From a virus, in IMG/VR virus record IMGVR_UViG_3300020430_000007: a stretch of 64,000 nucleotides of DNA; one strand, given 5' to 3'. Under the pieces are notes generated by a model. That model was not told the DNA's origin, ran no database searches, and worked only from the letters and a program-made list of their open reading frames with translations. The position numbers were made by a program, and so were the translations under genes. Of the stretch, positions 1 through 64,000 are shown in pieces. Every line of letters starts with the position of its first letter. Position 1 is the first letter of the stretch.

Positions 1-30
1 GGTAACAATTATAAGACATTCAACAGATAT

Positions 31-59
31 ATTATAACACATACTTGAAAGGATTGCAA
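31..59 (-). promoter_or_regulatory. sigma70-type (early) promoter pointing left, out of the window
   Basis: Minus strand reads TTGCAA-17 nt-TATAAT with TG (extended -10) just before the -10. Confidence 0.7.
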
Positions 60-225
60 GGGGTACGGATAACACGAATTGACAGTGTTTTTCGTGCCTT
101 TTGTGTTATAATGGGGGGGCGGTTAGCTAAAAAAGCAAACAACCCTAACCTACAAAAGTATCCCAACGAGCGATATATAAAAAAAATCGCAAAAAAATTT
201 TTTGCCCTTAAAAAAAATTCTGGAT

Positions 226-1173
226 ATGTTTGTATACTGGGGATCTAATGATTCTGGCAAGGCACATCTGAAGCACTATGCCAAACTGAATAATAAAACG
301 GTTCTCATGTGGTGGCCGAATGAGATTCATAAGGTAAAGACCACAACCCATATCAATGAATGGTCATGGGCGGATGAGACTGTTCATCGTATCAAGTATC
401 ATGACTTGGACGGTTTTCGTAAATGTGAAAAGACAGAAAACCAGATATGGATAAACACGTTTCTATTTGAAAATTACGCTGCTACTATTAAGAGTACAAT
501 CAACCCTACCATAAATAAAGGTAAATATGGAAAACATGAAAAACATAAGAAGATATACACAAAAGAACAAATAAAGAAATATACACAGAAGGAGTATATC
601 AACACTTCAGTATACTTTGATATTATCTCAACGTTTAATAAAGCATATGGTAATGGTATCTGTAAACCATTGACTCATGATACTCTAAAGAATCACTATG
701 ATGAGATACTGGAAGATGTAGATGTAATCACATTCACTCTCCCAGACTGGGCGATAGATGATTTAGAGGATGTACTCAGAAAGTCTGTCAATATCATACC
801 GTATAAATCAAATCAACTTGATTCGGCAATCAGTAAATTAGATCACTTCAATAATGTAGAGAAGACAAATCTATTTGAAGTTTACAAAACTGATAAGAAG
901 AGAGTATGGCGTTACCTAGATTGGTATCGTGAGGAAGTGGATAATACAATAGACAAACTATCACAGCGTAACATACCTTATACATTGTTTGATTTAGATA
1001 CTGATAGTTACCCTGAAACTTTTGGATGGGAAATTGACGTAGATCGTAAGTTCAGTCATCGAGGTGTAGCATGGAATCATGAGAATTATAACAGAGTCAA
1101 AGAAATTGCCGAGGAGTATGTCATAAATAAGTCAGGATACTATCACGATAAAAATGGCATACACAAGGGATGA
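226..1173 (+). CDS. hypothetical protein with a possible degenerate P-loop at the N-terminus
   Basis: Long ORF (track 202..1173); first ATG at 226 gives MFVYWGSNDSGK; no family recognised. Confidence 0.6.
   Translation: MFVYWGSNDSGKAHLKHYAKLNNKTVLMWWPNEIHKVKTTTHINEWSWADETVHRIKYHDLDGFRKCEKTENQIWINTFLFENYAATIKSTINPTINKGKYGKHEKHKKIYTKEQIKKYTQKEYINTSVYFDIISTFNKAYGNGICKPLTHDTLKNHYDEILEDVDVITFTLPDWAIDDLEDVLRKSVNIIPYKSNQLDSAISKLDHFNNVEKTNLFEVYKTDKKRVWRYLDWYREEVDNTIDKLSQRNIPYTLFDLDTDSYPETFGWEIDVDRKFSHRGVAWNHENYNRVKEIAEEYVINKSGYYHDKNGIHKG
1123..1129 (+). promoter_or_regulatory. T4-type late promoter
   Basis: ATAAATA about 25 nt upstream of the ATG at 1154. Confidence 0.55.
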
Positions 1174-1369
1174 TGACGGTTTAGTAGGAAAAATCACACG
1201 GAACTCTGCAGGTAAATATGAGTGGAGTTTAGGTGAGTTTTATAAAGATGCTGAGATTGTTGGTAAGACTGGCACTTTTAATGGAAGGACACAACTTGTA
1301 AAAGGAACCGAAGATGATTACGACACCGCAGCAGCAGCACTAAAAGCAGCATTCGTGGCAGCAGAATAG
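1154..1369 (+). CDS. small hypothetical late protein
   Basis: 71-aa ORF with phage-like codon use and an upstream late promoter. Confidence 0.65.
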   Translation: MAYTRDDDGLVGKITRNSAGKYEWSLGEFYKDAEIVGKTGTFNGRTQLVKGTEDDYDTAAAALKAAFVAAE

Positions 1370-2121
1370 CATCGAAGCATACATATATCAGCTGAGTAGA
1401 CAATAAAAGTATATCCTTCTTGTCGCCTCTCAGAGAATTCTTCTTTAGGATCCTTTGAGAGGTGATTTCCTGGTATGTGATAACCGATTGGCACATTATT
1501 TCGTAGACATCCTTTCTTGAACTCTCCTAACACTTGCAAGTATTTGACATTTTCAAAATCACCTGCACAACCGAGAGATGCTGAAAGATCATACGGACCT
1601 ATCAGTGCAACATCCACATCGACACTTAGAATCTCATCGATGTTTTCCACAGCTTCGTAGTGTTCTATCATTGGTATGAGTAACGGTTGTTGTCCTAATC
1701 CTTCTCGGTGCTCATGAAATTGTATACCATACCCGTTTCCTCTGTTAAACCCTATACCCCGTGTGCCTCTGGGTGGCAGCGAGAAACTCTCTTTTATCTC
1801 AGAGAGTTGTGATTTATTTCTTATTTGAGGAACTATGATACCAGCAGCACCTTGTTCTAATGCTTCAATGGCACAATAGGAGTCTGGTTTAGATATACGT
1901 GCTAAAGGTAATGTATTGCCTAATTCCAATGCCCGAAATATGTTTGGTAACTGATCACGTGTAATATTACTATGTTCTAAGTCTACTCCTATAAAATCAA
2001 ATCCTTGTGATCCTAAGATCTCTGCAACCTCAGGACAGGGTAATTGCATCCAAGACCCTACAACATGTCTACCTTCTGCTAAATATTGTCGAATCTTTTG
2101 AACTGCTGCAAATTTATTCAT
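1318..2121 (-). CDS. HpcH/HpaI-family class II pyruvate aldolase (GarL-like)
   Basis: Motifs GFDFIGVDLEH, GAAGIIVPQI, PPRGTRG, MIEH, IGPYDLSASLG. Confidence 0.92.
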   Translation of the reverse strand: MNKFAAVQKIRQYLAEGRHVVGSWMQLPCPEVAEILGSQGFDFIGVDLEHSNITRDQLPNIFRALELGNTLPLARISKPDSYCAIEALEQGAAGIIVPQIRNKSQLSEIKESFSLPPRGTRGIGFNRGNGYGIQFHEHREGLGQQPLLIPMIEHYEAVENIDEILSVDVDVALIGPYDLSASLGCAGDFENVKYLQVLGEFKKGCLRNNVPIGYHIPGNHLSKDPKEEFSERRQEGYTFIVYSADICMLRCYSAATNAAFSAAAAVS

Positions 2122-2701
2122 GATTTTATTCTCTGGATGTAGTATAACATATGGTGATGAGTTAGTAAACCCCGAAAAAGACAGATTTTCTAAAAATCAT
2201 ATCAATATTGCACGGTGTGGATTGTCAAATGACATGATTGTCATGAGAACTATCGAGTATATTGAACAAAATCCCGATGTAGATTACGTTATAACGCAAT
2301 TTACAGTGCCTAGACGGTCAACATACTACAAAAATGAGTGGAAAAGCATCACACCATGGATAAAAAACGTGCAATCAGATGTATATTATAAGTATTTGGA
2401 CTCTCAAGAAATGAGAAATATGAATTTATGGAAAAATGTGTATATTTTAGAGCAATATTTACGTGACATACCGCATTATTTCTGGAGATTGAGTGAAAGC
2501 ACAGAGAAATCATCAACAAATGACGGTATTTTTAAGAATTTGGTGCCTTGGAGTAATATGAAGACCTTATATGAACTAATTGGCAGACCCGATACATCTC
2601 CTCAACACTATGTAACTGGTCACCCTAACAAAAAAGGTCATGATTTGATTGCTCAACACCTCCAAGGCGTTGTCCCAAACATATTATACCACTCATCGTA
2701 G
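2120..2701 (+). CDS. SGNH/GDSL-like hydrolase or acyltransferase (copy 1)
   Basis: Block I FSGCSITYG, GLSN block, C-terminal GHPNKKGH. Confidence 0.8.
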   Translation: MILFSGCSITYGDELVNPEKDRFSKNHINIARCGLSNDMIVMRTIEYIEQNPDVDYVITQFTVPRRSTYYKNEWKSITPWIKNVQSDVYYKYLDSQEMRNMNLWKNVYILEQYLRDIPHYFWRLSESTEKSSTNDGIFKNLVPWSNMKTLYELIGRPDTSPQHYVTGHPNKKGHDLIAQHLQGVVPNILYHSS

Positions 2702-3561
2702 TATTTGGCAAGGTATCTTCGACCAAAACTCAAGTCATCATCAGTCAAATCCTCTAAATCAGAGGAATACTGGTCACTGAGGTTCTCATGGTGGGGTGCT
2801 TTTGTTCCCATTTCAGGATAATAGCAGTTAGGGTATAGATTTTTGATGTCAAAATGTAAAAAGTCACTAAGTTTTGCTAAAGCATCGTTTTTTCCACCCC
2901 ATAAATCTTCTGAAACTATGGTTGTGGTGCTAAAAATCGATTTATAACACTTTATTCTCTTAACAAACTCACAATTTATGCTATAATTGCCTTTCATAAG
3001 ATAATTTCTGAAATAATCTCTTGATGTAGGATATTTTTTACGTATATTTTTGTCATATTGGTATTGTGCCGACAATTCGCTGTATAATCTACGAACTGGG
3101 TCACGAAAAATTATTAAAACCTTAATTTTGAAGTGTTTTCTGAGTTGAGGTGCTATTTCTTTTATAAATTTTTGGGGAAGCATTGCATTGCTGTTAGAAA
3201 AATCAGCAACATATGCATATTCGTGTTTTATTCTCTCATAATGTCTTTTGTAATATTTGATATATGTCTCTAACGTCGGTTTTGTAAATAATTCTTCAAT
3301 CTCATCTAGATTTTCAGTAAAAGCATACTTATCTTTTAGATGCCACTCATTTTTGTAGTGTGGATTCTCGGATTTACCCATAATGAATTCATACCAAGGT
3401 CTTCTCCACTCCCATGCCTCATCGCTAAAAATATGATATAATAAGTGACTCTCCTTTTGTAGTCCTACATGGGCACACTTGTTAGAACGTTGTAATGTAA
3501 GGTGAAGAGGACTTGTAGCACTCCAACCAGTCCCTGCACCGATGATCAATGGAACTCTCAT
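2653..3561 (-). CDS. sulfotransferase-fold protein (paralog 1)
   Basis: GTGWSATSPL loop, KESHLL, DFSN, FRDPVRRLYS; ATG at 3561 overlaps the upstream stop (ATGA). Confidence 0.8.
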   Translation of the reverse strand: MRVPLIIGAGTGWSATSPLHLTLQRSNKCAHVGLQKESHLLYHIFSDEAWEWRRPWYEFIMGKSENPHYKNEWHLKDKYAFTENLDEIEELFTKPTLETYIKYYKRHYERIKHEYAYVADFSNSNAMLPQKFIKEIAPQLRKHFKIKVLIIFRDPVRRLYSELSAQYQYDKNIRKKYPTSRDYFRNYLMKGNYSINCEFVKRIKCYKSIFSTTTIVSEDLWGGKNDALAKLSDFLHFDIKNLYPNCYYPEMGTKAPHHENLSDQYSSDLEDLTDDDLSFGRRYLAKYYDEWYNMFGTTPWRC

Positions 3562-4439
3562 GTCCAAGGCATAGTACCAAAGTAATTATACCACTCATCG
3601 TAATACTTTGTAAGGTGTTTTCTACCAAACTCAAGATCTTCTTCAGTCAAATCTTCTAAATCTGAAGACCATTGGTCTTTTAATTTCTTATGATGAGGTG
3701 CTTTTGTTCCCATCTCTGGAAAATATGCATTTGGCCACAATTTTTCAAACTTAAAATCTAAAAATTTCTCTAAGTTTTCTTGACAATTATTTTTTCCACC
3801 CCATAAATCCTCAGAAACGATACTTATGGTACTAAAATGCTCGTTGAATGATTTATAACTGCCAACATAATCAGAATTTGGAGTAATCTCTCCTTTTTTA
3901 AGATAACTTCTCCAATATTCTTTTGAAGTGCTATAACTATTTTGCAATTCTTTAGAATCTTGATATCTTTGAGACATTTCTGAGTATAATCTTCTTGTTG
4001 GATCTCTAAAAATCTTTAAAACCTTGATATCAAAATGTTTTTTTAATGTAGGAGCAATTTTTGCAATAAAATCTTTCGGTAAATTAGCATTACTGTTAGA
4101 AAAATCATGAACATACTTGAATTTGTGCTTCACACGTTCATAATGACGTTTATAATACTTGACATATATCTTTAAATTTGGACTTCTAGTGTAAAACTCT
4201 TTAATTTCATCTATATTATGATGTAACTTTTTAGAAGTCATCGAATTACCAACAAAACGTTTATACGAAGGTTCTCTCCATTGCCATACACTAGGGTCAT
4301 AAATATTCATCAGGAAATGGGGTTCTTTCAGAATACCTGGATGACTACATTTATTTGCACATGATAGTGTAAGATGAAGTGGAGTGGTCGCACACCAACC
4401 ATGTCCAGCTCCTATTATTAATGGAACTTTCTTATTCAT
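3558..4439 (-). CDS. sulfotransferase-fold protein (paralog 2)
   Basis: GHGWCATTPL, KEPHFL, DFSN, FRDPTRRLYS; closely similar to paralog 1. Confidence 0.8.
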   Translation of the reverse strand: MNKKVPLIIGAGHGWCATTPLHLTLSCANKCSHPGILKEPHFLMNIYDPSVWQWREPSYKRFVGNSMTSKKLHHNIDEIKEFYTRSPNLKIYVKYYKRHYERVKHKFKYVHDFSNSNANLPKDFIAKIAPTLKKHFDIKVLKIFRDPTRRLYSEMSQRYQDSKELQNSYSTSKEYWRSYLKKGEITPNSDYVGSYKSFNEHFSTISIVSEDLWGGKNNCQENLEKFLDFKFEKLWPNAYFPEMGTKAPHHKKLKDQWSSDLEDLTEEDLEFGRKHLTKYYDEWYNYFGTMPWT

Positions 4440-5085
4440 GAAAATATTATTCAGTGGTGATAGTTTTACTTATGGTGACGAATTATCAAATAGAGAAAAA
4501 GATCGTTTCTCAAGACTAGTTAGTGAACATTATGCTGCAGAAGAAATTAACAAGGCACAATGTGGTTCCTCAAACGATAAAATTGTTCGTGATGTATTTG
4601 AATATCTTCATCTGTTCAATGTTGACGCTGTAGTTGTTCAATTTTCAATATTACGTAGATTTGATGCTTATAAAGATGGTTGGATAGGAATGATGCCTGA
4701 AGATACAGGTGGAAAGTATTGTCATGCTCCAGATTGGAAGAAAAATATAGCAAGAGCATATTATAAACACGTTCAAGATGATAGAAAAGATCAAGAGCGT
4801 TATTTTCAACAAATTTTGTTGTTGCAATCATTTTTGAATCAAAAAAATATCCCATACGTTATGTTGGGTCTAGAGAGTTTTGAATATAGGCAGGAAAAGA
4901 TATATTATAATTACATCAAAGATTTTTGTGAGGATTTTGAATATATAATTCCAAATCTTATAGGAGGGTACAGATCTGAAAATTATTGTCCAGATCTCAC
5001 ACATATTAACTCTGCTTTGCATGGGATGCACCCAAATGAAAAGGGTCATAAAATCATAGCAAATCATATTATCAGTAAATTATGA
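4438..5085 (+). CDS. SGNH/GDSL-like hydrolase or acyltransferase (copy 2)
   Basis: MKILFSGDSFTYG, GSSN, GMHPNEKGH; start at ATG 4438 chosen by alignment with copies 1 and 3. Confidence 0.8.
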   Translation: MKILFSGDSFTYGDELSNREKDRFSRLVSEHYAAEEINKAQCGSSNDKIVRDVFEYLHLFNVDAVVVQFSILRRFDAYKDGWIGMMPEDTGGKYCHAPDWKKNIARAYYKHVQDDRKDQERYFQQILLLQSFLNQKNIPYVMLGLESFEYRQEKIYYNYIKDFCEDFEYIIPNLIGGYRSENYCPDLTHINSALHGMHPNEKGHKIIANHIISKL

Positions 5086-6134
5086 AGATAAGGCATAAAC
5101 CTAGAATACCAGTCGCACCACCTCCAAAAAAACCAACTTTACTTATGAATATTGGTGTTGGTTGGTCTGCAACCACTCCATTCTTATATACTCTCTCAAT
5201 AGATCAAAGATACTGTCATCCTGGTCATATAAAAGAAAATCATTACCTTAGAATGATATTTGAGCAAGATTGTTGTAATAAATTTGACATACATAAATTT
5301 ATTTTATCAACATCAGCAAATGAAAAGCAATGGATATTTAGAAAATGGCAAAAAGAATTATTTGAGTACAGTTATCACTTTCTTGATGATCCAAATTACA
5401 TAAAAGATTGGTATTCGCTTCCAGTTACCATTGATAAGTATATTGATTATTACATAAAGCATTGGGAAGTAATAAAAAGTGATTTTCATGCCGTAGCTGA
5501 TTTTTCTAATCATAATTGGGCAATTCCTTATTATGAAAATGGTTCAGACATGATAAAGGAGATACAAAAAGAATTTGAACTAAAAGTTACAGTTCAATTT
5601 AGAGATCCTATAAAACGTTTGTACTCAGAGTTAGGAACTTGTTTTGTTGATAAGAGAGTTCCACATATGTTTACTTTAGGTGCAACATCAAAACTACTGA
5701 GAGGTAGAAAATACTTACAAAACAATCAACACAATAATTTTTTTAAATTTTGCTTAGACGATGGTGCTTGGGATAGTGCAAACTGTCGATACATTGATTT
5801 ATTGACAAAGTGGGAGTCGTTAGTTGGCACTGCCAACATATTACCTATCATAATGGAAGAATTTTGGAATCCTCAATATAGAAAACAACAATGTGAGAGA
5901 TTATCTAATTTTTTAGGAGCACCAATTCAAAAAATTCATCAAAATGCCTATTTTCCAGATATGGGTGCAGATGCACCTCACCACATAGGTCTTATAGATC
6001 AATGGACCTCTGATAAAGAAACAATTACTGAAGAAACTATAGAATATGCACTAAAATACATGAAACCGTGCTATACTGATTGGAAGTCTAAATTTGGAAG
6101 TGTACCTGAGTTGTGGACAAAGTATGAAGATTAA
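5082..6134 (+). CDS. sulfotransferase-fold protein (paralog 3)
   Basis: GVGWSATTPF, KENHYL, DFSN, FRDPIKRLYS, NAYFPDMG. Confidence 0.8.
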   Translation: MKIRHKPRIPVAPPPKKPTLLMNIGVGWSATTPFLYTLSIDQRYCHPGHIKENHYLRMIFEQDCCNKFDIHKFILSTSANEKQWIFRKWQKELFEYSYHFLDDPNYIKDWYSLPVTIDKYIDYYIKHWEVIKSDFHAVADFSNHNWAIPYYENGSDMIKEIQKEFELKVTVQFRDPIKRLYSELGTCFVDKRVPHMFTLGATSKLLRGRKYLQNNQHNNFFKFCLDDGAWDSANCRYIDLLTKWESLVGTANILPIIMEEFWNPQYRKQQCERLSNFLGAPIQKIHQNAYFPDMGADAPHHIGLIDQWTSDKETITEETIEYALKYMKPCYTDWKSKFGSVPELWTKYED

Positions 6135-6735
6135 TTATGTTACTGATCCTTGGAAATGTGTAGAAATAGAAGATTTTCTACCTGAAGATAGGTGGAAAGA
6201 AATACAAGGACTAGCAAAAATAGAATTAGATAACTACCACTCTTCAAATACTAAAGAAAAGTCTGGTCATTATGTAAGATTCCTAGATTATGATATTATT
6301 CCAGAAACCAATAGTTTATTTACAGATATTGCTTTACCTCATCGTGAATATAAAGGTAAATTGAAAAAACTTGTGCATTGGGCAATTTCTCCTCCAAAAT
6401 GGAATTATCCAACTCATTGTGACAATAAATCCAGAATAAGCACTTCAATCATGTATATTTCTCCTGAGAATAGTGATGGTACTGTTCTACATAAGAACGC
6501 TAGTCAAAATGATGGAGGTGATCATGAAAAGGCAGATTTACCATCAACCTACACTTGTAAATTAGATTGGAAACCCAATAAGGTTTTCTTTCATAATAGT
6601 ATTCCAAATAAAACTTGGCATAGTATTCAAAATTCTACAGATCTTCCTAGAGTCGTATTAAGTTCGTTTCTAATACAAGAAGATTTGATTTTACCGAACA
6701 GACCTTGTTCAGGGTATGAAATTTCTATTAATTAA
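6124..6735 (+). CDS. 2OG-Fe(II) oxygenase superfamily protein
   Basis: HxD (HCD), distal His (TWHS) and downstream Arg; typical N-terminus DPW..IEDFL. Confidence 0.8.
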   Translation: MKINYVTDPWKCVEIEDFLPEDRWKEIQGLAKIELDNYHSSNTKEKSGHYVRFLDYDIIPETNSLFTDIALPHREYKGKLKKLVHWAISPPKWNYPTHCDNKSRISTSIMYISPENSDGTVLHKNASQNDGGDHEKADLPSTYTCKLDWKPNKVFFHNSIPNKTWHSIQNSTDLPRVVLSSFLIQEDLILPNRPCSGYEISIN

Positions 6736-6741
6736 TAATTC

Positions 6742-7569
6742 GTGACTACCTTATTGATTAGTGCTGGCACTGCTTTCTCTGCTAGTTCACCTTTACACTA
6801 CACATTATGTTTAGATAACAAATATGCTCATACTGGTTTATGTAAGGAAAATTTTTACCTCTATTCACTTCAAGAGGGTGTGAATATTGAGTTTGGTCGT
6901 GACACATCAAAAAACAAACCTCCACAAATGACTATCACGCACGGATGTGAGGAGTTACATGGTAGAAGATCAATAAACTCTTACATAAGATATTATCAAC
7001 GGTTGTGGGAGCATATAAAGACTGATTATCAAGCAATTGCTGACTTTTCTAATCAAAATGCTTGTTTGACTGAAAAATTCATGAAATCTATAAAACCAAA
7101 TTTACTTAAGTGTTTTAATGTCAAAGTAATAATGATTTTTAGAGATCCTATACGTAGATTGTGGTCAGTTTGTAACAAAGGTAACATCAAAGATTTTCGT
7201 AGATGGGTAAGTGGTGAATTAGAACCAAATGCCATGTATGCTGACATTTATAAAAGATATAGGAATGTTTGGGGTGAAGAAAATGTTCATATGGTGGTTA
7301 TGGAAGAATTATGGGAAGGAAAGACGCAAGCACTCTCTAATTTTTTAAATTTCCCTATAAACACAATTCATGAAAATGTTTATTACCCTGAAAGAGGAAC
7401 AAAAGCACCGCATTACGAATACTTAATGGATCAATGGATATCTGACAAACATGATTTAGATGTAAAGACATGGGAGTATGCCATAAGCAATATGGGTTGG
7501 GTGTACAAAGATTTTAAGGAAACTTTTGGATACATACCTGATAAGTGGGGTCAATGGTATGAAACCTAA
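6742..7569 (+). CDS. sulfotransferase-fold protein (paralog 4)
   Basis: GTAFSASSPL, KENFYL, DFSN, FRDPIRRLWS. Confidence 0.8.
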   Translation: MTTLLISAGTAFSASSPLHYTLCLDNKYAHTGLCKENFYLYSLQEGVNIEFGRDTSKNKPPQMTITHGCEELHGRRSINSYIRYYQRLWEHIKTDYQAIADFSNQNACLTEKFMKSIKPNLLKCFNVKVIMIFRDPIRRLWSVCNKGNIKDFRRWVSGELEPNAMYADIYKRYRNVWGEENVHMVVMEELWEGKTQALSNFLNFPINTIHENVYYPERGTKAPHYEYLMDQWISDKHDLDVKTWEYAISNMGWVYKDFKETFGYIPDKWGQWYET

Positions 7570-8524
7570 ATTATTATTGAACGCTGGAACTTGTTTCTCA
7601 GCAACAAGTCCGTTGTGGTATACTTTAGGGTTAAATAACCACTATGCTCATACTGGACACGCAAAAGAGCACAATTATCTTTATCATATGATGATTGATG
7701 CGAAAAGGTCCATCAGTACACCTAGTCAACTCAATTCATCTGTTAGATTGACTCAAAAGTGGGAACAAACTGATTTGATAAAAAAAACCAAGAAGAAGGA
7801 GAAAAAGAGGGATGGAAAAGATGGATTCATGCATGTTTATCCTGAGATGACTAAAAGGTCACCTTTTATAGAAGGTAAGTGGACATTAGAAGAAAGAAGA
7901 GATTTTTTTGATAATCCAGAACTAAGTATTGACAAATATATTAAGTATTACCTAAAACATTGGGAAAACTTTAAATGTGAATATCAATCAGTTGCAGATT
8001 TCTCTAATACTAATGCTTGCTTGTCTGTAGAGTTTATGGAAAGTATAAAACCTAAATTATTAGAATATTTTGATATAAAAGTAACAATGATCTTTAGAGA
8101 TCCTATTCGTAGGTTATTTTCAGCGTGTAATAGAGTTCATTCTAAATCTGGTGGAATTATGGAAGGATTTAGAAATTGGATCCTATCTGACAGTATGGAA
8201 GAGAACGTTTACTACTCAAACATATATAATAGGCATTGTCAGGTATGGGGTAAAGAAAATGTAATGCCTATTATAATGGAGGAGTTCTCTACTGATAAAT
8301 TATCTGATTTCTTAGGTTATCGTTTAGTCACTGCTCATCAGAATTGTTATTATCCTGAAATGGGTTCTAATGCACCAAAATATCCTGGTTTGTCAGATCA
8401 ATATAGTTCAGATAAGATAGATTTGTATAAAGAGACTTATGAGTTTGCTTTAGTACATATGGAGAACATTTATAAATCATTTGAAGAAACTTTTGGTTAC
8501 ATACCCGAAGCATGGAAAAAATAA
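7559..8524 (+). CDS. sulfotransferase-fold protein (paralog 5)
   Basis: MKPKLLLNAGTCFSATSPL, KEHNYL, DFSN, FRDPIRRLFS. Confidence 0.8.
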   Translation: MKPKLLLNAGTCFSATSPLWYTLGLNNHYAHTGHAKEHNYLYHMMIDAKRSISTPSQLNSSVRLTQKWEQTDLIKKTKKKEKKRDGKDGFMHVYPEMTKRSPFIEGKWTLEERRDFFDNPELSIDKYIKYYLKHWENFKCEYQSVADFSNTNACLSVEFMESIKPKLLEYFDIKVTMIFRDPIRRLFSACNRVHSKSGGIMEGFRNWILSDSMEENVYYSNIYNRHCQVWGKENVMPIIMEEFSTDKLSDFLGYRLVTAHQNCYYPEMGSNAPKYPGLSDQYSSDKIDLYKETYEFALVHMENIYKSFEETFGYIPEAWKK

Positions 8525-9402
8525 AGTTATTATGGAATATTGGGACCAACTATTCCGCTACAACTCCTTTTTGGTACACATTATCGTTAAATCATAAATT
8601 TTGCCATACTGGTCATCGTAAAGAATTGCATTGGCTTGATCTTCTGGAATCTCAAAAGTTTTGGAAAACGAAAATCAAGGGTAGACCACGTTATTACAAA
8701 TATTTCACTAATAGGATTTTTGGTTTTACTACATCACCTTTAGCATACCTAAAAACCGACAAACCATCAAAATTACAAAATGCTAGATGTTTCACTAAGG
8801 AAGAAGAAGAATACTTCTTCTCTTATCCAACATCAATTGAAAAGTACATTGATTATCGTAAAAGGCATTGGAATCACATAAAACATGAGTATCATGCATT
8901 AGGTGATTTTTCAAATAGTTATTGTTTATTATCTGAAGACTTTATGAGAGGTATTAAGGATAAATTACTAGAAGTCTTTGATCTAAAGATTACTGTATGC
9001 CTTAGAGACCCTGTTCGTCGTTTATGGTCCTCTAACCCTAATAAATCAGGCGGAATAGATAAAGTTTCTAATTATGGTAAAATATTACGGTCTTATTATA
9101 ATGTTTGGGGTAAAGACAATGTTCTTCCTATTATAATGGAGGAATTTTGGGATCCTAGTAAATATAGAGAGCAGACTGAAAGATTATCTAATTTTTTGAA
9201 TTATCCTATTACTAACATCTATAAAAACGTTTATTATCCTGAACTTGGTTCTAATTCACCACAATATGAATTTTTGAAAGATCAATGGAAAAATGAGAAG
9301 GATATTGATTTAGAAACATATAAACACATTTATTCTAAATTAGAATGGATTTACCAAGACTGTGAAAAAATTTTTGGTTATATCCCAGAAAAATGGCAAT
9401 AA
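8512..9402 (+). CDS. sulfotransferase-fold protein (paralog 6)
   Basis: GTNYSATTPF, KELHWL, DFSN, LRDPVRRLWS. Confidence 0.8.
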   Translation: MEKIKLLWNIGTNYSATTPFWYTLSLNHKFCHTGHRKELHWLDLLESQKFWKTKIKGRPRYYKYFTNRIFGFTTSPLAYLKTDKPSKLQNARCFTKEEEEYFFSYPTSIEKYIDYRKRHWNHIKHEYHALGDFSNSYCLLSEDFMRGIKDKLLEVFDLKITVCLRDPVRRLWSSNPNKSGGIDKVSNYGKILRSYYNVWGKDNVLPIIMEEFWDPSKYREQTERLSNFLNYPITNIYKNVYYPELGSNSPQYEFLKDQWKNEKDIDLETYKHIYSKLEWIYQDCEKIFGYIPEKWQ

Positions 9403-9405
9403 ATA
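9399..9405 (+). promoter_or_regulatory. T4-type late promoter
   Basis: ATAAATA overlapping the stop of paralog 6, about 20 nt upstream of the micro-ORF. Confidence 0.55.
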
Positions 9406-9426
9406 AAAATACTTATTTTTATAGAT

Positions 9427-9519
9427 ATGAAAAGATTATGGCAATGGATAAAAGGTGAATACAAACTTTGGAAATTACGTAAGCAAGATCCATATATTTA
9501 CGAAGAAGATGATGACTAA
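9427..9519 (+). CDS. 30-aa micro-ORF MKRLWQWIKGEYKLWKLRKQDPYIYEEDDD
   Basis: Translated by hand (below the track cut-off); fills the gap, follows a late promoter, ends in a DP(F/Y)IY-type motif. Confidence 0.65.
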   Translation: MKRLWQWIKGEYKLWKLRKQDPYIYEEDDD

Positions 9520-10362
9520 TTACCAACTATGTGGTATATAACCAAATTTTTTCTCAAACCCTTCATATAACCAATTAAGTTTTTTTCTACCATAATCAAG
9601 ATCATCTTTTGATAAATCTTGCAAGTCAGATGTCCATTGGTGTTCTAAACCCTTTATATGCGGTGCTCTTGTTCCTCGTTCTGGAAAATAAAGATTTTTG
9701 CTCATTTTATCTATTTTCACACCTAGAAAATCAGACAAACCTTTTGGATTCTCCCAAACCTCCTCCATAATCACAGGATACACCTTTTTGAACGCAGATG
9801 ACCAATTTTTGTAAATTGTTACGTAGTCTGGTAATACAATTGAGGGTTTTTCTAAATTTGACCTCCAATATTCTAAACTATTAGAATATCTTTTATAACT
9901 GTCATTCCATTTTTCTTTGTACCATGTTGACATTTGAGAATATGATCTCCTGACTGGATTTCTCCATATTGTAGTGACTTTGACATCAAATTCGCTTTCA
10001 AGTCTTGGTGCAATCTGTCTCAAGAAGTATGCAGGTAAATCTCCGTTACTATTTGAGAAATCGCTGACACCTTTATGACTTTTAACAATATGTGATTTAA
10101 TATAATCAACATACCAGTCTAGAGTCGTGTCTTTTTTGACAAAATCTAATCCTCTTTTCTTATGATCCTTGTGCCAGTAAATATTTGCATGCTTTGGATT
10201 GTATTCCCTCTCATATAAGTAATATAGCACATTACACTCTGTAGTATGCTCTCTATTTGGGCATATCGCATATCCAATGTCTGAAAGTGTGTCGCAAAGC
10301 GGTTTAGTCGCAGACCACCCCACTCCAGCATTTATGTGCAATACGGGTTTCATAAATATCAT
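9520..10362 (-). CDS. sulfotransferase-fold protein (paralog 7)
   Basis: GVGWSATKPL, DFSN, WRNPVRRSYS, NLYFPERG; AAGGAG Shine-Dalgarno 5 nt before the ATG. Confidence 0.8.
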   Translation of the reverse strand: MIFMKPVLHINAGVGWSATKPLCDTLSDIGYAICPNREHTTECNVLYYLYEREYNPKHANIYWHKDHKKRGLDFVKKDTTLDWYVDYIKSHIVKSHKGVSDFSNSNGDLPAYFLRQIAPRLESEFDVKVTTIWRNPVRRSYSQMSTWYKEKWNDSYKRYSNSLEYWRSNLEKPSIVLPDYVTIYKNWSSAFKKVYPVIMEEVWENPKGLSDFLGVKIDKMSKNLYFPERGTRAPHIKGLEHQWTSDLQDLSKDDLDYGRKKLNWLYEGFEKKFGYIPHSW

Positions 10363-10380
10363 GCATTCTCCTTATATATT

Positions 10381-11343
10381 TTGAAAATACCATTATTGAT
10401 ATTTGGTGGATGGGGTCATGCTGCATCTACACCATTTTATTATACTCTTTCTTTAGATAATAAGTATTGTCATGGTGGACACAGAAAGGAGACTGGATAC
10501 CTTAATGAATTAGAAAATTATGAGTTCTTTGATCAACCTATGTGGACGTATACTAGTGACCCATATGATAGGTTGATGGTAAAGGATTCTAGTATGCCAC
10601 CAATACTTGATAAGCATGTAAAGCATAGTGAGGAGTTTATCCGAGATTGGATAGCAGAACCACCAAGTATATGTAAGTACATTCATTATTATCTAATACA
10701 TTATGAAAACATCAAACATGAATATAAGGCAGTTGCTGACTTTACAAACGGCAATTCTTGGTTGAGAGAACCATTTCTTGACAAGTACGTGCCTGCATTG
10801 CAAGAGTTTTTTGATATAAAATGCATATTTGTTTCTAGAGATCCAGTCCGTAGATCATATTCAGATTTTAGTGCTAAGTTTACAGGAAATGATCCTAGTG
10901 GTAAAATGTTGAAAGAAGGTATGTTATACCCTAACAATCCCACTGACAAACATTATAATAATATACATGATATGTTTTGCGGAGAACTACGTAAGACTTG
11001 TACAAGGTTCTATGTTGAGTTTTATAAAAAATTCAGCAAATACTTCCCAACTCTTCAAATTGTGATGGAGGATTTTTGGGAACCTGATAATTTTACTGAG
11101 CAGACCGAAAGGTTATCCAATTTCTTAGGTTATCCTATTACAAAGATACATGAGAATGCTTTTTGGCCAGAAGCAGGTGAAAATGCACCTAAATACGATT
11201 TCCTGAAGGATCAATGGGGATCTGTAAGGGAACCACTAACAAAAGAGTTATACGATTATGGTAGAGAACAATTGGACCCAATCTATTCTCAATGGAAAGA
11301 AGAGTTTGGATCTTTGCCTAGTTCTTGGGGTAAACATATATGA
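10381..11343 (+). CDS. sulfotransferase-fold protein (paralog 8)
   Basis: GWGHAASTPF, KETGYL, DFTN, SRDPVRRSYS; probable TTG start at 10381 by alignment; ATAAATA at 10352-10358. Confidence 0.78.
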   Translation: MKIPLLIFGGWGHAASTPFYYTLSLDNKYCHGGHRKETGYLNELENYEFFDQPMWTYTSDPYDRLMVKDSSMPPILDKHVKHSEEFIRDWIAEPPSICKYIHYYLIHYENIKHEYKAVADFTNGNSWLREPFLDKYVPALQEFFDIKCIFVSRDPVRRSYSDFSAKFTGNDPSGKMLKEGMLYPNNPTDKHYNNIHDMFCGELRKTCTRFYVEFYKKFSKYFPTLQIVMEDFWEPDNFTEQTERLSNFLGYPITKIHENAFWPEAGENAPKYDFLKDQWGSVREPLTKELYDYGREQLDPIYSQWKEEFGSLPSSWGKHI

Positions 11344-12719
11344 TAGGGTTTAGCGAGGGATTTCATGACGCTGCAATTGCGGTTGTTCATAAAAATACTA
11401 TTAGTTACGCTGCACATTCTGAGAGATACTCAAAAAAGAAGCATGATAAAGTATTGAACTTAAATGCAGTCACCATGGCAAGGGGATTGAATATACATGA
11501 TGACATTGTAGCATTTTACGAAAACCCGTTATCAAAAAGAACTAGACAGTTATATGCAGGACAAAAAGCGTGGAGGAGAGATAGACGGTTATCTTTGCAA
11601 CCTAATAAGTATATGCAACATCATAAATCACACGCTGCTGCTGCATTTCAAACATCCAACTTTGAACACGCTGCGTGTGTGGTGGTAGATAGCATTGGTG
11701 AGTGGGATTGTTCCTCAGTGTGGACTGCTAATATGGTAAGAGGATCCGCAGTATATAAAAAAGTATGGTCTAGAAGATATCCTAAGTCTATAGGACTTTG
11801 GTATAGTGCACTGACTAAATGGGCAGGATTAAGACCATTAGATGAAGAATATATTTTTATGGGAATGGCAGCCTTCGGAAAACCTTGTTATACTAAAGAG
11901 TTACGAGCATTACTTTCTAAAAATAACCATAAAGGTATACGTGGACTAGAAGGTGATTCATGTGATGTAGCAAAAAGTGCGGAGGTTGTTCTTCAAGAGG
12001 AATTGTTCAAAATATTTGATATTGCTAAAAAATACAGTAACAACATTTGCTATGGAGGCGGAGTTGCACTAAACTGTGTTGTAAATACAAAACTAAGGGA
12101 AAGGTGCAATCTTTGGATTATGCCTAATCCTGGCGACGCTGGAGGTGCTTTAGGTGCAGCTTTACTTGCATATGGTAAAAAAGTTCAATTTACTCCCTAT
12201 CTCGGATGTAACATTAGGGGTTCGGTGGATCCAGAAGAGGTGGTCGATCACATACTCAAACATAAAATCGTTGGTGTTGCAAATGGTCGTGCTGAGTTTG
12301 GTCCTCGTGCTCTTGGTAATAGAAGTCTATTGGCGGATCCACGCCAAATTTCAACCAAAGATCTAGTCAACGAAATAAAACAACGTCAGAAGTTTAGACC
12401 ATTTGCTCCTGCTATACTAGAAGAGCATTGTCAGGAATGGTTTGATATGCCTGAGCATTCAAGGCATATGTCATATGTTTATCAATGTAAGCAGAGTGAC
12501 CTTATTCCTGCCTGTCTACACGTTGATAACTCTGCTAGAGTACAAACAGTGCCAGAGACATCTGAGAGCGTTCTGAGACCCATATTGGAGTGTTGGTATG
12601 AGAAGACAGGAATCCCTGTATTGTTGAATACATCTTTGAATGTTCGTGGAAAACCAATGGTAAACAATGTTGAAGATGCAAAATTGTTTTCTAGTAAATA
12701 TTCAGTCAAGGTTTTTTAA
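11340..12719 (+). CDS. carbamoyltransferase, NodU/CmcH family
   Basis: HDAA, HHKSHA, DSIGE, GGVALNC, PGDAG, EFGPRALGNRS, FRPFAP, LLNTSLN. Confidence 0.95.
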   Translation: MIGFSEGFHDAAIAVVHKNTISYAAHSERYSKKKHDKVLNLNAVTMARGLNIHDDIVAFYENPLSKRTRQLYAGQKAWRRDRRLSLQPNKYMQHHKSHAAAAFQTSNFEHAACVVVDSIGEWDCSSVWTANMVRGSAVYKKVWSRRYPKSIGLWYSALTKWAGLRPLDEEYIFMGMAAFGKPCYTKELRALLSKNNHKGIRGLEGDSCDVAKSAEVVLQEELFKIFDIAKKYSNNICYGGGVALNCVVNTKLRERCNLWIMPNPGDAGGALGAALLAYGKKVQFTPYLGCNIRGSVDPEEVVDHILKHKIVGVANGRAEFGPRALGNRSLLADPRQISTKDLVNEIKQRQKFRPFAPAILEEHCQEWFDMPEHSRHMSYVYQCKQSDLIPACLHVDNSARVQTVPETSESVLRPILECWYEKTGIPVLLNTSLNVRGKPMVNNVEDAKLFSSKYSVKVF

Positions 12720-13435
12720 TGAAAATACTGTTTCATGGATGCTCAATTACTTGGGGTGACGAACTCGAAGATCGTGAAAATGAAAGATATAGTAAATTAG
12801 TTTCTAATCATTTTCTGACTGAAGACTGTAATATTTCTCATTGCGGGAATAGTAACGATAGAATTGTAAGAGAATCTATTGAACATCTACAAGACAATTG
12901 TTTTGATATTGTGGTATTGCAGTTTACTGTACACTCAAGAGTGGAGTGGTTTGATAAACAGGGTTTTCCCCATAGGTTTACACCACAACTTACATCAACT
13001 CATGGAAAATTAAAACTCAAGGGTATTGCAGGTAGAGATGATTTGAGAGAAAGAATGTTTTCTGCTGGTAAATGGTTTTATAGGTTTGTTTATAATGATA
13101 TTCTTGGTGTCGAAAATATGTGGAAAAATATTTTTCTTTTTGATTCTTACTGTAAGGCAAACAATATTACCTTCATCCCTATTTTAGCAGATCATTTTCA
13201 TGAGGTTATTCGTAGACCAGAAAAGTTTTATCATGGGGCAAATGGAACTGGTTGGTGGAAACCTTTATGTCAGGATATACCAATAACATATATTCATGAG
13301 GATATTATAGGTCATAAAAAGGATGGCATAGGAGATCATTACTATGGTGATTACCATGCAAAGGGAAATCATCCAAACGCTTTAGGACACCAAAAAATTG
13401 CAGAAAAACTTATTAAGTTGATAGAGACTATATAA
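12719..13435 (+). CDS. SGNH/GDSL-like hydrolase or acyltransferase (copy 3)
   Basis: FHGCSITWG, GNSN, GNHPNALGH; TAATG overlap with the carbamoyltransferase stop. Confidence 0.8.
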   Translation: MKILFHGCSITWGDELEDRENERYSKLVSNHFLTEDCNISHCGNSNDRIVRESIEHLQDNCFDIVVLQFTVHSRVEWFDKQGFPHRFTPQLTSTHGKLKLKGIAGRDDLRERMFSAGKWFYRFVYNDILGVENMWKNIFLFDSYCKANNITFIPILADHFHEVIRRPEKFYHGANGTGWWKPLCQDIPITYIHEDIIGHKKDGIGDHYYGDYHAKGNHPNALGHQKIAEKLIKLIETI

Positions 13436-13446
13436 TCTGTTATAAT
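13418..13446 (+). promoter_or_regulatory. sigma70-type promoter
   Basis: TTGATA-17 nt-TATAAT with extended TG, about 25 nt upstream of ATG 13471. Confidence 0.7.
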
Positions 13447-13470
13447 ATAATTGGATTGCAACCCTATAGT

Positions 13471-14229
13471 ATGGCTAAAGGATTTAAGGTGGTAACCACT
13501 CCACCCGCTACAGAAAAAAAGGAAGACTGGTGGTCTGTAGAAAAAGGAAAAGAATTAATCAAAGGTAAAAGCATTGTTTTTTGTTTGCCTGGTCGTGGTG
13601 TTTCTTACATATTTTTAAAAGCGTTTGTGCAACTTTGTTTTGATTTAGTACAAAGTGGTGCAAGTATTCAAATATCTCAAGATTACTCATCAATGGTAAA
13701 CTTTGCACGATGTAAGTGTTTAGGTGCGAATGTGCTTAGAGGACCTGATCAATTACCATGGGACGGTAAACTGAAATATGACTATCAACTTTGGATTGAC
13801 AGTGATATTGTTTTCAACCTAGAAAATTTTTATCGAATAGTTTGTATGGACAAAGATATCGCTGCTGGTTGGTATGCGACTGAAGATGGTAAGACAACAT
13901 CCGTTGCACATTGGCTTGAAGAAGATGACTTCAAGGAAAATGGCGGAGTTATGAATCATGAGATGGTTGATGGCATTCAAAAACGCAAAAAACCATTTAC
14001 AGTTGACTACACTGGATTTGGTTGGTTATTAATTAAAAAAGGAGTGTTCGAGCATAAAGAAATGACTTATCCTTGGTTCGCACCTCAAATGCAGGTTTTT
14101 GAATCTGGAGAGGTTCAAGACATGTGTGGTGAAGATGTATCTTTTTGCTTAGATGCTATCAAGGCGGGATTTGAAATTTGGTGTGACCCTCAATGTCGTG
14201 TTGGTCATGAGAAAACAAGAATTATATAG
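13471..14229 (+). CDS. glycosyltransferase-like (GT-A fold) conserved cyanophage protein
   Basis: WIDSD (DxD), YTGFGW, GEDVSFC and VGHEK motifs; MAKGF N-terminus. Confidence 0.8.
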   Translation: MAKGFKVVTTPPATEKKEDWWSVEKGKELIKGKSIVFCLPGRGVSYIFLKAFVQLCFDLVQSGASIQISQDYSSMVNFARCKCLGANVLRGPDQLPWDGKLKYDYQLWIDSDIVFNLENFYRIVCMDKDIAAGWYATEDGKTTSVAHWLEEDDFKENGGVMNHEMVDGIQKRKKPFTVDYTGFGWLLIKKGVFEHKEMTYPWFAPQMQVFESGEVQDMCGEDVSFCLDAIKAGFEIWCDPQCRVGHEKTRII

Positions 14230-14255
14230 ATACCTGTAAAGAATGTTTACAGTGT

Positions 14256-14429
14256 ATGGAAAAGTATGATATATATGTTGAGGGAGTAAAAGAATTCTCT
14301 TCTGTTAATGAAGAGGAGATGCTTGACATTACTCAAGCACTTGCCGACGAGTTTTATAACTCAGGTTACCCTCATCCCGACGAAATAGAAATTAAATACC
14401 TGGGAACCGACGACCAGGATTCCGACTGA
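14256..14429 (+). CDS. small acidic hypothetical protein (57 aa)
   Basis: Hand-translated MEKYDIYVEG...EFYNSGYPHPDEI; followed by a terminator. Confidence 0.7.
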   Translation: MEKYDIYVEGVKEFSSVNEEEMLDITQALADEFYNSGYPHPDEIEIKYLGTDDQDSD

Positions 14430-14455
14430 CTATCAGGCGACGGAGCATCCTAATT

Positions 14456-14484
14456 GACCTTCTCGACAGAGGAGGTCTTTTTTT
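14456..14484 (+). terminator. rho-independent terminator
   Basis: GACCTTCTC-GACA-GAGGAGGTC hairpin followed by T7. Confidence 0.85.
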
Positions 14485-14488
14485 GCCT

Positions 14489-14503
14489 CTAAATAGATAA
14501 ATA
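14489..14503 (+). promoter_or_regulatory. tandem late promoters for the baseplate operon
   Basis: CTAAATA and ATAAATA upstream of gp25. Confidence 0.7.
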
Positions 14504-14525
14504 TACCGAGATTGTAAACGTTCAA

Positions 14526-14930
14526 GTGCCTGTCCAACGTTTTTCGCAGGGTTTTAAGGACATATCTTTGTCTTTCAAAACTCATCCAGTAACAAATGAT
14601 ATACTTGCATTGAAAAATGAGGATGCAATAAAACGTTCTGTCCAAAATTTGATAAGAATACAATTAGGAGAGGTATTTTTTAATGATTTGTTAGGTACTA
14701 GAATAACTGGTGCGTTATTTGAGCTTGCCAACGATGATTTTGTTGATCCTATAGTAACAGAAATAGAAACTACGATAACAAACAACGAACCTAGAGTGGA
14801 ATTGACTGATGTTGATGTTCAATCACAACCTGATAATAATTCTTTAGATATTAGGATATCTTATGATCTCGTTGGTTTATCTGCACCAACTCAAATTTTA
14901 CAATTCGTCTTAGAACCAACTAGGCTATAA
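14526..14930 (+). CDS. gp25: baseplate wedge subunit gp25
   Basis: DISLSF..HPVTND, AIKRSVQNL, EPRV; lies directly before gp6. Confidence 0.9.
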   Translation: MPVQRFSQGFKDISLSFKTHPVTNDILALKNEDAIKRSVQNLIRIQLGEVFFNDLLGTRITGALFELANDDFVDPIVTEIETTITNNEPRVELTDVDVQSQPDNNSLDIRISYDLVGLSAPTQILQFVLEPTRL

Positions 14931-16807
14931 TGGCACTTCAACAATTTACAAATCTAAATTTTGAAGATATAAAATCTTCATTAAAAGACTACTTGAGAGA
15001 AAATTCTAATTTTTCAGATATGGATTTTGAGGGTTCTAACCTCTCAATTCTCATAAACACTCTTGCTTATAACTCATACATCACTGCATACAACACCAAC
15101 ATGGTGGTGAATGAGACTTTTATTGACTCTGCTACATTAAGAGAGAATGTTGTATCATTAGCACGTAATATTGGATATGTTCCTCGCTCAAAAACTGCTG
15201 CAAAAACTAAAGTAGATTATTTCATTACAGGTATATCTACATCTACATCAATAATTGTTTTTGAATCAGGTGTAATTGCAAATGGAACTGTATCTAATGC
15301 TAATTATATTTTTTCGTTACCAGAAGAAGTAACTGGAACTGTTGTTGATGGAATATCACAGGGAACCATAGAAATTTGTCAAGGACAATATTTAGAATCC
15401 CAATTTAGAATTGATAATTCTCAACCAAACCAAAGATTCATATTACCAAATTCTGATATCGACACCTCTACAATAAGAGTAAGTGTACTAGAAAGTTCTG
15501 GAAGTAATACAAGCACTGAATATAAATTAGCAGAAAATATAATTGGTATCACATCTACTTCTAACATATATCTTTTACAGGAAACAACTGACGAAAGGTA
15601 TGAGTTATTGTTTGGTGATGGTGTATTTGGTGATAAACTAGAATCTGGAAATATAGTCAATGTTTCTTACATTAAAACAAGTGGAAAGCAAGGTAATGGT
15701 GTAGCAGGTTTCAAATTTGCAGGTGCAATTAGTGATCAAGATGGTGCAATTTTAGATGGATTTACCGCTACCTTAAATGCACAATTTCCATCAGAAAATG
15801 GTGATGACATAGAAGATCTTGATAGTGTAAGGTACTATGCACCAAGAGTTTACTCATCTCAACATCGAGCAGTAACTGCCTCTGATTACGAAGCAATATT
15901 ACCATCGATATATTCTAATATAGAGTCTGTTAGTGCGTATGGAGGCGAACAATTAGATCCACCTCAATTTGGAAGAGTGTTCATATCAGCTAAACCTAAA
16001 AATGGATCTTTCTTGTCTGACTTTACTAAAAAAGATATATTGTCATCTTTAAAAAGTTATTCTGTAGCAGGTATAGTGCCAACGTTTGTTGACCTTAAGT
16101 TTTTATTTGTAGAGATTGATAGTTACATTTATTATAATCCTAATTTTGCAGGAAATGAGGAAAGTATAAAAACTTCTGTAATAAATTCCCTCACATCTTT
16201 TTCAACAGGTAAGGAACTAAATCAATTTGGTGGCAGATTTAAGTACAGTAAGGTATTGTCATTGATAGACAATGTTGATAGTTCAATCACCTCTAACATA
16301 ACAACAGTAAGGATAAGAAGAAATCTTATCGCTGCAATAAACCAATTTACTCAATATGAGTTGTGTTTCTTAAACGCTTTCTATTGTAAAGAAGATAGTT
16401 TTAATATAAAGTCTACTGGATTCAACGTGTCTGGAGTCTCAGGAACTTGTTTTTTCACTGATCAAAAAATTGACAGTGAAAATGGTAAACTTATTCTCTT
16501 TCAAATACTTACTGATAACTCGATAAAAATTATCTCAAATAATTTTGGAACAGTAGAATATAAAAAAGGTGAATTGATTATAGATACTGTGAATATAACA
16601 TCTACAGTGCTTTCAAATAACATAATAGAGGTAGAGGCAACTCCAGACTCTAATGATATATTAGCAAGAAATGAATTGTATTTGCAATTTGAAGTGTCAA
16701 AGAGTAACTTCTTTATGAGAAAAGATTCAATATCCTCTGGTGCAGATACCTCAGGAGCAAGGTTTACCCCACAATCTAGTTACCAATCTGGTAGTAGAAC
16801 ACGATAA
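14930..16807 (+). CDS. gp6: baseplate wedge subunit gp6
   Basis: LNFEDIK, DFEGS, DSATLRENVVSLA, RAVTASDYE. Confidence 0.93.
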   Translation: MALQQFTNLNFEDIKSSLKDYLRENSNFSDMDFEGSNLSILINTLAYNSYITAYNTNMVVNETFIDSATLRENVVSLARNIGYVPRSKTAAKTKVDYFITGISTSTSIIVFESGVIANGTVSNANYIFSLPEEVTGTVVDGISQGTIEICQGQYLESQFRIDNSQPNQRFILPNSDIDTSTIRVSVLESSGSNTSTEYKLAENIIGITSTSNIYLLQETTDERYELLFGDGVFGDKLESGNIVNVSYIKTSGKQGNGVAGFKFAGAISDQDGAILDGFTATLNAQFPSENGDDIEDLDSVRYYAPRVYSSQHRAVTASDYEAILPSIYSNIESVSAYGGEQLDPPQFGRVFISAKPKNGSFLSDFTKKDILSSLKSYSVAGIVPTFVDLKFLFVEIDSYIYYNPNFAGNEESIKTSVINSLTSFSTGKELNQFGGRFKYSKVLSLIDNVDSSITSNITTVRIRRNLIAAINQFTQYELCFLNAFYCKEDSFNIKSTGFNVSGVSGTCFFTDQKIDSENGKLILFQILTDNSIKIISNNFGTVEYKKGELIIDTVNITSTVLSNNIIEVEATPDSNDILARNELYLQFEVSKSNFFMRKDSISSGADTSGARFTPQSSYQSGSRTR

Positions 16808-19800
16808 ATGATACAGACATCCATCACTAAAGTAAAAGTCAGTGAAGTAATTCAGGGTCAAATACCTGAACACATAGACGTTGAAAATCCTTTATTTTCT
16901 GAATTTTTAAGACAATACTATATCTCTCAAGAATTTCAGGGAGGTGTCATTGATATTGCTGATAACTTATCAGATTATAAAAAATTAGATTTCTTAAATA
17001 ATGAAAATCTGATAGGTTTTACCTCACTTACTAATTTTACAAACGCAAATGAGGAGACAATATTTGTAGAGTCAACGAAGGGTTGGCCTAGACAATATGG
17101 TTTACTAAAAATTGATGATGAAATTATTACGTATAGTGGCATAGGTTCAACATCATTTATAGGATGCACACGTGGATTTAGTGGAATTGAAAATAACTCA
17201 AAAACTAATCAACCAGAATTTTTAACATTTAGTCAAACTGGTGTAAGCACACATAAAGAAGATTCAAGAGTTACTAATCTAAGTAATGTGTTTTTGAACA
17301 CATTTTTAAAAAAATTAAAAAATCAATTTTTGCCAGGTTTTGCTGAAAGAAACATTAATACAAACGTAAATCAAGCAAATTTTATAAGACAAGCAAAAGA
17401 TTTTTATAAGTCAAAAGGAACAGAAGAGGCATTTAAGATACTTTTCGGAGCATTATTTAATGAAAAAGTAGAGATGGTTCAACCATCTAAATTCTTAATA
17501 AGACCTTCAGATGCAGATTTTATTGTAAACGATGTATTGGTGTGTGAAGCAATAAAAGGTGACCCAGAAAAAATAAAAGGTCAAAGTTTGATACAGGATA
17601 CACAACCACTACAAACAAGTGCATCAATTTTTGACGTAGAACGTGCTACCATTGATGGTAAGAAGTTTTATAAGATTGCAGTGGATCAAAGCAGTCTTGT
17701 TGGTAAATTTAAACAAATTGGTAAAACATTCATAACTAAAACCTCTGGTATAGGTGAAACAATACTAAACGTCGATTCCACTGTAGGTTTTGGAACCACT
17801 GGAACAATAAATTTTGAGGATAGAATTTTTAATTATACAAGTAAAAACCTTACACAATTTTTTGGTATATCAGCGTTTACGTCTCCTTGTGGCATAGGAT
17901 CTACCGTTACATCTGGATTAGAAGCATTCTCATTTGAGGATGGTGATCTAAGTAAAATTGTTAGAGTAAACGTACTGGGAGTATTGAGTGAGTTTGTGGG
18001 AGATGCATTTAATCAACAAACTAACAGTGATATCAACGTAAAGACATTAGGTATTGAGCAAAAAGAATTACGATGGTCATCATGGATTTACAACACCACT
18101 GCAAGTCATAGTTTAGTTGGTTTTGAGGATTTAGGTGGTAATAGTTATAGATTTGATTTAGTTAATAGTCATGTTTTTTATGTTGGTGACAAATTAGATA
18201 TTATTGATCAAGATGGTATCATACAAGAAGGAACTGTCTCAAGTACACCTAATGATAGGAGTGTTGTGGCATCAACAGGTAACCTAGATCCACAAATTAA
18301 GTATTACATTCGTAGAAGACTAAAAACAACATCTGATGGATTTACTGCTGATATACAAAACACTTATACTGATAATGAGACAGTAGTTGTAGCGTCTAAT
18401 AGTTTACCTCACTGGACCATAGACCCACAAAAAAGAGTAAGAACGTTTGTCTCAAGTTTAAATAATGCTGGCACAATAATCGAGGTTACAGATCATAATT
18501 TTCATGATGGTGAATTAGTTGTTTATTCCTGCTCATCTACAAAATTAACAAACTTAATAAACAATCAACCTTATCATATTAAAAAAATTGATAATAATCG
18601 GGTTGCATTGGCATACTCTTTAGAAAATGTTCGTAACTCTGTTCTTATAACAGCATTCACAGATGATGATGTTGCTAACACTACCTTACATTTTTTGACT
18701 CCAGATGTTGTTTTTGGTAGCACTATTGGGGCACAAAAATTACTTAGAAGGTTTGACGAACCTCAATTTGCAGAAACAAAAACTAAAACTGTTCAGGGTG
18801 GAGTTGGTTTATTTGCAAATGGTGTAGAACTTTATTCTTATAAAGCAACTGACAAAGTTTTTTATGGACCTATTGAATCTGTTGATATCTTAAATTCTGG
18901 TTCAGGTTATGATGTAATTTTTCCTCCCAGATTATCAGTCACTCAAACTGGACATACAGGTGTAGGGTGCTCTGCAATCACTCATGTTGAAGGAAAGTTA
19001 GTAGACATACTGGTCGATACGGAGGGACTTGATTACATAACAACTCCCACGGTTTCTATCACAGGTGGTAATGATACAAGTGCTAGAGCGAGAGCACAAA
19101 TGAAATTGGTAGATCAAGAGGTTGAGTTTGATAGCACCTCGCAAGCAGGTATTGTAAATTTAATATCTGATAGATTTGTTTTTTCAAAACCTCATGGATT
19201 CAAACATGGTGAAGAAATTATATATCGTTCTAATAAAAGTGATGCTATTGGGATAGGAACAACACCAGGTAAACTCATTGATGAGGCATCATATTTTGTT
19301 GTAAAAATAGATGATTTTCAAATTCACATATCAGAAACAAAACAAGATGCTACCTTAGGTATTGGAACAATAGATTTACTATCTCATGGTGGAGGAGTTC
19401 AAAGTTTTTTTGCAACACAAAAAAGAAGTAAAGTTGATCAAATAGTTATTGAAAATGCAGGTAAATTTAAGAATAGACAAAATACTGCAAAAGATTCTAC
19501 AGGCATCAATACCTTTACAAATACTATTTCTATAATAGATCATAATTTTATATCAGGTGATACTGTTAGGTATAGTGCAGATGATGCGATAGGTGGATTA
19601 GTAAGTGGCACTGATTATTTTGCAAATGTCATTGACACAAATACATTTAGGTTGTCATCTCAAAAAGATTTATCTGACATAATATCATTTGGAAGTATTG
19701 GATCTGGAACTCACACATTTCAAGACCCACCTATAGAGGTGGTGTTATCTGGAAGACAAGGTATTGTAACAACAAATTCTCTGGCAACTCCTATCGCCAG

Positions 19801-22800
19801 AGGAAAAATAATTGGTTTACATATAGAAAATGCAGGCACAGATTTTGGGTCAACTGTTATCAATGATAATAACAAACCAGATATAAAAATTGTAGAGGGT
19901 GAAAAATCATTTTTACAAGCTTTTGTTATAAATGGCAGGATAGATCAAATAATTATACTAAGTGGTGGAGAACAATTCTTTAGCACTCCTGATATTATCA
20001 TAACTGGTGATGGGGTTGGTGCAAAAGCAAAAGCAGTGATAGAAAATGGATCGATAGTAAGAATCGACATGATTAATAAAGGTATAAGTTATAGTCAAGA
20101 AAAAACAAGTGTTAGAGCAAGAACGCCAGGATCTAGTGCAATTTTTTCAGGCAATATTAAAGAGTGGACTGTTAATCAAGTTGAGAAATTAGCAAAATAT
20201 GGTGATGTAAAAAATGATGATGGATTTTTTGAAAATATTAAAGTTGCTTCACTAGGCAACCCTTATGTCAATTATTACGTACCAAGAAACTTAAGATCAT
20301 ATCTAGGAGATGACGGAACAACACACTCTCCAATTATAGGGTGGGCATATGATGGACATCCTATCTACGGTCCTGTTGGAATTGTTAATGGAACTTTAAA
20401 AATATTAGATTCTAGTTATTCTAAACTTTCAGGTACAGAGAGACCTAATGGACCTCCACTCAACATTTATCCTGCAGGATTTTTCTGTGAAGATTTTACC
20501 TTTATCGAGGGTTATGGTGATTTAGATGAGCATAACGGTAGATTTGCTGTTACTCCAGATTTTCCAAATGGAATTTATGCTTATTACGCAACGGTAGATA
20601 AAATTGCCACTCAAAATCCATTAGATCCCTTTGATGGTATAAGAAGACCAATTTTTCCCTATGTTATTGGTGATTCTTACCATTCATCTCCAATTGAATT
20701 TAATCTATCTCTAAACTCTATACAAGACATAGATTTCAATAAAACTAACTTCATAAGAAACACCGACCCTCATAATATCAATGAGTACGAGTTTGTCACA
20801 AATTCTAATAAAAATACATTTACAAATTCAAAAATACTTTCTATAAAATCAAATTCTTTAGATAACATATCGATAATTGAATCTGGTAGAGAATACAATG
20901 TAGGAGATACTCTTACTTTTGATAATAAGAATACAGAAGGTTTTGGTGCTATCGGAAAAGTTGTTGAGGTTACAGGTCCTACAATATCAACTATTACGTC
21001 AACAATAACTGATTTTGAAAATGTTACCTTCTTCACCTCTAGTAATTTTGTTACTGGTGTCACAACATTACCTCACAATTTATCAAACAATACTTTTGGA
21101 GAGGTATTAGGCACACCAACAGCATTGTTGTCAACACCAAAAATAAAAGTAGAATCTATTCGTTCTATACTTACAGATCCAATGTTGTCTGTTGGTCTGA
21201 CAACAGACGTTTCGTTTAGTGATAGATTTTCGACTAAAAAATTTGGTATCAATGATATTATTAAAATTGATGATGAACAACTTAAGGTTTTTGGATTTAA
21301 TTCTTTATCAAACAAATACAAATTATTGAGAGCACAAAATGGCACTGTATCTGCTGCACATACTTTTGGATCAATCATAGAAAGACAAGAGAGAAAATTT
21401 ACATTTCCCCTCCCAAATAATTTTAAGGATGTTGTAAAAGAAAATTTCACCAGATTTTTTGATGCGACTAGTGTTGTAGGTGTTGGATTGACATTTGGTG
21501 TGGGTGTGGGTGTAACTATATCAATCGATAATGTAGATAGATTTATTCCAACAAGAAGTATTTTTATAGAAAATAATGATTTTTCACACGGTGAGAAATT
21601 GCTTTATAGTGCTGGTGCAGGAACATCATTAACGTATCAAACTGATGCGATGAAGCGTGTCAATACCAACTTTAAAAGTCCTCTGCCACCAGAGGTGTTT
21701 GTTCAAAAAATAGACAATAATCTTATTGGAATAGTCACCACAAGAACTGGTATTGGATCTGATTTAGATAGAGTTATGTTTGATACCACTACAGGTATAG
21801 GAAACACACATAATTTTACAACTACAAGAGGAGAAGTAAAAGGAACATTTAGAGTTGTTGATGTACAAGCAACCACTGTAGGGGTACATAGCATGAGACC
21901 AAACGACAAAATTAATTTGTCTATTGTCTCTTCAGGAACTAGTGTCGTTACTGCAACATATGATTCTGGAACAAGGTTTGTAAGTATAGGATCTACAAAT
22001 AACCCACCTTTATCAGTGACTATTGGTGACACCTTAATTATCAATACTGATGATGGATCTATGTTAGATACAAAATTGAAGTTCTTTTTAGATCAAGAAT
22101 ATAAAAAACCATTTGTAGGATCAGGTGTTTCTGCTGTTGAGATAAGAGAAAATTCAATACCTGGCAACTTAGCAGGATTGACATCTATCACATTTACACC
22201 TCAAGTTCCAGATATATTATACTATAAGTTTGTCCCTGTTGGAACTGGCATAAACTCAAAAGTAATAGAGGTAGATGAAGACGTTGTTGATTACTCTAAA
22301 ATTGTTGTAAACACAAGTAAATTTGCTGGTAAACATTCTATTACAACCACTGGTAGTAATACATTCAATTATAATATCGCAAGCGTACCAGAAAAAGTAG
22401 GATATTCATCTTCATCTGAACTAAAATACACCATAGATTCAAAAACTCAACGAGGTGGAGTAGGAAGAATTTTACTATCATCTGGTGGCACAGGTTATAA
22501 AGATATACCAGAGGTTTCTGTCGCATCAACCACAGGTAGATCTGCCTCTGTAAAAGCGATTGGAGAAAAAATTGGTGAAATTAATAATGTTCAAATAGTT
22601 GATTTTGGATTTGACTATCCGTCAGACAATACATTGAGACCTGAGGCAGAGGTCGCTCAAATTATATCATTGAAAGATAATTTTAGTGTAACAAGTGTTG
22701 GTATCACATCTGTTGGATCAAAGTACTTAACTCCTCCTAATTTTGTTGTATATAATAGAAAAACAAATACTATATCTGAAGAGTCTCAATTTTTTGCAGA

Positions 22801-25021
22801 ATTAGACGGTGGTGGTGTTGGTAAAGTTACCATAGTCAATGGTGGTAATAACTTGAGTAGTTCCGATAATGAATTGATCGCTGTTGACAATACCAATGGG
22901 GTAGGAATTATCTCTGCATCTTACTCAAATCCTAATGTAACACTTAGATTACAAACTCCTATTGGTGGTTTTACAACATCATTACCCATGCCCTTCAACG
23001 TAGGTGATAGAGTTTTTGTTGAAAATGTAGGGGTAAGCTCAGGACAAGGTTATAATTCTGAAGATCATAATTTTGAATTTTTTACCCTTACTGGAGTGAC
23101 CACTGCGTTTGGTTTGGTAGATCAAGCAACAATTACATATTCAATAGACAAAGATCCTGGTTTTCATGATTTTGAAAAATTTGGAACAGTATCTAATGAA
23201 AAAAATATTGCTAAATTTACATTAAACTTATCAGAAGGTATTTTTAATAATAATGAAAAAGTTTTTACCTCCTCAGGTGCAAAAGCGAGAATTATTTCTG
23301 GCGACGGAAAAACTAGAAATGTTTTACGAGTTGACAATATTGTAGGACTCAATACTGGTGATAAACTTACAGGTGAGTTGTCACGTGCTAGTGGAACAAT
23401 AGAATCTTTGGCATCGTATACTGGACATTTTAAGTTAGATAGTTCTGTCAATAAGAGTTTTGGTTGGGAAAATGATACAGGAAAACTAAGTGATTTTTAT
23501 CAGAGAGTGCAAGATAATGACTACTATCAAAATTTTTCATACTCCTTAAAAAGTAAAGTTGGAGTTTCTAGTTGGAGTGAACCAGTTGACTCGCTATCTC
23601 ATATCGCTGGATTTAAGAAACACTCTGATTTACTTATTCCTTCCATTGCTGGAGTCGGTGCAAGTGTGGTTGGTATTAGTTCTCAAGCAGGTGGTGTAAT
23701 CCTATTGGATTCTGTTATTGATATGGAAAAAAGAGATCAGTTTGATCTTGTCTCAGAAAATACTGATATCAAGGCAAAAAGCAGTAGTGAAATTAATTTC
23801 AATTCTAAGAGATTTGGACAAGCAATACAATGTAAAGGTAATAGGGTGTTAGATTTAGATGATATCTCAGAGCAATTTTATTCTGATCCTGATATATTCA
23901 GGTCTCTTGAATTAGACGTATTTGACATGACTGAAGTGTCAGCAGTAAAATATTATGCACAGGTTGTTCTTGACACATCTTTAGAAATTACTTTCAACGC
24001 AACACAATACACTGAGTTTGTGGTAAGTCATGACGGAAACATAGCATTTTTAAACACGTACTCTGAGTTATCTGATGCATTTGATCTAGGTGAGTTTACT
24101 GCCACTGCATCTGGAAGTATTTGCAGCGTGTCATTTTCTCCATTCAATACTACGTTTGAATATGACATAACATTCCACAAAGAAGTTCTTGGTTCTGCTG
24201 TAGGGGTAGGAACAACTGCTTTTGGAATGGTGCAAAAGGTTGGTATGACATCAGCAATTGCTGCATCAGGTTCACCTGTTGTACAAGTTATAGCAGAGAT
24301 GGACGGAAGTAAATTCAGATCTGGTAGTGTGATAGTTTCTGCTGGCACAAAGACAGAAAAAGAAATAGATGAGTTTGCTTTTGTGCTTGCAGGTACAAAT
24401 AGTATGAATTTTACTAATTTTGGTAAAATGGATGCTGGAACTGATATGGGAACTTTTGTTCTAAATCAGGCAAGTGGTGTAATTAGATTAGAGTTTACCC
24501 CTGCAGCAAATCAAGATGTAACTGTTTCTACATTGTCAACTGTAGTTGGTGTTGCCACCACCGTTGCTGCAAGTGGATTCACAACAACCAGATATAGAAT
24601 TGGTGATACTGAATTAAACTCTCGTAGGACCGAGATATCTGCTGCAGCATCTCCTTCTGCAACAATAATTTCTAATCAATCATCTAACAATTATACCTCT
24701 ATAAGATATACAATCGAGGTTGAAAACACCACTGATAATGCTTATTCATATTATAATGTGGTTGCTAATACATATGAGGGAAGCATCAATTTTGTAAAAT
24801 TTAATAATGTGTCCACTGCATCAGGTATATCAACTATTGGTGCTGATACTAGTGTGCCTAATGATATAAGAGATATTCGTGCTACAGAGGTTGTCTCTTC
24901 TGGTAATGATACTCAATTGAGATTTACTCCTGCACCAAACAAAGCATATAATGTAAGAGTTGCCGAACTGAGAATCGACAAACCTGATGCTCTATCAAGT
25001 GACCTAACAGTTGGATTCTAA
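16808..25021 (+). CDS. gp7: giant baseplate wedge protein, gp7-like, with a YHYH-type domain
   Basis: 2737 aa; FYKSKGTE motif, HSPIIGWAYDGHPIYGP...DLDEHNGR domain, QDNDYYQNFSY; position after gp6. Confidence 0.75.
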   Translation: MIQTSITKVKVSEVIQGQIPEHIDVENPLFSEFLRQYYISQEFQGGVIDIADNLSDYKKLDFLNNENLIGFTSLTNFTNANEETIFVESTKGWPRQYGLLKIDDEIITYSGIGSTSFIGCTRGFSGIENNSKTNQPEFLTFSQTGVSTHKEDSRVTNLSNVFLNTFLKKLKNQFLPGFAERNINTNVNQANFIRQAKDFYKSKGTEEAFKILFGALFNEKVEMVQPSKFLIRPSDADFIVNDVLVCEAIKGDPEKIKGQSLIQDTQPLQTSASIFDVERATIDGKKFYKIAVDQSSLVGKFKQIGKTFITKTSGIGETILNVDSTVGFGTTGTINFEDRIFNYTSKNLTQFFGISAFTSPCGIGSTVTSGLEAFSFEDGDLSKIVRVNVLGVLSEFVGDAFNQQTNSDINVKTLGIEQKELRWSSWIYNTTASHSLVGFEDLGGNSYRFDLVNSHVFYVGDKLDIIDQDGIIQEGTVSSTPNDRSVVASTGNLDPQIKYYIRRRLKTTSDGFTADIQNTYTDNETVVVASNSLPHWTIDPQKRVRTFVSSLNNAGTIIEVTDHNFHDGELVVYSCSSTKLTNLINNQPYHIKKIDNNRVALAYSLENVRNSVLITAFTDDDVANTTLHFLTPDVVFGSTIGAQKLLRRFDEPQFAETKTKTVQGGVGLFANGVELYSYKATDKVFYGPIESVDILNSGSGYDVIFPPRLSVTQTGHTGVGCSAITHVEGKLVDILVDTEGLDYITTPTVSITGGNDTSARARAQMKLVDQEVEFDSTSQAGIVNLISDRFVFSKPHGFKHGEEIIYRSNKSDAIGIGTTPGKLIDEASYFVVKIDDFQIHISETKQDATLGIGTIDLLSHGGGVQSFFATQKRSKVDQIVIENAGKFKNRQNTAKDSTGINTFTNTISIIDHNFISGDTVRYSADDAIGGLVSGTDYFANVIDTNTFRLSSQKDLSDIISFGSIGSGTHTFQDPPIEVVLSGRQGIVTTNSLATPIARGKIIGLHIENAGTDFGSTVINDNNKPDIKIVEGEKSFLQAFVINGRIDQIIILSGGEQFFSTPDIIITGDGVGAKAKAVIENGSIVRIDMINKGISYSQEKTSVRARTPGSSAIFSGNIKEWTVNQVEKLAKYGDVKNDDGFFENIKVASLGNPYVNYYVPRNLRSYLGDDGTTHSPIIGWAYDGHPIYGPVGIVNGTLKILDSSYSKLSGTERPNGPPLNIYPAGFFCEDFTFIEGYGDLDEHNGRFAVTPDFPNGIYAYYATVDKIATQNPLDPFDGIRRPIFPYVIGDSYHSSPIEFNLSLNSIQDIDFNKTNFIRNTDPHNINEYEFVTNSNKNTFTNSKILSIKSNSLDNISIIESGREYNVGDTLTFDNKNTEGFGAIGKVVEVTGPTISTITSTITDFENVTFFTSSNFVTGVTTLPHNLSNNTFGEVLGTPTALLSTPKIKVESIRSILTDPMLSVGLTTDVSFSDRFSTKKFGINDIIKIDDEQLKVFGFNSLSNKYKLLRAQNGTVSAAHTFGSIIERQERKFTFPLPNNFKDVVKENFTRFFDATSVVGVGLTFGVGVGVTISIDNVDRFIPTRSIFIENNDFSHGEKLLYSAGAGTSLTYQTDAMKRVNTNFKSPLPPEVFVQKIDNNLIGIVTTRTGIGSDLDRVMFDTTTGIGNTHNFTTTRGEVKGTFRVVDVQATTVGVHSMRPNDKINLSIVSSGTSVVTATYDSGTRFVSIGSTNNPPLSVTIGDTLIINTDDGSMLDTKLKFFLDQEYKKPFVGSGVSAVEIRENSIPGNLAGLTSITFTPQVPDILYYKFVPVGTGINSKVIEVDEDVVDYSKIVVNTSKFAGKHSITTTGSNTFNYNIASVPEKVGYSSSSELKYTIDSKTQRGGVGRILLSSGGTGYKDIPEVSVASTTGRSASVKAIGEKIGEINNVQIVDFGFDYPSDNTLRPEAEVAQIISLKDNFSVTSVGITSVGSKYLTPPNFVVYNRKTNTISEESQFFAELDGGGVGKVTIVNGGNNLSSSDNELIAVDNTNGVGIISASYSNPNVTLRLQTPIGGFTTSLPMPFNVGDRVFVENVGVSSGQGYNSEDHNFEFFTLTGVTTAFGLVDQATITYSIDKDPGFHDFEKFGTVSNEKNIAKFTLNLSEGIFNNNEKVFTSSGAKARIISGDGKTRNVLRVDNIVGLNTGDKLTGELSRASGTIESLASYTGHFKLDSSVNKSFGWENDTGKLSDFYQRVQDNDYYQNFSYSLKSKVGVSSWSEPVDSLSHIAGFKKHSDLLIPSIAGVGASVVGISSQAGGVILLDSVIDMEKRDQFDLVSENTDIKAKSSSEINFNSKRFGQAIQCKGNRVLDLDDISEQFYSDPDIFRSLELDVFDMTEVSAVKYYAQVVLDTSLEITFNATQYTEFVVSHDGNIAFLNTYSELSDAFDLGEFTATASGSICSVSFSPFNTTFEYDITFHKEVLGSAVGVGTTAFGMVQKVGMTSAIAASGSPVVQVIAEMDGSKFRSGSVIVSAGTKTEKEIDEFAFVLAGTNSMNFTNFGKMDAGTDMGTFVLNQASGVIRLEFTPAANQDVTVSTLSTVVGVATTVAASGFTTTRYRIGDTELNSRRTEISAAASPSATIISNQSSNNYTSIRYTIEVENTTDNAYSYYNVVANTYEGSINFVKFNNVSTASGISTIGADTSVPNDIRDIRATEVVSSGNDTQLRFTPAPNKAYNVRVAELRIDKPDALSSDLTVGF

Positions 25022-25024
25022 ATA
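25018..25024 (+). promoter_or_regulatory. late promoter
   Basis: CTAAATA overlapping the stop codon of the gp7-like gene. Confidence 0.6.
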
Positions 25025-25038
25025 CCTAAAAAACAATA

Positions 25039-28000
25039 ATGTTTCAGTTAGCATCTGTAAATAAACAATTTAACAAGGCAACAGAAACCTTTAGAAAGTC
25101 ATTTAATTTGACTCATAGGGGTGAACCTCTTTTTGTTAAAACATTTGATGCTAGTTCTAGTGCCATTGTAGATACAGATGATAATACCTTTATAATTAAT
25201 AATCATTTTTTTAGAACAGGAGAACCACTAATATATGATGCCACCAATGGATCTGCGGTTGGTATCCAACATAGTTTAAATGGTGTGGGTGCAGCAACGA
25301 CCTTACCAATAAAAGTGTTTGCAATTGAGGTTGGAGAAAATAAATTTAAGGTTGCATCAAGTGCTGCTAACGCTGCCTCTAATTTACCAATAGGGTTGAC
25401 AACAGTTGGCATAGGCACAACTCATAGATTTATAGCAGAAAAACAATTATCAAAATGCATTATTTCTCTTGATAATGTTATACAAGCACCACTGTATGAA
25501 ACAGATGGATTCCAAACAGAGTGTATGAACAATGTGATTGGTAGAGAAATTGTATTTAAGAATGTCGGTGGATTCAAAAAATTTGACTTAATAAGGATAA
25601 ATGATGAAATAATGAGAATTCAAATAATCGGATTCGGAAATAGTGCAACTAATGTATTAGTAGATCGTGAATGGTTTGGAACATCACAGTTTGCTCACAA
25701 TATAGGAGACAGTATTAAGTTGATACGTGGTGACTACAATATTATACAAGATAAAATTCATTTTGCGGATGTTCCTTTTGGTGGTAGAAGAGATGAGGTG
25801 GGTGTATCTTCAGAGACTATAAGTGTGGATACTAATTCATTTACTGTTCTTACTGATTTATTTGAGTCTGGAACAAAAGTAAAATTAAGAACTTTAGATC
25901 CACCTACACCACTAGAAGAAAACAGAGAATACTTCATAATAAAAAATTCTGCAAATAACTTTTCATTCGCAAACGATAGAGGTGATGCTTTACTAGGTAA
26001 TAAAATAAATCTTACAACATCTGGTATTGGCACACACAAATTATTGGTATCAGGAACTGTTGAGGGTAGTTCTTTCCAAGGGAGGGTATTTACAAGATCA
26101 GATTATAATGATAATGTTGTTTTAGATGACATCTCAGAATCATTTACAGGTATAGCAAAAACATTTACTGCAAAAAGTTCTGGAGTAAACACTACTGGAA
26201 TATCTACTGATTTTGGTGTCATATTAGTAAACAACATTTTCCAAAGACCGACAATTGACTACAGATTAGATGGCACTCCTGCAACAGGTATTACAACTAT
26301 AACATTTACTGGTAACGAGTCAACCATTCAAACAGAATCATATAGTACATCTGATGTAAACTCAAACAATCTACCAAGAAAGGGAATTATTACACGTATT
26401 GATGAGTGGGAAAAAGGTTATGGATATCAACCTAGAATTGTTGGTGTTGGTTCTGCGATAGTTTCTGCAGCAGGAACTGTATCTAACATTGGTCTTGGTT
26501 TTACTGGTAGTGGATATAGAAACAACAATGAAACAACCTATAGATTTAAAGTTTTAGGAGGGGGTGCTACCACAAGTGCTGCTGGAACATTTACAACTGA
26601 TGTTGGACATATAAAATCTATTGATATAGTTGATTCTGGTTCTGGATACTATCATAAAACAGTATCAAATGCAATTCATGATATAAATTCAGGTATCATG
26701 ACAGTTACAACATCTGCCAATCATAATTTAGCAGTAGGTGACAGGGTTGTATTAAGTGGTATTAATATGACTGATGGATCATCAACATATTCATTCCCAT
26801 TTCCAGATGAGATTGGTTATCAAGGAGCAAGGGTTGTTGAGATTGTTCCAAGTGTAAGGAAATTTTCTGTAAATGTTGGTGTTCATACTGTTGCTACAAC
26901 ATACAGCAGTGGTGGTGTTATTAATAAACCAACAGATGTTGTTTTCGACTCACCTATTGGATATGATGATGTTGCACTTATTAGTTCTCTGACAGGAATT
27001 GGAGCGTCGGTGTCAATAGACGCAAACACGCTCACTCAAATGAAGGGATGGGAACTAACAAATGTTGGTTACGGATATAGTGAGGGTGAGATACTTACGA
27101 TTAGCAGTGGCATTAATACAGACCCGACTTTACATGAAAAAGGTTTTATAGATGTTGCTAGTGGTGATGAATATAAAATAGAGCATGCAGATTATAACTC
27201 AAATGTAGGTATACTCACTGTTGCCATAGGTATTCATACGTTGACAGTGGGTATGGGAGTTAGTTTGAAAGACAAAGCTATTGGTTTTACTTGTGCTAAA
27301 GACAATTACAGCACTTTACATAAGTATCCAAGATCAACTGATCCTGTGTCAGGAATAAGCACAGAAATTGTAGGTGTTGCTGGAACAACTATATCTATAA
27401 ATGTTGGATTACCTCCTGCAAATGAGAGATATGAATATAAATTTGCAGGAGCAGCATTCAAGGAGTCTACATTTACAGTCAAGTTCACGATGGATGATGA
27501 GTTTGCTGGATGGGTGTTTGGTAAATTGCAAATACTTGATGATTTTTCAAATGAATTTAATGGTAGTAAAACTGTTTTCACATTGAGAGAAAATTCTGCT
27601 GCAATCAGTTTTGAAAAAGATATTGGTAGTCCAGTTATAATTCAAAATAGTCTTCTTATATTCATTGATGATGTGTTACAAGAACCTGGCAAGTCATACG
27701 TATATAATGGTGGTACACAATTAGAGTTTTTAGAGGCACCTAAGGCAGGATCTTCTCTTCAAATTTTATTCTATAAAGGGACAGACTCTGATGTAGGAAC
27801 CTTAAGTGCAACACCATCACTCAAGACTGGTGATAAAGTAAATATTGAGAATCAAGATATAAGAGTTGTAAGAGATCTTATTACAAGAGACACAATTCAG
27901 TCAACACTTTACAAAGGTCCTGGCATAAGTTCTGCTAGAGTTCCACTAAGACCATTGTCATGGAGTAAACAAAGAGATGACTCTTTTGTTGATGGTGTAA

Positions 28001-28743
28001 AAGTAAGTAAAGCAAGAGAAGACTTACTTTCGTTTATATTTCCTGCTGGACGCATAATCAAAGATATCGCCACCACAGATACTGTTCTTTATATTGATAC
28101 AGGTGTAGCAAGTTTCTTATATTCTGAGGAACCTGATGCATCTAATAGTAGTTGTAGGATTATTGATACTGATAAGAATAACAGTGGATATGGATCAACA
28201 GGATTCCATTTTCCATTAAAAGACATAAGTGGTGTAAGTTTTGTAGGAGATGATGGTATCATCACTGGTGTAGGAACTCAAAACAATAAAATAACCTTTG
28301 AGTTTACACTCCCTCTAAATTCTCCCTATAGAGAGAATCAATATGGTGGTAAAACATCAACAGCAATTGCAAGTGGTGATTATTTTATTGTAACTAATTC
28401 AAGTGTTGGTTCTGGGGTAACTGCAAAAGATTCTACTGCCTCTACTGTTGTGGGTGTTGCAACAGAATTTTTAGATGGTGTATATCAAGTAGCATCTACA
28501 CCAGTTGCTGTTGGATCAGGTCAAACAATGAGAGTTACTTGTAACATTGAATCTAATCATGGACTTGATTTTACAGGTCTTAGTTCAGGATCAGGACAAT
28601 TTTATGGTAATTACAGTTTTTGTAAAATAACCAGTGCTGCTGTTGGTGCTGCTTTCACTTGCAACACTCTTAATGGTCTTACAGGTATAGCGACTGCACC
28701 TCAGGTCATAAGGTCTGAAAGATTGTCGTTAGACTACACATAA
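25039..28743 (+). CDS. large virion structural protein (baseplate-associated)
   Basis: 1234 aa, Gly/Thr/Ser-rich beta repeats similar to the upstream protein; lies between gp7-like and gp8. Confidence 0.7.
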   Translation: MFQLASVNKQFNKATETFRKSFNLTHRGEPLFVKTFDASSSAIVDTDDNTFIINNHFFRTGEPLIYDATNGSAVGIQHSLNGVGAATTLPIKVFAIEVGENKFKVASSAANAASNLPIGLTTVGIGTTHRFIAEKQLSKCIISLDNVIQAPLYETDGFQTECMNNVIGREIVFKNVGGFKKFDLIRINDEIMRIQIIGFGNSATNVLVDREWFGTSQFAHNIGDSIKLIRGDYNIIQDKIHFADVPFGGRRDEVGVSSETISVDTNSFTVLTDLFESGTKVKLRTLDPPTPLEENREYFIIKNSANNFSFANDRGDALLGNKINLTTSGIGTHKLLVSGTVEGSSFQGRVFTRSDYNDNVVLDDISESFTGIAKTFTAKSSGVNTTGISTDFGVILVNNIFQRPTIDYRLDGTPATGITTITFTGNESTIQTESYSTSDVNSNNLPRKGIITRIDEWEKGYGYQPRIVGVGSAIVSAAGTVSNIGLGFTGSGYRNNNETTYRFKVLGGGATTSAAGTFTTDVGHIKSIDIVDSGSGYYHKTVSNAIHDINSGIMTVTTSANHNLAVGDRVVLSGINMTDGSSTYSFPFPDEIGYQGARVVEIVPSVRKFSVNVGVHTVATTYSSGGVINKPTDVVFDSPIGYDDVALISSLTGIGASVSIDANTLTQMKGWELTNVGYGYSEGEILTISSGINTDPTLHEKGFIDVASGDEYKIEHADYNSNVGILTVAIGIHTLTVGMGVSLKDKAIGFTCAKDNYSTLHKYPRSTDPVSGISTEIVGVAGTTISINVGLPPANERYEYKFAGAAFKESTFTVKFTMDDEFAGWVFGKLQILDDFSNEFNGSKTVFTLRENSAAISFEKDIGSPVIIQNSLLIFIDDVLQEPGKSYVYNGGTQLEFLEAPKAGSSLQILFYKGTDSDVGTLSATPSLKTGDKVNIENQDIRVVRDLITRDTIQSTLYKGPGISSARVPLRPLSWSKQRDDSFVDGVKVSKAREDLLSFIFPAGRIIKDIATTDTVLYIDTGVASFLYSEEPDASNSSCRIIDTDKNNSGYGSTGFHFPLKDISGVSFVGDDGIITGVGTQNNKITFEFTLPLNSPYRENQYGGKTSTAIASGDYFIVTNSSVGSGVTAKDSTASTVVGVATEFLDGVYQVASTPVAVGSGQTMRVTCNIESNHGLDFTGLSSGSGQFYGNYSFCKITSAAVGAAFTCNTLNGLTGIATAPQVIRSERLSLDYT

Positions 28744-28746
28744 ATA
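28740..28746 (+). promoter_or_regulatory. late promoter
   Basis: ATAAATA overlapping the upstream stop codon. Confidence 0.6.
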
Positions 28747-28764
28747 AACAAAAAGTTTTAAATA

Positions 28765-30303
28765 ATGCCAGCCGTCATCACGAATCAGATCAGGGTATTG
28801 AATGCGTCTAATTTTGTTAGCGGAATTTCGACGACAAACAATAGTTACTATATTTTTATTGGATTACCAAATGCAACTGAAGTTGCGTCTGATTGGAATA
28901 CAAATACTCCATCACCCATAGACAATTTTGATGAGCATGATAATGTCTACGATACGATGATATCTGCAAAAAAAATTACATCAAATGATGTTCTTAGAGT
29001 TGTCAATAAAGTAAATTGGACAAGTGGAACAATATTTGAGATGTATCGTCATGATTATAGCGTCAATAACTTAAGTCCACAAACAAGTTCTACAAGTCTT
29101 TACAGTGCAAACTATTATGTTATGAATAAAGACTTTAGGGTTTATGTTTGCATATACAATGGATCTGCTCCATCAAATAGTGGGCAAGGTATAGTATCAC
29201 TTGTTGAACCACTACACACTGACTTACAACCCAGATTAGAAAGTGACGGTTATATATGGAAGTATCTTTATACCATAAAACCAAGTGAAATCTTAAAATT
29301 TGATAGTGCTAACTTTATGCCTACACCAGCAGATTATGCAAATAATCCTGACTGTGCTGATGTAAGAAATGCTGCTATAAATGGAAAAATTGAGGTAATA
29401 ACTATTGAGGACACGACTAATGCTGCCTATCAATTTAACGGCACAAAAAACAATGTTCCAATAAGAGGTGATGGTGATGGTGGATTAGCTTCAGTAACAT
29501 TTTTGAATGGTAAACCATCTTCTGTTCAAGTGACAAATGGTGGTTCTGATTATTCTTTTGCAACTTTAGATTTAGACTCAGTTGTTACAGGTGCTGGTGC
29601 ATCATTCTCTGTTATCATACCACCGCCAGGCGGTCATGGTGCTGACGTATACACAGAGTTAGGGTCAAATAAAGTATTGGTTTATTCGAGAATTGAAAAT
29701 ACTGATGTAACTAATCCTGATTTTCCTTCAGGAAATCAATTTGCCAGAATAGGAATTCTTAAAAATCCTATAGAAAATGGCAGCACTAATTTATTAACAG
29801 CAGCAAGTGTTACAAACACAAAAGCATTACGTGTAACAGGTGCTACTGCAGATAGTTTGTCAGCATCCATAGATGGTTTAATCACTCAAACTGTGGGAGT
29901 TGGATCAACTGCTGTAGGTAAAATTATATCCTATGATAACTCTACTCAAGTATTGAGATATTGGCAAGATAGATCTCTTGCAACAAATGATTCCAATGGA
30001 ACACCACCTACCTTTGGATACAAGCTAAATAAATTCAGCAATACACCTGGCACTGGCGGTAGCACTAACGTTGTTGTAACAACTTCCTCAGGGACAGAAA
30101 CCGTTGGTATTGACACTGGTTTTGTTGGAGTCTCAACAACAATAAATGCTAAAACTTTTTACTTCGGTCAATCGTTTACAAACGGAATAGCAGAACCAGA
30201 GATAAAAAAACATTCTGGTGATATCATATACATTGATAACAGACCAGAAGTGACAAGAGCCTCAAACCAAAGGGAAGATATTAAGATCATCTTAGAATTC
30301 TGA
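28765..30303 (+). CDS. gp8: baseplate wedge subunit gp8
   Basis: YRHDY, DGYIWKYLY, GDIIYIDNR, EDIKIILEF. Confidence 0.9.
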   Translation: MPAVITNQIRVLNASNFVSGISTTNNSYYIFIGLPNATEVASDWNTNTPSPIDNFDEHDNVYDTMISAKKITSNDVLRVVNKVNWTSGTIFEMYRHDYSVNNLSPQTSSTSLYSANYYVMNKDFRVYVCIYNGSAPSNSGQGIVSLVEPLHTDLQPRLESDGYIWKYLYTIKPSEILKFDSANFMPTPADYANNPDCADVRNAAINGKIEVITIEDTTNAAYQFNGTKNNVPIRGDGDGGLASVTFLNGKPSSVQVTNGGSDYSFATLDLDSVVTGAGASFSVIIPPPGGHGADVYTELGSNKVLVYSRIENTDVTNPDFPSGNQFARIGILKNPIENGSTNLLTAASVTNTKALRVTGATADSLSASIDGLITQTVGVGSTAVGKIISYDNSTQVLRYWQDRSLATNDSNGTPPTFGYKLNKFSNTPGTGGSTNVVVTTSSGTETVGIDTGFVGVSTTINAKTFYFGQSFTNGIAEPEIKKHSGDIIYIDNRPEVTRASNQREDIKIILEF

Positions 30304-30307
30304 TACA

Positions 30308-33300
30308 ATGCCACAGAACACCAATTTAAATGCTAGTCCATATTTTGATGATTTTGAGTCGTCGAAAAACTTCAATCGAGTTTTATTCAAACCTGGCACT
30401 CCTGTTCAAGCAAGAGAATTAACGACTTTACAATCTATCTTACAGGGACAGATTGAAAAATTTGGTAAACATATTTTTAAGGAAGGATCTGTTGTCATAC
30501 CTGGTTCTCTTGGATTTGATCAAGAATATACTGCTGTAAAAGTTGAGTCTACATTTTCTGGTGTTCCTGTTGAACTTTATTTTGATAGATTTATAGGTGT
30601 AAAAATAAAGGGTAAAATTTCTGGAGTTACCGCAAAAGTTGTTAAAGTTCTATCTGCATCTCAATCGGAGACAGGACATACTACTCTTTATATAAAATAC
30701 TTATCTTCTGGTAAAAACAAATCTCAAGAATTGTTCTCAAGTGGAGAGAATTTATTTACAACAGTTCCTGTTACTTATGGGACAACAACTATTGGTGGAG
30801 GTTCAGATTTTGCCACATGCATACAATCGAATGCTACAGCACAAGGTTCTGCTTTTACAGTAACAAAGGGTATATTTTTTGCTCGTGGTGCTTTTGTAGA
30901 GGTTCCAACAAAAACTATTTTATTAGATCAATACAATCCAAATCCATCATGTAGAGTTGGTTTTCTTGTAAAAGAAGAGATAGTGACTGCTGTAGATGAT
31001 GAGAGTTTATATGATAATGCTGCAGGATTCTCAAACTTTACTGCACCAGGTGCAGACAGACTTAAAATAAGTTTAGAACTTACTAAAAAACCATTAGATA
31101 ATCTAAGTGATGAAAATTTTATTGAGTTGTTTAGGAGTGACAAAGGAACAGGTGAGAAAATTGTCAACAATACACAGTACAACGAACTTGGAAAGGAACT
31201 TGCAAGAAGAACACATGACGAGAGTGGAGATTATTTTGTAGACAGATTTAGTTTACAAGCAAAAGAGTGTCTTAATGATAGACACTCTGTTTTTGGAACA
31301 TATTTTCCTGAGCAAAAAACTAGAAGAGGTAATGTACCATCAAAAGATTTACTCAATATAAAAATAGGACCAGGTAAAGCGTATGTAAAAGGTTTTGAGA
31401 TAAAGGTATGTGGTTTTAGAATTTTAGATATAGAAAAACCTAGAACTACAAAAAAAATAACAAGCAGTGCCATACCATTTCAAGCAGGAAATAAACTTTC
31501 AGTAAACAATACTTTAAACGGTGCTCAAATTAAATTAAACGCCACTAACTCTGATTTTATTGATTTACGTGATACAAGATTAGGTGCTACAAAATCGACT
31601 GCTGCTGGAAATAGCATAGGAAGAGCAAGGGTGTATGATTATAAAACAACTAATGCAAATTATACTGGCAATGAAACTCAATTTGATTTATTTCTTTGGG
31701 ATATACAAACTGATACCACAGTCACGATAAGTACAACTACCACTCTTTCTGTGCCTGCTTTTATAGAGGGTTCAAGATCAGGTGCTAGAGGTTATCTAAA
31801 ATCTTCCATATCAAATTCAGCAGATCTGGTGCTTACACAAACATCAGGTAAATTTATTGTTGATGAACCCATTATTATTAATGGTATACAAGATGGAAAG
31901 GTCGTTAGATCCATAAGCGAAAAAGATTTAGCAGATGTGAAATCAGTAAGATCAACTGGTGGATCAAGAACCTTTGCTGCAGATGTAGTATTAGAACCAA
32001 AACAAGATTTTGGTGGAAGATCTTTTACCATAACAACTGGTGGTGTGATAACTAGTGGAACGGTTGGTTGGGTTAAGAACTTTAAGGTAGGTGATATTAT
32101 ATCATATAAGTTAGCGGGGGTAACAGACAATACATTCAATCAAGTAAGTTCTATAAATCTAACAAATAGAACGGTAACTGTGGTTGCAGCACCTAATGAT
32201 GTTAGTGGTATTTGTAGTAAGGATTTACCAACCTCAAACGTTACTGTAAGTGGATTGCAAATAGTTGCATCCAACTTAAGAGCATCTCAAAGTGGATTTT
32301 TATATTCAGAATTACCAAACACCAACATAGAATCTATTGACCTTACAGATTCTTCCTTGCAATTTAGAGAGGAGATAACTGGTGAGAACACAGATGGTTC
32401 TGGACAATTAGACTTACCTTCATTGACAGGAACTGATAAAGTATACGCAGCTTTTGACGAGGAGAGGTATGGTATATTTTATTCTGACGGCACTATAGAA
32501 CCTCTAACATCTGATCAGTTTGTCTTGACAAATGGTAGTAAAGGTGCAACAATATCAGGTTTATCTGCTTCTCAAAGCAATGTTGTCGTTCACGTTACAA
32601 CACAAAAATCAAAGGTAAAAGCAAAACAAAAAAATCTTGTAAGAGGTAAGTCTATTACGGTTACAGGATCTGAAAGATCTTTTTCAGGTGTAAGCACATC
32701 AATCGCTGATGGTCTTACCTTTAGTAATGTATATGGTAAACGTGTACAAGATAGAGAGATATCACTTGACGTTGCTGATGTTGTTGATGTTCATGCCGTA
32801 TTTGAATCTTCAGGAAATGGTGTGCCAACTATTCCATCATTAGTATTGAATTCATTTACAGGACCTAATGGAGACAACTCAGATATTATATTAGGAGAGG
32901 TAGGCGTAGGAAAAAGTTCTGGTGCGTCTGCTATGGTCTTATCTAGAAGTGGCACTAACAAAGTAGAGGTTTGCTTCAAAAACAACTTTTCATTCAAAGA
33001 ATCTGAGGATGTTGTATTCCAAGAAAGTGGTATAACAGCAAATCTGTCTCAATTATCACCTGGCGATCCAAACATTAGAAATAATTTTATTGTAGATTCA
33101 GGGCAAAGATCTGAGTATTATGATTTTGGTCGAATAGTAAGAAAACAAAATTCTCCAAAACCACAGGGTCAACTTAAGATATTCTATGATCATTACACCA
33201 TTAATGCTTTAGATTCTGGTGATGTTGTATGTGTAAACAGTTATAGTGCAGATAGATATGACACTGTGCCTACATTTGGTGGTGCAAGAAACACTGATGT

Positions 33301-36300
33301 CATTGACTTGAGACCAAGAGTCGCTGATTACTCAGGAAGTAGATCTCCTTTTGAGTTTGACTCAAGAGATTTTACAACAACTGGATCAGCATCAAATGTC
33401 CTTGTGTCAGATGAGAATATAATTTTTGATTACAACTTTTACTTAGGAAGAATTGATAGATTATACCTTTCTTACAAAAATAATAGTGCAAATGGACTTG
33501 GTAGATACGATCACTCGTTTACTGTAAAAAAAGGTATTCCTGCTGTAAATCCCACAGAACCAGAACCACTCACTGACGCTTTTGAACTAGCAAGGATAGA
33601 TTATAAACCATACGTATATGATGCTACACAAGACGTTACTATAACTTCTCGTGGAAACAAAAGATATACAATGAAGGATATAGGTAAATTAGAGGATCGT
33701 ATTGAAACTTTAGAGGAAGTAACTTCTCTAAGTTTATTGGAAACTGCAACAGAAAATTTAGTTATAAGTGATCCTGACACAGGTTTAGATAGATTTAAGA
33801 ATGGGTTTGTTGTGGATACATTTAATAATTTTGACGTTGCTGATTTAGGTCAATCATCTCTTAAGTATGATATTCAAAATGGAAACTTAGTAGCAAGAAA
33901 AAATAATGACTCTATAGATCTTCTTATTGGGTCAGAACAAATTGTAGGGTTGAATGGAATACCTGATGTTACAGTCGATCCAAGATTTGCTAATGACCTT
34001 ACCTCACCAAACATACAAAGAACAGGTGATCTCATAACTCTTAGTTATACTAATATAATTGATTTTCAACAACCATTTGCAAGTCGAGTTGAGAATGTAA
34101 ACCCTTATATGACTCGTAAGTATAAAGGTAGTCTTACATTAAATCCACAGAGTGATGTATTTGTAGATAGAAGAGTTATTACAAGAGATGGTGGCATAGG
34201 TTATGGTAATGATTTTATCTCACAAACCGAACCTGTTCCCACAATTAGAGAGCAAAATATTCAATTTGTTGCAACAAGACTAAAACCAAACACGCTTCAC
34301 TTTTGCTCTTTTGATGCTGAAGATATGATTGAAAGTAGGAGTCGTGTTATACCAAAACTTTTAGAAGTAGCTCCAATTCAAGGTTCTTTCCAAATAGGTG
34401 AGACTGTTCGTGGTGCAACTGTTGATACTCAAAACGTAAGTCAAGGGACAGGACTTAGATTTAGATTATGTGTTCCTGATCATAAAGACGGTCCTTTTAA
34501 TGATCCTACAGTTGTTTACGCCATCAATCCTTACAGCGACGAAGTGGTCGGATTACCATCTGAGTATTCAGAAACATCAACAGTGTTAAATGTTGATACT
34601 GCCTCTCTAAACCAAAAATCTGATGGAAATTTCTTTGGTCAAGCATTAATAGGAATGAGACTGGTTGGTGAGACTAGTGGTGCTGAAGCACAAATAACCA
34701 ATCTAAGATTGGTATCTGACGATCTTGGAGCAATCATAGGAAGTTTGTACATTAGAGGTCAAACTTTTGACGCAGGTACAAGCACACTTATTCTCTCAAG
34801 TCTAAGACCTCAAGATCAAATATCAGGTTTAAACTTTAGTTCTGCTGGAGCTGATTTTTTCTCTGAGGGATTTGAAATAACAGAAACCACAATAACAAGA
34901 AGAGAACCTGCTCCCCCTGTCATTCCACCTCCAGTTATAATCAACAATACCGTTATACAAGAAGTTGAGGTTCCTGTTGTACAAACAGTTGTTCAAGAAG
35001 TTCAGGTAGAAGTTCCTGTTGAGGTTGTGGTAGAGAGGGAAGTTCCTGTTGAGGTATTTGTTGAAGTCCCATCCCCTCCTCCAGAACCTGAAATTGTAAC
35101 AGTTTTTGTAGATAGAATTGTAGAGGTTCCAGTTGTTGAAGTTAGAGAAGTTGTAAGAGAGGTAGAAGTTGTAAGAATTGTAGAGGTTCCAGTTGACCCT
35201 TGGGATGAAGATGATGACCCATTAGCACAAAGTTTCATTGTCAGTGATGAACCAGGTTGTTTTATGACTGCTGTTGATTTATTTTTCCAAAGTAGATCTG
35301 AAACAATACCTCTAGAGGTTCGTATTGCTCCTGTAGTTAATGGTTATCCAACTAGAGATATAGTGCCAAATTCTATTTGTATATTGAATCCTAGAGACGT
35401 TAATATATCCGATGATGCTACGATACCTACACGATGTACGTTCCCGTCTCCAGTATATTGTCCTTCTGGTGAGTATGCATTTGTTGTCCTTACAATGACA
35501 GATGAGTATAATCAGTGGATATCACAAGTTGGAGAAGTTGAGATAAGCAGTGCCAATGCATCAGAGTTACAAAAAGTTGTCATAAGTAAACAACCTACAT
35601 TAGGATCCTTGTTTAAGGGTCAGAATGCTGGAACGTGGACTGCCTCTCAACTTGAAGACATGAAGTATACTGCTTATAAGGCACAGTTTACTGATCAGAC
35701 TGGCACATTTAGAATGTACAATCCACAATTAGGAGATTTTGCTGAAAGAAATCAACTTCCAGAAAACCCCATTGAAACATTTTCTAGAAGAGTTGTTGTT
35801 GGGTTAGGATCTGCTATTGATTCAGGTATAATTGATATTGGTACTCAAATAAAACAAAACAATAGAACTGCAAATGGTTTTGTAACTGAAAAACTCTCTC
35901 ATTTAGATGAGGGTGGATCAGCACTTACAATACTCAATGCAGGAACTGGATATGAGGATGGTCAATATAATGATGTATCATTGATAACAGTGACAGGATC
36001 TGGATCGAATGCCACAGCAAATATAAGTGTTGACGGTAACGTAGCGACTGCTGTTACAGTCACTTCTTCAACTGGCACAGGATATGTTGTAGGTGACACT
36101 TTGACTGCACTAATAGGAACAAAAGGATTAGGTCAAAACTTGACATTCAATGTTGGTGTAACAACAGGTGTAAACTCACTTGTACTTACAAATGTAAGTG
36201 GTAATGATTTCAACACTACAGATCTAATTCAATATCATGATTCAAGTTTAGGTTACGGTGTTACTGTCAATGATATTGTGCCATCCACTGTGACTGTAAA

Positions 36301-37615
36301 CTCTGATCAATTTGATGGAAAAATATTTAAGGTAAGTCATCCTAATCACGGTATGCATGACGTAAATAATGTAGTCAAAATTTCTGGTGTAACTGGTGAT
36401 CTTCTGCCTACAAGACTCACTGTTGGATATGCGGTTAGTCAAACAAGTGCTGTTAGTGTTGCTAGTAGCATAGGTTTCAATTTCTTTGAGGGAACTCAAG
36501 TATCTGCAAGTAATCCTGGCGTTGCCCTTATAGGTGATGAAGTAATTACTTATACTTCAGTTGGAGTAAATCAATTGACAGGAACAATTACCAGAGGTCT
36601 TGATAACACTTTTGCAAGAACTTATGAGATAGATGCTCCAGTTCAAAAATACGAATTATCAGGTGTTTCCTTACGCAAAATTAATAAAACTCATAATATG
36701 GTAGATGTCACCAATACAATTGAAGGCAAGACTACTTTAGATGCTTATCATATTAAGATATCTGGAGACGTATTTTTCAACAAAGATAAGTTTGGCGGTG
36801 GCACAAGAGCAAGAGCATCTTCAAATATTCTTTTTGACACTATTGAACCTAGTATTGCATCAAGTGTTCCAGAAGGATCATCTTTATTAGCATCAGTAAG
36901 AACAACCTCTGCAACAAGTGTTGATGGTTCTCAAACATCCTTTGAAGATCAAGGGTTTGAGGACATATCACTTGCAGGTGAAACTAAGTTCACAAGTCCA
37001 AGAATGGTTGCCTCAGGTGAAAATGAGCAAACTAAAGCAACTTTGGTTGCATTACCTGGCAATAAGTCATTTACAGTAGAGATGAATTTGAGTACAAGTA
37101 ATAGACTTGTATCTCCTGTTATTGACGCTTTTGGTAGTTCTATACTAACTAAATCAACAAGGGTTAACTCTCCCATATCAAATTATACAACTGACAATAG
37201 AGTTAATAAACTAGAGGATCCCCATGAATTATTATATCAAACAAAGGTCATAAAACTTGACAATCCATCATCTGCTATAAAGGTTTTATTTGCTGCTAAT
37301 AGACCAGCAGCATCCGATATAAGAGTTTTATATCGTTTAGAAAGAGTAGATGGAAATGAGTTGGATCAAATTTTTGAACTATTTCCTGGTTTTGACAATC
37401 TTGACGCATCAGGTAATATTATCTCTGATAAAAATAATAGTGGTAGACCAGATGTAAATATATCACCTAGTATTCAAGATCAATTCAATGAGTATGAATT
37501 TACAATTTCTAATTTACCACAGTTTACAGGATTCCAAATAAAAATAGTTATGTCCACAACAGATCAATCACAAACTCCAAAATTAAAAGATTTTAGAGCA
37601 ATAGCAACAGCATAA
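30308..37615 (+). CDS. large virion structural protein, DUF4815/VrlC-like
   Basis: NLNASPYFDDF, VQARELTTLQ, APGADR, LARRTHDESGDY, KRYTMKDIG, DPLAQSF. Confidence 0.85.
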   Translation: MPQNTNLNASPYFDDFESSKNFNRVLFKPGTPVQARELTTLQSILQGQIEKFGKHIFKEGSVVIPGSLGFDQEYTAVKVESTFSGVPVELYFDRFIGVKIKGKISGVTAKVVKVLSASQSETGHTTLYIKYLSSGKNKSQELFSSGENLFTTVPVTYGTTTIGGGSDFATCIQSNATAQGSAFTVTKGIFFARGAFVEVPTKTILLDQYNPNPSCRVGFLVKEEIVTAVDDESLYDNAAGFSNFTAPGADRLKISLELTKKPLDNLSDENFIELFRSDKGTGEKIVNNTQYNELGKELARRTHDESGDYFVDRFSLQAKECLNDRHSVFGTYFPEQKTRRGNVPSKDLLNIKIGPGKAYVKGFEIKVCGFRILDIEKPRTTKKITSSAIPFQAGNKLSVNNTLNGAQIKLNATNSDFIDLRDTRLGATKSTAAGNSIGRARVYDYKTTNANYTGNETQFDLFLWDIQTDTTVTISTTTTLSVPAFIEGSRSGARGYLKSSISNSADLVLTQTSGKFIVDEPIIINGIQDGKVVRSISEKDLADVKSVRSTGGSRTFAADVVLEPKQDFGGRSFTITTGGVITSGTVGWVKNFKVGDIISYKLAGVTDNTFNQVSSINLTNRTVTVVAAPNDVSGICSKDLPTSNVTVSGLQIVASNLRASQSGFLYSELPNTNIESIDLTDSSLQFREEITGENTDGSGQLDLPSLTGTDKVYAAFDEERYGIFYSDGTIEPLTSDQFVLTNGSKGATISGLSASQSNVVVHVTTQKSKVKAKQKNLVRGKSITVTGSERSFSGVSTSIADGLTFSNVYGKRVQDREISLDVADVVDVHAVFESSGNGVPTIPSLVLNSFTGPNGDNSDIILGEVGVGKSSGASAMVLSRSGTNKVEVCFKNNFSFKESEDVVFQESGITANLSQLSPGDPNIRNNFIVDSGQRSEYYDFGRIVRKQNSPKPQGQLKIFYDHYTINALDSGDVVCVNSYSADRYDTVPTFGGARNTDVIDLRPRVADYSGSRSPFEFDSRDFTTTGSASNVLVSDENIIFDYNFYLGRIDRLYLSYKNNSANGLGRYDHSFTVKKGIPAVNPTEPEPLTDAFELARIDYKPYVYDATQDVTITSRGNKRYTMKDIGKLEDRIETLEEVTSLSLLETATENLVISDPDTGLDRFKNGFVVDTFNNFDVADLGQSSLKYDIQNGNLVARKNNDSIDLLIGSEQIVGLNGIPDVTVDPRFANDLTSPNIQRTGDLITLSYTNIIDFQQPFASRVENVNPYMTRKYKGSLTLNPQSDVFVDRRVITRDGGIGYGNDFISQTEPVPTIREQNIQFVATRLKPNTLHFCSFDAEDMIESRSRVIPKLLEVAPIQGSFQIGETVRGATVDTQNVSQGTGLRFRLCVPDHKDGPFNDPTVVYAINPYSDEVVGLPSEYSETSTVLNVDTASLNQKSDGNFFGQALIGMRLVGETSGAEAQITNLRLVSDDLGAIIGSLYIRGQTFDAGTSTLILSSLRPQDQISGLNFSSAGADFFSEGFEITETTITRREPAPPVIPPPVIINNTVIQEVEVPVVQTVVQEVQVEVPVEVVVEREVPVEVFVEVPSPPPEPEIVTVFVDRIVEVPVVEVREVVREVEVVRIVEVPVDPWDEDDDPLAQSFIVSDEPGCFMTAVDLFFQSRSETIPLEVRIAPVVNGYPTRDIVPNSICILNPRDVNISDDATIPTRCTFPSPVYCPSGEYAFVVLTMTDEYNQWISQVGEVEISSANASELQKVVISKQPTLGSLFKGQNAGTWTASQLEDMKYTAYKAQFTDQTGTFRMYNPQLGDFAERNQLPENPIETFSRRVVVGLGSAIDSGIIDIGTQIKQNNRTANGFVTEKLSHLDEGGSALTILNAGTGYEDGQYNDVSLITVTGSGSNATANISVDGNVATAVTVTSSTGTGYVVGDTLTALIGTKGLGQNLTFNVGVTTGVNSLVLTNVSGNDFNTTDLIQYHDSSLGYGVTVNDIVPSTVTVNSDQFDGKIFKVSHPNHGMHDVNNVVKISGVTGDLLPTRLTVGYAVSQTSAVSVASSIGFNFFEGTQVSASNPGVALIGDEVITYTSVGVNQLTGTITRGLDNTFARTYEIDAPVQKYELSGVSLRKINKTHNMVDVTNTIEGKTTLDAYHIKISGDVFFNKDKFGGGTRARASSNILFDTIEPSIASSVPEGSSLLASVRTTSATSVDGSQTSFEDQGFEDISLAGETKFTSPRMVASGENEQTKATLVALPGNKSFTVEMNLSTSNRLVSPVIDAFGSSILTKSTRVNSPISNYTTDNRVNKLEDPHELLYQTKVIKLDNPSSAIKVLFAANRPAASDIRVLYRLERVDGNELDQIFELFPGFDNLDASGNIISDKNNSGRPDVNISPSIQDQFNEYEFTISNLPQFTGFQIKIVMSTTDQSQTPKLKDFRAIATA
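34905..35200 (+). repeat. low-complexity Val/Glu/Pro (EVPV) repeat tract within the CDS
   Basis: Repeated GA(A/G)GTTCC(T/A)GTT units encoding EVPV/VEVPV. Confidence 0.8.
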
Positions 37616-37672
37616 AAAAAAGTATGATAAACGCATGGTCATTAGCAGCAGAAATTTTAGAGGGCACATTAG

Positions 37673-37882
37673 ATGAAACATTTCCAATCAAAAAGAACAC
37701 AAGTCGAAAATCATCCCTCCCTACAGAGAGACACAAGAACAAATGCAATAGTCAACAACGACCAGACTGCTTACAATCGTTACATGAATAGAAAACAAGC
37801 AGGCATGAAACAAAAAGCAGAGATTGATGAATTAAGAAACGAAATTGAGATTTTAAAGTCTTTGTTATTAAATAATAAATAG
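37673..37882 (+). CDS. small conserved phage protein with C-terminal coiled coil
   Basis: VENHPSLQRD..TNAIVN motif followed by heptad pattern. Confidence 0.7.
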   Translation: MKHFQSKRTQVENHPSLQRDTRTNAIVNNDQTAYNRYMNRKQAGMKQKAEIDELRNEIEILKSLLLNNK

Positions 37883-37902
37883 AAATACTGTAATAGGTTT
37901 AT

Positions 37903-38241
37903 ATGGCAGTCCCCTCAGTAAATATTCAAATTGAGAAAGGAACTGACTTTTCTTCAACTTTTGACTTGAAGAAAAGAGACAATGATCCATTGGACCTTAC
38001 ACCATATGATTTTTCTGTAAAGATGAGGAAACATTCAGAAGCATCTGGATCTGTTTCTTTTGCTACCACTTATGGTGGACAACCCGCAAAGGGTAATCTA
38101 ACAATATCTCTGACTGATACTCAGACTGGTATTATCACAGCAGGAAGATATGAATATGATGTGGTTATAACTAACCGCAACAGTAACATAAAGACCAAGG
38201 TTATAACTGGTCAAGCACTTGTAAACCCAACAGCATCGTGA
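37903..38241 (+). CDS. putative virion structural or adaptor protein
   Basis: IEKGTDF...GRYEYDVV pattern; late promoter ATAAATA at 37875-37881. Confidence 0.7.
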   Translation: MAVPSVNIQIEKGTDFSSTFDLKKRDNDPLDLTPYDFSVKMRKHSEASGSVSFATTYGGQPAKGNLTISLTDTQTGIITAGRYEYDVVITNRNSNIKTKVITGQALVNPTAS

Positions 38242-38242
38242 T

Positions 38243-38587
38243 ATGTCAGTACAAGTTGTTGCAGTTGGAATTGTATCAAGTCATGCCGACACTAATCTAG
38301 ATGGTCAACCATCAGTCAAATTTACAATTGAGCAGGAAGACACAGTGGCAAACATTCGAGACATCTCTGACATCGTATCTACATCAATTGGTGTTGGGGT
38401 AGGGACGAATTTTGTTTTATCCTATGATCCATCTGCTGATAACTTTGTTTTTATAAGTCCAGATGCAGTAGTAAATTCTGCTGCTGGAAATTTATCTGGT
38501 CCTGAGGGATTTGATGCTTCTGTTGTTACTGCTCTTGCTGAAGATCTAGACAATCAAATTGATCTTGATGCTGGAACTTGGTCATAA
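38243..38587 (+). CDS. hypothetical structural protein
   Basis: 114-aa ORF with a fibre-like C-terminal DAGTW. Confidence 0.6.
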   Translation: MSVQVVAVGIVSSHADTNLDGQPSVKFTIEQEDTVANIRDISDIVSTSIGVGVGTNFVLSYDPSADNFVFISPDAVVNSAAGNLSGPEGFDASVVTALAEDLDNQIDLDAGTWS

Positions 38588-38617
38588 AATCTAAATACAC
38601 AAAGGTAATAGGAACAA

Positions 38618-39604
38618 ATGAGTAATCCAGTACTTCAGTTTAAGAGGGGTAATCTTGCTAGTCTACCTGGTCTAAGAGCAGGTGAACCAGGTTTTACAAT
38701 TGACAAGTACGATTTGTACGTTGGTATTGACTCAACAACAACCAATAACCAATTTATAGGATCCTCTCGATTCTGGACAAAAGAAACAACAACCACAGGA
38801 TCTGGTGTAAATTTAGTTGAAGGAACGAATAACGGTGTACATAAGGTTGTTCTAAAAGCACCCTCTACCATAGGTTCAGATCAAGAATATACTTTTCCTG
38901 CTGCAGCAGTCAATACAGGATACTTAAAGTCTGATGGAAGCGGTAATCTAACATGGGACACAGCTCCTAATGCACCTGCAGCAGGTGGGTCGGGTGCTGC
39001 TGAAGTTAATGTGTCTGGTGTAGGTACAGTAACAAATTTAAAATCAAGTGACATTGTTGTGTCTGCTGGTGCCACTTTTGCTTCTGCTCAAGTGAGTGAT
39101 CTTACCTCAGGTAGAGTCGTTCTCGCTGGCACAAACGGTGAGTTAGAAGATAGTGGAAATTTAGCATTTACTGGCACACAATTGAATGTAACTGGAAATG
39201 CAAACGTTACAAGCGATTTGTCTGTTGGAGGTAATCTAACAATAAGTGGTTCTGTAACACAGATTAACACTGTTAACACAACTGTAGAAGATGTTCTGTT
39301 AGAATTACAGGTTGTAGATGGTTCTGTTTTAACTGGAGATACTAACAAAGACGTTGGTATTATTATGAATTACTACAGTGGTTCTGCCAAAAAAGCTGCT
39401 GTATTTTGGGATGACTCTGCAGGTAGAATAGTTCTTGCTGAGGAGGCATCTGAGTCATCAAGTGTATTAACGGTTAGCACGACTGCATCATTAGAGATTG
39501 GTGGTTTGTTTGTAAATGATTGTGCAGGTCAAACACAAGTTATTTCTTGCTCAGGAACCACTCGCTCACTAGAAAATATAACCATAGACGGTGGTTCATT
39601 CTAG
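38618..39604 (+). CDS. tail fibre-like protein
   Basis: LQFKRG/GEPGF N-terminus, G/T/S-rich, ends IDGGSF; CTAAATA at 38591-38597. Confidence 0.8.
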   Translation: MSNPVLQFKRGNLASLPGLRAGEPGFTIDKYDLYVGIDSTTTNNQFIGSSRFWTKETTTTGSGVNLVEGTNNGVHKVVLKAPSTIGSDQEYTFPAAAVNTGYLKSDGSGNLTWDTAPNAPAAGGSGAAEVNVSGVGTVTNLKSSDIVVSAGATFASAQVSDLTSGRVVLAGTNGELEDSGNLAFTGTQLNVTGNANVTSDLSVGGNLTISGSVTQINTVNTTVEDVLLELQVVDGSVLTGDTNKDVGIIMNYYSGSAKKAAVFWDDSAGRIVLAEEASESSSVLTVSTTASLEIGGLFVNDCAGQTQVISCSGTTRSLENITIDGGSF

Positions 39605-39632
39605 ACTATATACTATAGTTTAATTGATTAAC

Positions 39633-39806
39633 ATGAATGAAGAAGTGAACGCTGTATTGCAAGTTTATCAAGCAAAAGTAAATAACTTACTCGCACAAAA
39701 CATAGCGTTAGAAGCAAAAATTATAACCTTAACAAAAACCATAGAAAGTTTACAGAAGTCATCAGAACAGGATTCTAATTCAGTTGTGGATGGCGGAGAA
39801 GTGTGA
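39633..39806 (+). CDS. small coiled-coil protein, possible fibre chaperone
   Basis: YQAKVNNLLAQNIALEAK heptads; ends VDGGEV; first ATG at 39633 (track 39624). Confidence 0.6.
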   Translation: MNEEVNAVLQVYQAKVNNLLAQNIALEAKIITLTKTIESLQKSSEQDSNSVVDGGEV

Positions 39807-40180
39807 TTGTTTATCTAGCAGGTCCTATAGAATTATGTTCTGAGGATGAAATTCATTTATGGAGAAATTATGTTTCTGAACATATTCCCTTGAATATAGC
39901 AGTATTAGAACCTCGTTATGACTTAAGTTCTGCTGGAGAGATATATCAAGACACAAGAAAAAATGTGCAAGAATGTGATATGATTTTTGCCTATTTACCA
40001 AAAAGTGTAAACGTAAGAAGACCTTCATACGGCACAATATTTGAAATTGCTTATGGTCATGCACTCCATAAGGATATTGTTATCGTTTCTGATGATGAGT
40101 ATGTTCACAATCACCCTATTATGAAGGGAATTGGAATGCATTTTAAATCTTTAGACAATGCAATTAAGTACTTATTTTAA
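39803..40180 (+). CDS. nucleoside 2-deoxyribosyltransferase-like protein
   Basis: VYLAGP...D...SYGTIFEIAYG motif. Confidence 0.8.
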   Translation: MIVYLAGPIELCSEDEIHLWRNYVSEHIPLNIAVLEPRYDLSSAGEIYQDTRKNVQECDMIFAYLPKSVNVRRPSYGTIFEIAYGHALHKDIVIVSDDEYVHNHPIMKGIGMHFKSLDNAIKYLF

Positions 40181-40685
40181 TGGTGTTTGGCAAGATAATA
40201 ACTTTGAGTCTTTACGTTACTCTGGTTACCAACTTGTAGATTACGTTAATTCTCAAAACCCTACCAGTGTTTTAGATGTGGGTTGTGGTTACAATAGGTT
40301 TAAGGGAAAAATAAAAAATCTTACTGGAATTGATCCATATAACGACGCTGCAGATATAAAAGTAAAAATAGAAAATTTTTATCCACTTACCATTCACGAT
40401 AATTACGATATTGTCTTATGCTTAGGTTCTATAAATTTTGGAGATGAAGAAACAATTGATAATCAATTGTCAATTATAAACGAGTTGTTTACAAAAGAGG
40501 CAATATTTAGAGTGAATCCTGGCATACCTCATGATTGGACAGATTACGGAGATATAGTTTGGTATAAGTGGACATTAGATAAAATACACCATGTTGCAAT
40601 GAAATATAACTATGATATAAAAAAACTTAAATGCGAGTATACTGCAGAGGGTCACAGAAGATTATTTTTTATTTTTGCTAAATAA
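40158..40685 (+). CDS. class I SAM-dependent methyltransferase
   Basis: VLDVGCG, GIDP, YDIVLCLGSINFG. Confidence 0.85.
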   Translation: MQLSTYFNGVWQDNNFESLRYSGYQLVDYVNSQNPTSVLDVGCGYNRFKGKIKNLTGIDPYNDAADIKVKIENFYPLTIHDNYDIVLCLGSINFGDEETIDNQLSIINELFTKEAIFRVNPGIPHDWTDYGDIVWYKWTLDKIHHVAMKYNYDIKKLKCEYTAEGHRRLFFIFAK

Positions 40686-40707
40686 ACATGTAGATAGGAA
40701 AATTAAA

Positions 40708-41382
40708 ATGCTTTCTGGAACAGATTTCGTTAAGAAGATCAAAGAAGGAAACAAGGCACTGTTTGACGCATCTCGCTCAAACGTCCGTCGTTTTTTCGCT
40801 TCCAACCCAAGTGATGAGTATCTAGTCGAGCACTTCCGTGGACGTATGGTCAACGAAGCTCAGAACATGTACGCTATCGCTGGTCAGGTTGCCTCCTCTG
40901 ATCCCTCTACCGACGTAAAAGACTTAGAACTTCTAAGCCGTCAAGCTATGGACGAAGCAAAGCACTTCCGTATGGTAAAGGAAGTAATCGAGCACATCAC
41001 TGGTGAAGAACTAGATGTTGCTGCTGCATTTGCTGCTGAAGCAGAGAAACCTCAAGCAAAAGGTGCTGAACTTTTAGATAAGTACGAAGCATCAGAGGAT
41101 GAAGCTGCACTTGCTGCATACCAACTGGTAGCAGAAGGAAGAGCAGAAGCAGTATGGAATGAAATGGGAGAATGTGTAAACGACAAGTTTATATCTTCAC
41201 GTTACAAGACTATTGCAAAGGATGAAGGATTCCACTCAAACTTAGGTGGACGTGCACTTTCTAGATTAGTAGAGGGAGATGCGGAAGCACAAACTCGCAT
41301 TCTAGATATGGTAGAGAAAATGAGAGTAGATCTCCTTGAGATCTCCAACAAGAACACTGCTACTCCTTTAGCCGTGATTTAA
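40708..41382 (+). CDS. ferritin-like di-iron carboxylate protein
   Basis: E...DEAKH and E...DEGFH ligand pattern; CTAAATA at 40678-40684; ATG at 40708. Confidence 0.8.
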   Translation: MLSGTDFVKKIKEGNKALFDASRSNVRRFFASNPSDEYLVEHFRGRMVNEAQNMYAIAGQVASSDPSTDVKDLELLSRQAMDEAKHFRMVKEVIEHITGEELDVAAAFAAEAEKPQAKGAELLDKYEASEDEAALAAYQLVAEGRAEAVWNEMGECVNDKFISSRYKTIAKDEGFHSNLGGRALSRLVEGDAEAQTRILDMVEKMRVDLLEISNKNTATPLAVI

Positions 41383-42004
41383 AAGGTTTACGACCTTTAC
41401 GAATTTCTTTATCTAACCAGTGCTCCTCGCACGGATAAACATACTTATGATTGGCATCGACAGTTATAAAATTGTCGATGCCTTCTTTTGTGATTGGAAA
41501 CTCTAAAATGCGTCCAAGATATTCTAAATATTTTTCTTTGTATAAGAAAAATGCCTCGTGGTCTATGAAGTGAACTGCTAGATCTTTATAATAGTCAAGT
41601 GCAATATCCATAGTCACTTCACCACCCACACGTTTTTGTTGTAGTTCGTTTATATTTCTATCTCTTACTATCACTGCTATGATTGGCATCACACCAAGTG
41701 ATATTGCTTTACGAGCAACCTCACATATTTTTGGTGTCTGTCTTACACCGTCATAAAAAAATGGGACAGACACATTTGCACAAAAATAATCTCCATTTGC
41801 AAATGTCCCCTTGTTTATTTTTTCTGGGTGCACCCAGTATTGTGCAAACGGTTCCTCATCACTAGGAACCCAATACTTTTCATGCAATTTTTCCCATCCA
41901 ATAACGTTGGGGTGTGCTGACAATAATCTAGCAAATAAATGATTTCCAGAACCTTGTGGACCTGTAACAATAAGTAATTTTTTCATAGGGAGAATAACCT
42001 TCAT
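41360..42004 (-). CDS. P-loop/sulfotransferase-like protein
   Basis: LLIVTGPQGSGNHL, HPNV, IVRD; start coupled to the upstream stop (TAATG). Confidence 0.65.
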   Translation of the reverse strand: MKVILPMKKLLIVTGPQGSGNHLFARLLSAHPNVIGWEKLHEKYWVPSDEEPFAQYWVHPEKINKGTFANGDYFCANVSVPFFYDGVRQTPKICEVARKAISLGVMPIIAVIVRDRNINELQQKRVGGEVTMDIALDYYKDLAVHFIDHEAFFLYKEKYLEYLGRILEFPITKEGIDNFITVDANHKYVYPCEEHWLDKEIRKGRKPFKSRLKE

Positions 42005-42792
42005 TAACAACAATCACATTCATTAAGTTTTTTTCCTGTTATTATTTCGTGTCTAAAATTTCTTTTATCATTTTTGTCTGCCCAATCACCCCATGCATCT
42101 GTTCCCTCCTCATCATAAGAATGATCTCTTTCTTTTGGTATTTGTTTTTCTGATATATTAGGATTCCATGGTGATGATATGCCAGTTTTATTACAATCAT
42201 CTAAGGGACTGTCTTTGATGTATGAGACATACTTTGCGTTTGAGTCAAGTTCCAATATATCATTTATTCTGTTATCATACCATGCTATAGGAATTCCTAA
42301 ATTTAATGATTTTAGATATTCTTGTTTATAAAGATATAACAATTCATAACTCAAAAAAATTGGTTTTTCAAATTGATGCAATTGATCTAGAAAATGTCTG
42401 GTTGTTGATTCTTCTCTTATCCTTTTTTGTTGATTTTCCAGTATGTTTTGATCCCTACCTATGACTAAGATCTTGGTTTTTATTCCCAAGTCCTGAGCAT
42501 TTGTGCAAAACTGCACCACGTTTGGACACCATTTCGTCCCTTTACTTTCTATGCCAAGTGGGATACTAATAGATGTAAAGTAATATTGACTTTGCGACCA
42601 GTCAAATTTATGCAACGTGGATGGATCCCTCCAATATGCTGCAAAGGGTTCTGAAAAACGGTGAGCTTCCCAATAATTATCAAGAAGACTCTTCCAACCA
42701 AAAACGTCATCGTGTAATGAGAATATTTTAGACCAGAGGTGGTTGCCCGAACCTTGCGGTCCCGTTAACACAGCGAGAGTTTTGTTCATCAT
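42004..42792 (-). CDS. P-loop/sulfotransferase-like protein (paralog of its neighbour)
   Basis: VLTGPQGSGNHL, EPFA.YW, IGRD, LSYE. Confidence 0.65.
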   Translation of the reverse strand: MMNKTLAVLTGPQGSGNHLWSKIFSLHDDVFGWKSLLDNYWEAHRFSEPFAAYWRDPSTLHKFDWSQSQYYFTSISIPLGIESKGTKWCPNVVQFCTNAQDLGIKTKILVIGRDQNILENQQKRIREESTTRHFLDQLHQFEKPIFLSYELLYLYKQEYLKSLNLGIPIAWYDNRINDILELDSNAKYVSYIKDSPLDDCNKTGISSPWNPNISEKQIPKERDHSYDEEGTDAWGDWADKNDKRNFRHEIITGKKLNECDCC

Positions 42793-42812
42793 AATCAGCA
42801 CCTTATAATCTA

Positions 42813-42827
42813 ATTATAACATAAATA
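42813..42827. promoter_or_regulatory. back-to-back promoters: extended -10 (minus) and late promoter (plus)
   Basis: Minus TGTTATAAT at 42813-42821; plus ATAAATA at 42821-42827. Confidence 0.55.
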
Positions 42828-42866
42828 TCTTGGACTGTAGATACAGTTTGTTTAGGTACATACCAT

Positions 42867-45614
42867 ATGGCAAATCCAAAAATAAAAATTAAACGATCTA
42901 GTGTCGTTGGCAAAGTTCCACATTATCCCACCACACTCGATTTAGGTGAATTTGCAATCAATACCGCAGACGGTAAAGTATTCATTGCAGCAGGTCAAGC
43001 AGGTGTTGGAGTCGGTACAACAGTAAGAGAAGTTGGTCTATCTACTGAAAATGTACTATCACAAAGTTTACAAGTAGACGGTAATACAGACTTAAATGGA
43101 AACTTAGATTTATCTGGATATTTTGATGTTGACGGACATGCAAATTTAGATAATGTAAGTGTAGCAGGTATAACAACTTTTAGTGGAGCAGTAACTGGTA
43201 GTGGTGGATTTATTGGTGATCTTACAGGTAACGCTGACTCTGCAACAATAGCAACAAATGCTCAGGGGTTATCTGGAACTCCTGACATAAACGTAAGAAA
43301 CATAACTGGCGTTGCTGCCACTTTTACTGGTGGTGTAACAGGTAATGTTATAGGTAATCTTACAGGTAATGTTACTGGTAATATATCTGGTGAAATAACT
43401 GCCGACACCATACTATCGACAGGAATTATAACTGCAACATCCTTCTTCACTGGTGCAGAGGGATCAGCAATAAGAGTAACAAACAATACAATATCAGGAC
43501 CAGCAACCATAACTCTTGATCCTGCTGCTGTAGGTGACAATACTGGCACTGTTGTTGTTGCGGGTGATTTACAAGTTGATGGCACGACTACCACCATTAA
43601 TTCAACAACTGTCAATATTGACGATAAAAACATACAAGTTGCTACGGGTGCTATAAATGACGCAGCTGCTGATGGTGCTGGAATCACCATTGACTCTGGA
43701 GATGGAGATAAATCTTGGCAATTTGAGGCAACAGGAGATAATTTTGGTTCTTCTGAAAATATTAATATAGCGTCAGGTAAATCTTATAAGATAAACAATA
43801 CCACAGTTCTCGATGCTAACACTCTTGGATCTGGTATTGTCAATTCGTCTCTAACAAGTTTAGGTACAATTGGGTCTTTAGTTGCTACCTCTGCGGATAT
43901 AAACGGTGGTACAATTGACAATTCTGTCATAGGTGGATCTACACCTGCTGCTGCAACATTTACCAACACCACCGTTAATGGTGTTCTAGACGTAGATGGA
44001 CATACCAATTTAGACAACGTAAGTATATCTGGTTTAACCACAGTTACAGGTGCTATTACTGCCTCAGGAGGAGTGATAGGTAATATCACAGGTACAGTTT
44101 CTGATATAAGCAATCACAATACTGGTGACCTTTCAGAGGGATCAAATCTTTACTACACAAATGCTCGTGCTGATGCTAGAGTTGACGCAGGTTTTTCTGC
44201 TAAGTCCACTAGTGATTTATCAGAGGGTACAAATCTTTATTACACCAATGCTCGTGCTGATGCAAGAATTGTTTCCGCAGGACTTGATAGTGGCACTCTT
44301 ACTGGTAATGTAACAGGTAACGTAACTGGTAACGTAACTGGTAACGCTGATACTGCTACACTCGCAACCAACTCGCAAGGATTAACTGGAACCCCTGATA
44401 TCACTGTTAGAAATATAACAGGAGTTGCTGCTACATTCACTGGCAACCTTACTGTTGGAGGTGTATTAACCTATGAGGATGTAACAAATATTGATTCAAT
44501 TGGTATTGTTACAGCAAGAACAGATATTGTTGTTGATAGAAATCTAAGTGTTGCTGGCATCGCCACTGTCACAGGTGATCTTTACGTAGGTGGTAAACTT
44601 TTTGACGGTGATGATGCGTTTGGCACATCAGGTCAAGTTCTTTCGTCCGATGGAACAGACACAAGATGGGTAAACAGTGGAAGTCTTACTGCTGGTGCTG
44701 CATCATTAGTAGGTGTTACTGCTGTATCTGATAACTCAACACACTTCCTTACCTTTGTTGATACCTCATCTGGTAATGAATCAATCAAGGTTGATACAGG
44801 ACTCACATACAACCCTAGCACCAATCAATTAGTTCTTGCTGGTCTTAGTTTCCCTGTGTCCGACGGGTCTGCAGATCAAGTTTTGACCACGGATGGTGCG
44901 GGGACACTTAGTTTTCAAACAGTGTCTGGTGGTGGTGCTGGTGCTGCTACAAGTATATCTGAGAGTAGTTCAACTGCAACTGCTGGTCAAACTGCATTCA
45001 CAGCACCAAATGTTTTTGACGATGGGGCACAGGCAAAACCATTTCCAGTGTCAGTTTTTGTTAATGGTGTAAGACAGAGAGTCGGAGCTGCATCATCTAA
45101 CGATTTCCAATTATCTGCACCACAAACAATTAATTTCAATGCACAGTCTGCTGCTAATGCAGGTGACAGAGTAACTATACAAGTTGGTTTTGGACACACT
45201 ATTACCGAGGAGTATTTTACTGCAACACAAAATCAAACTGAGTTTCAAACTACCTCAGCAACGCCAGGTGCAATCAAAGAAAAAATTCATGTTTATTTGA
45301 ATGGTGTTTTATTGAGAAATGGAACTGATTATACTGCTGGATCACCTGTCACTTTAGTTGAAGGTGCAACTCTTGGTGACGAGATAAGTCTTGTTGGTCC
45401 TGCAGGTGAGGATGTGTTTACTGCTACCGCAGGTCAAACTTTGTTTACACCCACTGACAATGACACAACACCTGAAAATGTGGAGGTTTATCTAAATGGT
45501 GTAAGACTTGAACTGACACAAGATTATACAAAGGGAAGTCCACAAGTTACAATCATCAACCCTGCCACAGGACTAGACGCTGGTGATGAACTTGATGTTG
45601 TTATCACAAGATAA
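42867..45614 (+). CDS. tail fibre protein
   Basis: IKIKRS/GEFAIN..DGK N-terminus, GNVT repeats, YEDVTNIDSIG, C-terminal TATAGQT..F/VYLNGV repeats. Confidence 0.88.
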   Translation: MANPKIKIKRSSVVGKVPHYPTTLDLGEFAINTADGKVFIAAGQAGVGVGTTVREVGLSTENVLSQSLQVDGNTDLNGNLDLSGYFDVDGHANLDNVSVAGITTFSGAVTGSGGFIGDLTGNADSATIATNAQGLSGTPDINVRNITGVAATFTGGVTGNVIGNLTGNVTGNISGEITADTILSTGIITATSFFTGAEGSAIRVTNNTISGPATITLDPAAVGDNTGTVVVAGDLQVDGTTTTINSTTVNIDDKNIQVATGAINDAAADGAGITIDSGDGDKSWQFEATGDNFGSSENINIASGKSYKINNTTVLDANTLGSGIVNSSLTSLGTIGSLVATSADINGGTIDNSVIGGSTPAAATFTNTTVNGVLDVDGHTNLDNVSISGLTTVTGAITASGGVIGNITGTVSDISNHNTGDLSEGSNLYYTNARADARVDAGFSAKSTSDLSEGTNLYYTNARADARIVSAGLDSGTLTGNVTGNVTGNVTGNADTATLATNSQGLTGTPDITVRNITGVAATFTGNLTVGGVLTYEDVTNIDSIGIVTARTDIVVDRNLSVAGIATVTGDLYVGGKLFDGDDAFGTSGQVLSSDGTDTRWVNSGSLTAGAASLVGVTAVSDNSTHFLTFVDTSSGNESIKVDTGLTYNPSTNQLVLAGLSFPVSDGSADQVLTTDGAGTLSFQTVSGGGAGAATSISESSSTATAGQTAFTAPNVFDDGAQAKPFPVSVFVNGVRQRVGAASSNDFQLSAPQTINFNAQSAANAGDRVTIQVGFGHTITEEYFTATQNQTEFQTTSATPGAIKEKIHVYLNGVLLRNGTDYTAGSPVTLVEGATLGDEISLVGPAGEDVFTATAGQTLFTPTDNDTTPENVEVYLNGVRLELTQDYTKGSPQVTIINPATGLDAGDELDVVITR
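44121..44267 (+). repeat. internal direct repeat in the tail fibre (2 x ~60 nt, 87-nt period)
   Basis: TGDLSEGSNLYYTNARADAR / TSDLSEGTNLYYTNARADAR. Confidence 0.85.
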
Positions 45615-45622
45615 ATAGTCAT

Positions 45623-46477
45623 ATGGCACAACCAAACACTAGACAAGGACTCATAGAATACGGTAAGAGGCAACTAGGTGCTCCCGTGTTGGAGATAAAT
45701 GTTGCTGATGAGCAATATGATGATCTAATAGATGATGCTATTCAGATGTTTCACAACCGTCACATGGATGGTGTGGAAAAAATGTATTTGAAACATAAAA
45801 TAACGGAAAATTTTACTAACACAGTGCAAGCAAGTGGGACTGATGGTGCAGCATCATCCTTAGGAATAACAACCACAACTGCTAGTGCGACAATTACTGG
45901 TATAGGTGCTACCACATTTTCTTTTGAAGAGACTCAAAACTTTATCCAAATTCCAGACGCTGTTATTGGTGTTGAGAAAGTATGGAAGGTAGATAGTCGT
46001 GCAATAGCATCTAACATGTTCAATATAACTTATCAATTATTTTTGAATGAAATATATTATTTTAGTTCAATGGAATTGTTGAGTTACACACAAACAAAAA
46101 GATATCTAGAAGATATTGATTTTATATTACATCCTGACAAACAAATAAGATTTAACAGAAGACAAAATAGATTGTATATTGATAGTGATTATTCTAGTAT
46201 GAAAGAAGATGATTATTTAATAATTGAATGTTACAGAACACTTGATCCTAATGAGTATACCAAGGTTTATAATGACCCATTCTTAAAAAGGTACTTTACT
46301 GCTTTGCTCAAAAGGCAGTGGGGTATGAACTTGATTAAATATCAGGGTGTAAAATTGCCTGGCGGTGTTGAACTCAATGGTAGGCAAATTTATGACGATG
46401 GTGTAGCAGAGATTACATCACTTGAAGAAAAAATGAGTTCTACTTACGAACTACCAGTAATGGACATGATAGGGTAA
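45623..46477 (+). CDS. gp13: neck protein gp13
   Basis: LGAPVLEINV, KRQWGMNLIKY, LPGGVELNG; ATAAATA at 45611-45617. Confidence 0.93.
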   Translation: MAQPNTRQGLIEYGKRQLGAPVLEINVADEQYDDLIDDAIQMFHNRHMDGVEKMYLKHKITENFTNTVQASGTDGAASSLGITTTTASATITGIGATTFSFEETQNFIQIPDAVIGVEKVWKVDSRAIASNMFNITYQLFLNEIYYFSSMELLSYTQTKRYLEDIDFILHPDKQIRFNRRQNRLYIDSDYSSMKEDDYLIIECYRTLDPNEYTKVYNDPFLKRYFTALLKRQWGMNLIKYQGVKLPGGVELNGRQIYDDGVAEITSLEEKMSSTYELPVMDMIG

Positions 46478-46656
46478 TGAAAACATTTAAGCAATTTATG
46501 AAAGAGGGAGGGTTTGTCAAGAGTGTTGGCGAACCAATTGGCGTGGGAGACATGATAAAAGGTCTAAAAATTATTGATGACACTGAAACCAACCCTCTCA
46601 AAAAACAATTAAGACAAATTCGTTTCGGTAAAAGTAATCCACTGAAAGGTGTATAA
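46477..46656 (+). CDS. 59-aa basic protein beginning MKTFKQF, putative internal head protein
   Basis: Hand-translated; TAATG overlaps with gp13 and gp14 at both ends. Confidence 0.7.
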   Translation: MKTFKQFMKEGGFVKSVGEPIGVGDMIKGLKIIDDTETNPLKKQLRQIRFGKSNPLKGV

Positions 46657-48080
46657 TGGCACTCAATCCGTTCTTCTTACAAGGTAGTAAGGGTGAGCAG
46701 AACCTTGTTCAAGATCTTGTAAATGAACACATAAAAATGCATGGCATCGAGTTTATTTACATGCCAAGAGTATACGTTACATCTAAAGATGTAATGCGTG
46801 AAGTTGTTGATTCCAAATTTGATAGATCATTTCCTATAGAAGGTTATATAGAATCATTTGAAGGATTTGATTCAGGGTACAATTTACTTACAAAATTTGG
46901 TGTAAGATCAACTGCCCAAATGGATGTTATCATATCTCAAGAAGCATATATTAATGGCATAGCACCATTGTTATGGAAATTTCCTGGCAAAACACTCGGT
47001 CCTACAGGAAGACCTGAAAATCAAGAAAGACCATATGAGGGAGACCTTATATACTTCCCATTGAGAGATATAATATTTGAAATTAAGTATGTAAATGATC
47101 TTGTAGAATTTTATCAGTTACAAAAAAATTATACTTACAGATTAACTCTTGAACCATTCGAGTATTCAGACGAAACAATTGATACTGGTATTGATGCCAT
47201 TGATGATGATTTTGAGACTGCTGGTTATAATGTTACCATGAAATTAGGTGATGAGGGTGATAGAGCAACAGCGTTTACAACACTTACAACTGGTGGTATA
47301 TTTAAGATTGATGTTTTGAATGGTGGATCTGGATATACAAACGCTCCTACAGTTTTAATTGAACCTCCTGAGGGAGAGTTTGGATCTGCTGCAAAAGCTG
47401 TTGCTATAACCACTCACACAGGAACAAGAAACTTTAGGTCATTAGCGATACTACGTTTTGAAATTACAGATCCTGGCTCTGGGTATGTTGCAGGTAGAGA
47501 TAATCCAACCATACAATTTATTACAGAAGATGGAAAAGGATCTGGTGCAACAGCAAAAGCAGGTATAGGAACCGCAGGAGTGGTTGGTATTGTCACCATG
47601 TCATTTACTGGTAATAATTATGCTGTGCCACCTACAATCACATTTGATGAACCTGACACAGGAGGAACTAGAGCAACCGCAACCACTAAACTTAGTGCTA
47701 CTGGTCAGGTAGAAAGCGTTCAAGTTACAAATGCTGGTTTTGGATATACTGTTGTGCCTGCCATAACAATAGGTGCAGCATCAAGTGTAGGAAGTGGAAC
47801 ATTCTTGTACGGAGAGATGATAACTGGTCAATCAAGTCTCACAACTGCTTTTGTTACTAAATGGGATACAAGCACTAACACATTACTTGCAAAACATCTT
47901 TCTGGTGAGTTCTCTGTTGGTGAGGTTATATCTAATGTTGGGTTTGGAAGTGCACTGTACGTTCTAAATAGCATCGATTATGATGATGACGATTCTTACA
48001 ATACTGGAGACACTATTGAGGTTCGTTCTGATACATCAATTCTAGACTTTACAGAAAGAAATCCATTTGGTGAAGTATAA
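46656..48080 (+). CDS. gp14: neck protein gp14 with an internal insertion
   Basis: MALNPFFLQGS, RPYEGDLIYFP, DFTERNPFG. Confidence 0.92.
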   Translation: MALNPFFLQGSKGEQNLVQDLVNEHIKMHGIEFIYMPRVYVTSKDVMREVVDSKFDRSFPIEGYIESFEGFDSGYNLLTKFGVRSTAQMDVIISQEAYINGIAPLLWKFPGKTLGPTGRPENQERPYEGDLIYFPLRDIIFEIKYVNDLVEFYQLQKNYTYRLTLEPFEYSDETIDTGIDAIDDDFETAGYNVTMKLGDEGDRATAFTTLTTGGIFKIDVLNGGSGYTNAPTVLIEPPEGEFGSAAKAVAITTHTGTRNFRSLAILRFEITDPGSGYVAGRDNPTIQFITEDGKGSGATAKAGIGTAGVVGIVTMSFTGNNYAVPPTITFDEPDTGGTRATATTKLSATGQVESVQVTNAGFGYTVVPAITIGAASSVGSGTFLYGEMITGQSSLTTAFVTKWDTSTNTLLAKHLSGEFSVGEVISNVGFGSALYVLNSIDYDDDDSYNTGDTIEVRSDTSILDFTERNPFGEV

Positions 48081-49126
48081 TGGTAGGTAACTATTTTTAT
48101 AATGAAACTATAAGAAAAACAGTCATAGCGTTTGGTACACTGTTTAATAATATAAGCATCAAAAAATTTGCTGGTGATGGCAAAGCTGTTAGTATGGTAA
48201 AGGTTCCAATTGCTTATGGACCTATGCAAAGGTTTTTAGCAAGGATTGAGCAACAACAAAATTTTGATGATAATATTGCAATTACTCTTCCTAGGATATC
48301 GTTTGAATTAACATCTTACACGTACGACGTTGCACGAAAAGCATCACCGATAACTAAATTTTTTGCAAAATCTCCAACATCAAAAACTAAACACAAAAAA
48401 ATGTTTTTGCCTGTTCCATACGATGTGGGATTTAGATTGAGTTTTGCTACAAAACTTCAAGATGATGCTCTACAAATTGTGGAGCAAATACTTCCATTTT
48501 TCCAACCATCTTACAATGTTACCGTCAATATGTTGGAGGGTATTGAGGAGAAAAGAGATATTCCATTTACATTACGTAACATTTCTTTTTCAGACGAGTA
48601 TGAAGGAGATTTTTCAACTAGGAGATTTATACAATACGATTTAGATTTTGTTGCTAAAACATATTTTTATCAAGAAATTCCTACGGACGAGGGTGGAATT
48701 ATCAAGAAAGTTCAAATAGATTACTCCACAAATATCAGAGCACCAAGGGAGCAGAGATATACTGTTACACCTCAGGCAGTCAAAGATTATAATGATGATG
48801 AGACTACAAAATTATCGACTGATTTAGATGATAAGAAAACACTTGTCAAGGTTAATAATGCTGCAGGGATATCCACTAAAAATTTTATACAAATCAATAA
48901 CGAAACAATGTACGTGAAGGAGGTTGATGGAACAAATTTAATTGTCAACAGAGGTCAGTTTGGAACTAAGATTGTAGAGCACTATAAAGATAACGTTGTA
49001 AATTTGGTAAATATAACTGACAACAGTCTTATTGAGGTTGGTGATGACTTTGGATTTAGTGAGTCAAGATCATTCTTCGGTAACGATGGATTACAACGCA
49101 GTAGTTCCACTGGAACAGACATCTAA
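48080..49126 (+). CDS. gp15: tail sheath stabiliser gp15
   Basis: YFYNETIRK..IAFGTLFN, LPRISFE, QIVEQILPFFQP. Confidence 0.93.
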   Translation: MVGNYFYNETIRKTVIAFGTLFNNISIKKFAGDGKAVSMVKVPIAYGPMQRFLARIEQQQNFDDNIAITLPRISFELTSYTYDVARKASPITKFFAKSPTSKTKHKKMFLPVPYDVGFRLSFATKLQDDALQIVEQILPFFQPSYNVTVNMLEGIEEKRDIPFTLRNISFSDEYEGDFSTRRFIQYDLDFVAKTYFYQEIPTDEGGIIKKVQIDYSTNIRAPREQRYTVTPQAVKDYNDDETTKLSTDLDDKKTLVKVNNAAGISTKNFIQINNETMYVKEVDGTNLIVNRGQFGTKIVEHYKDNVVNLVNITDNSLIEVGDDFGFSESRSFFGNDGLQRSSSTGTDI

Positions 49127-49533
49127 TGGATAAAGGATTTGAAGCAATTGATAAAGCATTATCTGTAAAAGCAGAAATTGTTGACTCAACTAAACCCAAA
49201 CAATCTAAAAAAAATCATGATGATCCTACTAAGGATTATGAATATAGCAGAACACAGTTTTACAATTTGATTGAGAAGGGGCAGGAAGCAGTTGAGGGTA
49301 TATTGGATGTCGCAAATGACTCTCAACACCCTAGAGCATACGAGGTTGCTGGTCAATTAATAAAACACATTGCAGACACCACTGATAAATTGGTTGATTT
49401 GCAGAAAAAAATGAAGGACTTAGACGAAGATAAGTCAGTAAAGAAGATTACTAATAACTCATTATTTGTAGGTAGCACTGCTGATCTTCAAAAGATGTTG
49501 AAGGCAAATGGACTTATTGATAAAAATAAATAG
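49126..49533 (+). CDS. gp16: terminase small subunit gp16
   Basis: DYEYSR, HPRAYEV, NNSLFVGST. Confidence 0.92.
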   Translation: MDKGFEAIDKALSVKAEIVDSTKPKQSKKNHDDPTKDYEYSRTQFYNLIEKGQEAVEGILDVANDSQHPRAYEVAGQLIKHIADTTDKLVDLQKKMKDLDEDKSVKKITNNSLFVGSTADLQKMLKANGLIDKNK

Positions 49534-49552
49534 ATCGTAGGCAATAAAAAAA

Positions 49553-49966
49553 ATGAAGAATAAAAGAAAATTAGATGTTGCTCTCAAAAAATTAAAAGCA
49601 AGAAAAGAAAAACATAAATGCACCTGTAATGAGATGGTTAGTAAACTAAGTTCTTCTGATAGAAGAACGCCTGGTAGAACCATTGATATGAAGCAAGGTA
49701 GAGATTACTCTGTGGTAAAAGATAACCAATTAGCAAAAAGAGAACCTAATAAAGGCTCTGCACTTGCTAACAGAGGCACAAAAAATACAGACGTAAAACC
49801 ACCAAGGCAATCGAATCCATATAGAAGTGGAGAAAAAGATAATAAAAATACGATTAATATGCCATCCAAGAAAAAAATTAATAGAGCAGCAAAAGCAACA
49901 GGAAAAGTTGTAAAATCAGCATTAGGCAATTTATCGCAAGGGTATGGGCAATCTAGTTTCAAATAA
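49553..49966 (+). CDS. basic hypothetical late protein
   Basis: 137-aa Lys/Arg-rich ORF; ATAAATA at 49526-49532. Confidence 0.6.
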   Translation: MKNKRKLDVALKKLKARKEKHKCTCNEMVSKLSSSDRRTPGRTIDMKQGRDYSVVKDNQLAKREPNKGSALANRGTKNTDVKPPRQSNPYRSGEKDNKNTINMPSKKKINRAAKATGKVVKSALGNLSQGYGQSSFK

Positions 49967-49969
49967 ATT

Positions 49970-51625
49970 ATGGCAAAAAGTGACATCTATCTTGGTAATC
50001 CAAATCTAAAAAAAGCAAATACACAAACAGAGTTCACACAAGAACATATTTTAGAGTTTGTGAAATGTAAAAAAGATCCAGTATATTTTACAGAAAAACA
50101 TATAAAGATTGTAAACGTAGATGAGGGTCTTGTTAATTTTAATATGTATAAATTTCAAAAAAAATTAATAAGAAATTTTCATAAGCATAGATTCAATATT
50201 TGTAAGATGCCACGACAAACTGGAAAGTCTACAACAGTGGTCTCATATTTACTTCATTACGCAATATTTAATGATAATGTCAACATCGGAATACTCGCAA
50301 ACAAAGCAGCAACTGCTAGAGATCTACTTGGAAGATTACAATTGGCGTATGAAAACCTGCCGACTTGGATGCAGCAAGGTATCATTGCTTGGAATAAGGG
50401 ATCAATGGAATTGGAAAATGGGTCAAAAATAATAGCAGCATCTACTTCTGCATCAGCAGTTCGAGGTATGTCATTCAATATTATTTTTCTTGATGAGTTT
50501 GCATTTGTTCAAAATCATCTTGCAGATGACTTTTTTGCATCTGTTTATCCTACCATATCATCTGGTAAATCTACAAAGGTTATTATAGTATCCACTCCAC
50601 ATGGTATGAATCATTTTTATCGTATGTGGCATGATGCTGAACGTGGACAAAATGAGTATATTGCGACTGAAGTGCACTGGTCTGAGGTGCCAGGTCGAGA
50701 TGCAAAATGGAAGAAGCAAACAATAGCAAACACAAGCAAAGAACAATTTTCTATCGAGTTTGAATGTGAGTTTCTAGGTTCTGTTGACACTTTGATAAAT
50801 GCAGCAAAATTAAAATCATTGGTGTATGAACAACCAATAGAACAAAATGGTAAACTGTCTGTTTATGAAAAACCATTTGATAAAAGAGATTATATTGTAA
50901 CGGTTGATGTGGCGAGGGGTATATCAAAGGATTATAGTGCTTTTATTGTTGCTGATATTACAGAATTTCCTTACAAAGTTGTGGCAACTTATAGGGATAA
51001 TGAGATAAAACCAATGGTGTTTCCAAGTATTATTGAAGAGGTTGCAACAGCGTATAATAATGCATATGTTTTATGCGAGGTGAACGATATAGGTGATCAA
51101 GTTGCATCAATATTGTTTTATGATCTAGAGTATGAAAATTTACTTATGGTTGCCATGCGTGGAAGAGCAGGTCAAATAGTTGGGTCGGGTTTCTCTGGTG
51201 TAAAAACACAATTGGGTGTTAAAATGAGCACAACCACAAAAAAAGTTGGGTGTTCTAACTTAAAAACATTAGTGGAAGAGGATAAATTAATTTTTTGTGA
51301 TTATAATATTATAGCTGAACTTACAACATTTATACAAAAGAAACAATCTTTTGAGGCAGAGGAAGGATGTAACGATGACCTTGCTATGTGTCTTGTAATA
51401 TTTTCTTGGTTGGTAGCACAAGACTATTTCAAAGAGATGACAGATCAAGATGTTAGAAAACGTATCTATGAAGAACAAAAAAATGCTATTGAACAAGATA
51501 TGGCACCATTTGGTTTTGTATGTGATGGATTAGATGATGAGATAGAACAGGTAGACTCAAATGGAGATAATTGGAAAGTAGATGAATACGGAGATCGCTC
51601 ATATATGTGGGACTATACCCTATGA
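49970..51625 (+). CDS. gp17: terminase large subunit gp17
   Basis: YLGNPNLK, Walker A PRQTGKS, Walker B FLDEFAF, DDLAM. Confidence 0.97.
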   Translation: MAKSDIYLGNPNLKKANTQTEFTQEHILEFVKCKKDPVYFTEKHIKIVNVDEGLVNFNMYKFQKKLIRNFHKHRFNICKMPRQTGKSTTVVSYLLHYAIFNDNVNIGILANKAATARDLLGRLQLAYENLPTWMQQGIIAWNKGSMELENGSKIIAASTSASAVRGMSFNIIFLDEFAFVQNHLADDFFASVYPTISSGKSTKVIIVSTPHGMNHFYRMWHDAERGQNEYIATEVHWSEVPGRDAKWKKQTIANTSKEQFSIEFECEFLGSVDTLINAAKLKSLVYEQPIEQNGKLSVYEKPFDKRDYIVTVDVARGISKDYSAFIVADITEFPYKVVATYRDNEIKPMVFPSIIEEVATAYNNAYVLCEVNDIGDQVASILFYDLEYENLLMVAMRGRAGQIVGSGFSGVKTQLGVKMSTTTKKVGCSNLKTLVEEDKLIFCDYNIIAELTTFIQKKQSFEAEEGCNDDLAMCLVIFSWLVAQDYFKEMTDQDVRKRIYEEQKNAIEQDMAPFGFVCDGLDDEIEQVDSNGDNWKVDEYGDRSYMWDYTL

Positions 51626-51891
51626 TCAAACCAAAGTGCCTCGATAGATGGGGATTCTTTGGTTGGAGTGCTACTGGATACCTTTTGCCATGTTGTTGGA
51701 TGGATCATGAGAACATGAAGTTAATTCCTGAACTTGTGCAAGAAAAATTTAAGGTAGAGAATGTGGACAAGATAAGTGATATAATTAAATCAGATGAATG
51801 GCAGTCTTTTTTTGATACTATAAAAAATGATCAAAAAAATGCTCCTCATGTTTGTCATCATTATTGTGGATCATGTACGGGATCAACTTAG
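51622..51891 (+). CDS. stand-alone SPASM/Twitch-like Fe-S domain protein
   Basis: C...GYLLPCC...CHHYCG; ATGA overlap with the gp17 stop. Confidence 0.7.
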   Translation: MIKPKCLDRWGFFGWSATGYLLPCCWMDHENMKLIPELVQEKFKVENVDKISDIIKSDEWQSFFDTIKNDQKNAPHVCHHYCGSCTGST

Positions 51892-52484
51892 ATCTATCAA
51901 ATAGATGTACGAATAGATGTCCTGGTTGTGCACGAGATAAATTCAAACATGTGCCTGGTTCTGACCTTACAGAGTCAGACATGGAAAAGATATCTAATTT
52001 TTTTCAAGCAATTACATTTTGTGGTCAGGTTTCTGACCCTGTGCTACATCCAAACTTTCATAAACTCCTTGCTATATGCTTGAGAAAAAATAGAAAAGTT
52101 GTGGTTCATACTGCTGTAGCAGCAAGACCAAAAATGTGGTGGTCTAGATCTTTTGTCATGTCAAGAGGTAAAAATATTGAGTGGGTGTTTGCTATAGATG
52201 GTCTACCGAAAGATAGCAATAAGTATAGAGTAAATCAGGATGGAGAAAAATTATTTGATATCATGTTGAAGTGTGCATCATTTGGTGTGCCTACCACATG
52301 GCAGTACATAGTTTTCAACTACAATCAAAAAGATGTTGAGCACTGCAAGCAGATAGCAAAGGAACACAATATAAAATTCATGCAAATTGATTCTGGAAGA
52401 TGGGGGACTGATGCTTTGAAATCTTTGCAACCTGACGATAATTATTCTAATATAGATGGTGTGTCTATAAGGAAATATGTATGA
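51873..52484 (+). CDS. radical SAM core-domain protein
   Basis: CTNRCPGC (CxxxCxxC), FCGQVSDP, FAIDG, WQYIVF. Confidence 0.85.
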   Translation: MYGINLDLSNRCTNRCPGCARDKFKHVPGSDLTESDMEKISNFFQAITFCGQVSDPVLHPNFHKLLAICLRKNRKVVVHTAVAARPKMWWSRSFVMSRGKNIEWVFAIDGLPKDSNKYRVNQDGEKLFDIMLKCASFGVPTTWQYIVFNYNQKDVEHCKQIAKEHNIKFMQIDSGRWGTDALKSLQPDDNYSNIDGVSIRKYV

Positions 52485-53314
52485 GACCTAAACTTCTATT
52501 GAATGCAGGATACCCTTCATCTGGAACATCGTCATTATACTATACATTATGGAATAATAAGTATGGACATGGTGGTGGTGTGAAAGAAAGTAGTTATCTT
52601 CTTCACACACAATCACCACAGGTAATGAAAGATAGAGAGAAACTACATCAAAGAAAAAAAAGGTATGGTAAAGGTATACACAGACCATGGACATTACCCG
52701 ATAGTATGTTCATGCCTGAACATACGTTTGATAAAAAACCAAGCATTGACAACTACATTAATTACTACATCAAATTATGGAAAGTTATAGGTGATGAGTA
52801 TCAATCTCTTCTTGACTTCTCTAATCCAGAACAACAACTGACAGAAAAATTTATGATGTCAATCAGAGATGAGTTACTCAAATATTTTGACATCAAGGTA
52901 GTAATGATGCTTAGAGACCCTATAAAAAGGTTGTGGTCAGTTTGTAATAGAAAATCATTGACAGAGGGAGGAACACCACACTCACATATGAAATTTGATA
53001 ATCCTTATCTAAGTTACATTGAAAAATATGAGAGGTATGTAAGAGTATGGGGAAAGGAAAGAGTAAAATTTATTATAAATGAAGATTTTTATAAAGGAGA
53101 TATGCAACCTTTATCAAAGTTTTTAGAATTTTCTATATCACCAACTTATAAAAATGTAATTCATCTCACTTCACTAAAGAATAAAATGTATTCACAATGG
53201 TGTGATCTTGAATATAAAACATGGAGATATGCTTATGAAAACATGAAATGGGTCTATGATGAGTTTGAAAATAAGTTTGGTTATATACCGAATGATTGGG
53301 CAAGTTGTATATAG
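52481..53314 (+). CDS. sulfotransferase-fold protein (paralog 9)
   Basis: NAGYPSSGTSSL, KESSYL, DFSN, LRDPIKRLWS, FGYIPNDW. Confidence 0.8.
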   Translation: MRPKLLLNAGYPSSGTSSLYYTLWNNKYGHGGGVKESSYLLHTQSPQVMKDREKLHQRKKRYGKGIHRPWTLPDSMFMPEHTFDKKPSIDNYINYYIKLWKVIGDEYQSLLDFSNPEQQLTEKFMMSIRDELLKYFDIKVVMMLRDPIKRLWSVCNRKSLTEGGTPHSHMKFDNPYLSYIEKYERYVRVWGKERVKFIINEDFYKGDMQPLSKFLEFSISPTYKNVIHLTSLKNKMYSQWCDLEYKTWRYAYENMKWVYDEFENKFGYIPNDWASCI

Positions 53315-53369
53315 CAGACGAAAAACCTAAATAATTTTAGTCAAAATTCGGGTACTGCAGGGAGTTAGA

Positions 53370-55550
53370 ATGGCACTTCGATTAGCATCTCCAGGTATTT
53401 CAGTAAGAGAGGTTGACCTTACTAGGGGTGGCGTAGATTTTACACTCAACGTTGTTGGTGGTATTGCTGCTCCTTTCCGTAAAGGACCTGTCAATGAAAT
53501 AACTAGAATCAACAATGAAAAAGAATTAGTTGACACATTTGGTGAACCAGGTGTGGGTACAACTGATTTCCACTACGAGTGTTGGTATGGGGCAGCAAAC
53601 TTCTTATCATATGGTGGTAAGTTGGATGTTGTACGTGTTGGTGGTGGAGACTTAAACACAGCAAACGCTGCATCAGGTCAAGCATCTTTAGGAAATCTTC
53701 GAGTAGATGGATACGAAGATTATATCAATAATCAAGCAGATGATACCACTTGGTATTTTTCCGCAAAAAATCCTGGTGCATGGGCAGAAAATATTAAGGT
53801 TGCAGTCATAGACAATGCTGCAGATCAAGTATTTACTGGCGTTACCACCACAAACATATTTGTAGGATATGGTGTTACACAATCTCTCACTGGTGTAACA
53901 GTGGGTGTTGGTACTACTGCTGCTGCAAGTGGTATGTTGAAGGGTATTATTTCAAAAATTGGAAGTGGTACAATAGATGTTCGAGTGGTAAGTAAAGTAG
54001 TTGATGGTGTAGAAACACTAGTAAACTATCAAGAGGGTTCTCAACTTGAGTTCAAAACAGGAACAGGTAATCTGGTTGGTATCAACTCTTCAAGCACTGC
54101 TAACATAAACAGTAGGTTTACACCTGCCTCTGGCACCATAAGTGATTGGTATACAGCACAGAATATTATGACGAGTGTGGCAGATGGTGGATCTGACATT
54201 GTGACTATCCCTTGGAAGTCAGTGCTCAATAAACCAAAAACAAACGACTATGTTACAAAGAGAGATGGAGCAAATGATGCTCTTCACGTTGTAGTCATAG
54301 ATGCAGGTGGTGGTGTTACTGGTGATGTGGGATCAGTTCTTGAAAAATTCCCCAACCTTTCTAAAGGAAAAGATACCACACAATCTGGTGGTAGATCAAT
54401 TTACTATAAAGATTTTCTAGCAGATAACTCCGAATTCATTTTTGCTGGTGTATCACCCGTAAATGGAACAGATACTCATCATGGCACAGAACCATTAGCA
54501 TCTGGATTCAGTAGTGGATTTGTTCCTGTGACTGACAATGCTGGAGCGTGGGGTCAAAACGTAAAGAATATTAAATTTGCTTCTTTAGGAAATGTAGGAT
54601 ATCCTCTTGTAGGTGGTAAAGATTACACAGGTGTAGGATTGTTTGATGCACCTTTAGGTGACATACTATCAGGATATGATAAATTTGCTGACCCCGTAGA
54701 TAGTGACATTAGATTCTTATTACAAGGATCTGCTCATAAAACAAAAGAAGAGGAACAAGCAAAAGCAAATAAAATGATCCAGATTGCCGAGGGCAGAAAG
54801 GATACGGTTGCTGTTATATCACCTAATAGAACTGCAACAGTAAATGTAGCAAGTGCTACAGATCAATTAGATAATGTTTTATCATTCTTCTCACCAATAA
54901 CCTCATCATCTTATGTTGTGTTTGATTCAAGTTATCAATACGTTTATGATAGGTTCAATAAAAAGTTTGTTTATATACCTTCATCTAGTGATATTGCTGG
55001 ATTGATGGTAAGAACAGATAGAGATTCTTTCCCATGGTTCTCACCTGCTGGTACAGCAAGAGGTGGTTTGAACTTCCCCGTGAAACTTGCGTTCAATCCT
55101 GGTCAAGACGCTAGAGATAGACTCTATGCAAATAGAATCAACCCTATCATATCACAACCTGGTTCTGGTATAATTCTTTTTGGAGATAAAACAGGATTAG
55201 CATTTGAAAGTGCATTCGATAGAATCAACGTAAGAAGACTCTTTATCACTGTAGAGAAAGCGATTGAAAACGCTGCTAAATCAGCACTCTTTGAACTCAA
55301 TGATGCTGGCACGAGATCTAATTTCGTCAACGTTGTTGAACCATTCCTAAGGGATGTTCAAGCAAAGAGAGGAATTCAAGATTTTCTTCTTATATGTGAT
55401 GAATCAAATAACACTGCTGATGTTATTGACCGTAATGAGTTTATTGCGGATATATTCATCAAACCAGCACGTTCGATTAACTTTATCGGACTAACATTCG
55501 TAGCTACACGCACTGGAGTATCCTTCAGTGAAGTTGTAGGAACTGTGTAA
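53370..55550 (+). CDS. gp18: tail sheath protein gp18
   Basis: SPGISVREVDLT, PWFSPAG, FDRINVRRLF, KPARSINFI; CTAAATA at 53327-53333. Confidence 0.96.
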   Translation: MALRLASPGISVREVDLTRGGVDFTLNVVGGIAAPFRKGPVNEITRINNEKELVDTFGEPGVGTTDFHYECWYGAANFLSYGGKLDVVRVGGGDLNTANAASGQASLGNLRVDGYEDYINNQADDTTWYFSAKNPGAWAENIKVAVIDNAADQVFTGVTTTNIFVGYGVTQSLTGVTVGVGTTAAASGMLKGIISKIGSGTIDVRVVSKVVDGVETLVNYQEGSQLEFKTGTGNLVGINSSSTANINSRFTPASGTISDWYTAQNIMTSVADGGSDIVTIPWKSVLNKPKTNDYVTKRDGANDALHVVVIDAGGGVTGDVGSVLEKFPNLSKGKDTTQSGGRSIYYKDFLADNSEFIFAGVSPVNGTDTHHGTEPLASGFSSGFVPVTDNAGAWGQNVKNIKFASLGNVGYPLVGGKDYTGVGLFDAPLGDILSGYDKFADPVDSDIRFLLQGSAHKTKEEEQAKANKMIQIAEGRKDTVAVISPNRTATVNVASATDQLDNVLSFFSPITSSSYVVFDSSYQYVYDRFNKKFVYIPSSSDIAGLMVRTDRDSFPWFSPAGTARGGLNFPVKLAFNPGQDARDRLYANRINPIISQPGSGIILFGDKTGLAFESAFDRINVRRLFITVEKAIENAAKSALFELNDAGTRSNFVNVVEPFLRDVQAKRGIQDFLLICDESNNTADVIDRNEFIADIFIKPARSINFIGLTFVATRTGVSFSEVVGTV

Positions 55551-55568
55551 TCGGAGACCCCCACAATT

Positions 55569-56204
55569 ATGGCATTAGACAAAAACATTTTTGATATCAG
55601 AAATAACACAAGGACCATTGATTCCTTCAAGACTAGACTGGCTCAGGGTGGTGCTCGTCCCAACCTTTTTGAGGTTGAATTAAAGTTTCCAAGCGGAGTA
55701 GGAATCTTTGATGACGAAATCGGAGATCTCTCTCATAGAATGATGATCAAAGGTGCTCAATTACCTGCATCAAATATTGCTGAGGTTGTTGTTCCTTTTA
55801 GAGGAAGACAACTTAAGGTAGCAGGTGACAGAAGGTTTGATCCTTGGACAATAACAGTGATCAACGATCAAGACTTCAAATTAAGAGAAGCATTTGAACG
55901 TTGGGCAAACTTTATAATAAAGGTATCTGATGGATCTGGTACTAAAGAACCCACAAATTACTTTACAGATTGGACTGTCAACCAATTAGGTCGTGCAGCC
56001 ACAGACCTTAAAACTCGTGGTGAAAACAGTGATGCCAAACTTCCTGTGCTAAGGAGATACAGCATGAAAGGTTGCTGGCCTAGTTCAGTGAGTGCTATTG
56101 AGTTGAGTTATGATACTCAAGACACAATTGAAGAATTCCAAGTTACACTTCAGGTGCAATGGTGGGAGGCATACGATGATAATTCTAACGATTCTGTGGT
56201 ATAA
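55569..56204 (+). CDS. gp19: tail tube protein gp19
   Basis: GGARPNLF, PFRGRQLKVAGDR, IEEFQVT. Confidence 0.95.
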   Translation: MALDKNIFDIRNNTRTIDSFKTRLAQGGARPNLFEVELKFPSGVGIFDDEIGDLSHRMMIKGAQLPASNIAEVVVPFRGRQLKVAGDRRFDPWTITVINDQDFKLREAFERWANFIIKVSDGSGTKEPTNYFTDWTVNQLGRAATDLKTRGENSDAKLPVLRRYSMKGCWPSSVSAIELSYDTQDTIEEFQVTLQVQWWEAYDDNSNDSVV

Positions 56205-56234
56205 TAAATACGGTATATAAAGTAAACTGATATT

Positions 56235-57956
56235 ATGGCAAAACTCTTTGGATTCTCTATAGAAGATGAATCTAAGAAATCTAAAGGCGTAGTCAGTCCT
56301 GTACCTCAAAACAATGAGGATGGGGCTGACTATTATCTGTCTACAGGTTTTTACGGTCAATATGTAGATATTGAGGGTGTATTTCGTACAGAGTTTGACA
56401 TAATAAAAAGATATCGTGATATGGCATTACATCCTGAGTGTGATACTGCCATTGAGCATGTTGTAAACGAAGCAATAGTTTCTGATCAAAATGATTCTCC
56501 AGTCGAGATTAATTTAGATAACTTAAGTGTAAGTGAGAATCTCAAAAAAATAGTCAGAGAAGAATTTAAGGGTGTAAAAGATTTGCTTGATTTTGACAGC
56601 AAATCTCATGAGATATTTCGTAACTGGTATGTAGATGGTAGATTATATTATCATAAGGTTATTGATACACAAAAACCTGATGAAGGCATTCAAGAATTAA
56701 GGTTTATAGATGCTCTCAAAATTAAATTAATGAGAGTTCAACCAAAGAATGAAAAAGGTGCTAAGGGTGCTGAAGGTATTCCTGTATTACCGTACGCAGG
56801 CGAGACAACTATAAACAAAGATGCTAAGGTAATAGAATTTTATACGTATTACCCGCAAGGAATGGCACAGAGATATGGATCTGTTGCTGGTAAAGGCATA
56901 AGGATTGCTAAGGACTCAATTTGTCATGTGCACTCTGGTCTCGTTGATAGAAATAAAAAACTAACATTATCATACTTACACAAAGCAATCAAGGGTCTCA
57001 ATCAATTGCGTATGATCGAGGACTCTTTGGTGATCTACAGACTATCAAGAGCACCAGAACGTAGAATATTCTACATTGACGTTGGTAATCTACCTAAAGT
57101 AAAGGCAGAACAATACCTACGTGACGTGATGAGTCGTTACAGAAACAAACTCGTCTATGATGCAAACACAGGAGAAATAAAAGATGACAAAAAATTTATG
57201 TCAATGCTCGAAGACTTCTGGTTACCCAGAAGAGAAGGAGGACGAGGTACTGAAATCTCTACGTTGCCAGGTGGACAAAATCTTGGAGAACTTACGGACA
57301 TCGAGTACTTCCAGAAAAAATTATACCGAGCATTAAATGTACCTGAGTCACGTATTGGTGATACTGGTGGATTCAACTTAGGTAGATCATCTGAGATTTT
57401 ACGTGATGAACTTATGTTTAGTAAGTTTGTTGGTAGGTTGAGAAAAAGATTTAGTGGTCTTTTCTTAGATCTATTGAAAACACAATTAGTTCTAAAAAAT
57501 ATTGTAACTCCAGAAGATTGGTCTAAAATGCGTGAGCATATACAGTTTGACTATGTGTATGATAATCATTTTGCAGAACTTAAGGATCATGAATTAATGA
57601 CTGAGCGTTTGAATATCATGGTTGCCATTGAACCTTACATCGGCACATACTATTCAAGAGATTATGTCAAACGTAAAGTGTTGCGTCAGACTGATGAGGA
57701 GATAGAAGAAATGACACAAGAGATGGAAGAGGAGAATGCGATGGGTGTTGGTCTTCCATTAGAACAACAAAATATGATGTTACAAGCGGGAATAGATGCG
57801 GAGATGCCTCCTACAAATGGCAATGGTAATGGTAGTAAAACTAAAAGTAGTAAAAACAATTTAGGTAAATCACCTAAAGATGGTAGTTTAGATGATGCAA
57901 AAAATGGCGGACGCACTGAGGCACCTGAAATAAACATCAAGAAAGCCAAGATATAA
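56235..57956 (+). CDS. gp20: portal vertex protein gp20
   Basis: MAKLFGF, RAPERRIFYIDVGNLP, EDFWLPRREGGRGTEI; ATAAATA at 56204-56210. Confidence 0.97.
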   Translation: MAKLFGFSIEDESKKSKGVVSPVPQNNEDGADYYLSTGFYGQYVDIEGVFRTEFDIIKRYRDMALHPECDTAIEHVVNEAIVSDQNDSPVEINLDNLSVSENLKKIVREEFKGVKDLLDFDSKSHEIFRNWYVDGRLYYHKVIDTQKPDEGIQELRFIDALKIKLMRVQPKNEKGAKGAEGIPVLPYAGETTINKDAKVIEFYTYYPQGMAQRYGSVAGKGIRIAKDSICHVHSGLVDRNKKLTLSYLHKAIKGLNQLRMIEDSLVIYRLSRAPERRIFYIDVGNLPKVKAEQYLRDVMSRYRNKLVYDANTGEIKDDKKFMSMLEDFWLPRREGGRGTEISTLPGGQNLGELTDIEYFQKKLYRALNVPESRIGDTGGFNLGRSSEILRDELMFSKFVGRLRKRFSGLFLDLLKTQLVLKNIVTPEDWSKMREHIQFDYVYDNHFAELKDHELMTERLNIMVAIEPYIGTYYSRDYVKRKVLRQTDEEIEEMTQEMEEENAMGVGLPLEQQNMMLQAGIDAEMPPTNGNGNGSKTKSSKNNLGKSPKDGSLDDAKNGGRTEAPEINIKKAKI

Positions 57957-57975
57957 ATAAATACAAGCGTTTTTA

Positions 57976-58230
57976 ATGATTATGGATTCAGCAGAATTAG
58001 TCGATATGATTATAGCGGATGCTCCTGCATCGGAGATACAAGATGCTATTAAATCTTTAGCGTATGCCAAATCTGCAGATTTAGTTGATAGAGTTACTCC
58101 TGATGTTGCTGCCTCAATTTTTGGTGATGAACCAGAAGAGGGCGATCCCTTACCTGAGGTAGGTGATGGCGAACAACCAGAAGTAGACGCTGAACTTGAA
58201 CAAGAACCTACAACGGAAACGGAAGAATGA
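57976..58230 (+). CDS. small acidic prohead core-like protein
   Basis: Very acidic ORF between gp20 and gp21; TATAAATA at 57952-57959. Confidence 0.65.
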   Translation: MIMDSAELVDMIIADAPASEIQDAIKSLAYAKSADLVDRVTPDVAASIFGDEPEEGDPLPEVGDGEQPEVDAELEQEPTTETEE

Positions 58231-58793
58231 GTGCATCACAACCATTATCATTAGTTACAGACTATGGTGAATTGTCAAGTGCAAATGCCACATCTGCTGT
58301 TACCAGTTCTCAAATAATAAAAACTGGTATATTGTATGTTGTTTGTTCAGACGATAAGGCAGCAGGACACATCGCAGTTTGCAATACAGCAAATCAAGCG
58401 GGTGTTGGATCGTTCCATGTAGCGAAGGGTGATGATTTTCTTTATAGATATGGACATCCTGCTAATGCACCAGTGTCGGCAATAAGTAAGGCAGCGTCTG
58501 CTGTTATTACCATAGATCACACTGATAGTAAAATTCAAGTGGGTGATTTTGTTACGCTGACTGGTTCATCAGTTAGTGCTTACAATAGCACCATTGCACA
58601 TGTAGAGGTAACTGCTAAATCAAATCCACAACAATGGAATGATTTTAAACAAACTATAACAGTTGACGCAAATACTTCTGCACTAGCAGATTTTACAGGA
58701 ACAGCAACTTTATCTAAGTCGGTGATTTTTAGACTAGCACCTGAGACATCCTCAGGATGCACATTACACTTAAACGAGGTAGGAGTAGGATGA
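58227..58793 (+). CDS. hypothetical virion protein
   Basis: 188-aa beta-rich ORF, ATGA-coupled on both sides within the head operon. Confidence 0.65.
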   Translation: MSASQPLSLVTDYGELSSANATSAVTSSQIIKTGILYVVCSDDKAAGHIAVCNTANQAGVGSFHVAKGDDFLYRYGHPANAPVSAISKAASAVITIDHTDSKIQVGDFVTLTGSSVSAYNSTIAHVEVTAKSNPQQWNDFKQTITVDANTSALADFTGTATLSKSVIFRLAPETSSGCTLHLNEVGVG

Positions 58794-59437
58794 AATTAAT
58801 TTCAGAAGAAATTGAATCAGTTGATATTCTTACTGAGGAAAAAAACGGCAAGAAGACTCTCTATATTACAGGACCTTTTTTACAAGCAGAGGTGGTAAAT
58901 CGCAACAAACGTTGCTATCCCATCAATACCATGATGAAGGAGGTTACAAGATATACAGATGAATTTATATCTAAGGGACGTGCACTAGGAGAACTAGGTC
59001 ATCCTGATGGACCTCAAATAAATCTTGACCGTGTGTCACATAAGATTGTATCTCTTACACAAGAGGGTAACAATTTTATGGGTAAGGCACAAATCCTATC
59101 GACTCCAATGGGAAAAATTGCACAATCACTTTTAGGTGAGGGTGTAAAATTAGGTGTGTCTTCTAGAGGCATGGGATCTATCAGACAACATGAGGGTGTA
59201 TCTTATGTTGGAGAAGATTTTATGTTAGCGACTGCTGCTGATATAGTGGCGGATCCCTCTGCACCAGATGCTTTTGTAGATGGTGTCATGGAAGGTAAAG
59301 AGTGGGTATGGGAGGGTTCTATTTTGCGTGAAAAGCATGTAGAGCAAGTCAAAAAGACGATAAATACGATGGTAGATCAGAGAAAATTAGAGGAACGTAA
59401 GCTTGCTTTATTCTCTAAGTTCTTGCAGGATCTATAA
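58790..59437 (+). CDS. gp21: prohead protease gp21
   Basis: MKLISEE, GELGHP, GVSSRGMGS, DIVADPSAPDA. Confidence 0.95.
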   Translation: MKLISEEIESVDILTEEKNGKKTLYITGPFLQAEVVNRNKRCYPINTMMKEVTRYTDEFISKGRALGELGHPDGPQINLDRVSHKIVSLTQEGNNFMGKAQILSTPMGKIAQSLLGEGVKLGVSSRGMGSIRQHEGVSYVGEDFMLATAADIVADPSAPDAFVDGVMEGKEWVWEGSILREKHVEQVKKTINTMVDQRKLEERKLALFSKFLQDL

Positions 59438-59484
59438 TTCTATAAATAATAAAAGAAATTCTAAGGAATAACGGACTGGTAAAA

Positions 59485-60558
59485 ATGACCGCACAAAATA
59501 GCGAACTACATGAGATGGAGAACCAGGTTACTAAGGGTGCTGCTAAAGCAGACTCCATGCCAACCACTCCAAATTATGTACCCGATGCAGGGGGAACGGG
59601 AGTAGAAGACTTAGGAGGTCCTACACCGCAAAATAGTAAACCTGACGATAACAGTAACAAACTGAAAACGCCAGCTGCAAAGTTTGCCCAAACGGGTGAT
59701 GTTCAGACTAAAGGCACTGCGGGCACAGTTCAACAAGACGGTCCTCTCGGACCAGTTGGCATGAAGTCAACTGGATATGGTAGAGGTGCTAATGAAGAAG
59801 TCGAAGCATCTACCGAAGACGAGACAGTATCAGAGGTTCAAGAAATTGACATTGACCTTTCTGATGATGTGAAAGCATTATTTGAAGGCGAGGAACTATC
59901 TGAGACATTCCAAGAAAAAGCACGTACAATCTTTGAAGCGACTGTAAAGTCGAAGATTGTGAGCGTAAAAGAATCCCTTGAGGAGGAGTACTCAAAGAGA
60001 CTTGACGAAGAAGTCTCTGAGTTTAGAACTTATCTTCAAGAGCGAGTAGACGACTACCTCTACTATGTTGCAACAGAGTGGTTAGAAGAGAATGCTCTTC
60101 AGGTAGAGTCGGGAATCAGAGGGGAACTCTCTGAATCCTTCATGACTGGCCTAAAAGGTCTCTTTGAAGAACATTATGTACAAATCCCTGAAGAAAAATA
60201 TGATGTTTTAGAGGCGATGGTCACTAAACTAGATGAAATGGAGAATAAACTAAATGAGCAGATTGATAGCAATGTCGCATTGACTAAGAGACTATCAGTA
60301 TCTGTATCAGACAACATCCTTGATGAAGCGAGTGCAGGTCTAGCATTATCTCAAAAAGAAAAGCTTGCCGAACTTGCTAAAGGTGTTGAGTTTGAGAGTG
60401 AAGAACAATACAGGGAAAAACTCAATACTCTCAGGGAGTCTTACTTCGCTAAGAAACCTGTATCTGAGTCCCAAGAAGTCACTGAGGAGACTTCTATAAA
60501 CGAGGAAGTCAGTCCAGCAATGGATCGATATCTTCAGGCACTTCATAAGTTCCAATAA
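59485..60558 (+). CDS. gp22: prohead scaffolding protein gp22
   Basis: EDLGGPTP, KARTIFEA, LKGLFEEHYV; TATAAATA at 59441-59448. Confidence 0.92.
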   Translation: MTAQNSELHEMENQVTKGAAKADSMPTTPNYVPDAGGTGVEDLGGPTPQNSKPDDNSNKLKTPAAKFAQTGDVQTKGTAGTVQQDGPLGPVGMKSTGYGRGANEEVEASTEDETVSEVQEIDIDLSDDVKALFEGEELSETFQEKARTIFEATVKSKIVSVKESLEEEYSKRLDEEVSEFRTYLQERVDDYLYYVATEWLEENALQVESGIRGELSESFMTGLKGLFEEHYVQIPEEKYDVLEAMVTKLDEMENKLNEQIDSNVALTKRLSVSVSDNILDEASAGLALSQKEKLAELAKGVEFESEEQYREKLNTLRESYFAKKPVSESQEVTEETSINEEVSPAMDRYLQALHKFQ

Positions 60559-60596
60559 ATTAAATTCAACCTTACACCCTATAAAGGAAACGCCAA

Positions 60597-62006
60597 ATGT
60601 TTAACTCTGGACAACTCCAGAAGAAGTGGCAACCCCTCCTAGAGGCAGAAGGACTTGACAATATCAAGGACAACCATAGGAAAGCGGTTACCGCACAACT
60701 TCTAGAAAACCAAGAAAGATTTTTAAGAGAGGAGAGAGCATTCTTATCAGAAGCACCTCCTACAGTAAACACAGACCCATCAGGCACAGGTAATCCAGGT
60801 TTCTCTGGTTCTGCTGCAGTTGGTGGTCCTGTTGCTGGTTTCGACCCAGTTCTAATCTCATTGATTAGAAGAGCAATGCCTAACTTGGTGGCATACGATC
60901 TTGCAGGTGTTCAACCAATGAACGGACCTACAGGATTGATCTTCGCAATGAGATCACGCTTCGACAATCAGAACGGAACAGAAGCATTATTCAACGAACC
61001 AAATTCAGCGTTCTCTGCTCAGAACTCTGCTGCATCACTTGATCAGGGTGATTACACAGGAGCTACTGACGGTGGCACAGACGTTGGTTTTGGTACAACT
61101 GCTCAGAGTGGTACTAACCCATCAATCTTGAACGGTGGTTCTGACAACGCATTCTCACTAGGACAAGGTTTCAAGACACAAGATCTTGAAAAGTTAGGAG
61201 ATAATACTACTACTAACGACTTCCGTGAGATGGCATTCAGTATCGAGAAGGTCTCGGTTACTGCCAAATCTCGTGCGTTGAAAGCAGAGTACTCACTAGA
61301 ACTTGCTCAAGACTTGAAAGCAATTCATGGTCTAGACGCAGAAGCTGAGTTAGCAAACATTCTTTCTACTGAAATCCTTGCTGAGATCAATAGAGAAATT
61401 GTTAGAACAATCTACAAAGTTGCTGAACCAGGTGCTCAAACAAACACTGCTACAACAGGTGCGTTTGACTTAGACACTGACAGTAATGGTCGTTGGATGG
61501 TTGAGAAGTTCAAAGGTATGATCTTCCAGCTAGAGAGAGATGCTAACGCTATCGCACAAAGAACTCGTCGAGGAAAGGGCAACATTATCCTTTGCTCTGC
61601 TGACGTTGCTTCCGCACTTACTGCTGCTGGACAACTAGACTACACACCTGCACTCAACAGCAACTTGAATGTTGATGACACAGGTAATACATTCGCTGGT
61701 ACACTCAACGGACGTTACAAGGTATACATCGATCCATTCGCTGCTAACCTAGACGCTAACCAGTACTACGTTATGGGTTATAAGGGTTCATCTCCTTATG
61801 ACGCAGGTATCTTCTACTGCCCATATGTACCACTACAGATGGTAAGAGCAGTGGGACAAGACACCTTCCAGCCAAAAATTGGATTCAAGACCAGATATGG
61901 TATGGTTTCCAACCCATTTGCTGAGGGTACAACACAAGGTCTTGGTAGAATTACTGCTAACAGTAACAGATACTACAGAAGAGTTAAGGTTCAAAACCTA
62001 ATGTAA
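60597..62006 (+). CDS. gp23: major capsid protein gp23
   Basis: KWQPLL, LIRRAMPNL, GVQPMNGPTGLIFAMR, FYCPYVPL, GFKTRYG. Confidence 0.98.
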   Translation: MFNSGQLQKKWQPLLEAEGLDNIKDNHRKAVTAQLLENQERFLREERAFLSEAPPTVNTDPSGTGNPGFSGSAAVGGPVAGFDPVLISLIRRAMPNLVAYDLAGVQPMNGPTGLIFAMRSRFDNQNGTEALFNEPNSAFSAQNSAASLDQGDYTGATDGGTDVGFGTTAQSGTNPSILNGGSDNAFSLGQGFKTQDLEKLGDNTTTNDFREMAFSIEKVSVTAKSRALKAEYSLELAQDLKAIHGLDAEAELANILSTEILAEINREIVRTIYKVAEPGAQTNTATTGAFDLDTDSNGRWMVEKFKGMIFQLERDANAIAQRTRRGKGNIILCSADVASALTAAGQLDYTPALNSNLNVDDTGNTFAGTLNGRYKVYIDPFAANLDANQYYVMGYKGSSPYDAGIFYCPYVPLQMVRAVGQDTFQPKIGFKTRYGMVSNPFAEGTTQGLGRITANSNRYYRRVKVQNLM

Positions 62007-62030
62007 GCGAGACGCTTATATTTCTCAAAG

Positions 62031-62056
62031 ACCCCTGCTTGACAGGGGTTTTTTTT
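62031..62056 (+). terminator. rho-independent terminator after gp23
   Basis: ACCCCTG-CTTGA-CAGGGGT followed by a T run. Confidence 0.88.
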
Positions 62057-62066
62057 ATGCTACTAT
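62039..62066 (+). promoter_or_regulatory. sigma70-type promoter overlapping the terminator
   Basis: TTGACA-16 nt-TACTAT with extended TG. Confidence 0.65.
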
Positions 62067-62121
62067 ATAAGTATGTTCTTAAAAGCTTAGGCGACTTAGA
62101 ACACCCAAATGTACTTTACGA

Positions 62122-63204
62122 ATGTTAGTTATGTCAACTAAGAAAGGTTTTAATGGCAAAGGTATTATCGACCTTGCAGATTATGAGGGTATGGAACCTC
62201 GTGAACAAAACGATGCAGTATTTCAGAATATTGATTGGTTAGATTTAGATACAGTAGATTTAGAAGACCCAGACTATTGGAATCTAGCAATCAGGACAGA
62301 AACTCCAGAAGAAAGAAATAGAAGAGTATCTGCCCTTCAAGTAAGTTATAATAATGAAGGATTTTTAACTAATTTTTGGCCAGTATGTTTTGGTACTGAC
62401 GGTAAACCTAGAGATGGTAGAGGCAGAATAGAATCTGCGATAATAAATGGTGAACGGTGGATGCCCAAGGCAAACTACCATTATGAAAAAGCATCTGAGG
62501 ATGTAGGATTTTCTAGAAATTATATAACTAATGGATTAGTTGCAAACTATCATCTTCCTTCCGAAGCACCTAAAATGGAAGATTTTATTCAAGCAGGTGT
62601 TTCAATAATTGAAAAAGATGAACTTATTTGCACTAGGGCAGAAGTTAATACTTGGTTATATGGAGAAGCAAAGGTTGAAAAATTCTTTAGTGATGGTGGT
62701 GGTGTTATTACAAAAATCATTGATGCTATTCTTAAAAGAGGTCCAGCAGGATCTAGTGCAATTAAAAAAAGAACTCCAGGTGGGTGGATTGAGTGGATTA
62801 AAGATAATGTTGGACATGTTGTCAGTAATAAAAAAGGTCTTTATTTGTTATGTGTAGATAGTGAAACTTATCCAATGAGGGCATGGTGTCAATATGTATT
62901 AGCTTCTGTTGCTAAACAGAAAGTACCACCATCTTTTATTCTTTATACTAATGCTAATACACCAGAGGAAGCAAGGAAAAATATGCATAACTTTGTAAAT
63001 AAATTAAAATATTATAATGATGTAACCTTTAGATTAGTCAATCAATCTCCACATGTGAGTGAAATAGGAGCAGTATTTCAAACTCCAAAGTTTGAGATTA
63101 GACAACCAGAAACACTTCCTTATTCTATATTTGGAGCAGTTCCTCAGATAGATGGAGAACATGATCTAACTGGTAAGAATTTGGTTCCTATTGAGGAATA
63201 TTGA
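62122..63204 (+). CDS. hypothetical protein with a possible ParB/Srx-like N-terminal domain
   Basis: 360-aa ORF; P...RDGRGRI resembles the ParB/Srx DGxxR motif; alternative start at 62131. Confidence 0.6.
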   Translation: MLVMSTKKGFNGKGIIDLADYEGMEPREQNDAVFQNIDWLDLDTVDLEDPDYWNLAIRTETPEERNRRVSALQVSYNNEGFLTNFWPVCFGTDGKPRDGRGRIESAIINGERWMPKANYHYEKASEDVGFSRNYITNGLVANYHLPSEAPKMEDFIQAGVSIIEKDELICTRAEVNTWLYGEAKVEKFFSDGGGVITKIIDAILKRGPAGSSAIKKRTPGGWIEWIKDNVGHVVSNKKGLYLLCVDSETYPMRAWCQYVLASVAKQKVPPSFILYTNANTPEEARKNMHNFVNKLKYYNDVTFRLVNQSPHVSEIGAVFQTPKFEIRQPETLPYSIFGAVPQIDGEHDLTGKNLVPIEEY

Positions 63205-63212
63205 TTTCCAAG

Positions 63213-63243
63213 GAAACTCCTATATAAGGGGGTCTCTTTTTTT
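63213..63243 (+). terminator. probable rho-independent terminator
   Basis: Imperfect GAAACTCC...GGGGTCTC stem followed by T7. Confidence 0.55.
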
Positions 63244-63248
63244 ATGCG

Positions 63249-63413
63249 ATGGACAAAGATCAAAAGTGGAATGATGCTCTTACTATTTTTACTGAGAGCG
63301 TTCACAAACCAGATACTAAACTTAGAAGTTGTGCTCATAATCAAGAATGTTATGATGAGCTGATGGAAATACGAAAGCAGGTGCTTTCTTACCTAACTAC
63401 TATACGAAGGTAA
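63249..63413 (+). CDS. small hypothetical cyanophage protein (54 aa)
   Basis: Hand-translated MDKDQKW...ESVHKPD..LRSCAHNQECYDELM. Confidence 0.7.
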   Translation: MDKDQKWNDALTIFTESVHKPDTKLRSCAHNQECYDELMEIRKQVLSYLTTIRR

Positions 63414-63423
63414 CCTTGGAGCG

Positions 63424-63588
63424 ATGAACGGCAGACTTTCTAAAGTTGACATGATAAACAAACTCTTTCAATTAAAAAGAGAACTTGATTACAAATGCGA
63501 AATTGGAGAAATGGGAGAGTGGGAGTGTGTTGGTGCTAAAAAATATTTGAACAAAGCATTTGATACTCTCGATGAGTTTTGGCAATAA
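63424..63588 (+). CDS. small hypothetical protein (54 aa)
   Basis: Hand-translated MNGRLSKVDM...EFWQ; GGAG Shine-Dalgarno just upstream. Confidence 0.65.
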   Translation: MNGRLSKVDMINKLFQLKRELDYKCEIGEMGEWECVGAKKYLNKAFDTLDEFWQ

Positions 63589-63609
63589 ATAACTAAAAAA
63601 GTCCATGTA

Positions 63610-64000
63610 ATGCCAACTAGAAAAAGTATCCATCCAAGTGTATGGAAACAGGTTACTGATAGAAATTTTCTTTCTACTATTGGATTTAAGTTTCTTTTGG
63701 AACGTTGTCCAAAGGTAGATTTTTATTGTAATACAGCAAACATACCCACTATAACATTAGGTGTAGCAGAACAACCCTCTTACCTTAGAAATATACCTGT
63801 ACCTGGCGATAAAATACAATTTCAAGATCTTCAAATATCTTTTATGGTGGATGAAAATATGGAAAATTATCTTGAATTGTATAAATGGATTACAAATCTT
63901 GGGTTTCCAGAATCTCTAGATCAGTATAAAGGATTGCAAGATCAAAATTCTTTATTACCAGAGAAAGATCCTGGCGATATTTTTAATGAGAGATCTGATG
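63610..64000 (+). CDS. gp3: tail completion protein gp3 (partial, runs off the window)
   Basis: NFLSTIGFKF, ANIP, PGDK, FMVDENMENY; ATAAATA at 63585-63591. Confidence 0.9.
   Translation, partial: MPTRKSIHPSVWKQVTDRNFLSTIGFKFLLERCPKVDFYCNTANIPTITLGVAEQPSYLRNIPVPGDKIQFQDLQISFMVDENMENYLELYKWITNLGFPESLDQYKGLQDQNSLLPEKDPGDIFNERSD

What the first reader, a model, noticed from the sequence alone, without database searches (positions are those of the whole stretch)
2653..11343. Array of eight sulfotransferase-fold paralogs with a rewired PAPS loop
Seen: eight ~270-350-aa paralogs in 8.7 kb share G-x-x-[W/F/Y/H]-[S/C/A]-A-[T/S]-x-P, a KE/TE motif, DF[S/T]N, R[D/N]PxxRxxS and a C-terminal N.[Y/F][Y/F/W]P[E/D].G..[A/S]P....L.[D/H]Q[W/Y] block. 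Known: Sulfotransfer_1/_3 enzymes use GxxK[S/A]GT[T/S], where the Lys contacts PAPS, and RxP..R..S for the 3'-phosphate. Here the Lys position holds an aromatic residue or His in all eight copies and the Gly is Ala, while the 3'-PB motif and KE Glu are kept. Inference: such a consistent change points to selection rather than decay. This could be a new subfamily using another donor, acting as PAP(S)-binding or hydrolytic enzymes, or diversified in acceptor specificity, since the segment between KE and DFSN is hypervariable.
Basis: partly seen in the sequence, partly recalled or inferred. Interest (0 to 1): 0.85.

Follow-up and report, generated by a model that had tools for sequence, protein, structure and literature searches.

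The report
Phage sulfotransferase-like genes lacking catalytic lysine
An uncultured marine cyanophage carries nine selected copies of a sulfotransferase-shaped enzyme in which the lysine regarded as essential for sulfate transfer is replaced by a bulky aromatic residue, so these enzymes either work differently from all studied sulfotransferases or do something else.

Summary

The family has about 228 clusters (50% identity). It is found only in T4-like marine phage contigs, in no cultured phage, and in no Pfam, NCBIfam or PHROG family. Of 222 members, 209 have W/F/Y/H at the Lys position. About 90% or more of the non-Lys/Arg members keep the catalytic Glu and the 3'-phosphate motif.

A sister clade in the same phage island keeps canonical PKSGT. 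One well-supported branch separates the two clades. On that branch a 15-residue acidic insert also appears in the C-terminal nucleotide-binding segment. dN/dS is 0.08-0.21, so the genes are under purifying selection.

The array sits in a tailoring island with a prolyl-hydroxylase-like dioxygenase, SGNH enzymes, a translationally coupled carbamoyltransferase and a glycosyltransferase. Function is unproven. My best guess is lysine-less PAPS-dependent O-sulfotransferases with diversified acceptors. A changed donor is a real alternative. The same scan had noted this stretch in an overlapping window. This is a new variant of a known kind.

The parts
2653..3567 (-). Copy 1, 304 aa, loop GTGWSATSP
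   Evidence: ORF. HMM E 2.5e-98. 93% identical ortholog in L001/L002, dN/dS 0.08.
3558..4439 (-). Copy 2, 293 aa, loop GHGWCATTP. Sister of copy 1 (58% identity).
   Evidence: Ortholog in L003, dN/dS 0.19.
5082..6134 (+). Copy 3, 350 aa, loop GVGWSATTP, with a long N-terminal extension that is also kept in its ortholog cluster P0122.
   Evidence: dN/dS 0.21.
6742..7569 (+). Copy 4, 275 aa, loop GTAFSASSP. This is the copy that was modelled.
7526..8524 (+). Copy 5, 332 aa as called (probable start ATG 7559), loop GTCFSATSP. It has the longest KE-DFSN insert in the window (109 aa).
   Evidence: 96% identical ortholog in L003, dN/dS 0.085.
8512..9402 (+). Copy 6, 296 aa, loop GTNYSATTP
   Evidence: HMM E 4e-93. 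Groups with P0147/P0129.
9520..10362 (-). Copy 7, 280 aa as called (probable start ATG 10353), loop GVGWSATKP, with TE instead of KE and RNP instead of RDP.
   Evidence: dN/dS 0.16.
10336..11343 (+). Copy 8, 335 aa as called (probable start TTG 10381), loop GWGHAASTP. Its stop codon overlaps the carbamoyltransferase start (ATGA).
   Evidence: dN/dS 0.165.
52481..53314 (+). Ninth family member, 277 aa, lying between terminase gp17 and tail sheath gp18. Its loop is GYPSSGTSS (Ser at the Lys position) and it has no YYP..G..AP insert.
   Evidence: HMM E 3.6e-73. Sequence.
6094..6735 (+). 2OG/Fe(II) dioxygenase with a prolyl-4-hydroxylase-like fold, embedded in the array.
   Evidence: Invariant HxD...H...R. 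AF2 pLDDT 85. Foldseek hits PHD2, P. putida P4H and PolD at E about 3e-8.
11340..12719 (+). NodU/CmcH-type carbamoyltransferase, translationally coupled to copy 8.
   Evidence: Pfam Carbam_trans_N and Carbam_trans_C, E 5e-31 and 1.5e-52. The linkage to ST-like genes is kept in related phages.
2120..2701 (+). SGNH/GDSL-like paralog 1
   Evidence: Shares the N-terminal SGNH-type motif (ILFSG[CD]S.TYGDEL) with 4384-5085, which hits DUF6071 and Lipase_GDSL_2.
4384..5085 (+). SGNH/GDSL-like paralog 2 (probable start ATG 4438)
   Evidence: Pfam DUF6071 E 3e-11; Lipase_GDSL_2 E 2e-5.
12719..13435 (+). SGNH/GDSL-like paralog 3
   Evidence: Shared motifs. Its position is conserved in L001-L003.
13456..14229 (+). 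Glycosyltransferase-like protein (phrog_1574)
   Evidence: PHROG E 4.5e-116. Weak hit to a glycosyltransferase PHROG, E 2e-4.
1318..2121 (-). HpcH/HpaI-family aldolase at the edge of the island.
   Evidence: Pfam E 4e-17. Syntenic in L001-L003.

Best explanation
The nine genes encode a virus-specific, lysine-less clade of the heparan-sulfate-3-OST / NodH-like sulfotransferase superfamily. Each copy most likely still binds a 3'-phosphoadenosine nucleotide (PAPS supplied by the host) through the retained Thr/Ser pair of the PSB loop and the retained K..R[DN]PxxRxxS 3'-phosphate motif. It most likely still uses the retained Glu of the KE motif as general base, and transfers the sulfuryl group to a hydroxyl of a glycan or protein acceptor.

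On my reading, the transition state is stabilised by a re-engineered pocket rather than by the usual Lys. An aromatic residue at the donor/acceptor interface probably stacks on the acceptor ring. A co-acquired 15-residue loop ([YF]xP[ED]xG..AP....L.DQW) supplies polar and backbone contacts.

The copies differ mainly in a 58-109-aa acceptor-side insert, so each would decorate a different position or substrate. They would act in a phage tailoring pathway together with the embedded P4H-like hydroxylase, SGNH enzymes, carbamoyltransferase and glycosyltransferase.

Shown: fold, homology, the single origin of the switch, purifying selection, and the island context.
Inferred: nucleotide binding, sulfuryl transfer, the role of the aromatic residue and the insert, and the acceptor.
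For: - Profile homology: 3rnl E 2.8e-9, 3-OST-5 E 1e-6, with the loop aligned W on K, A on G and T on T, and KE on KEAHF.
- Retained motifs: in the 210 non-Lys/Arg members Glu is kept in 186, the first Arg of the 3'-PB motif in 203, the second Arg in 198 and the Ser in 194.
- Sister clade: canonical [PAG]K[SC]GT[TS] members are separated by one branch (SH-aLRT 97), and they lie in the homologous island of related phages. The ancestral job in this island was therefore ordinary sulfotransfer, and the aromatic types occupy the same pathway slot.
- Selection: dN/dS is 0.08-0.21, compared with 0.07 for the carbamoyltransferase.
- Old paralogs: the window copies fall in at least five deep subclades, each with its own orthologs.
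- OH supply: a hydroxylase is embedded in the array. Published hydroxylase-plus-sulfotransferase operons are proposed to sulfate newly made OH groups (PMC2938197).
Against: - The PSB Lys/Arg is treated as part of the definition of a sulfotransferase. It contacts the phosphate-sulfate ester in the transition state (PMC11625862). In NDST1, Lys614 plus a second Lys833 on the C-terminal loop hold the sulfuryl group (PMC3733922).
- Here the first Lys is gone in all nine copies. The equivalent C-terminal segment has gone from net charge +0.7 to about -2.
- No new conserved basic residue appears in the aromatic clade.
- A 13-member subclade has also lost the Glu.
- No APS kinase was found in a complete 192-kb relative, so PAPS must come from the host.
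Confidence: 0.45

Rival explanations
1. Changed donor or chemistry. The scaffold still binds a 3'-phosphoadenosine-type nucleotide, but the transferred group is no longer the anionic sulfuryl. Candidates are a neutral acyl or carbamoyl group, or a CoA- or adenylate-type donor. The Lys and the basic C-terminal residues were replaced by an aromatic platform and an acidic/polar loop to suit a less negatively charged group.
For: - Positive charge around the leaving-group site was lost at two places at once, on the same branch.
- The replacement is always a flat aromatic or His (W127, F58, Y13, H11). That is typical of stacking, not of charge stabilisation.
- The linkage with a NodU/TobZ-type carbamoyltransferase is tight and deep. 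The ATGA overlap is in the window. An ST-like gene lies directly upstream of the carbamoyltransferase in 31 of 68 loci, and the linkage also holds for the distant W+GTT clade.
- From my own knowledge, not tested here: TobZ-type enzymes form carbamoyl-AMP, which is isosteric with APS but neutral.
Against: - No precedent is known to me for a non-sulfuryl donor on this fold.
- The Lys-type sister copies have the same carbamoyltransferase neighbour, so the linkage predates the switch and does not explain it.
- The linkage is mostly shared synteny within one phage lineage, so it is not independent evidence.
- The catalytic Glu lies next to the sulfate position, which fits poorly with a long CoA arm (inference).
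Confidence: 0.22
2. Non-catalytic pseudoenzymes. They would be PAP/nucleotide- or glycan-binding proteins derived from sulfotransferases, for example acting as specificity or scaffold subunits of the tailoring pathway, or as binders of sulfated surface glycans.
For: - The residue regarded as essential for catalysis is lost.
- One subclade also lost the Glu.
- There are many diversified paralogs with hypervariable surface inserts.
- The island lies next to the baseplate and fibre genes.
Against: - Glu is retained in 89% of non-Lys members, and in all eight array copies and the ninth copy.
- dN/dS is as low as for the neighbouring enzymes.
- The Thr pair of the PSB loop is retained.
- Phages with only aromatic-type copies have no Lys-type partner in the island that could do the catalysis. 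The sample is small.
Confidence: 0.15
3. Hydrolases on the sulfotransferase fold. They would act as PAPS/PAP or sulfate-ester hydrolases that remove sulfate or drain host PAPS.
For: In canonical enzymes the Ser-Lys interplay restrains PAPS hydrolysis (PMC3733922). Removing Lys changes that control. The Glu base is kept.
Against: Nine diversified paralogs with variable acceptor-side inserts are hard to justify for one small substrate. No precedent is known to me.
Confidence: 0.05
4. Decaying duplicates or chance motif resemblance.
For: None found.
Against: dN/dS is 0.08-0.21. There are 228 clusters at E<1e-10. Each paralog has its own orthologs. The model is confident.
Confidence: 0.01

Closest known systems
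Heparan-sulfate 3-O-sulfotransferases (3-OST-1/3/5) and the NDST1 N-sulfotransferase domain
   Different: Sequence identity is 12-17%. The PSB Lys is W/F/Y/H (Ser in the ninth copy). The C-terminal loop that carries Lys833 in NDST1 is replaced here by an acidic N.YYP.G..AP....L.DQW block with no conserved Lys. The proteins are phage-encoded.
Bacterial Sulfotransfer_3-type enzymes (PDB 3rnl from Alicyclobacillus; NodH as the characterised example)
   Different: 3rnl has GAAKCGTS. The window proteins fail the Pfam gathering scores for Sulfotransfer_1/3 (best 13.5 bits against 22).
Canonical-Lys sister clade in related T4-like marine phages (P0243, P0258, P0226 and others)
   Same: It is in the same family HMM (E 1e-51 to 1e-61), lies in the same island beside the carbamoyltransferase, radical-SAM and gp25/gp6 genes, and has the same KE, DFS and RDP..R..S motifs.
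   Different: It keeps [PAG]K[SC]GT[TS] and has a short (21-aa), slightly basic C-terminal segment without the insert.
Mycobacterial Stf0
   Same: It is a known sulfotransferase with a non-consensus PSB loop, having Ala in place of Gly (PMC11625862). This is like the Ala seen in the eight array copies.
   Different: Stf0 keeps a basic residue (Arg) at the catalytic position. This family has none.
Bacterial hydroxylase-plus-sulfotransferase operons proposed by Iyer et al. 2010 (PMC2938197)
   Same: A 2OG/Fe(II) beta-hydroxylase-type enzyme is combined with sulfotransferases, near phage tail-type proteins. The proposed logic is to hydroxylate first and then sulfate.
   Different: Those operons often encode PAPS synthetase and collagen-like substrates. 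Here no APS kinase was found in a complete relative and no collagen-like repeats were found in the window.

Membership tests
PAPS-dependent sulfotransferase superfamily (Sulfotransfer_1/3-like) | Sulfotransferase alpha/beta fold with a central sheet, strand-loop-helix and strand-turn-helix | tested here: met
PAPS-dependent sulfotransferase superfamily (Sulfotransfer_1/3-like) | Significant sequence-profile homology to known members | tested here: met
   The deep family profile hits PDB 3rnl at E 2.8e-9 and 3-OST-5 at E 1e-6. Single sequences fail the Pfam cut-offs.
PAPS-dependent sulfotransferase superfamily (Sulfotransfer_1/3-like) | Catalytic Lys (or Arg) in the 5'-PSB loop | tested here: not met
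   W/F/Y/H in the eight array copies and Ser in the ninth. The position aligns on the Lys of 3rnl and 3-OST-5. Family tally: W127, F58, Y13, H11, K10, R2, S1. The definition is taken from PMC11625862.
PAPS-dependent sulfotransferase superfamily (Sulfotransfer_1/3-like) | Thr/Ser pair of the PSB loop that binds the 5'-phosphate | tested here: met
   [TS][TSK] follows the A/G in all copies. T/S is found at both positions in most of the 88 aromatic members of A2.
PAPS-dependent sulfotransferase superfamily (Sulfotransfer_1/3-like) | 3'-phosphate-binding motif R..P..R..S with the conserved helix Ser | tested here: met
   Invariant in the eight copies. In the 210 non-Lys/Arg members the counts are 203, 198 and 194 for the first Arg, the second Arg and the Ser.
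PAPS-dependent sulfotransferase superfamily (Sulfotransfer_1/3-like) | Catalytic base (Glu or His) after the PSB helix | tested here: met
   Glu is invariant in the eight copies and present in the ninth. It is kept in 186 of 210 non-Lys members and aligns on KEAHF of 3rnl.
PAPS-dependent sulfotransferase superfamily (Sulfotransfer_1/3-like) | PAPS binding and sulfuryl transfer to an acceptor | not testable with these tools
   This needs biochemistry.
Pfam PF00685 / PF13469 as curated | Score above the gathering threshold | tested here: not met
   The best result is 13.5 bits against a cut-off of 22, for copy 8 only. The other seven copies have no hit. NCBIfam and PHROGs also give nothing.

The most novel reading that the evidence does not exclude
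The lysine-less clade is a new enzyme class on the sulfotransferase fold. It would have switched from sulfuryl transfer to transfer of a neutral group (for example carbamoyl or acyl) from a 3'-phosphoadenosine- or adenylate-type donor, working with the coupled carbamoyltransferase. Marine cyanophages would have expanded it into arrays to write a combinatorial decoration code on host-surface or virion molecules.
Probability: 0.15. Interest if true: 0.85.

Novelty: new variant of a known kind. Interest (0 to 1): 0.62.

Why it matters
The PSB lysine/arginine is used both to define sulfotransferases and to explain how they work. Here a large clade lacks it yet keeps every other catalytic and nucleotide-binding element and is under purifying selection. 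This is a natural experiment on that mechanism: either sulfuryl transfer can be run without the lysine, or the fold has been recruited to new chemistry.

The system comes with built-in controls. Lys-type sister enzymes sit in the same phage island, so swap experiments are straightforward.

Ecologically, the family is widespread in Tara-type ocean viromes, occurs at up to 8-9 copies per genome, and sits beside the baseplate genes. This points to an unrecognised and elaborate surface- or virion-decoration pathway in uncultured cyanomyophages. Homology-based annotation currently misses it entirely.

Tried and rejected
- Pfam, NCBIfam and PHROGs on single copies gave no family above threshold.
- Megablast of the array against GenBank phages gave no match. 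tblastn finds the family only in the uncultured Marine virus AG-345-D19.
- The search for related loci with alignment A1 failed because no stretch was conserved enough. A single protein worked.
- No whole genome is held for this window, so a genome-wide copy count and a search for PAPS genes in this very phage were not possible. A complete 192-kb relative was used instead.
- Model coordinates are not exposed. Pocket inspection and PAPS docking could not be done. I used class-specific conservation instead, and it showed no compensating basic residue.
- I considered a relocated Lys (by analogy with WNK kinases, from my own knowledge). It is not supported, because the conserved Lys residues (in KE and before RDP) are shared with the Lys-type clade.
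- I looked for collagen-like substrates as in Iyer 2010 and found none in the window.
- The two minus-strand P-loop genes at 41.4-42.8 kb and ORF 202-1173 are not members of this family (E about 1) and have no PDB sequence match.
- Literature searches found no report of a sulfotransferase-fold clade lacking the PSB Lys/Arg and nothing on AG-345-D19. The library is partial, so this is not proof of absence.
- Co-occurrence of the loop switch and the insert rests on a single branch, so no independent-contrast statistic is possible.


Full report
**What is there.** The window is part of a T4-like marine myovirus.
- A gp6 baseplate-wedge gene lies at 14930-16807. It is 64% identical to the uncultured 'Marine virus AG-345-D19' and about 50% identical to Synechococcus phages.
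- Between 2653 and 11343 there are eight ORFs of 275-350 aa on both strands. They align end to end at 30-58% identity.
- Scanning all ORFs of the window with an HMM of the family recovered the eight at E 1e-82 to 1e-101. It also found a ninth member at 52481-53314, between the terminase and tail-sheath genes (E 3.6e-73). Its loop reads GYPSSGTSS, so Ser sits at the Lys position.
- Copy 8 most likely starts at TTG 10381 and copy 7 at ATG 10353. The pair is therefore divergent with a short spacer, not overlapping.

**Is it a sulfotransferase fold?** Yes.
- Single copies fail Pfam (best Sulfotransfer_1 score 13.5 bits against a cut-off of 22), NCBIfam and PHROGs.
- A profile of the eight gives weak hits to solved sulfotransferases. 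A 100-sequence profile gives significant ones: 3rnl E 2.8e-9, 3-OST-5 E 1e-6 and 3-OST-3 E 2e-5.
- In those alignments the family's G-v-g-W-s-a-t-T lies on GAAKCGTS (3rnl) and GVRKGGTR (3-OST-5). The aromatic residue therefore sits on the catalytic Lys and the Ala on the Gly. The KE motif lies on KEAHF of 3rnl.
- AlphaFold2 on copy 4 with that alignment gives pLDDT 92.9 and pTM 0.91.
- Foldseek against the PDB returns 48 hits at E<=1e-3, and all those shown are sulfotransferases.

**How big is the family and who has it?**
- An exhaustive HMM search of 1.8 billion representative proteins finds 228 clusters at E<1e-10 and 114 at E<1e-30.
- The word-indexed search finds 197 clusters (90% identity), mostly from ENA, JGI and Tara marine metagenomes and with no functional name.
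- Among 50,697 GenBank phage records only the uncultured AG-345-D19 virus has members.
- BFVD holds only distant (10-17% identity) viral 'sulfotransferase domain' proteins.
- The ESM Atlas neighbours are viral hypothetical clusters.
- Every contig I inspected that was long enough to show context is a T4-like phage, with the genes in the same island upstream of gp25/gp6.
- A CheckV-complete 192-kb relative has six copies.

**The Lys loss is derived, single and selected.**
- Over 222 family proteins that include the loop, the Lys position holds W 127, F 58, Y 13, H 11, K 10, R 2 and S 1.
- The Lys-bearing proteins have a fully canonical [PAG]K[SC]GT[TS] loop.
- In a maximum-likelihood tree built without the loop columns, the ten Lys sequences are split from the 90 others by one branch with SH-aLRT 97. 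Only one further change is needed, a W-to-R nested inside the aromatic clade.
- The direction (Lys first) is inferred from the fact that all other sulfotransferases have Lys or Arg (PMC11625862).
- The Gly/Ala state flips about 11 times, so it is not a fixed part of the change.
- The window's copies fall in at least five deep subclades, each with its own orthologs elsewhere. The array is therefore an old multigene family, not a recent burst.
- Against orthologs in three IMG/VR contigs, Nei-Gojobori dN/dS is 0.08-0.21 for seven copies. The carbamoyltransferase gives 0.07 and the aldolase 0.25.
- In the 210 non-Lys/Arg members the Glu is kept in 186. The two Arg and the Ser of the 3'-phosphate motif are kept in 203, 198 and 194.

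**A second, linked change.**
- Between the FL(G/N) motif and the following helix, aromatic-type members have 36 residues with net charge about -2. Lys-type members have 21 residues with net charge about +0.7.
- In NDST1 this C-terminal loop carries Lys833, which together with the PSB Lys614 holds the sulfuryl group (PMC3733922).
- The clade has thus lost positive charge at both places that flank the leaving group.
- No new conserved Lys, Arg or His appears anywhere in the aromatic clade. The newly conserved residues are Tyr, Thr, Asn, Met, Pro, Gly, Asp and Gln.
- Because both changes lie on one branch, their association cannot be tested statistically.

**Context.**
- The array is interleaved with three SGNH/GDSL-like paralogs.
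- It also contains a gene at 6094-6735 that has an invariant HxD...H...R pattern and a confident model (pLDDT 85). That model matches prolyl-4-hydroxylase-type 2OG/Fe(II) dioxygenases at E about 3e-8.
- Copy 8 is translationally coupled (ATGA) to a NodU/CmcH-type carbamoyltransferase. An SGNH gene and a glycosyltransferase-like gene follow.
- The order gp6 - GT - SGNH - carbamoyltransferase - array - SGNH - HpcH aldolase is kept in related contigs, with varying copy content.
- In 68 carbamoyltransferase loci with enough upstream DNA, 31 have an ST-like gene directly upstream on the same strand, and about 60 have one in the island. This is largely shared synteny.
- Loop types cluster by phage. 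L091 has two Lys-type copies. L005 has two W+GTT copies. This window has eight aromatic+Ala copies and one Ser copy. The sample is small.
- A complete relative has no APS kinase.
- The window has no collagen-like repeats, so the protein-substrate idea of Iyer et al. (PMC2938197) has no specific support. The giant S/T/G-rich fibre proteins downstream remain possible substrates.

**Interpretation.**
- The proteins are evolutionary members of the sulfotransferase superfamily, but they fail the one catalytic criterion that the field uses to define the enzymes.
- The retention of the phosphate-binding Thr pair, the 3'-phosphate motif and the Glu base under strong purifying selection argues that they still bind a 3'-phosphoadenosine nucleotide and still catalyse something.
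- The same island slot is occupied by Lys-type copies in related phages, which argues for continuity of role.
- I therefore favour lysine-less PAPS-dependent O-sulfotransferases with a rebuilt pocket and diversified acceptors (0.45).
- The coordinated loss of positive charge and the uniformly aromatic replacement make a changed donor or transferred group a serious rival (0.22).
- Next come non-catalytic binders (0.15) and hydrolases (0.05).
- Decay or chance is excluded.

**Novelty and score.** This is a new variant of a known kind: a large, phage-restricted, unannotated clade with a defining catalytic residue replaced. It is surprising to a sulfotransferase specialist and directly testable, since natural Lys-type controls exist. 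Its function is not yet shown. Interest 0.62.

Noticed in passing
window 41363-42813 (-): Two adjacent minus-strand paralogs (about 213 and 262 aa) have a P-loop-like N-terminus, TGPQGSGNH, again without a Lys. They are not members of the family studied here (HMM E about 1) and have no PDB sequence match.
   Followed up: partly
window 202-1173 (+): This 323-aa ORF was reported by another note as the last of six 'Family A' P-loop-like paralogs upstream of the window. It has no Pfam, PHROG, NCBIfam or PDB sequence match. The phage may therefore carry three separate expanded families of P-loop-like tailoring proteins.
   Followed up: partly
window 51607-52484 (+): Two small Cys-rich ORFs lie between the terminase gene and the ninth copy. 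The second gives weak hits to radical-SAM/SPASM models (E 3e-5 to 4e-4, far below the cut-offs). Full radical-SAM genes flank the ST-like genes in related phage islands (L005, L090, L091).
   Followed up: no
window 2120-2121 and 4437-4440: Divergent gene pairs (HpcH/SGNH1 and copy 2/SGNH2) appear to share one CATG for both start codons, if SGNH2 starts at ATG 4438. This was read from the ORF table only.
   Followed up: no
family subclade (P0182, P0190, P0194, P0200, P0202, P0205, P0211, P0214, P0219, P0222, P0237, P0240, P0188): A well-supported 13-member subclade of the aromatic type has also lost the catalytic Glu (KE becomes TK[YINKR]). These members may be non-catalytic or use another base. 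None is in this window.
   Followed up: partly
L002 5166-6233 (-) (same contig as L001/L074/L077): In a related phage, a 355-aa gene sits between the copy-8 ortholog and the carbamoyltransferase. It did not reach E 1e-10 against the family HMM. Its identity is unknown.
   Followed up: no
window 16808-25018, 25030-28740, 30296-37612, 42825-45611 (+): Four very large S/T/G-rich ORFs (2737, 1237, 2439 and 929 aa) lie downstream of gp6. They are presumably fibre or baseplate-associated proteins and are possible protein substrates of the tailoring island. They contain no collagen-like G-X-Y runs.
   Followed up: partly
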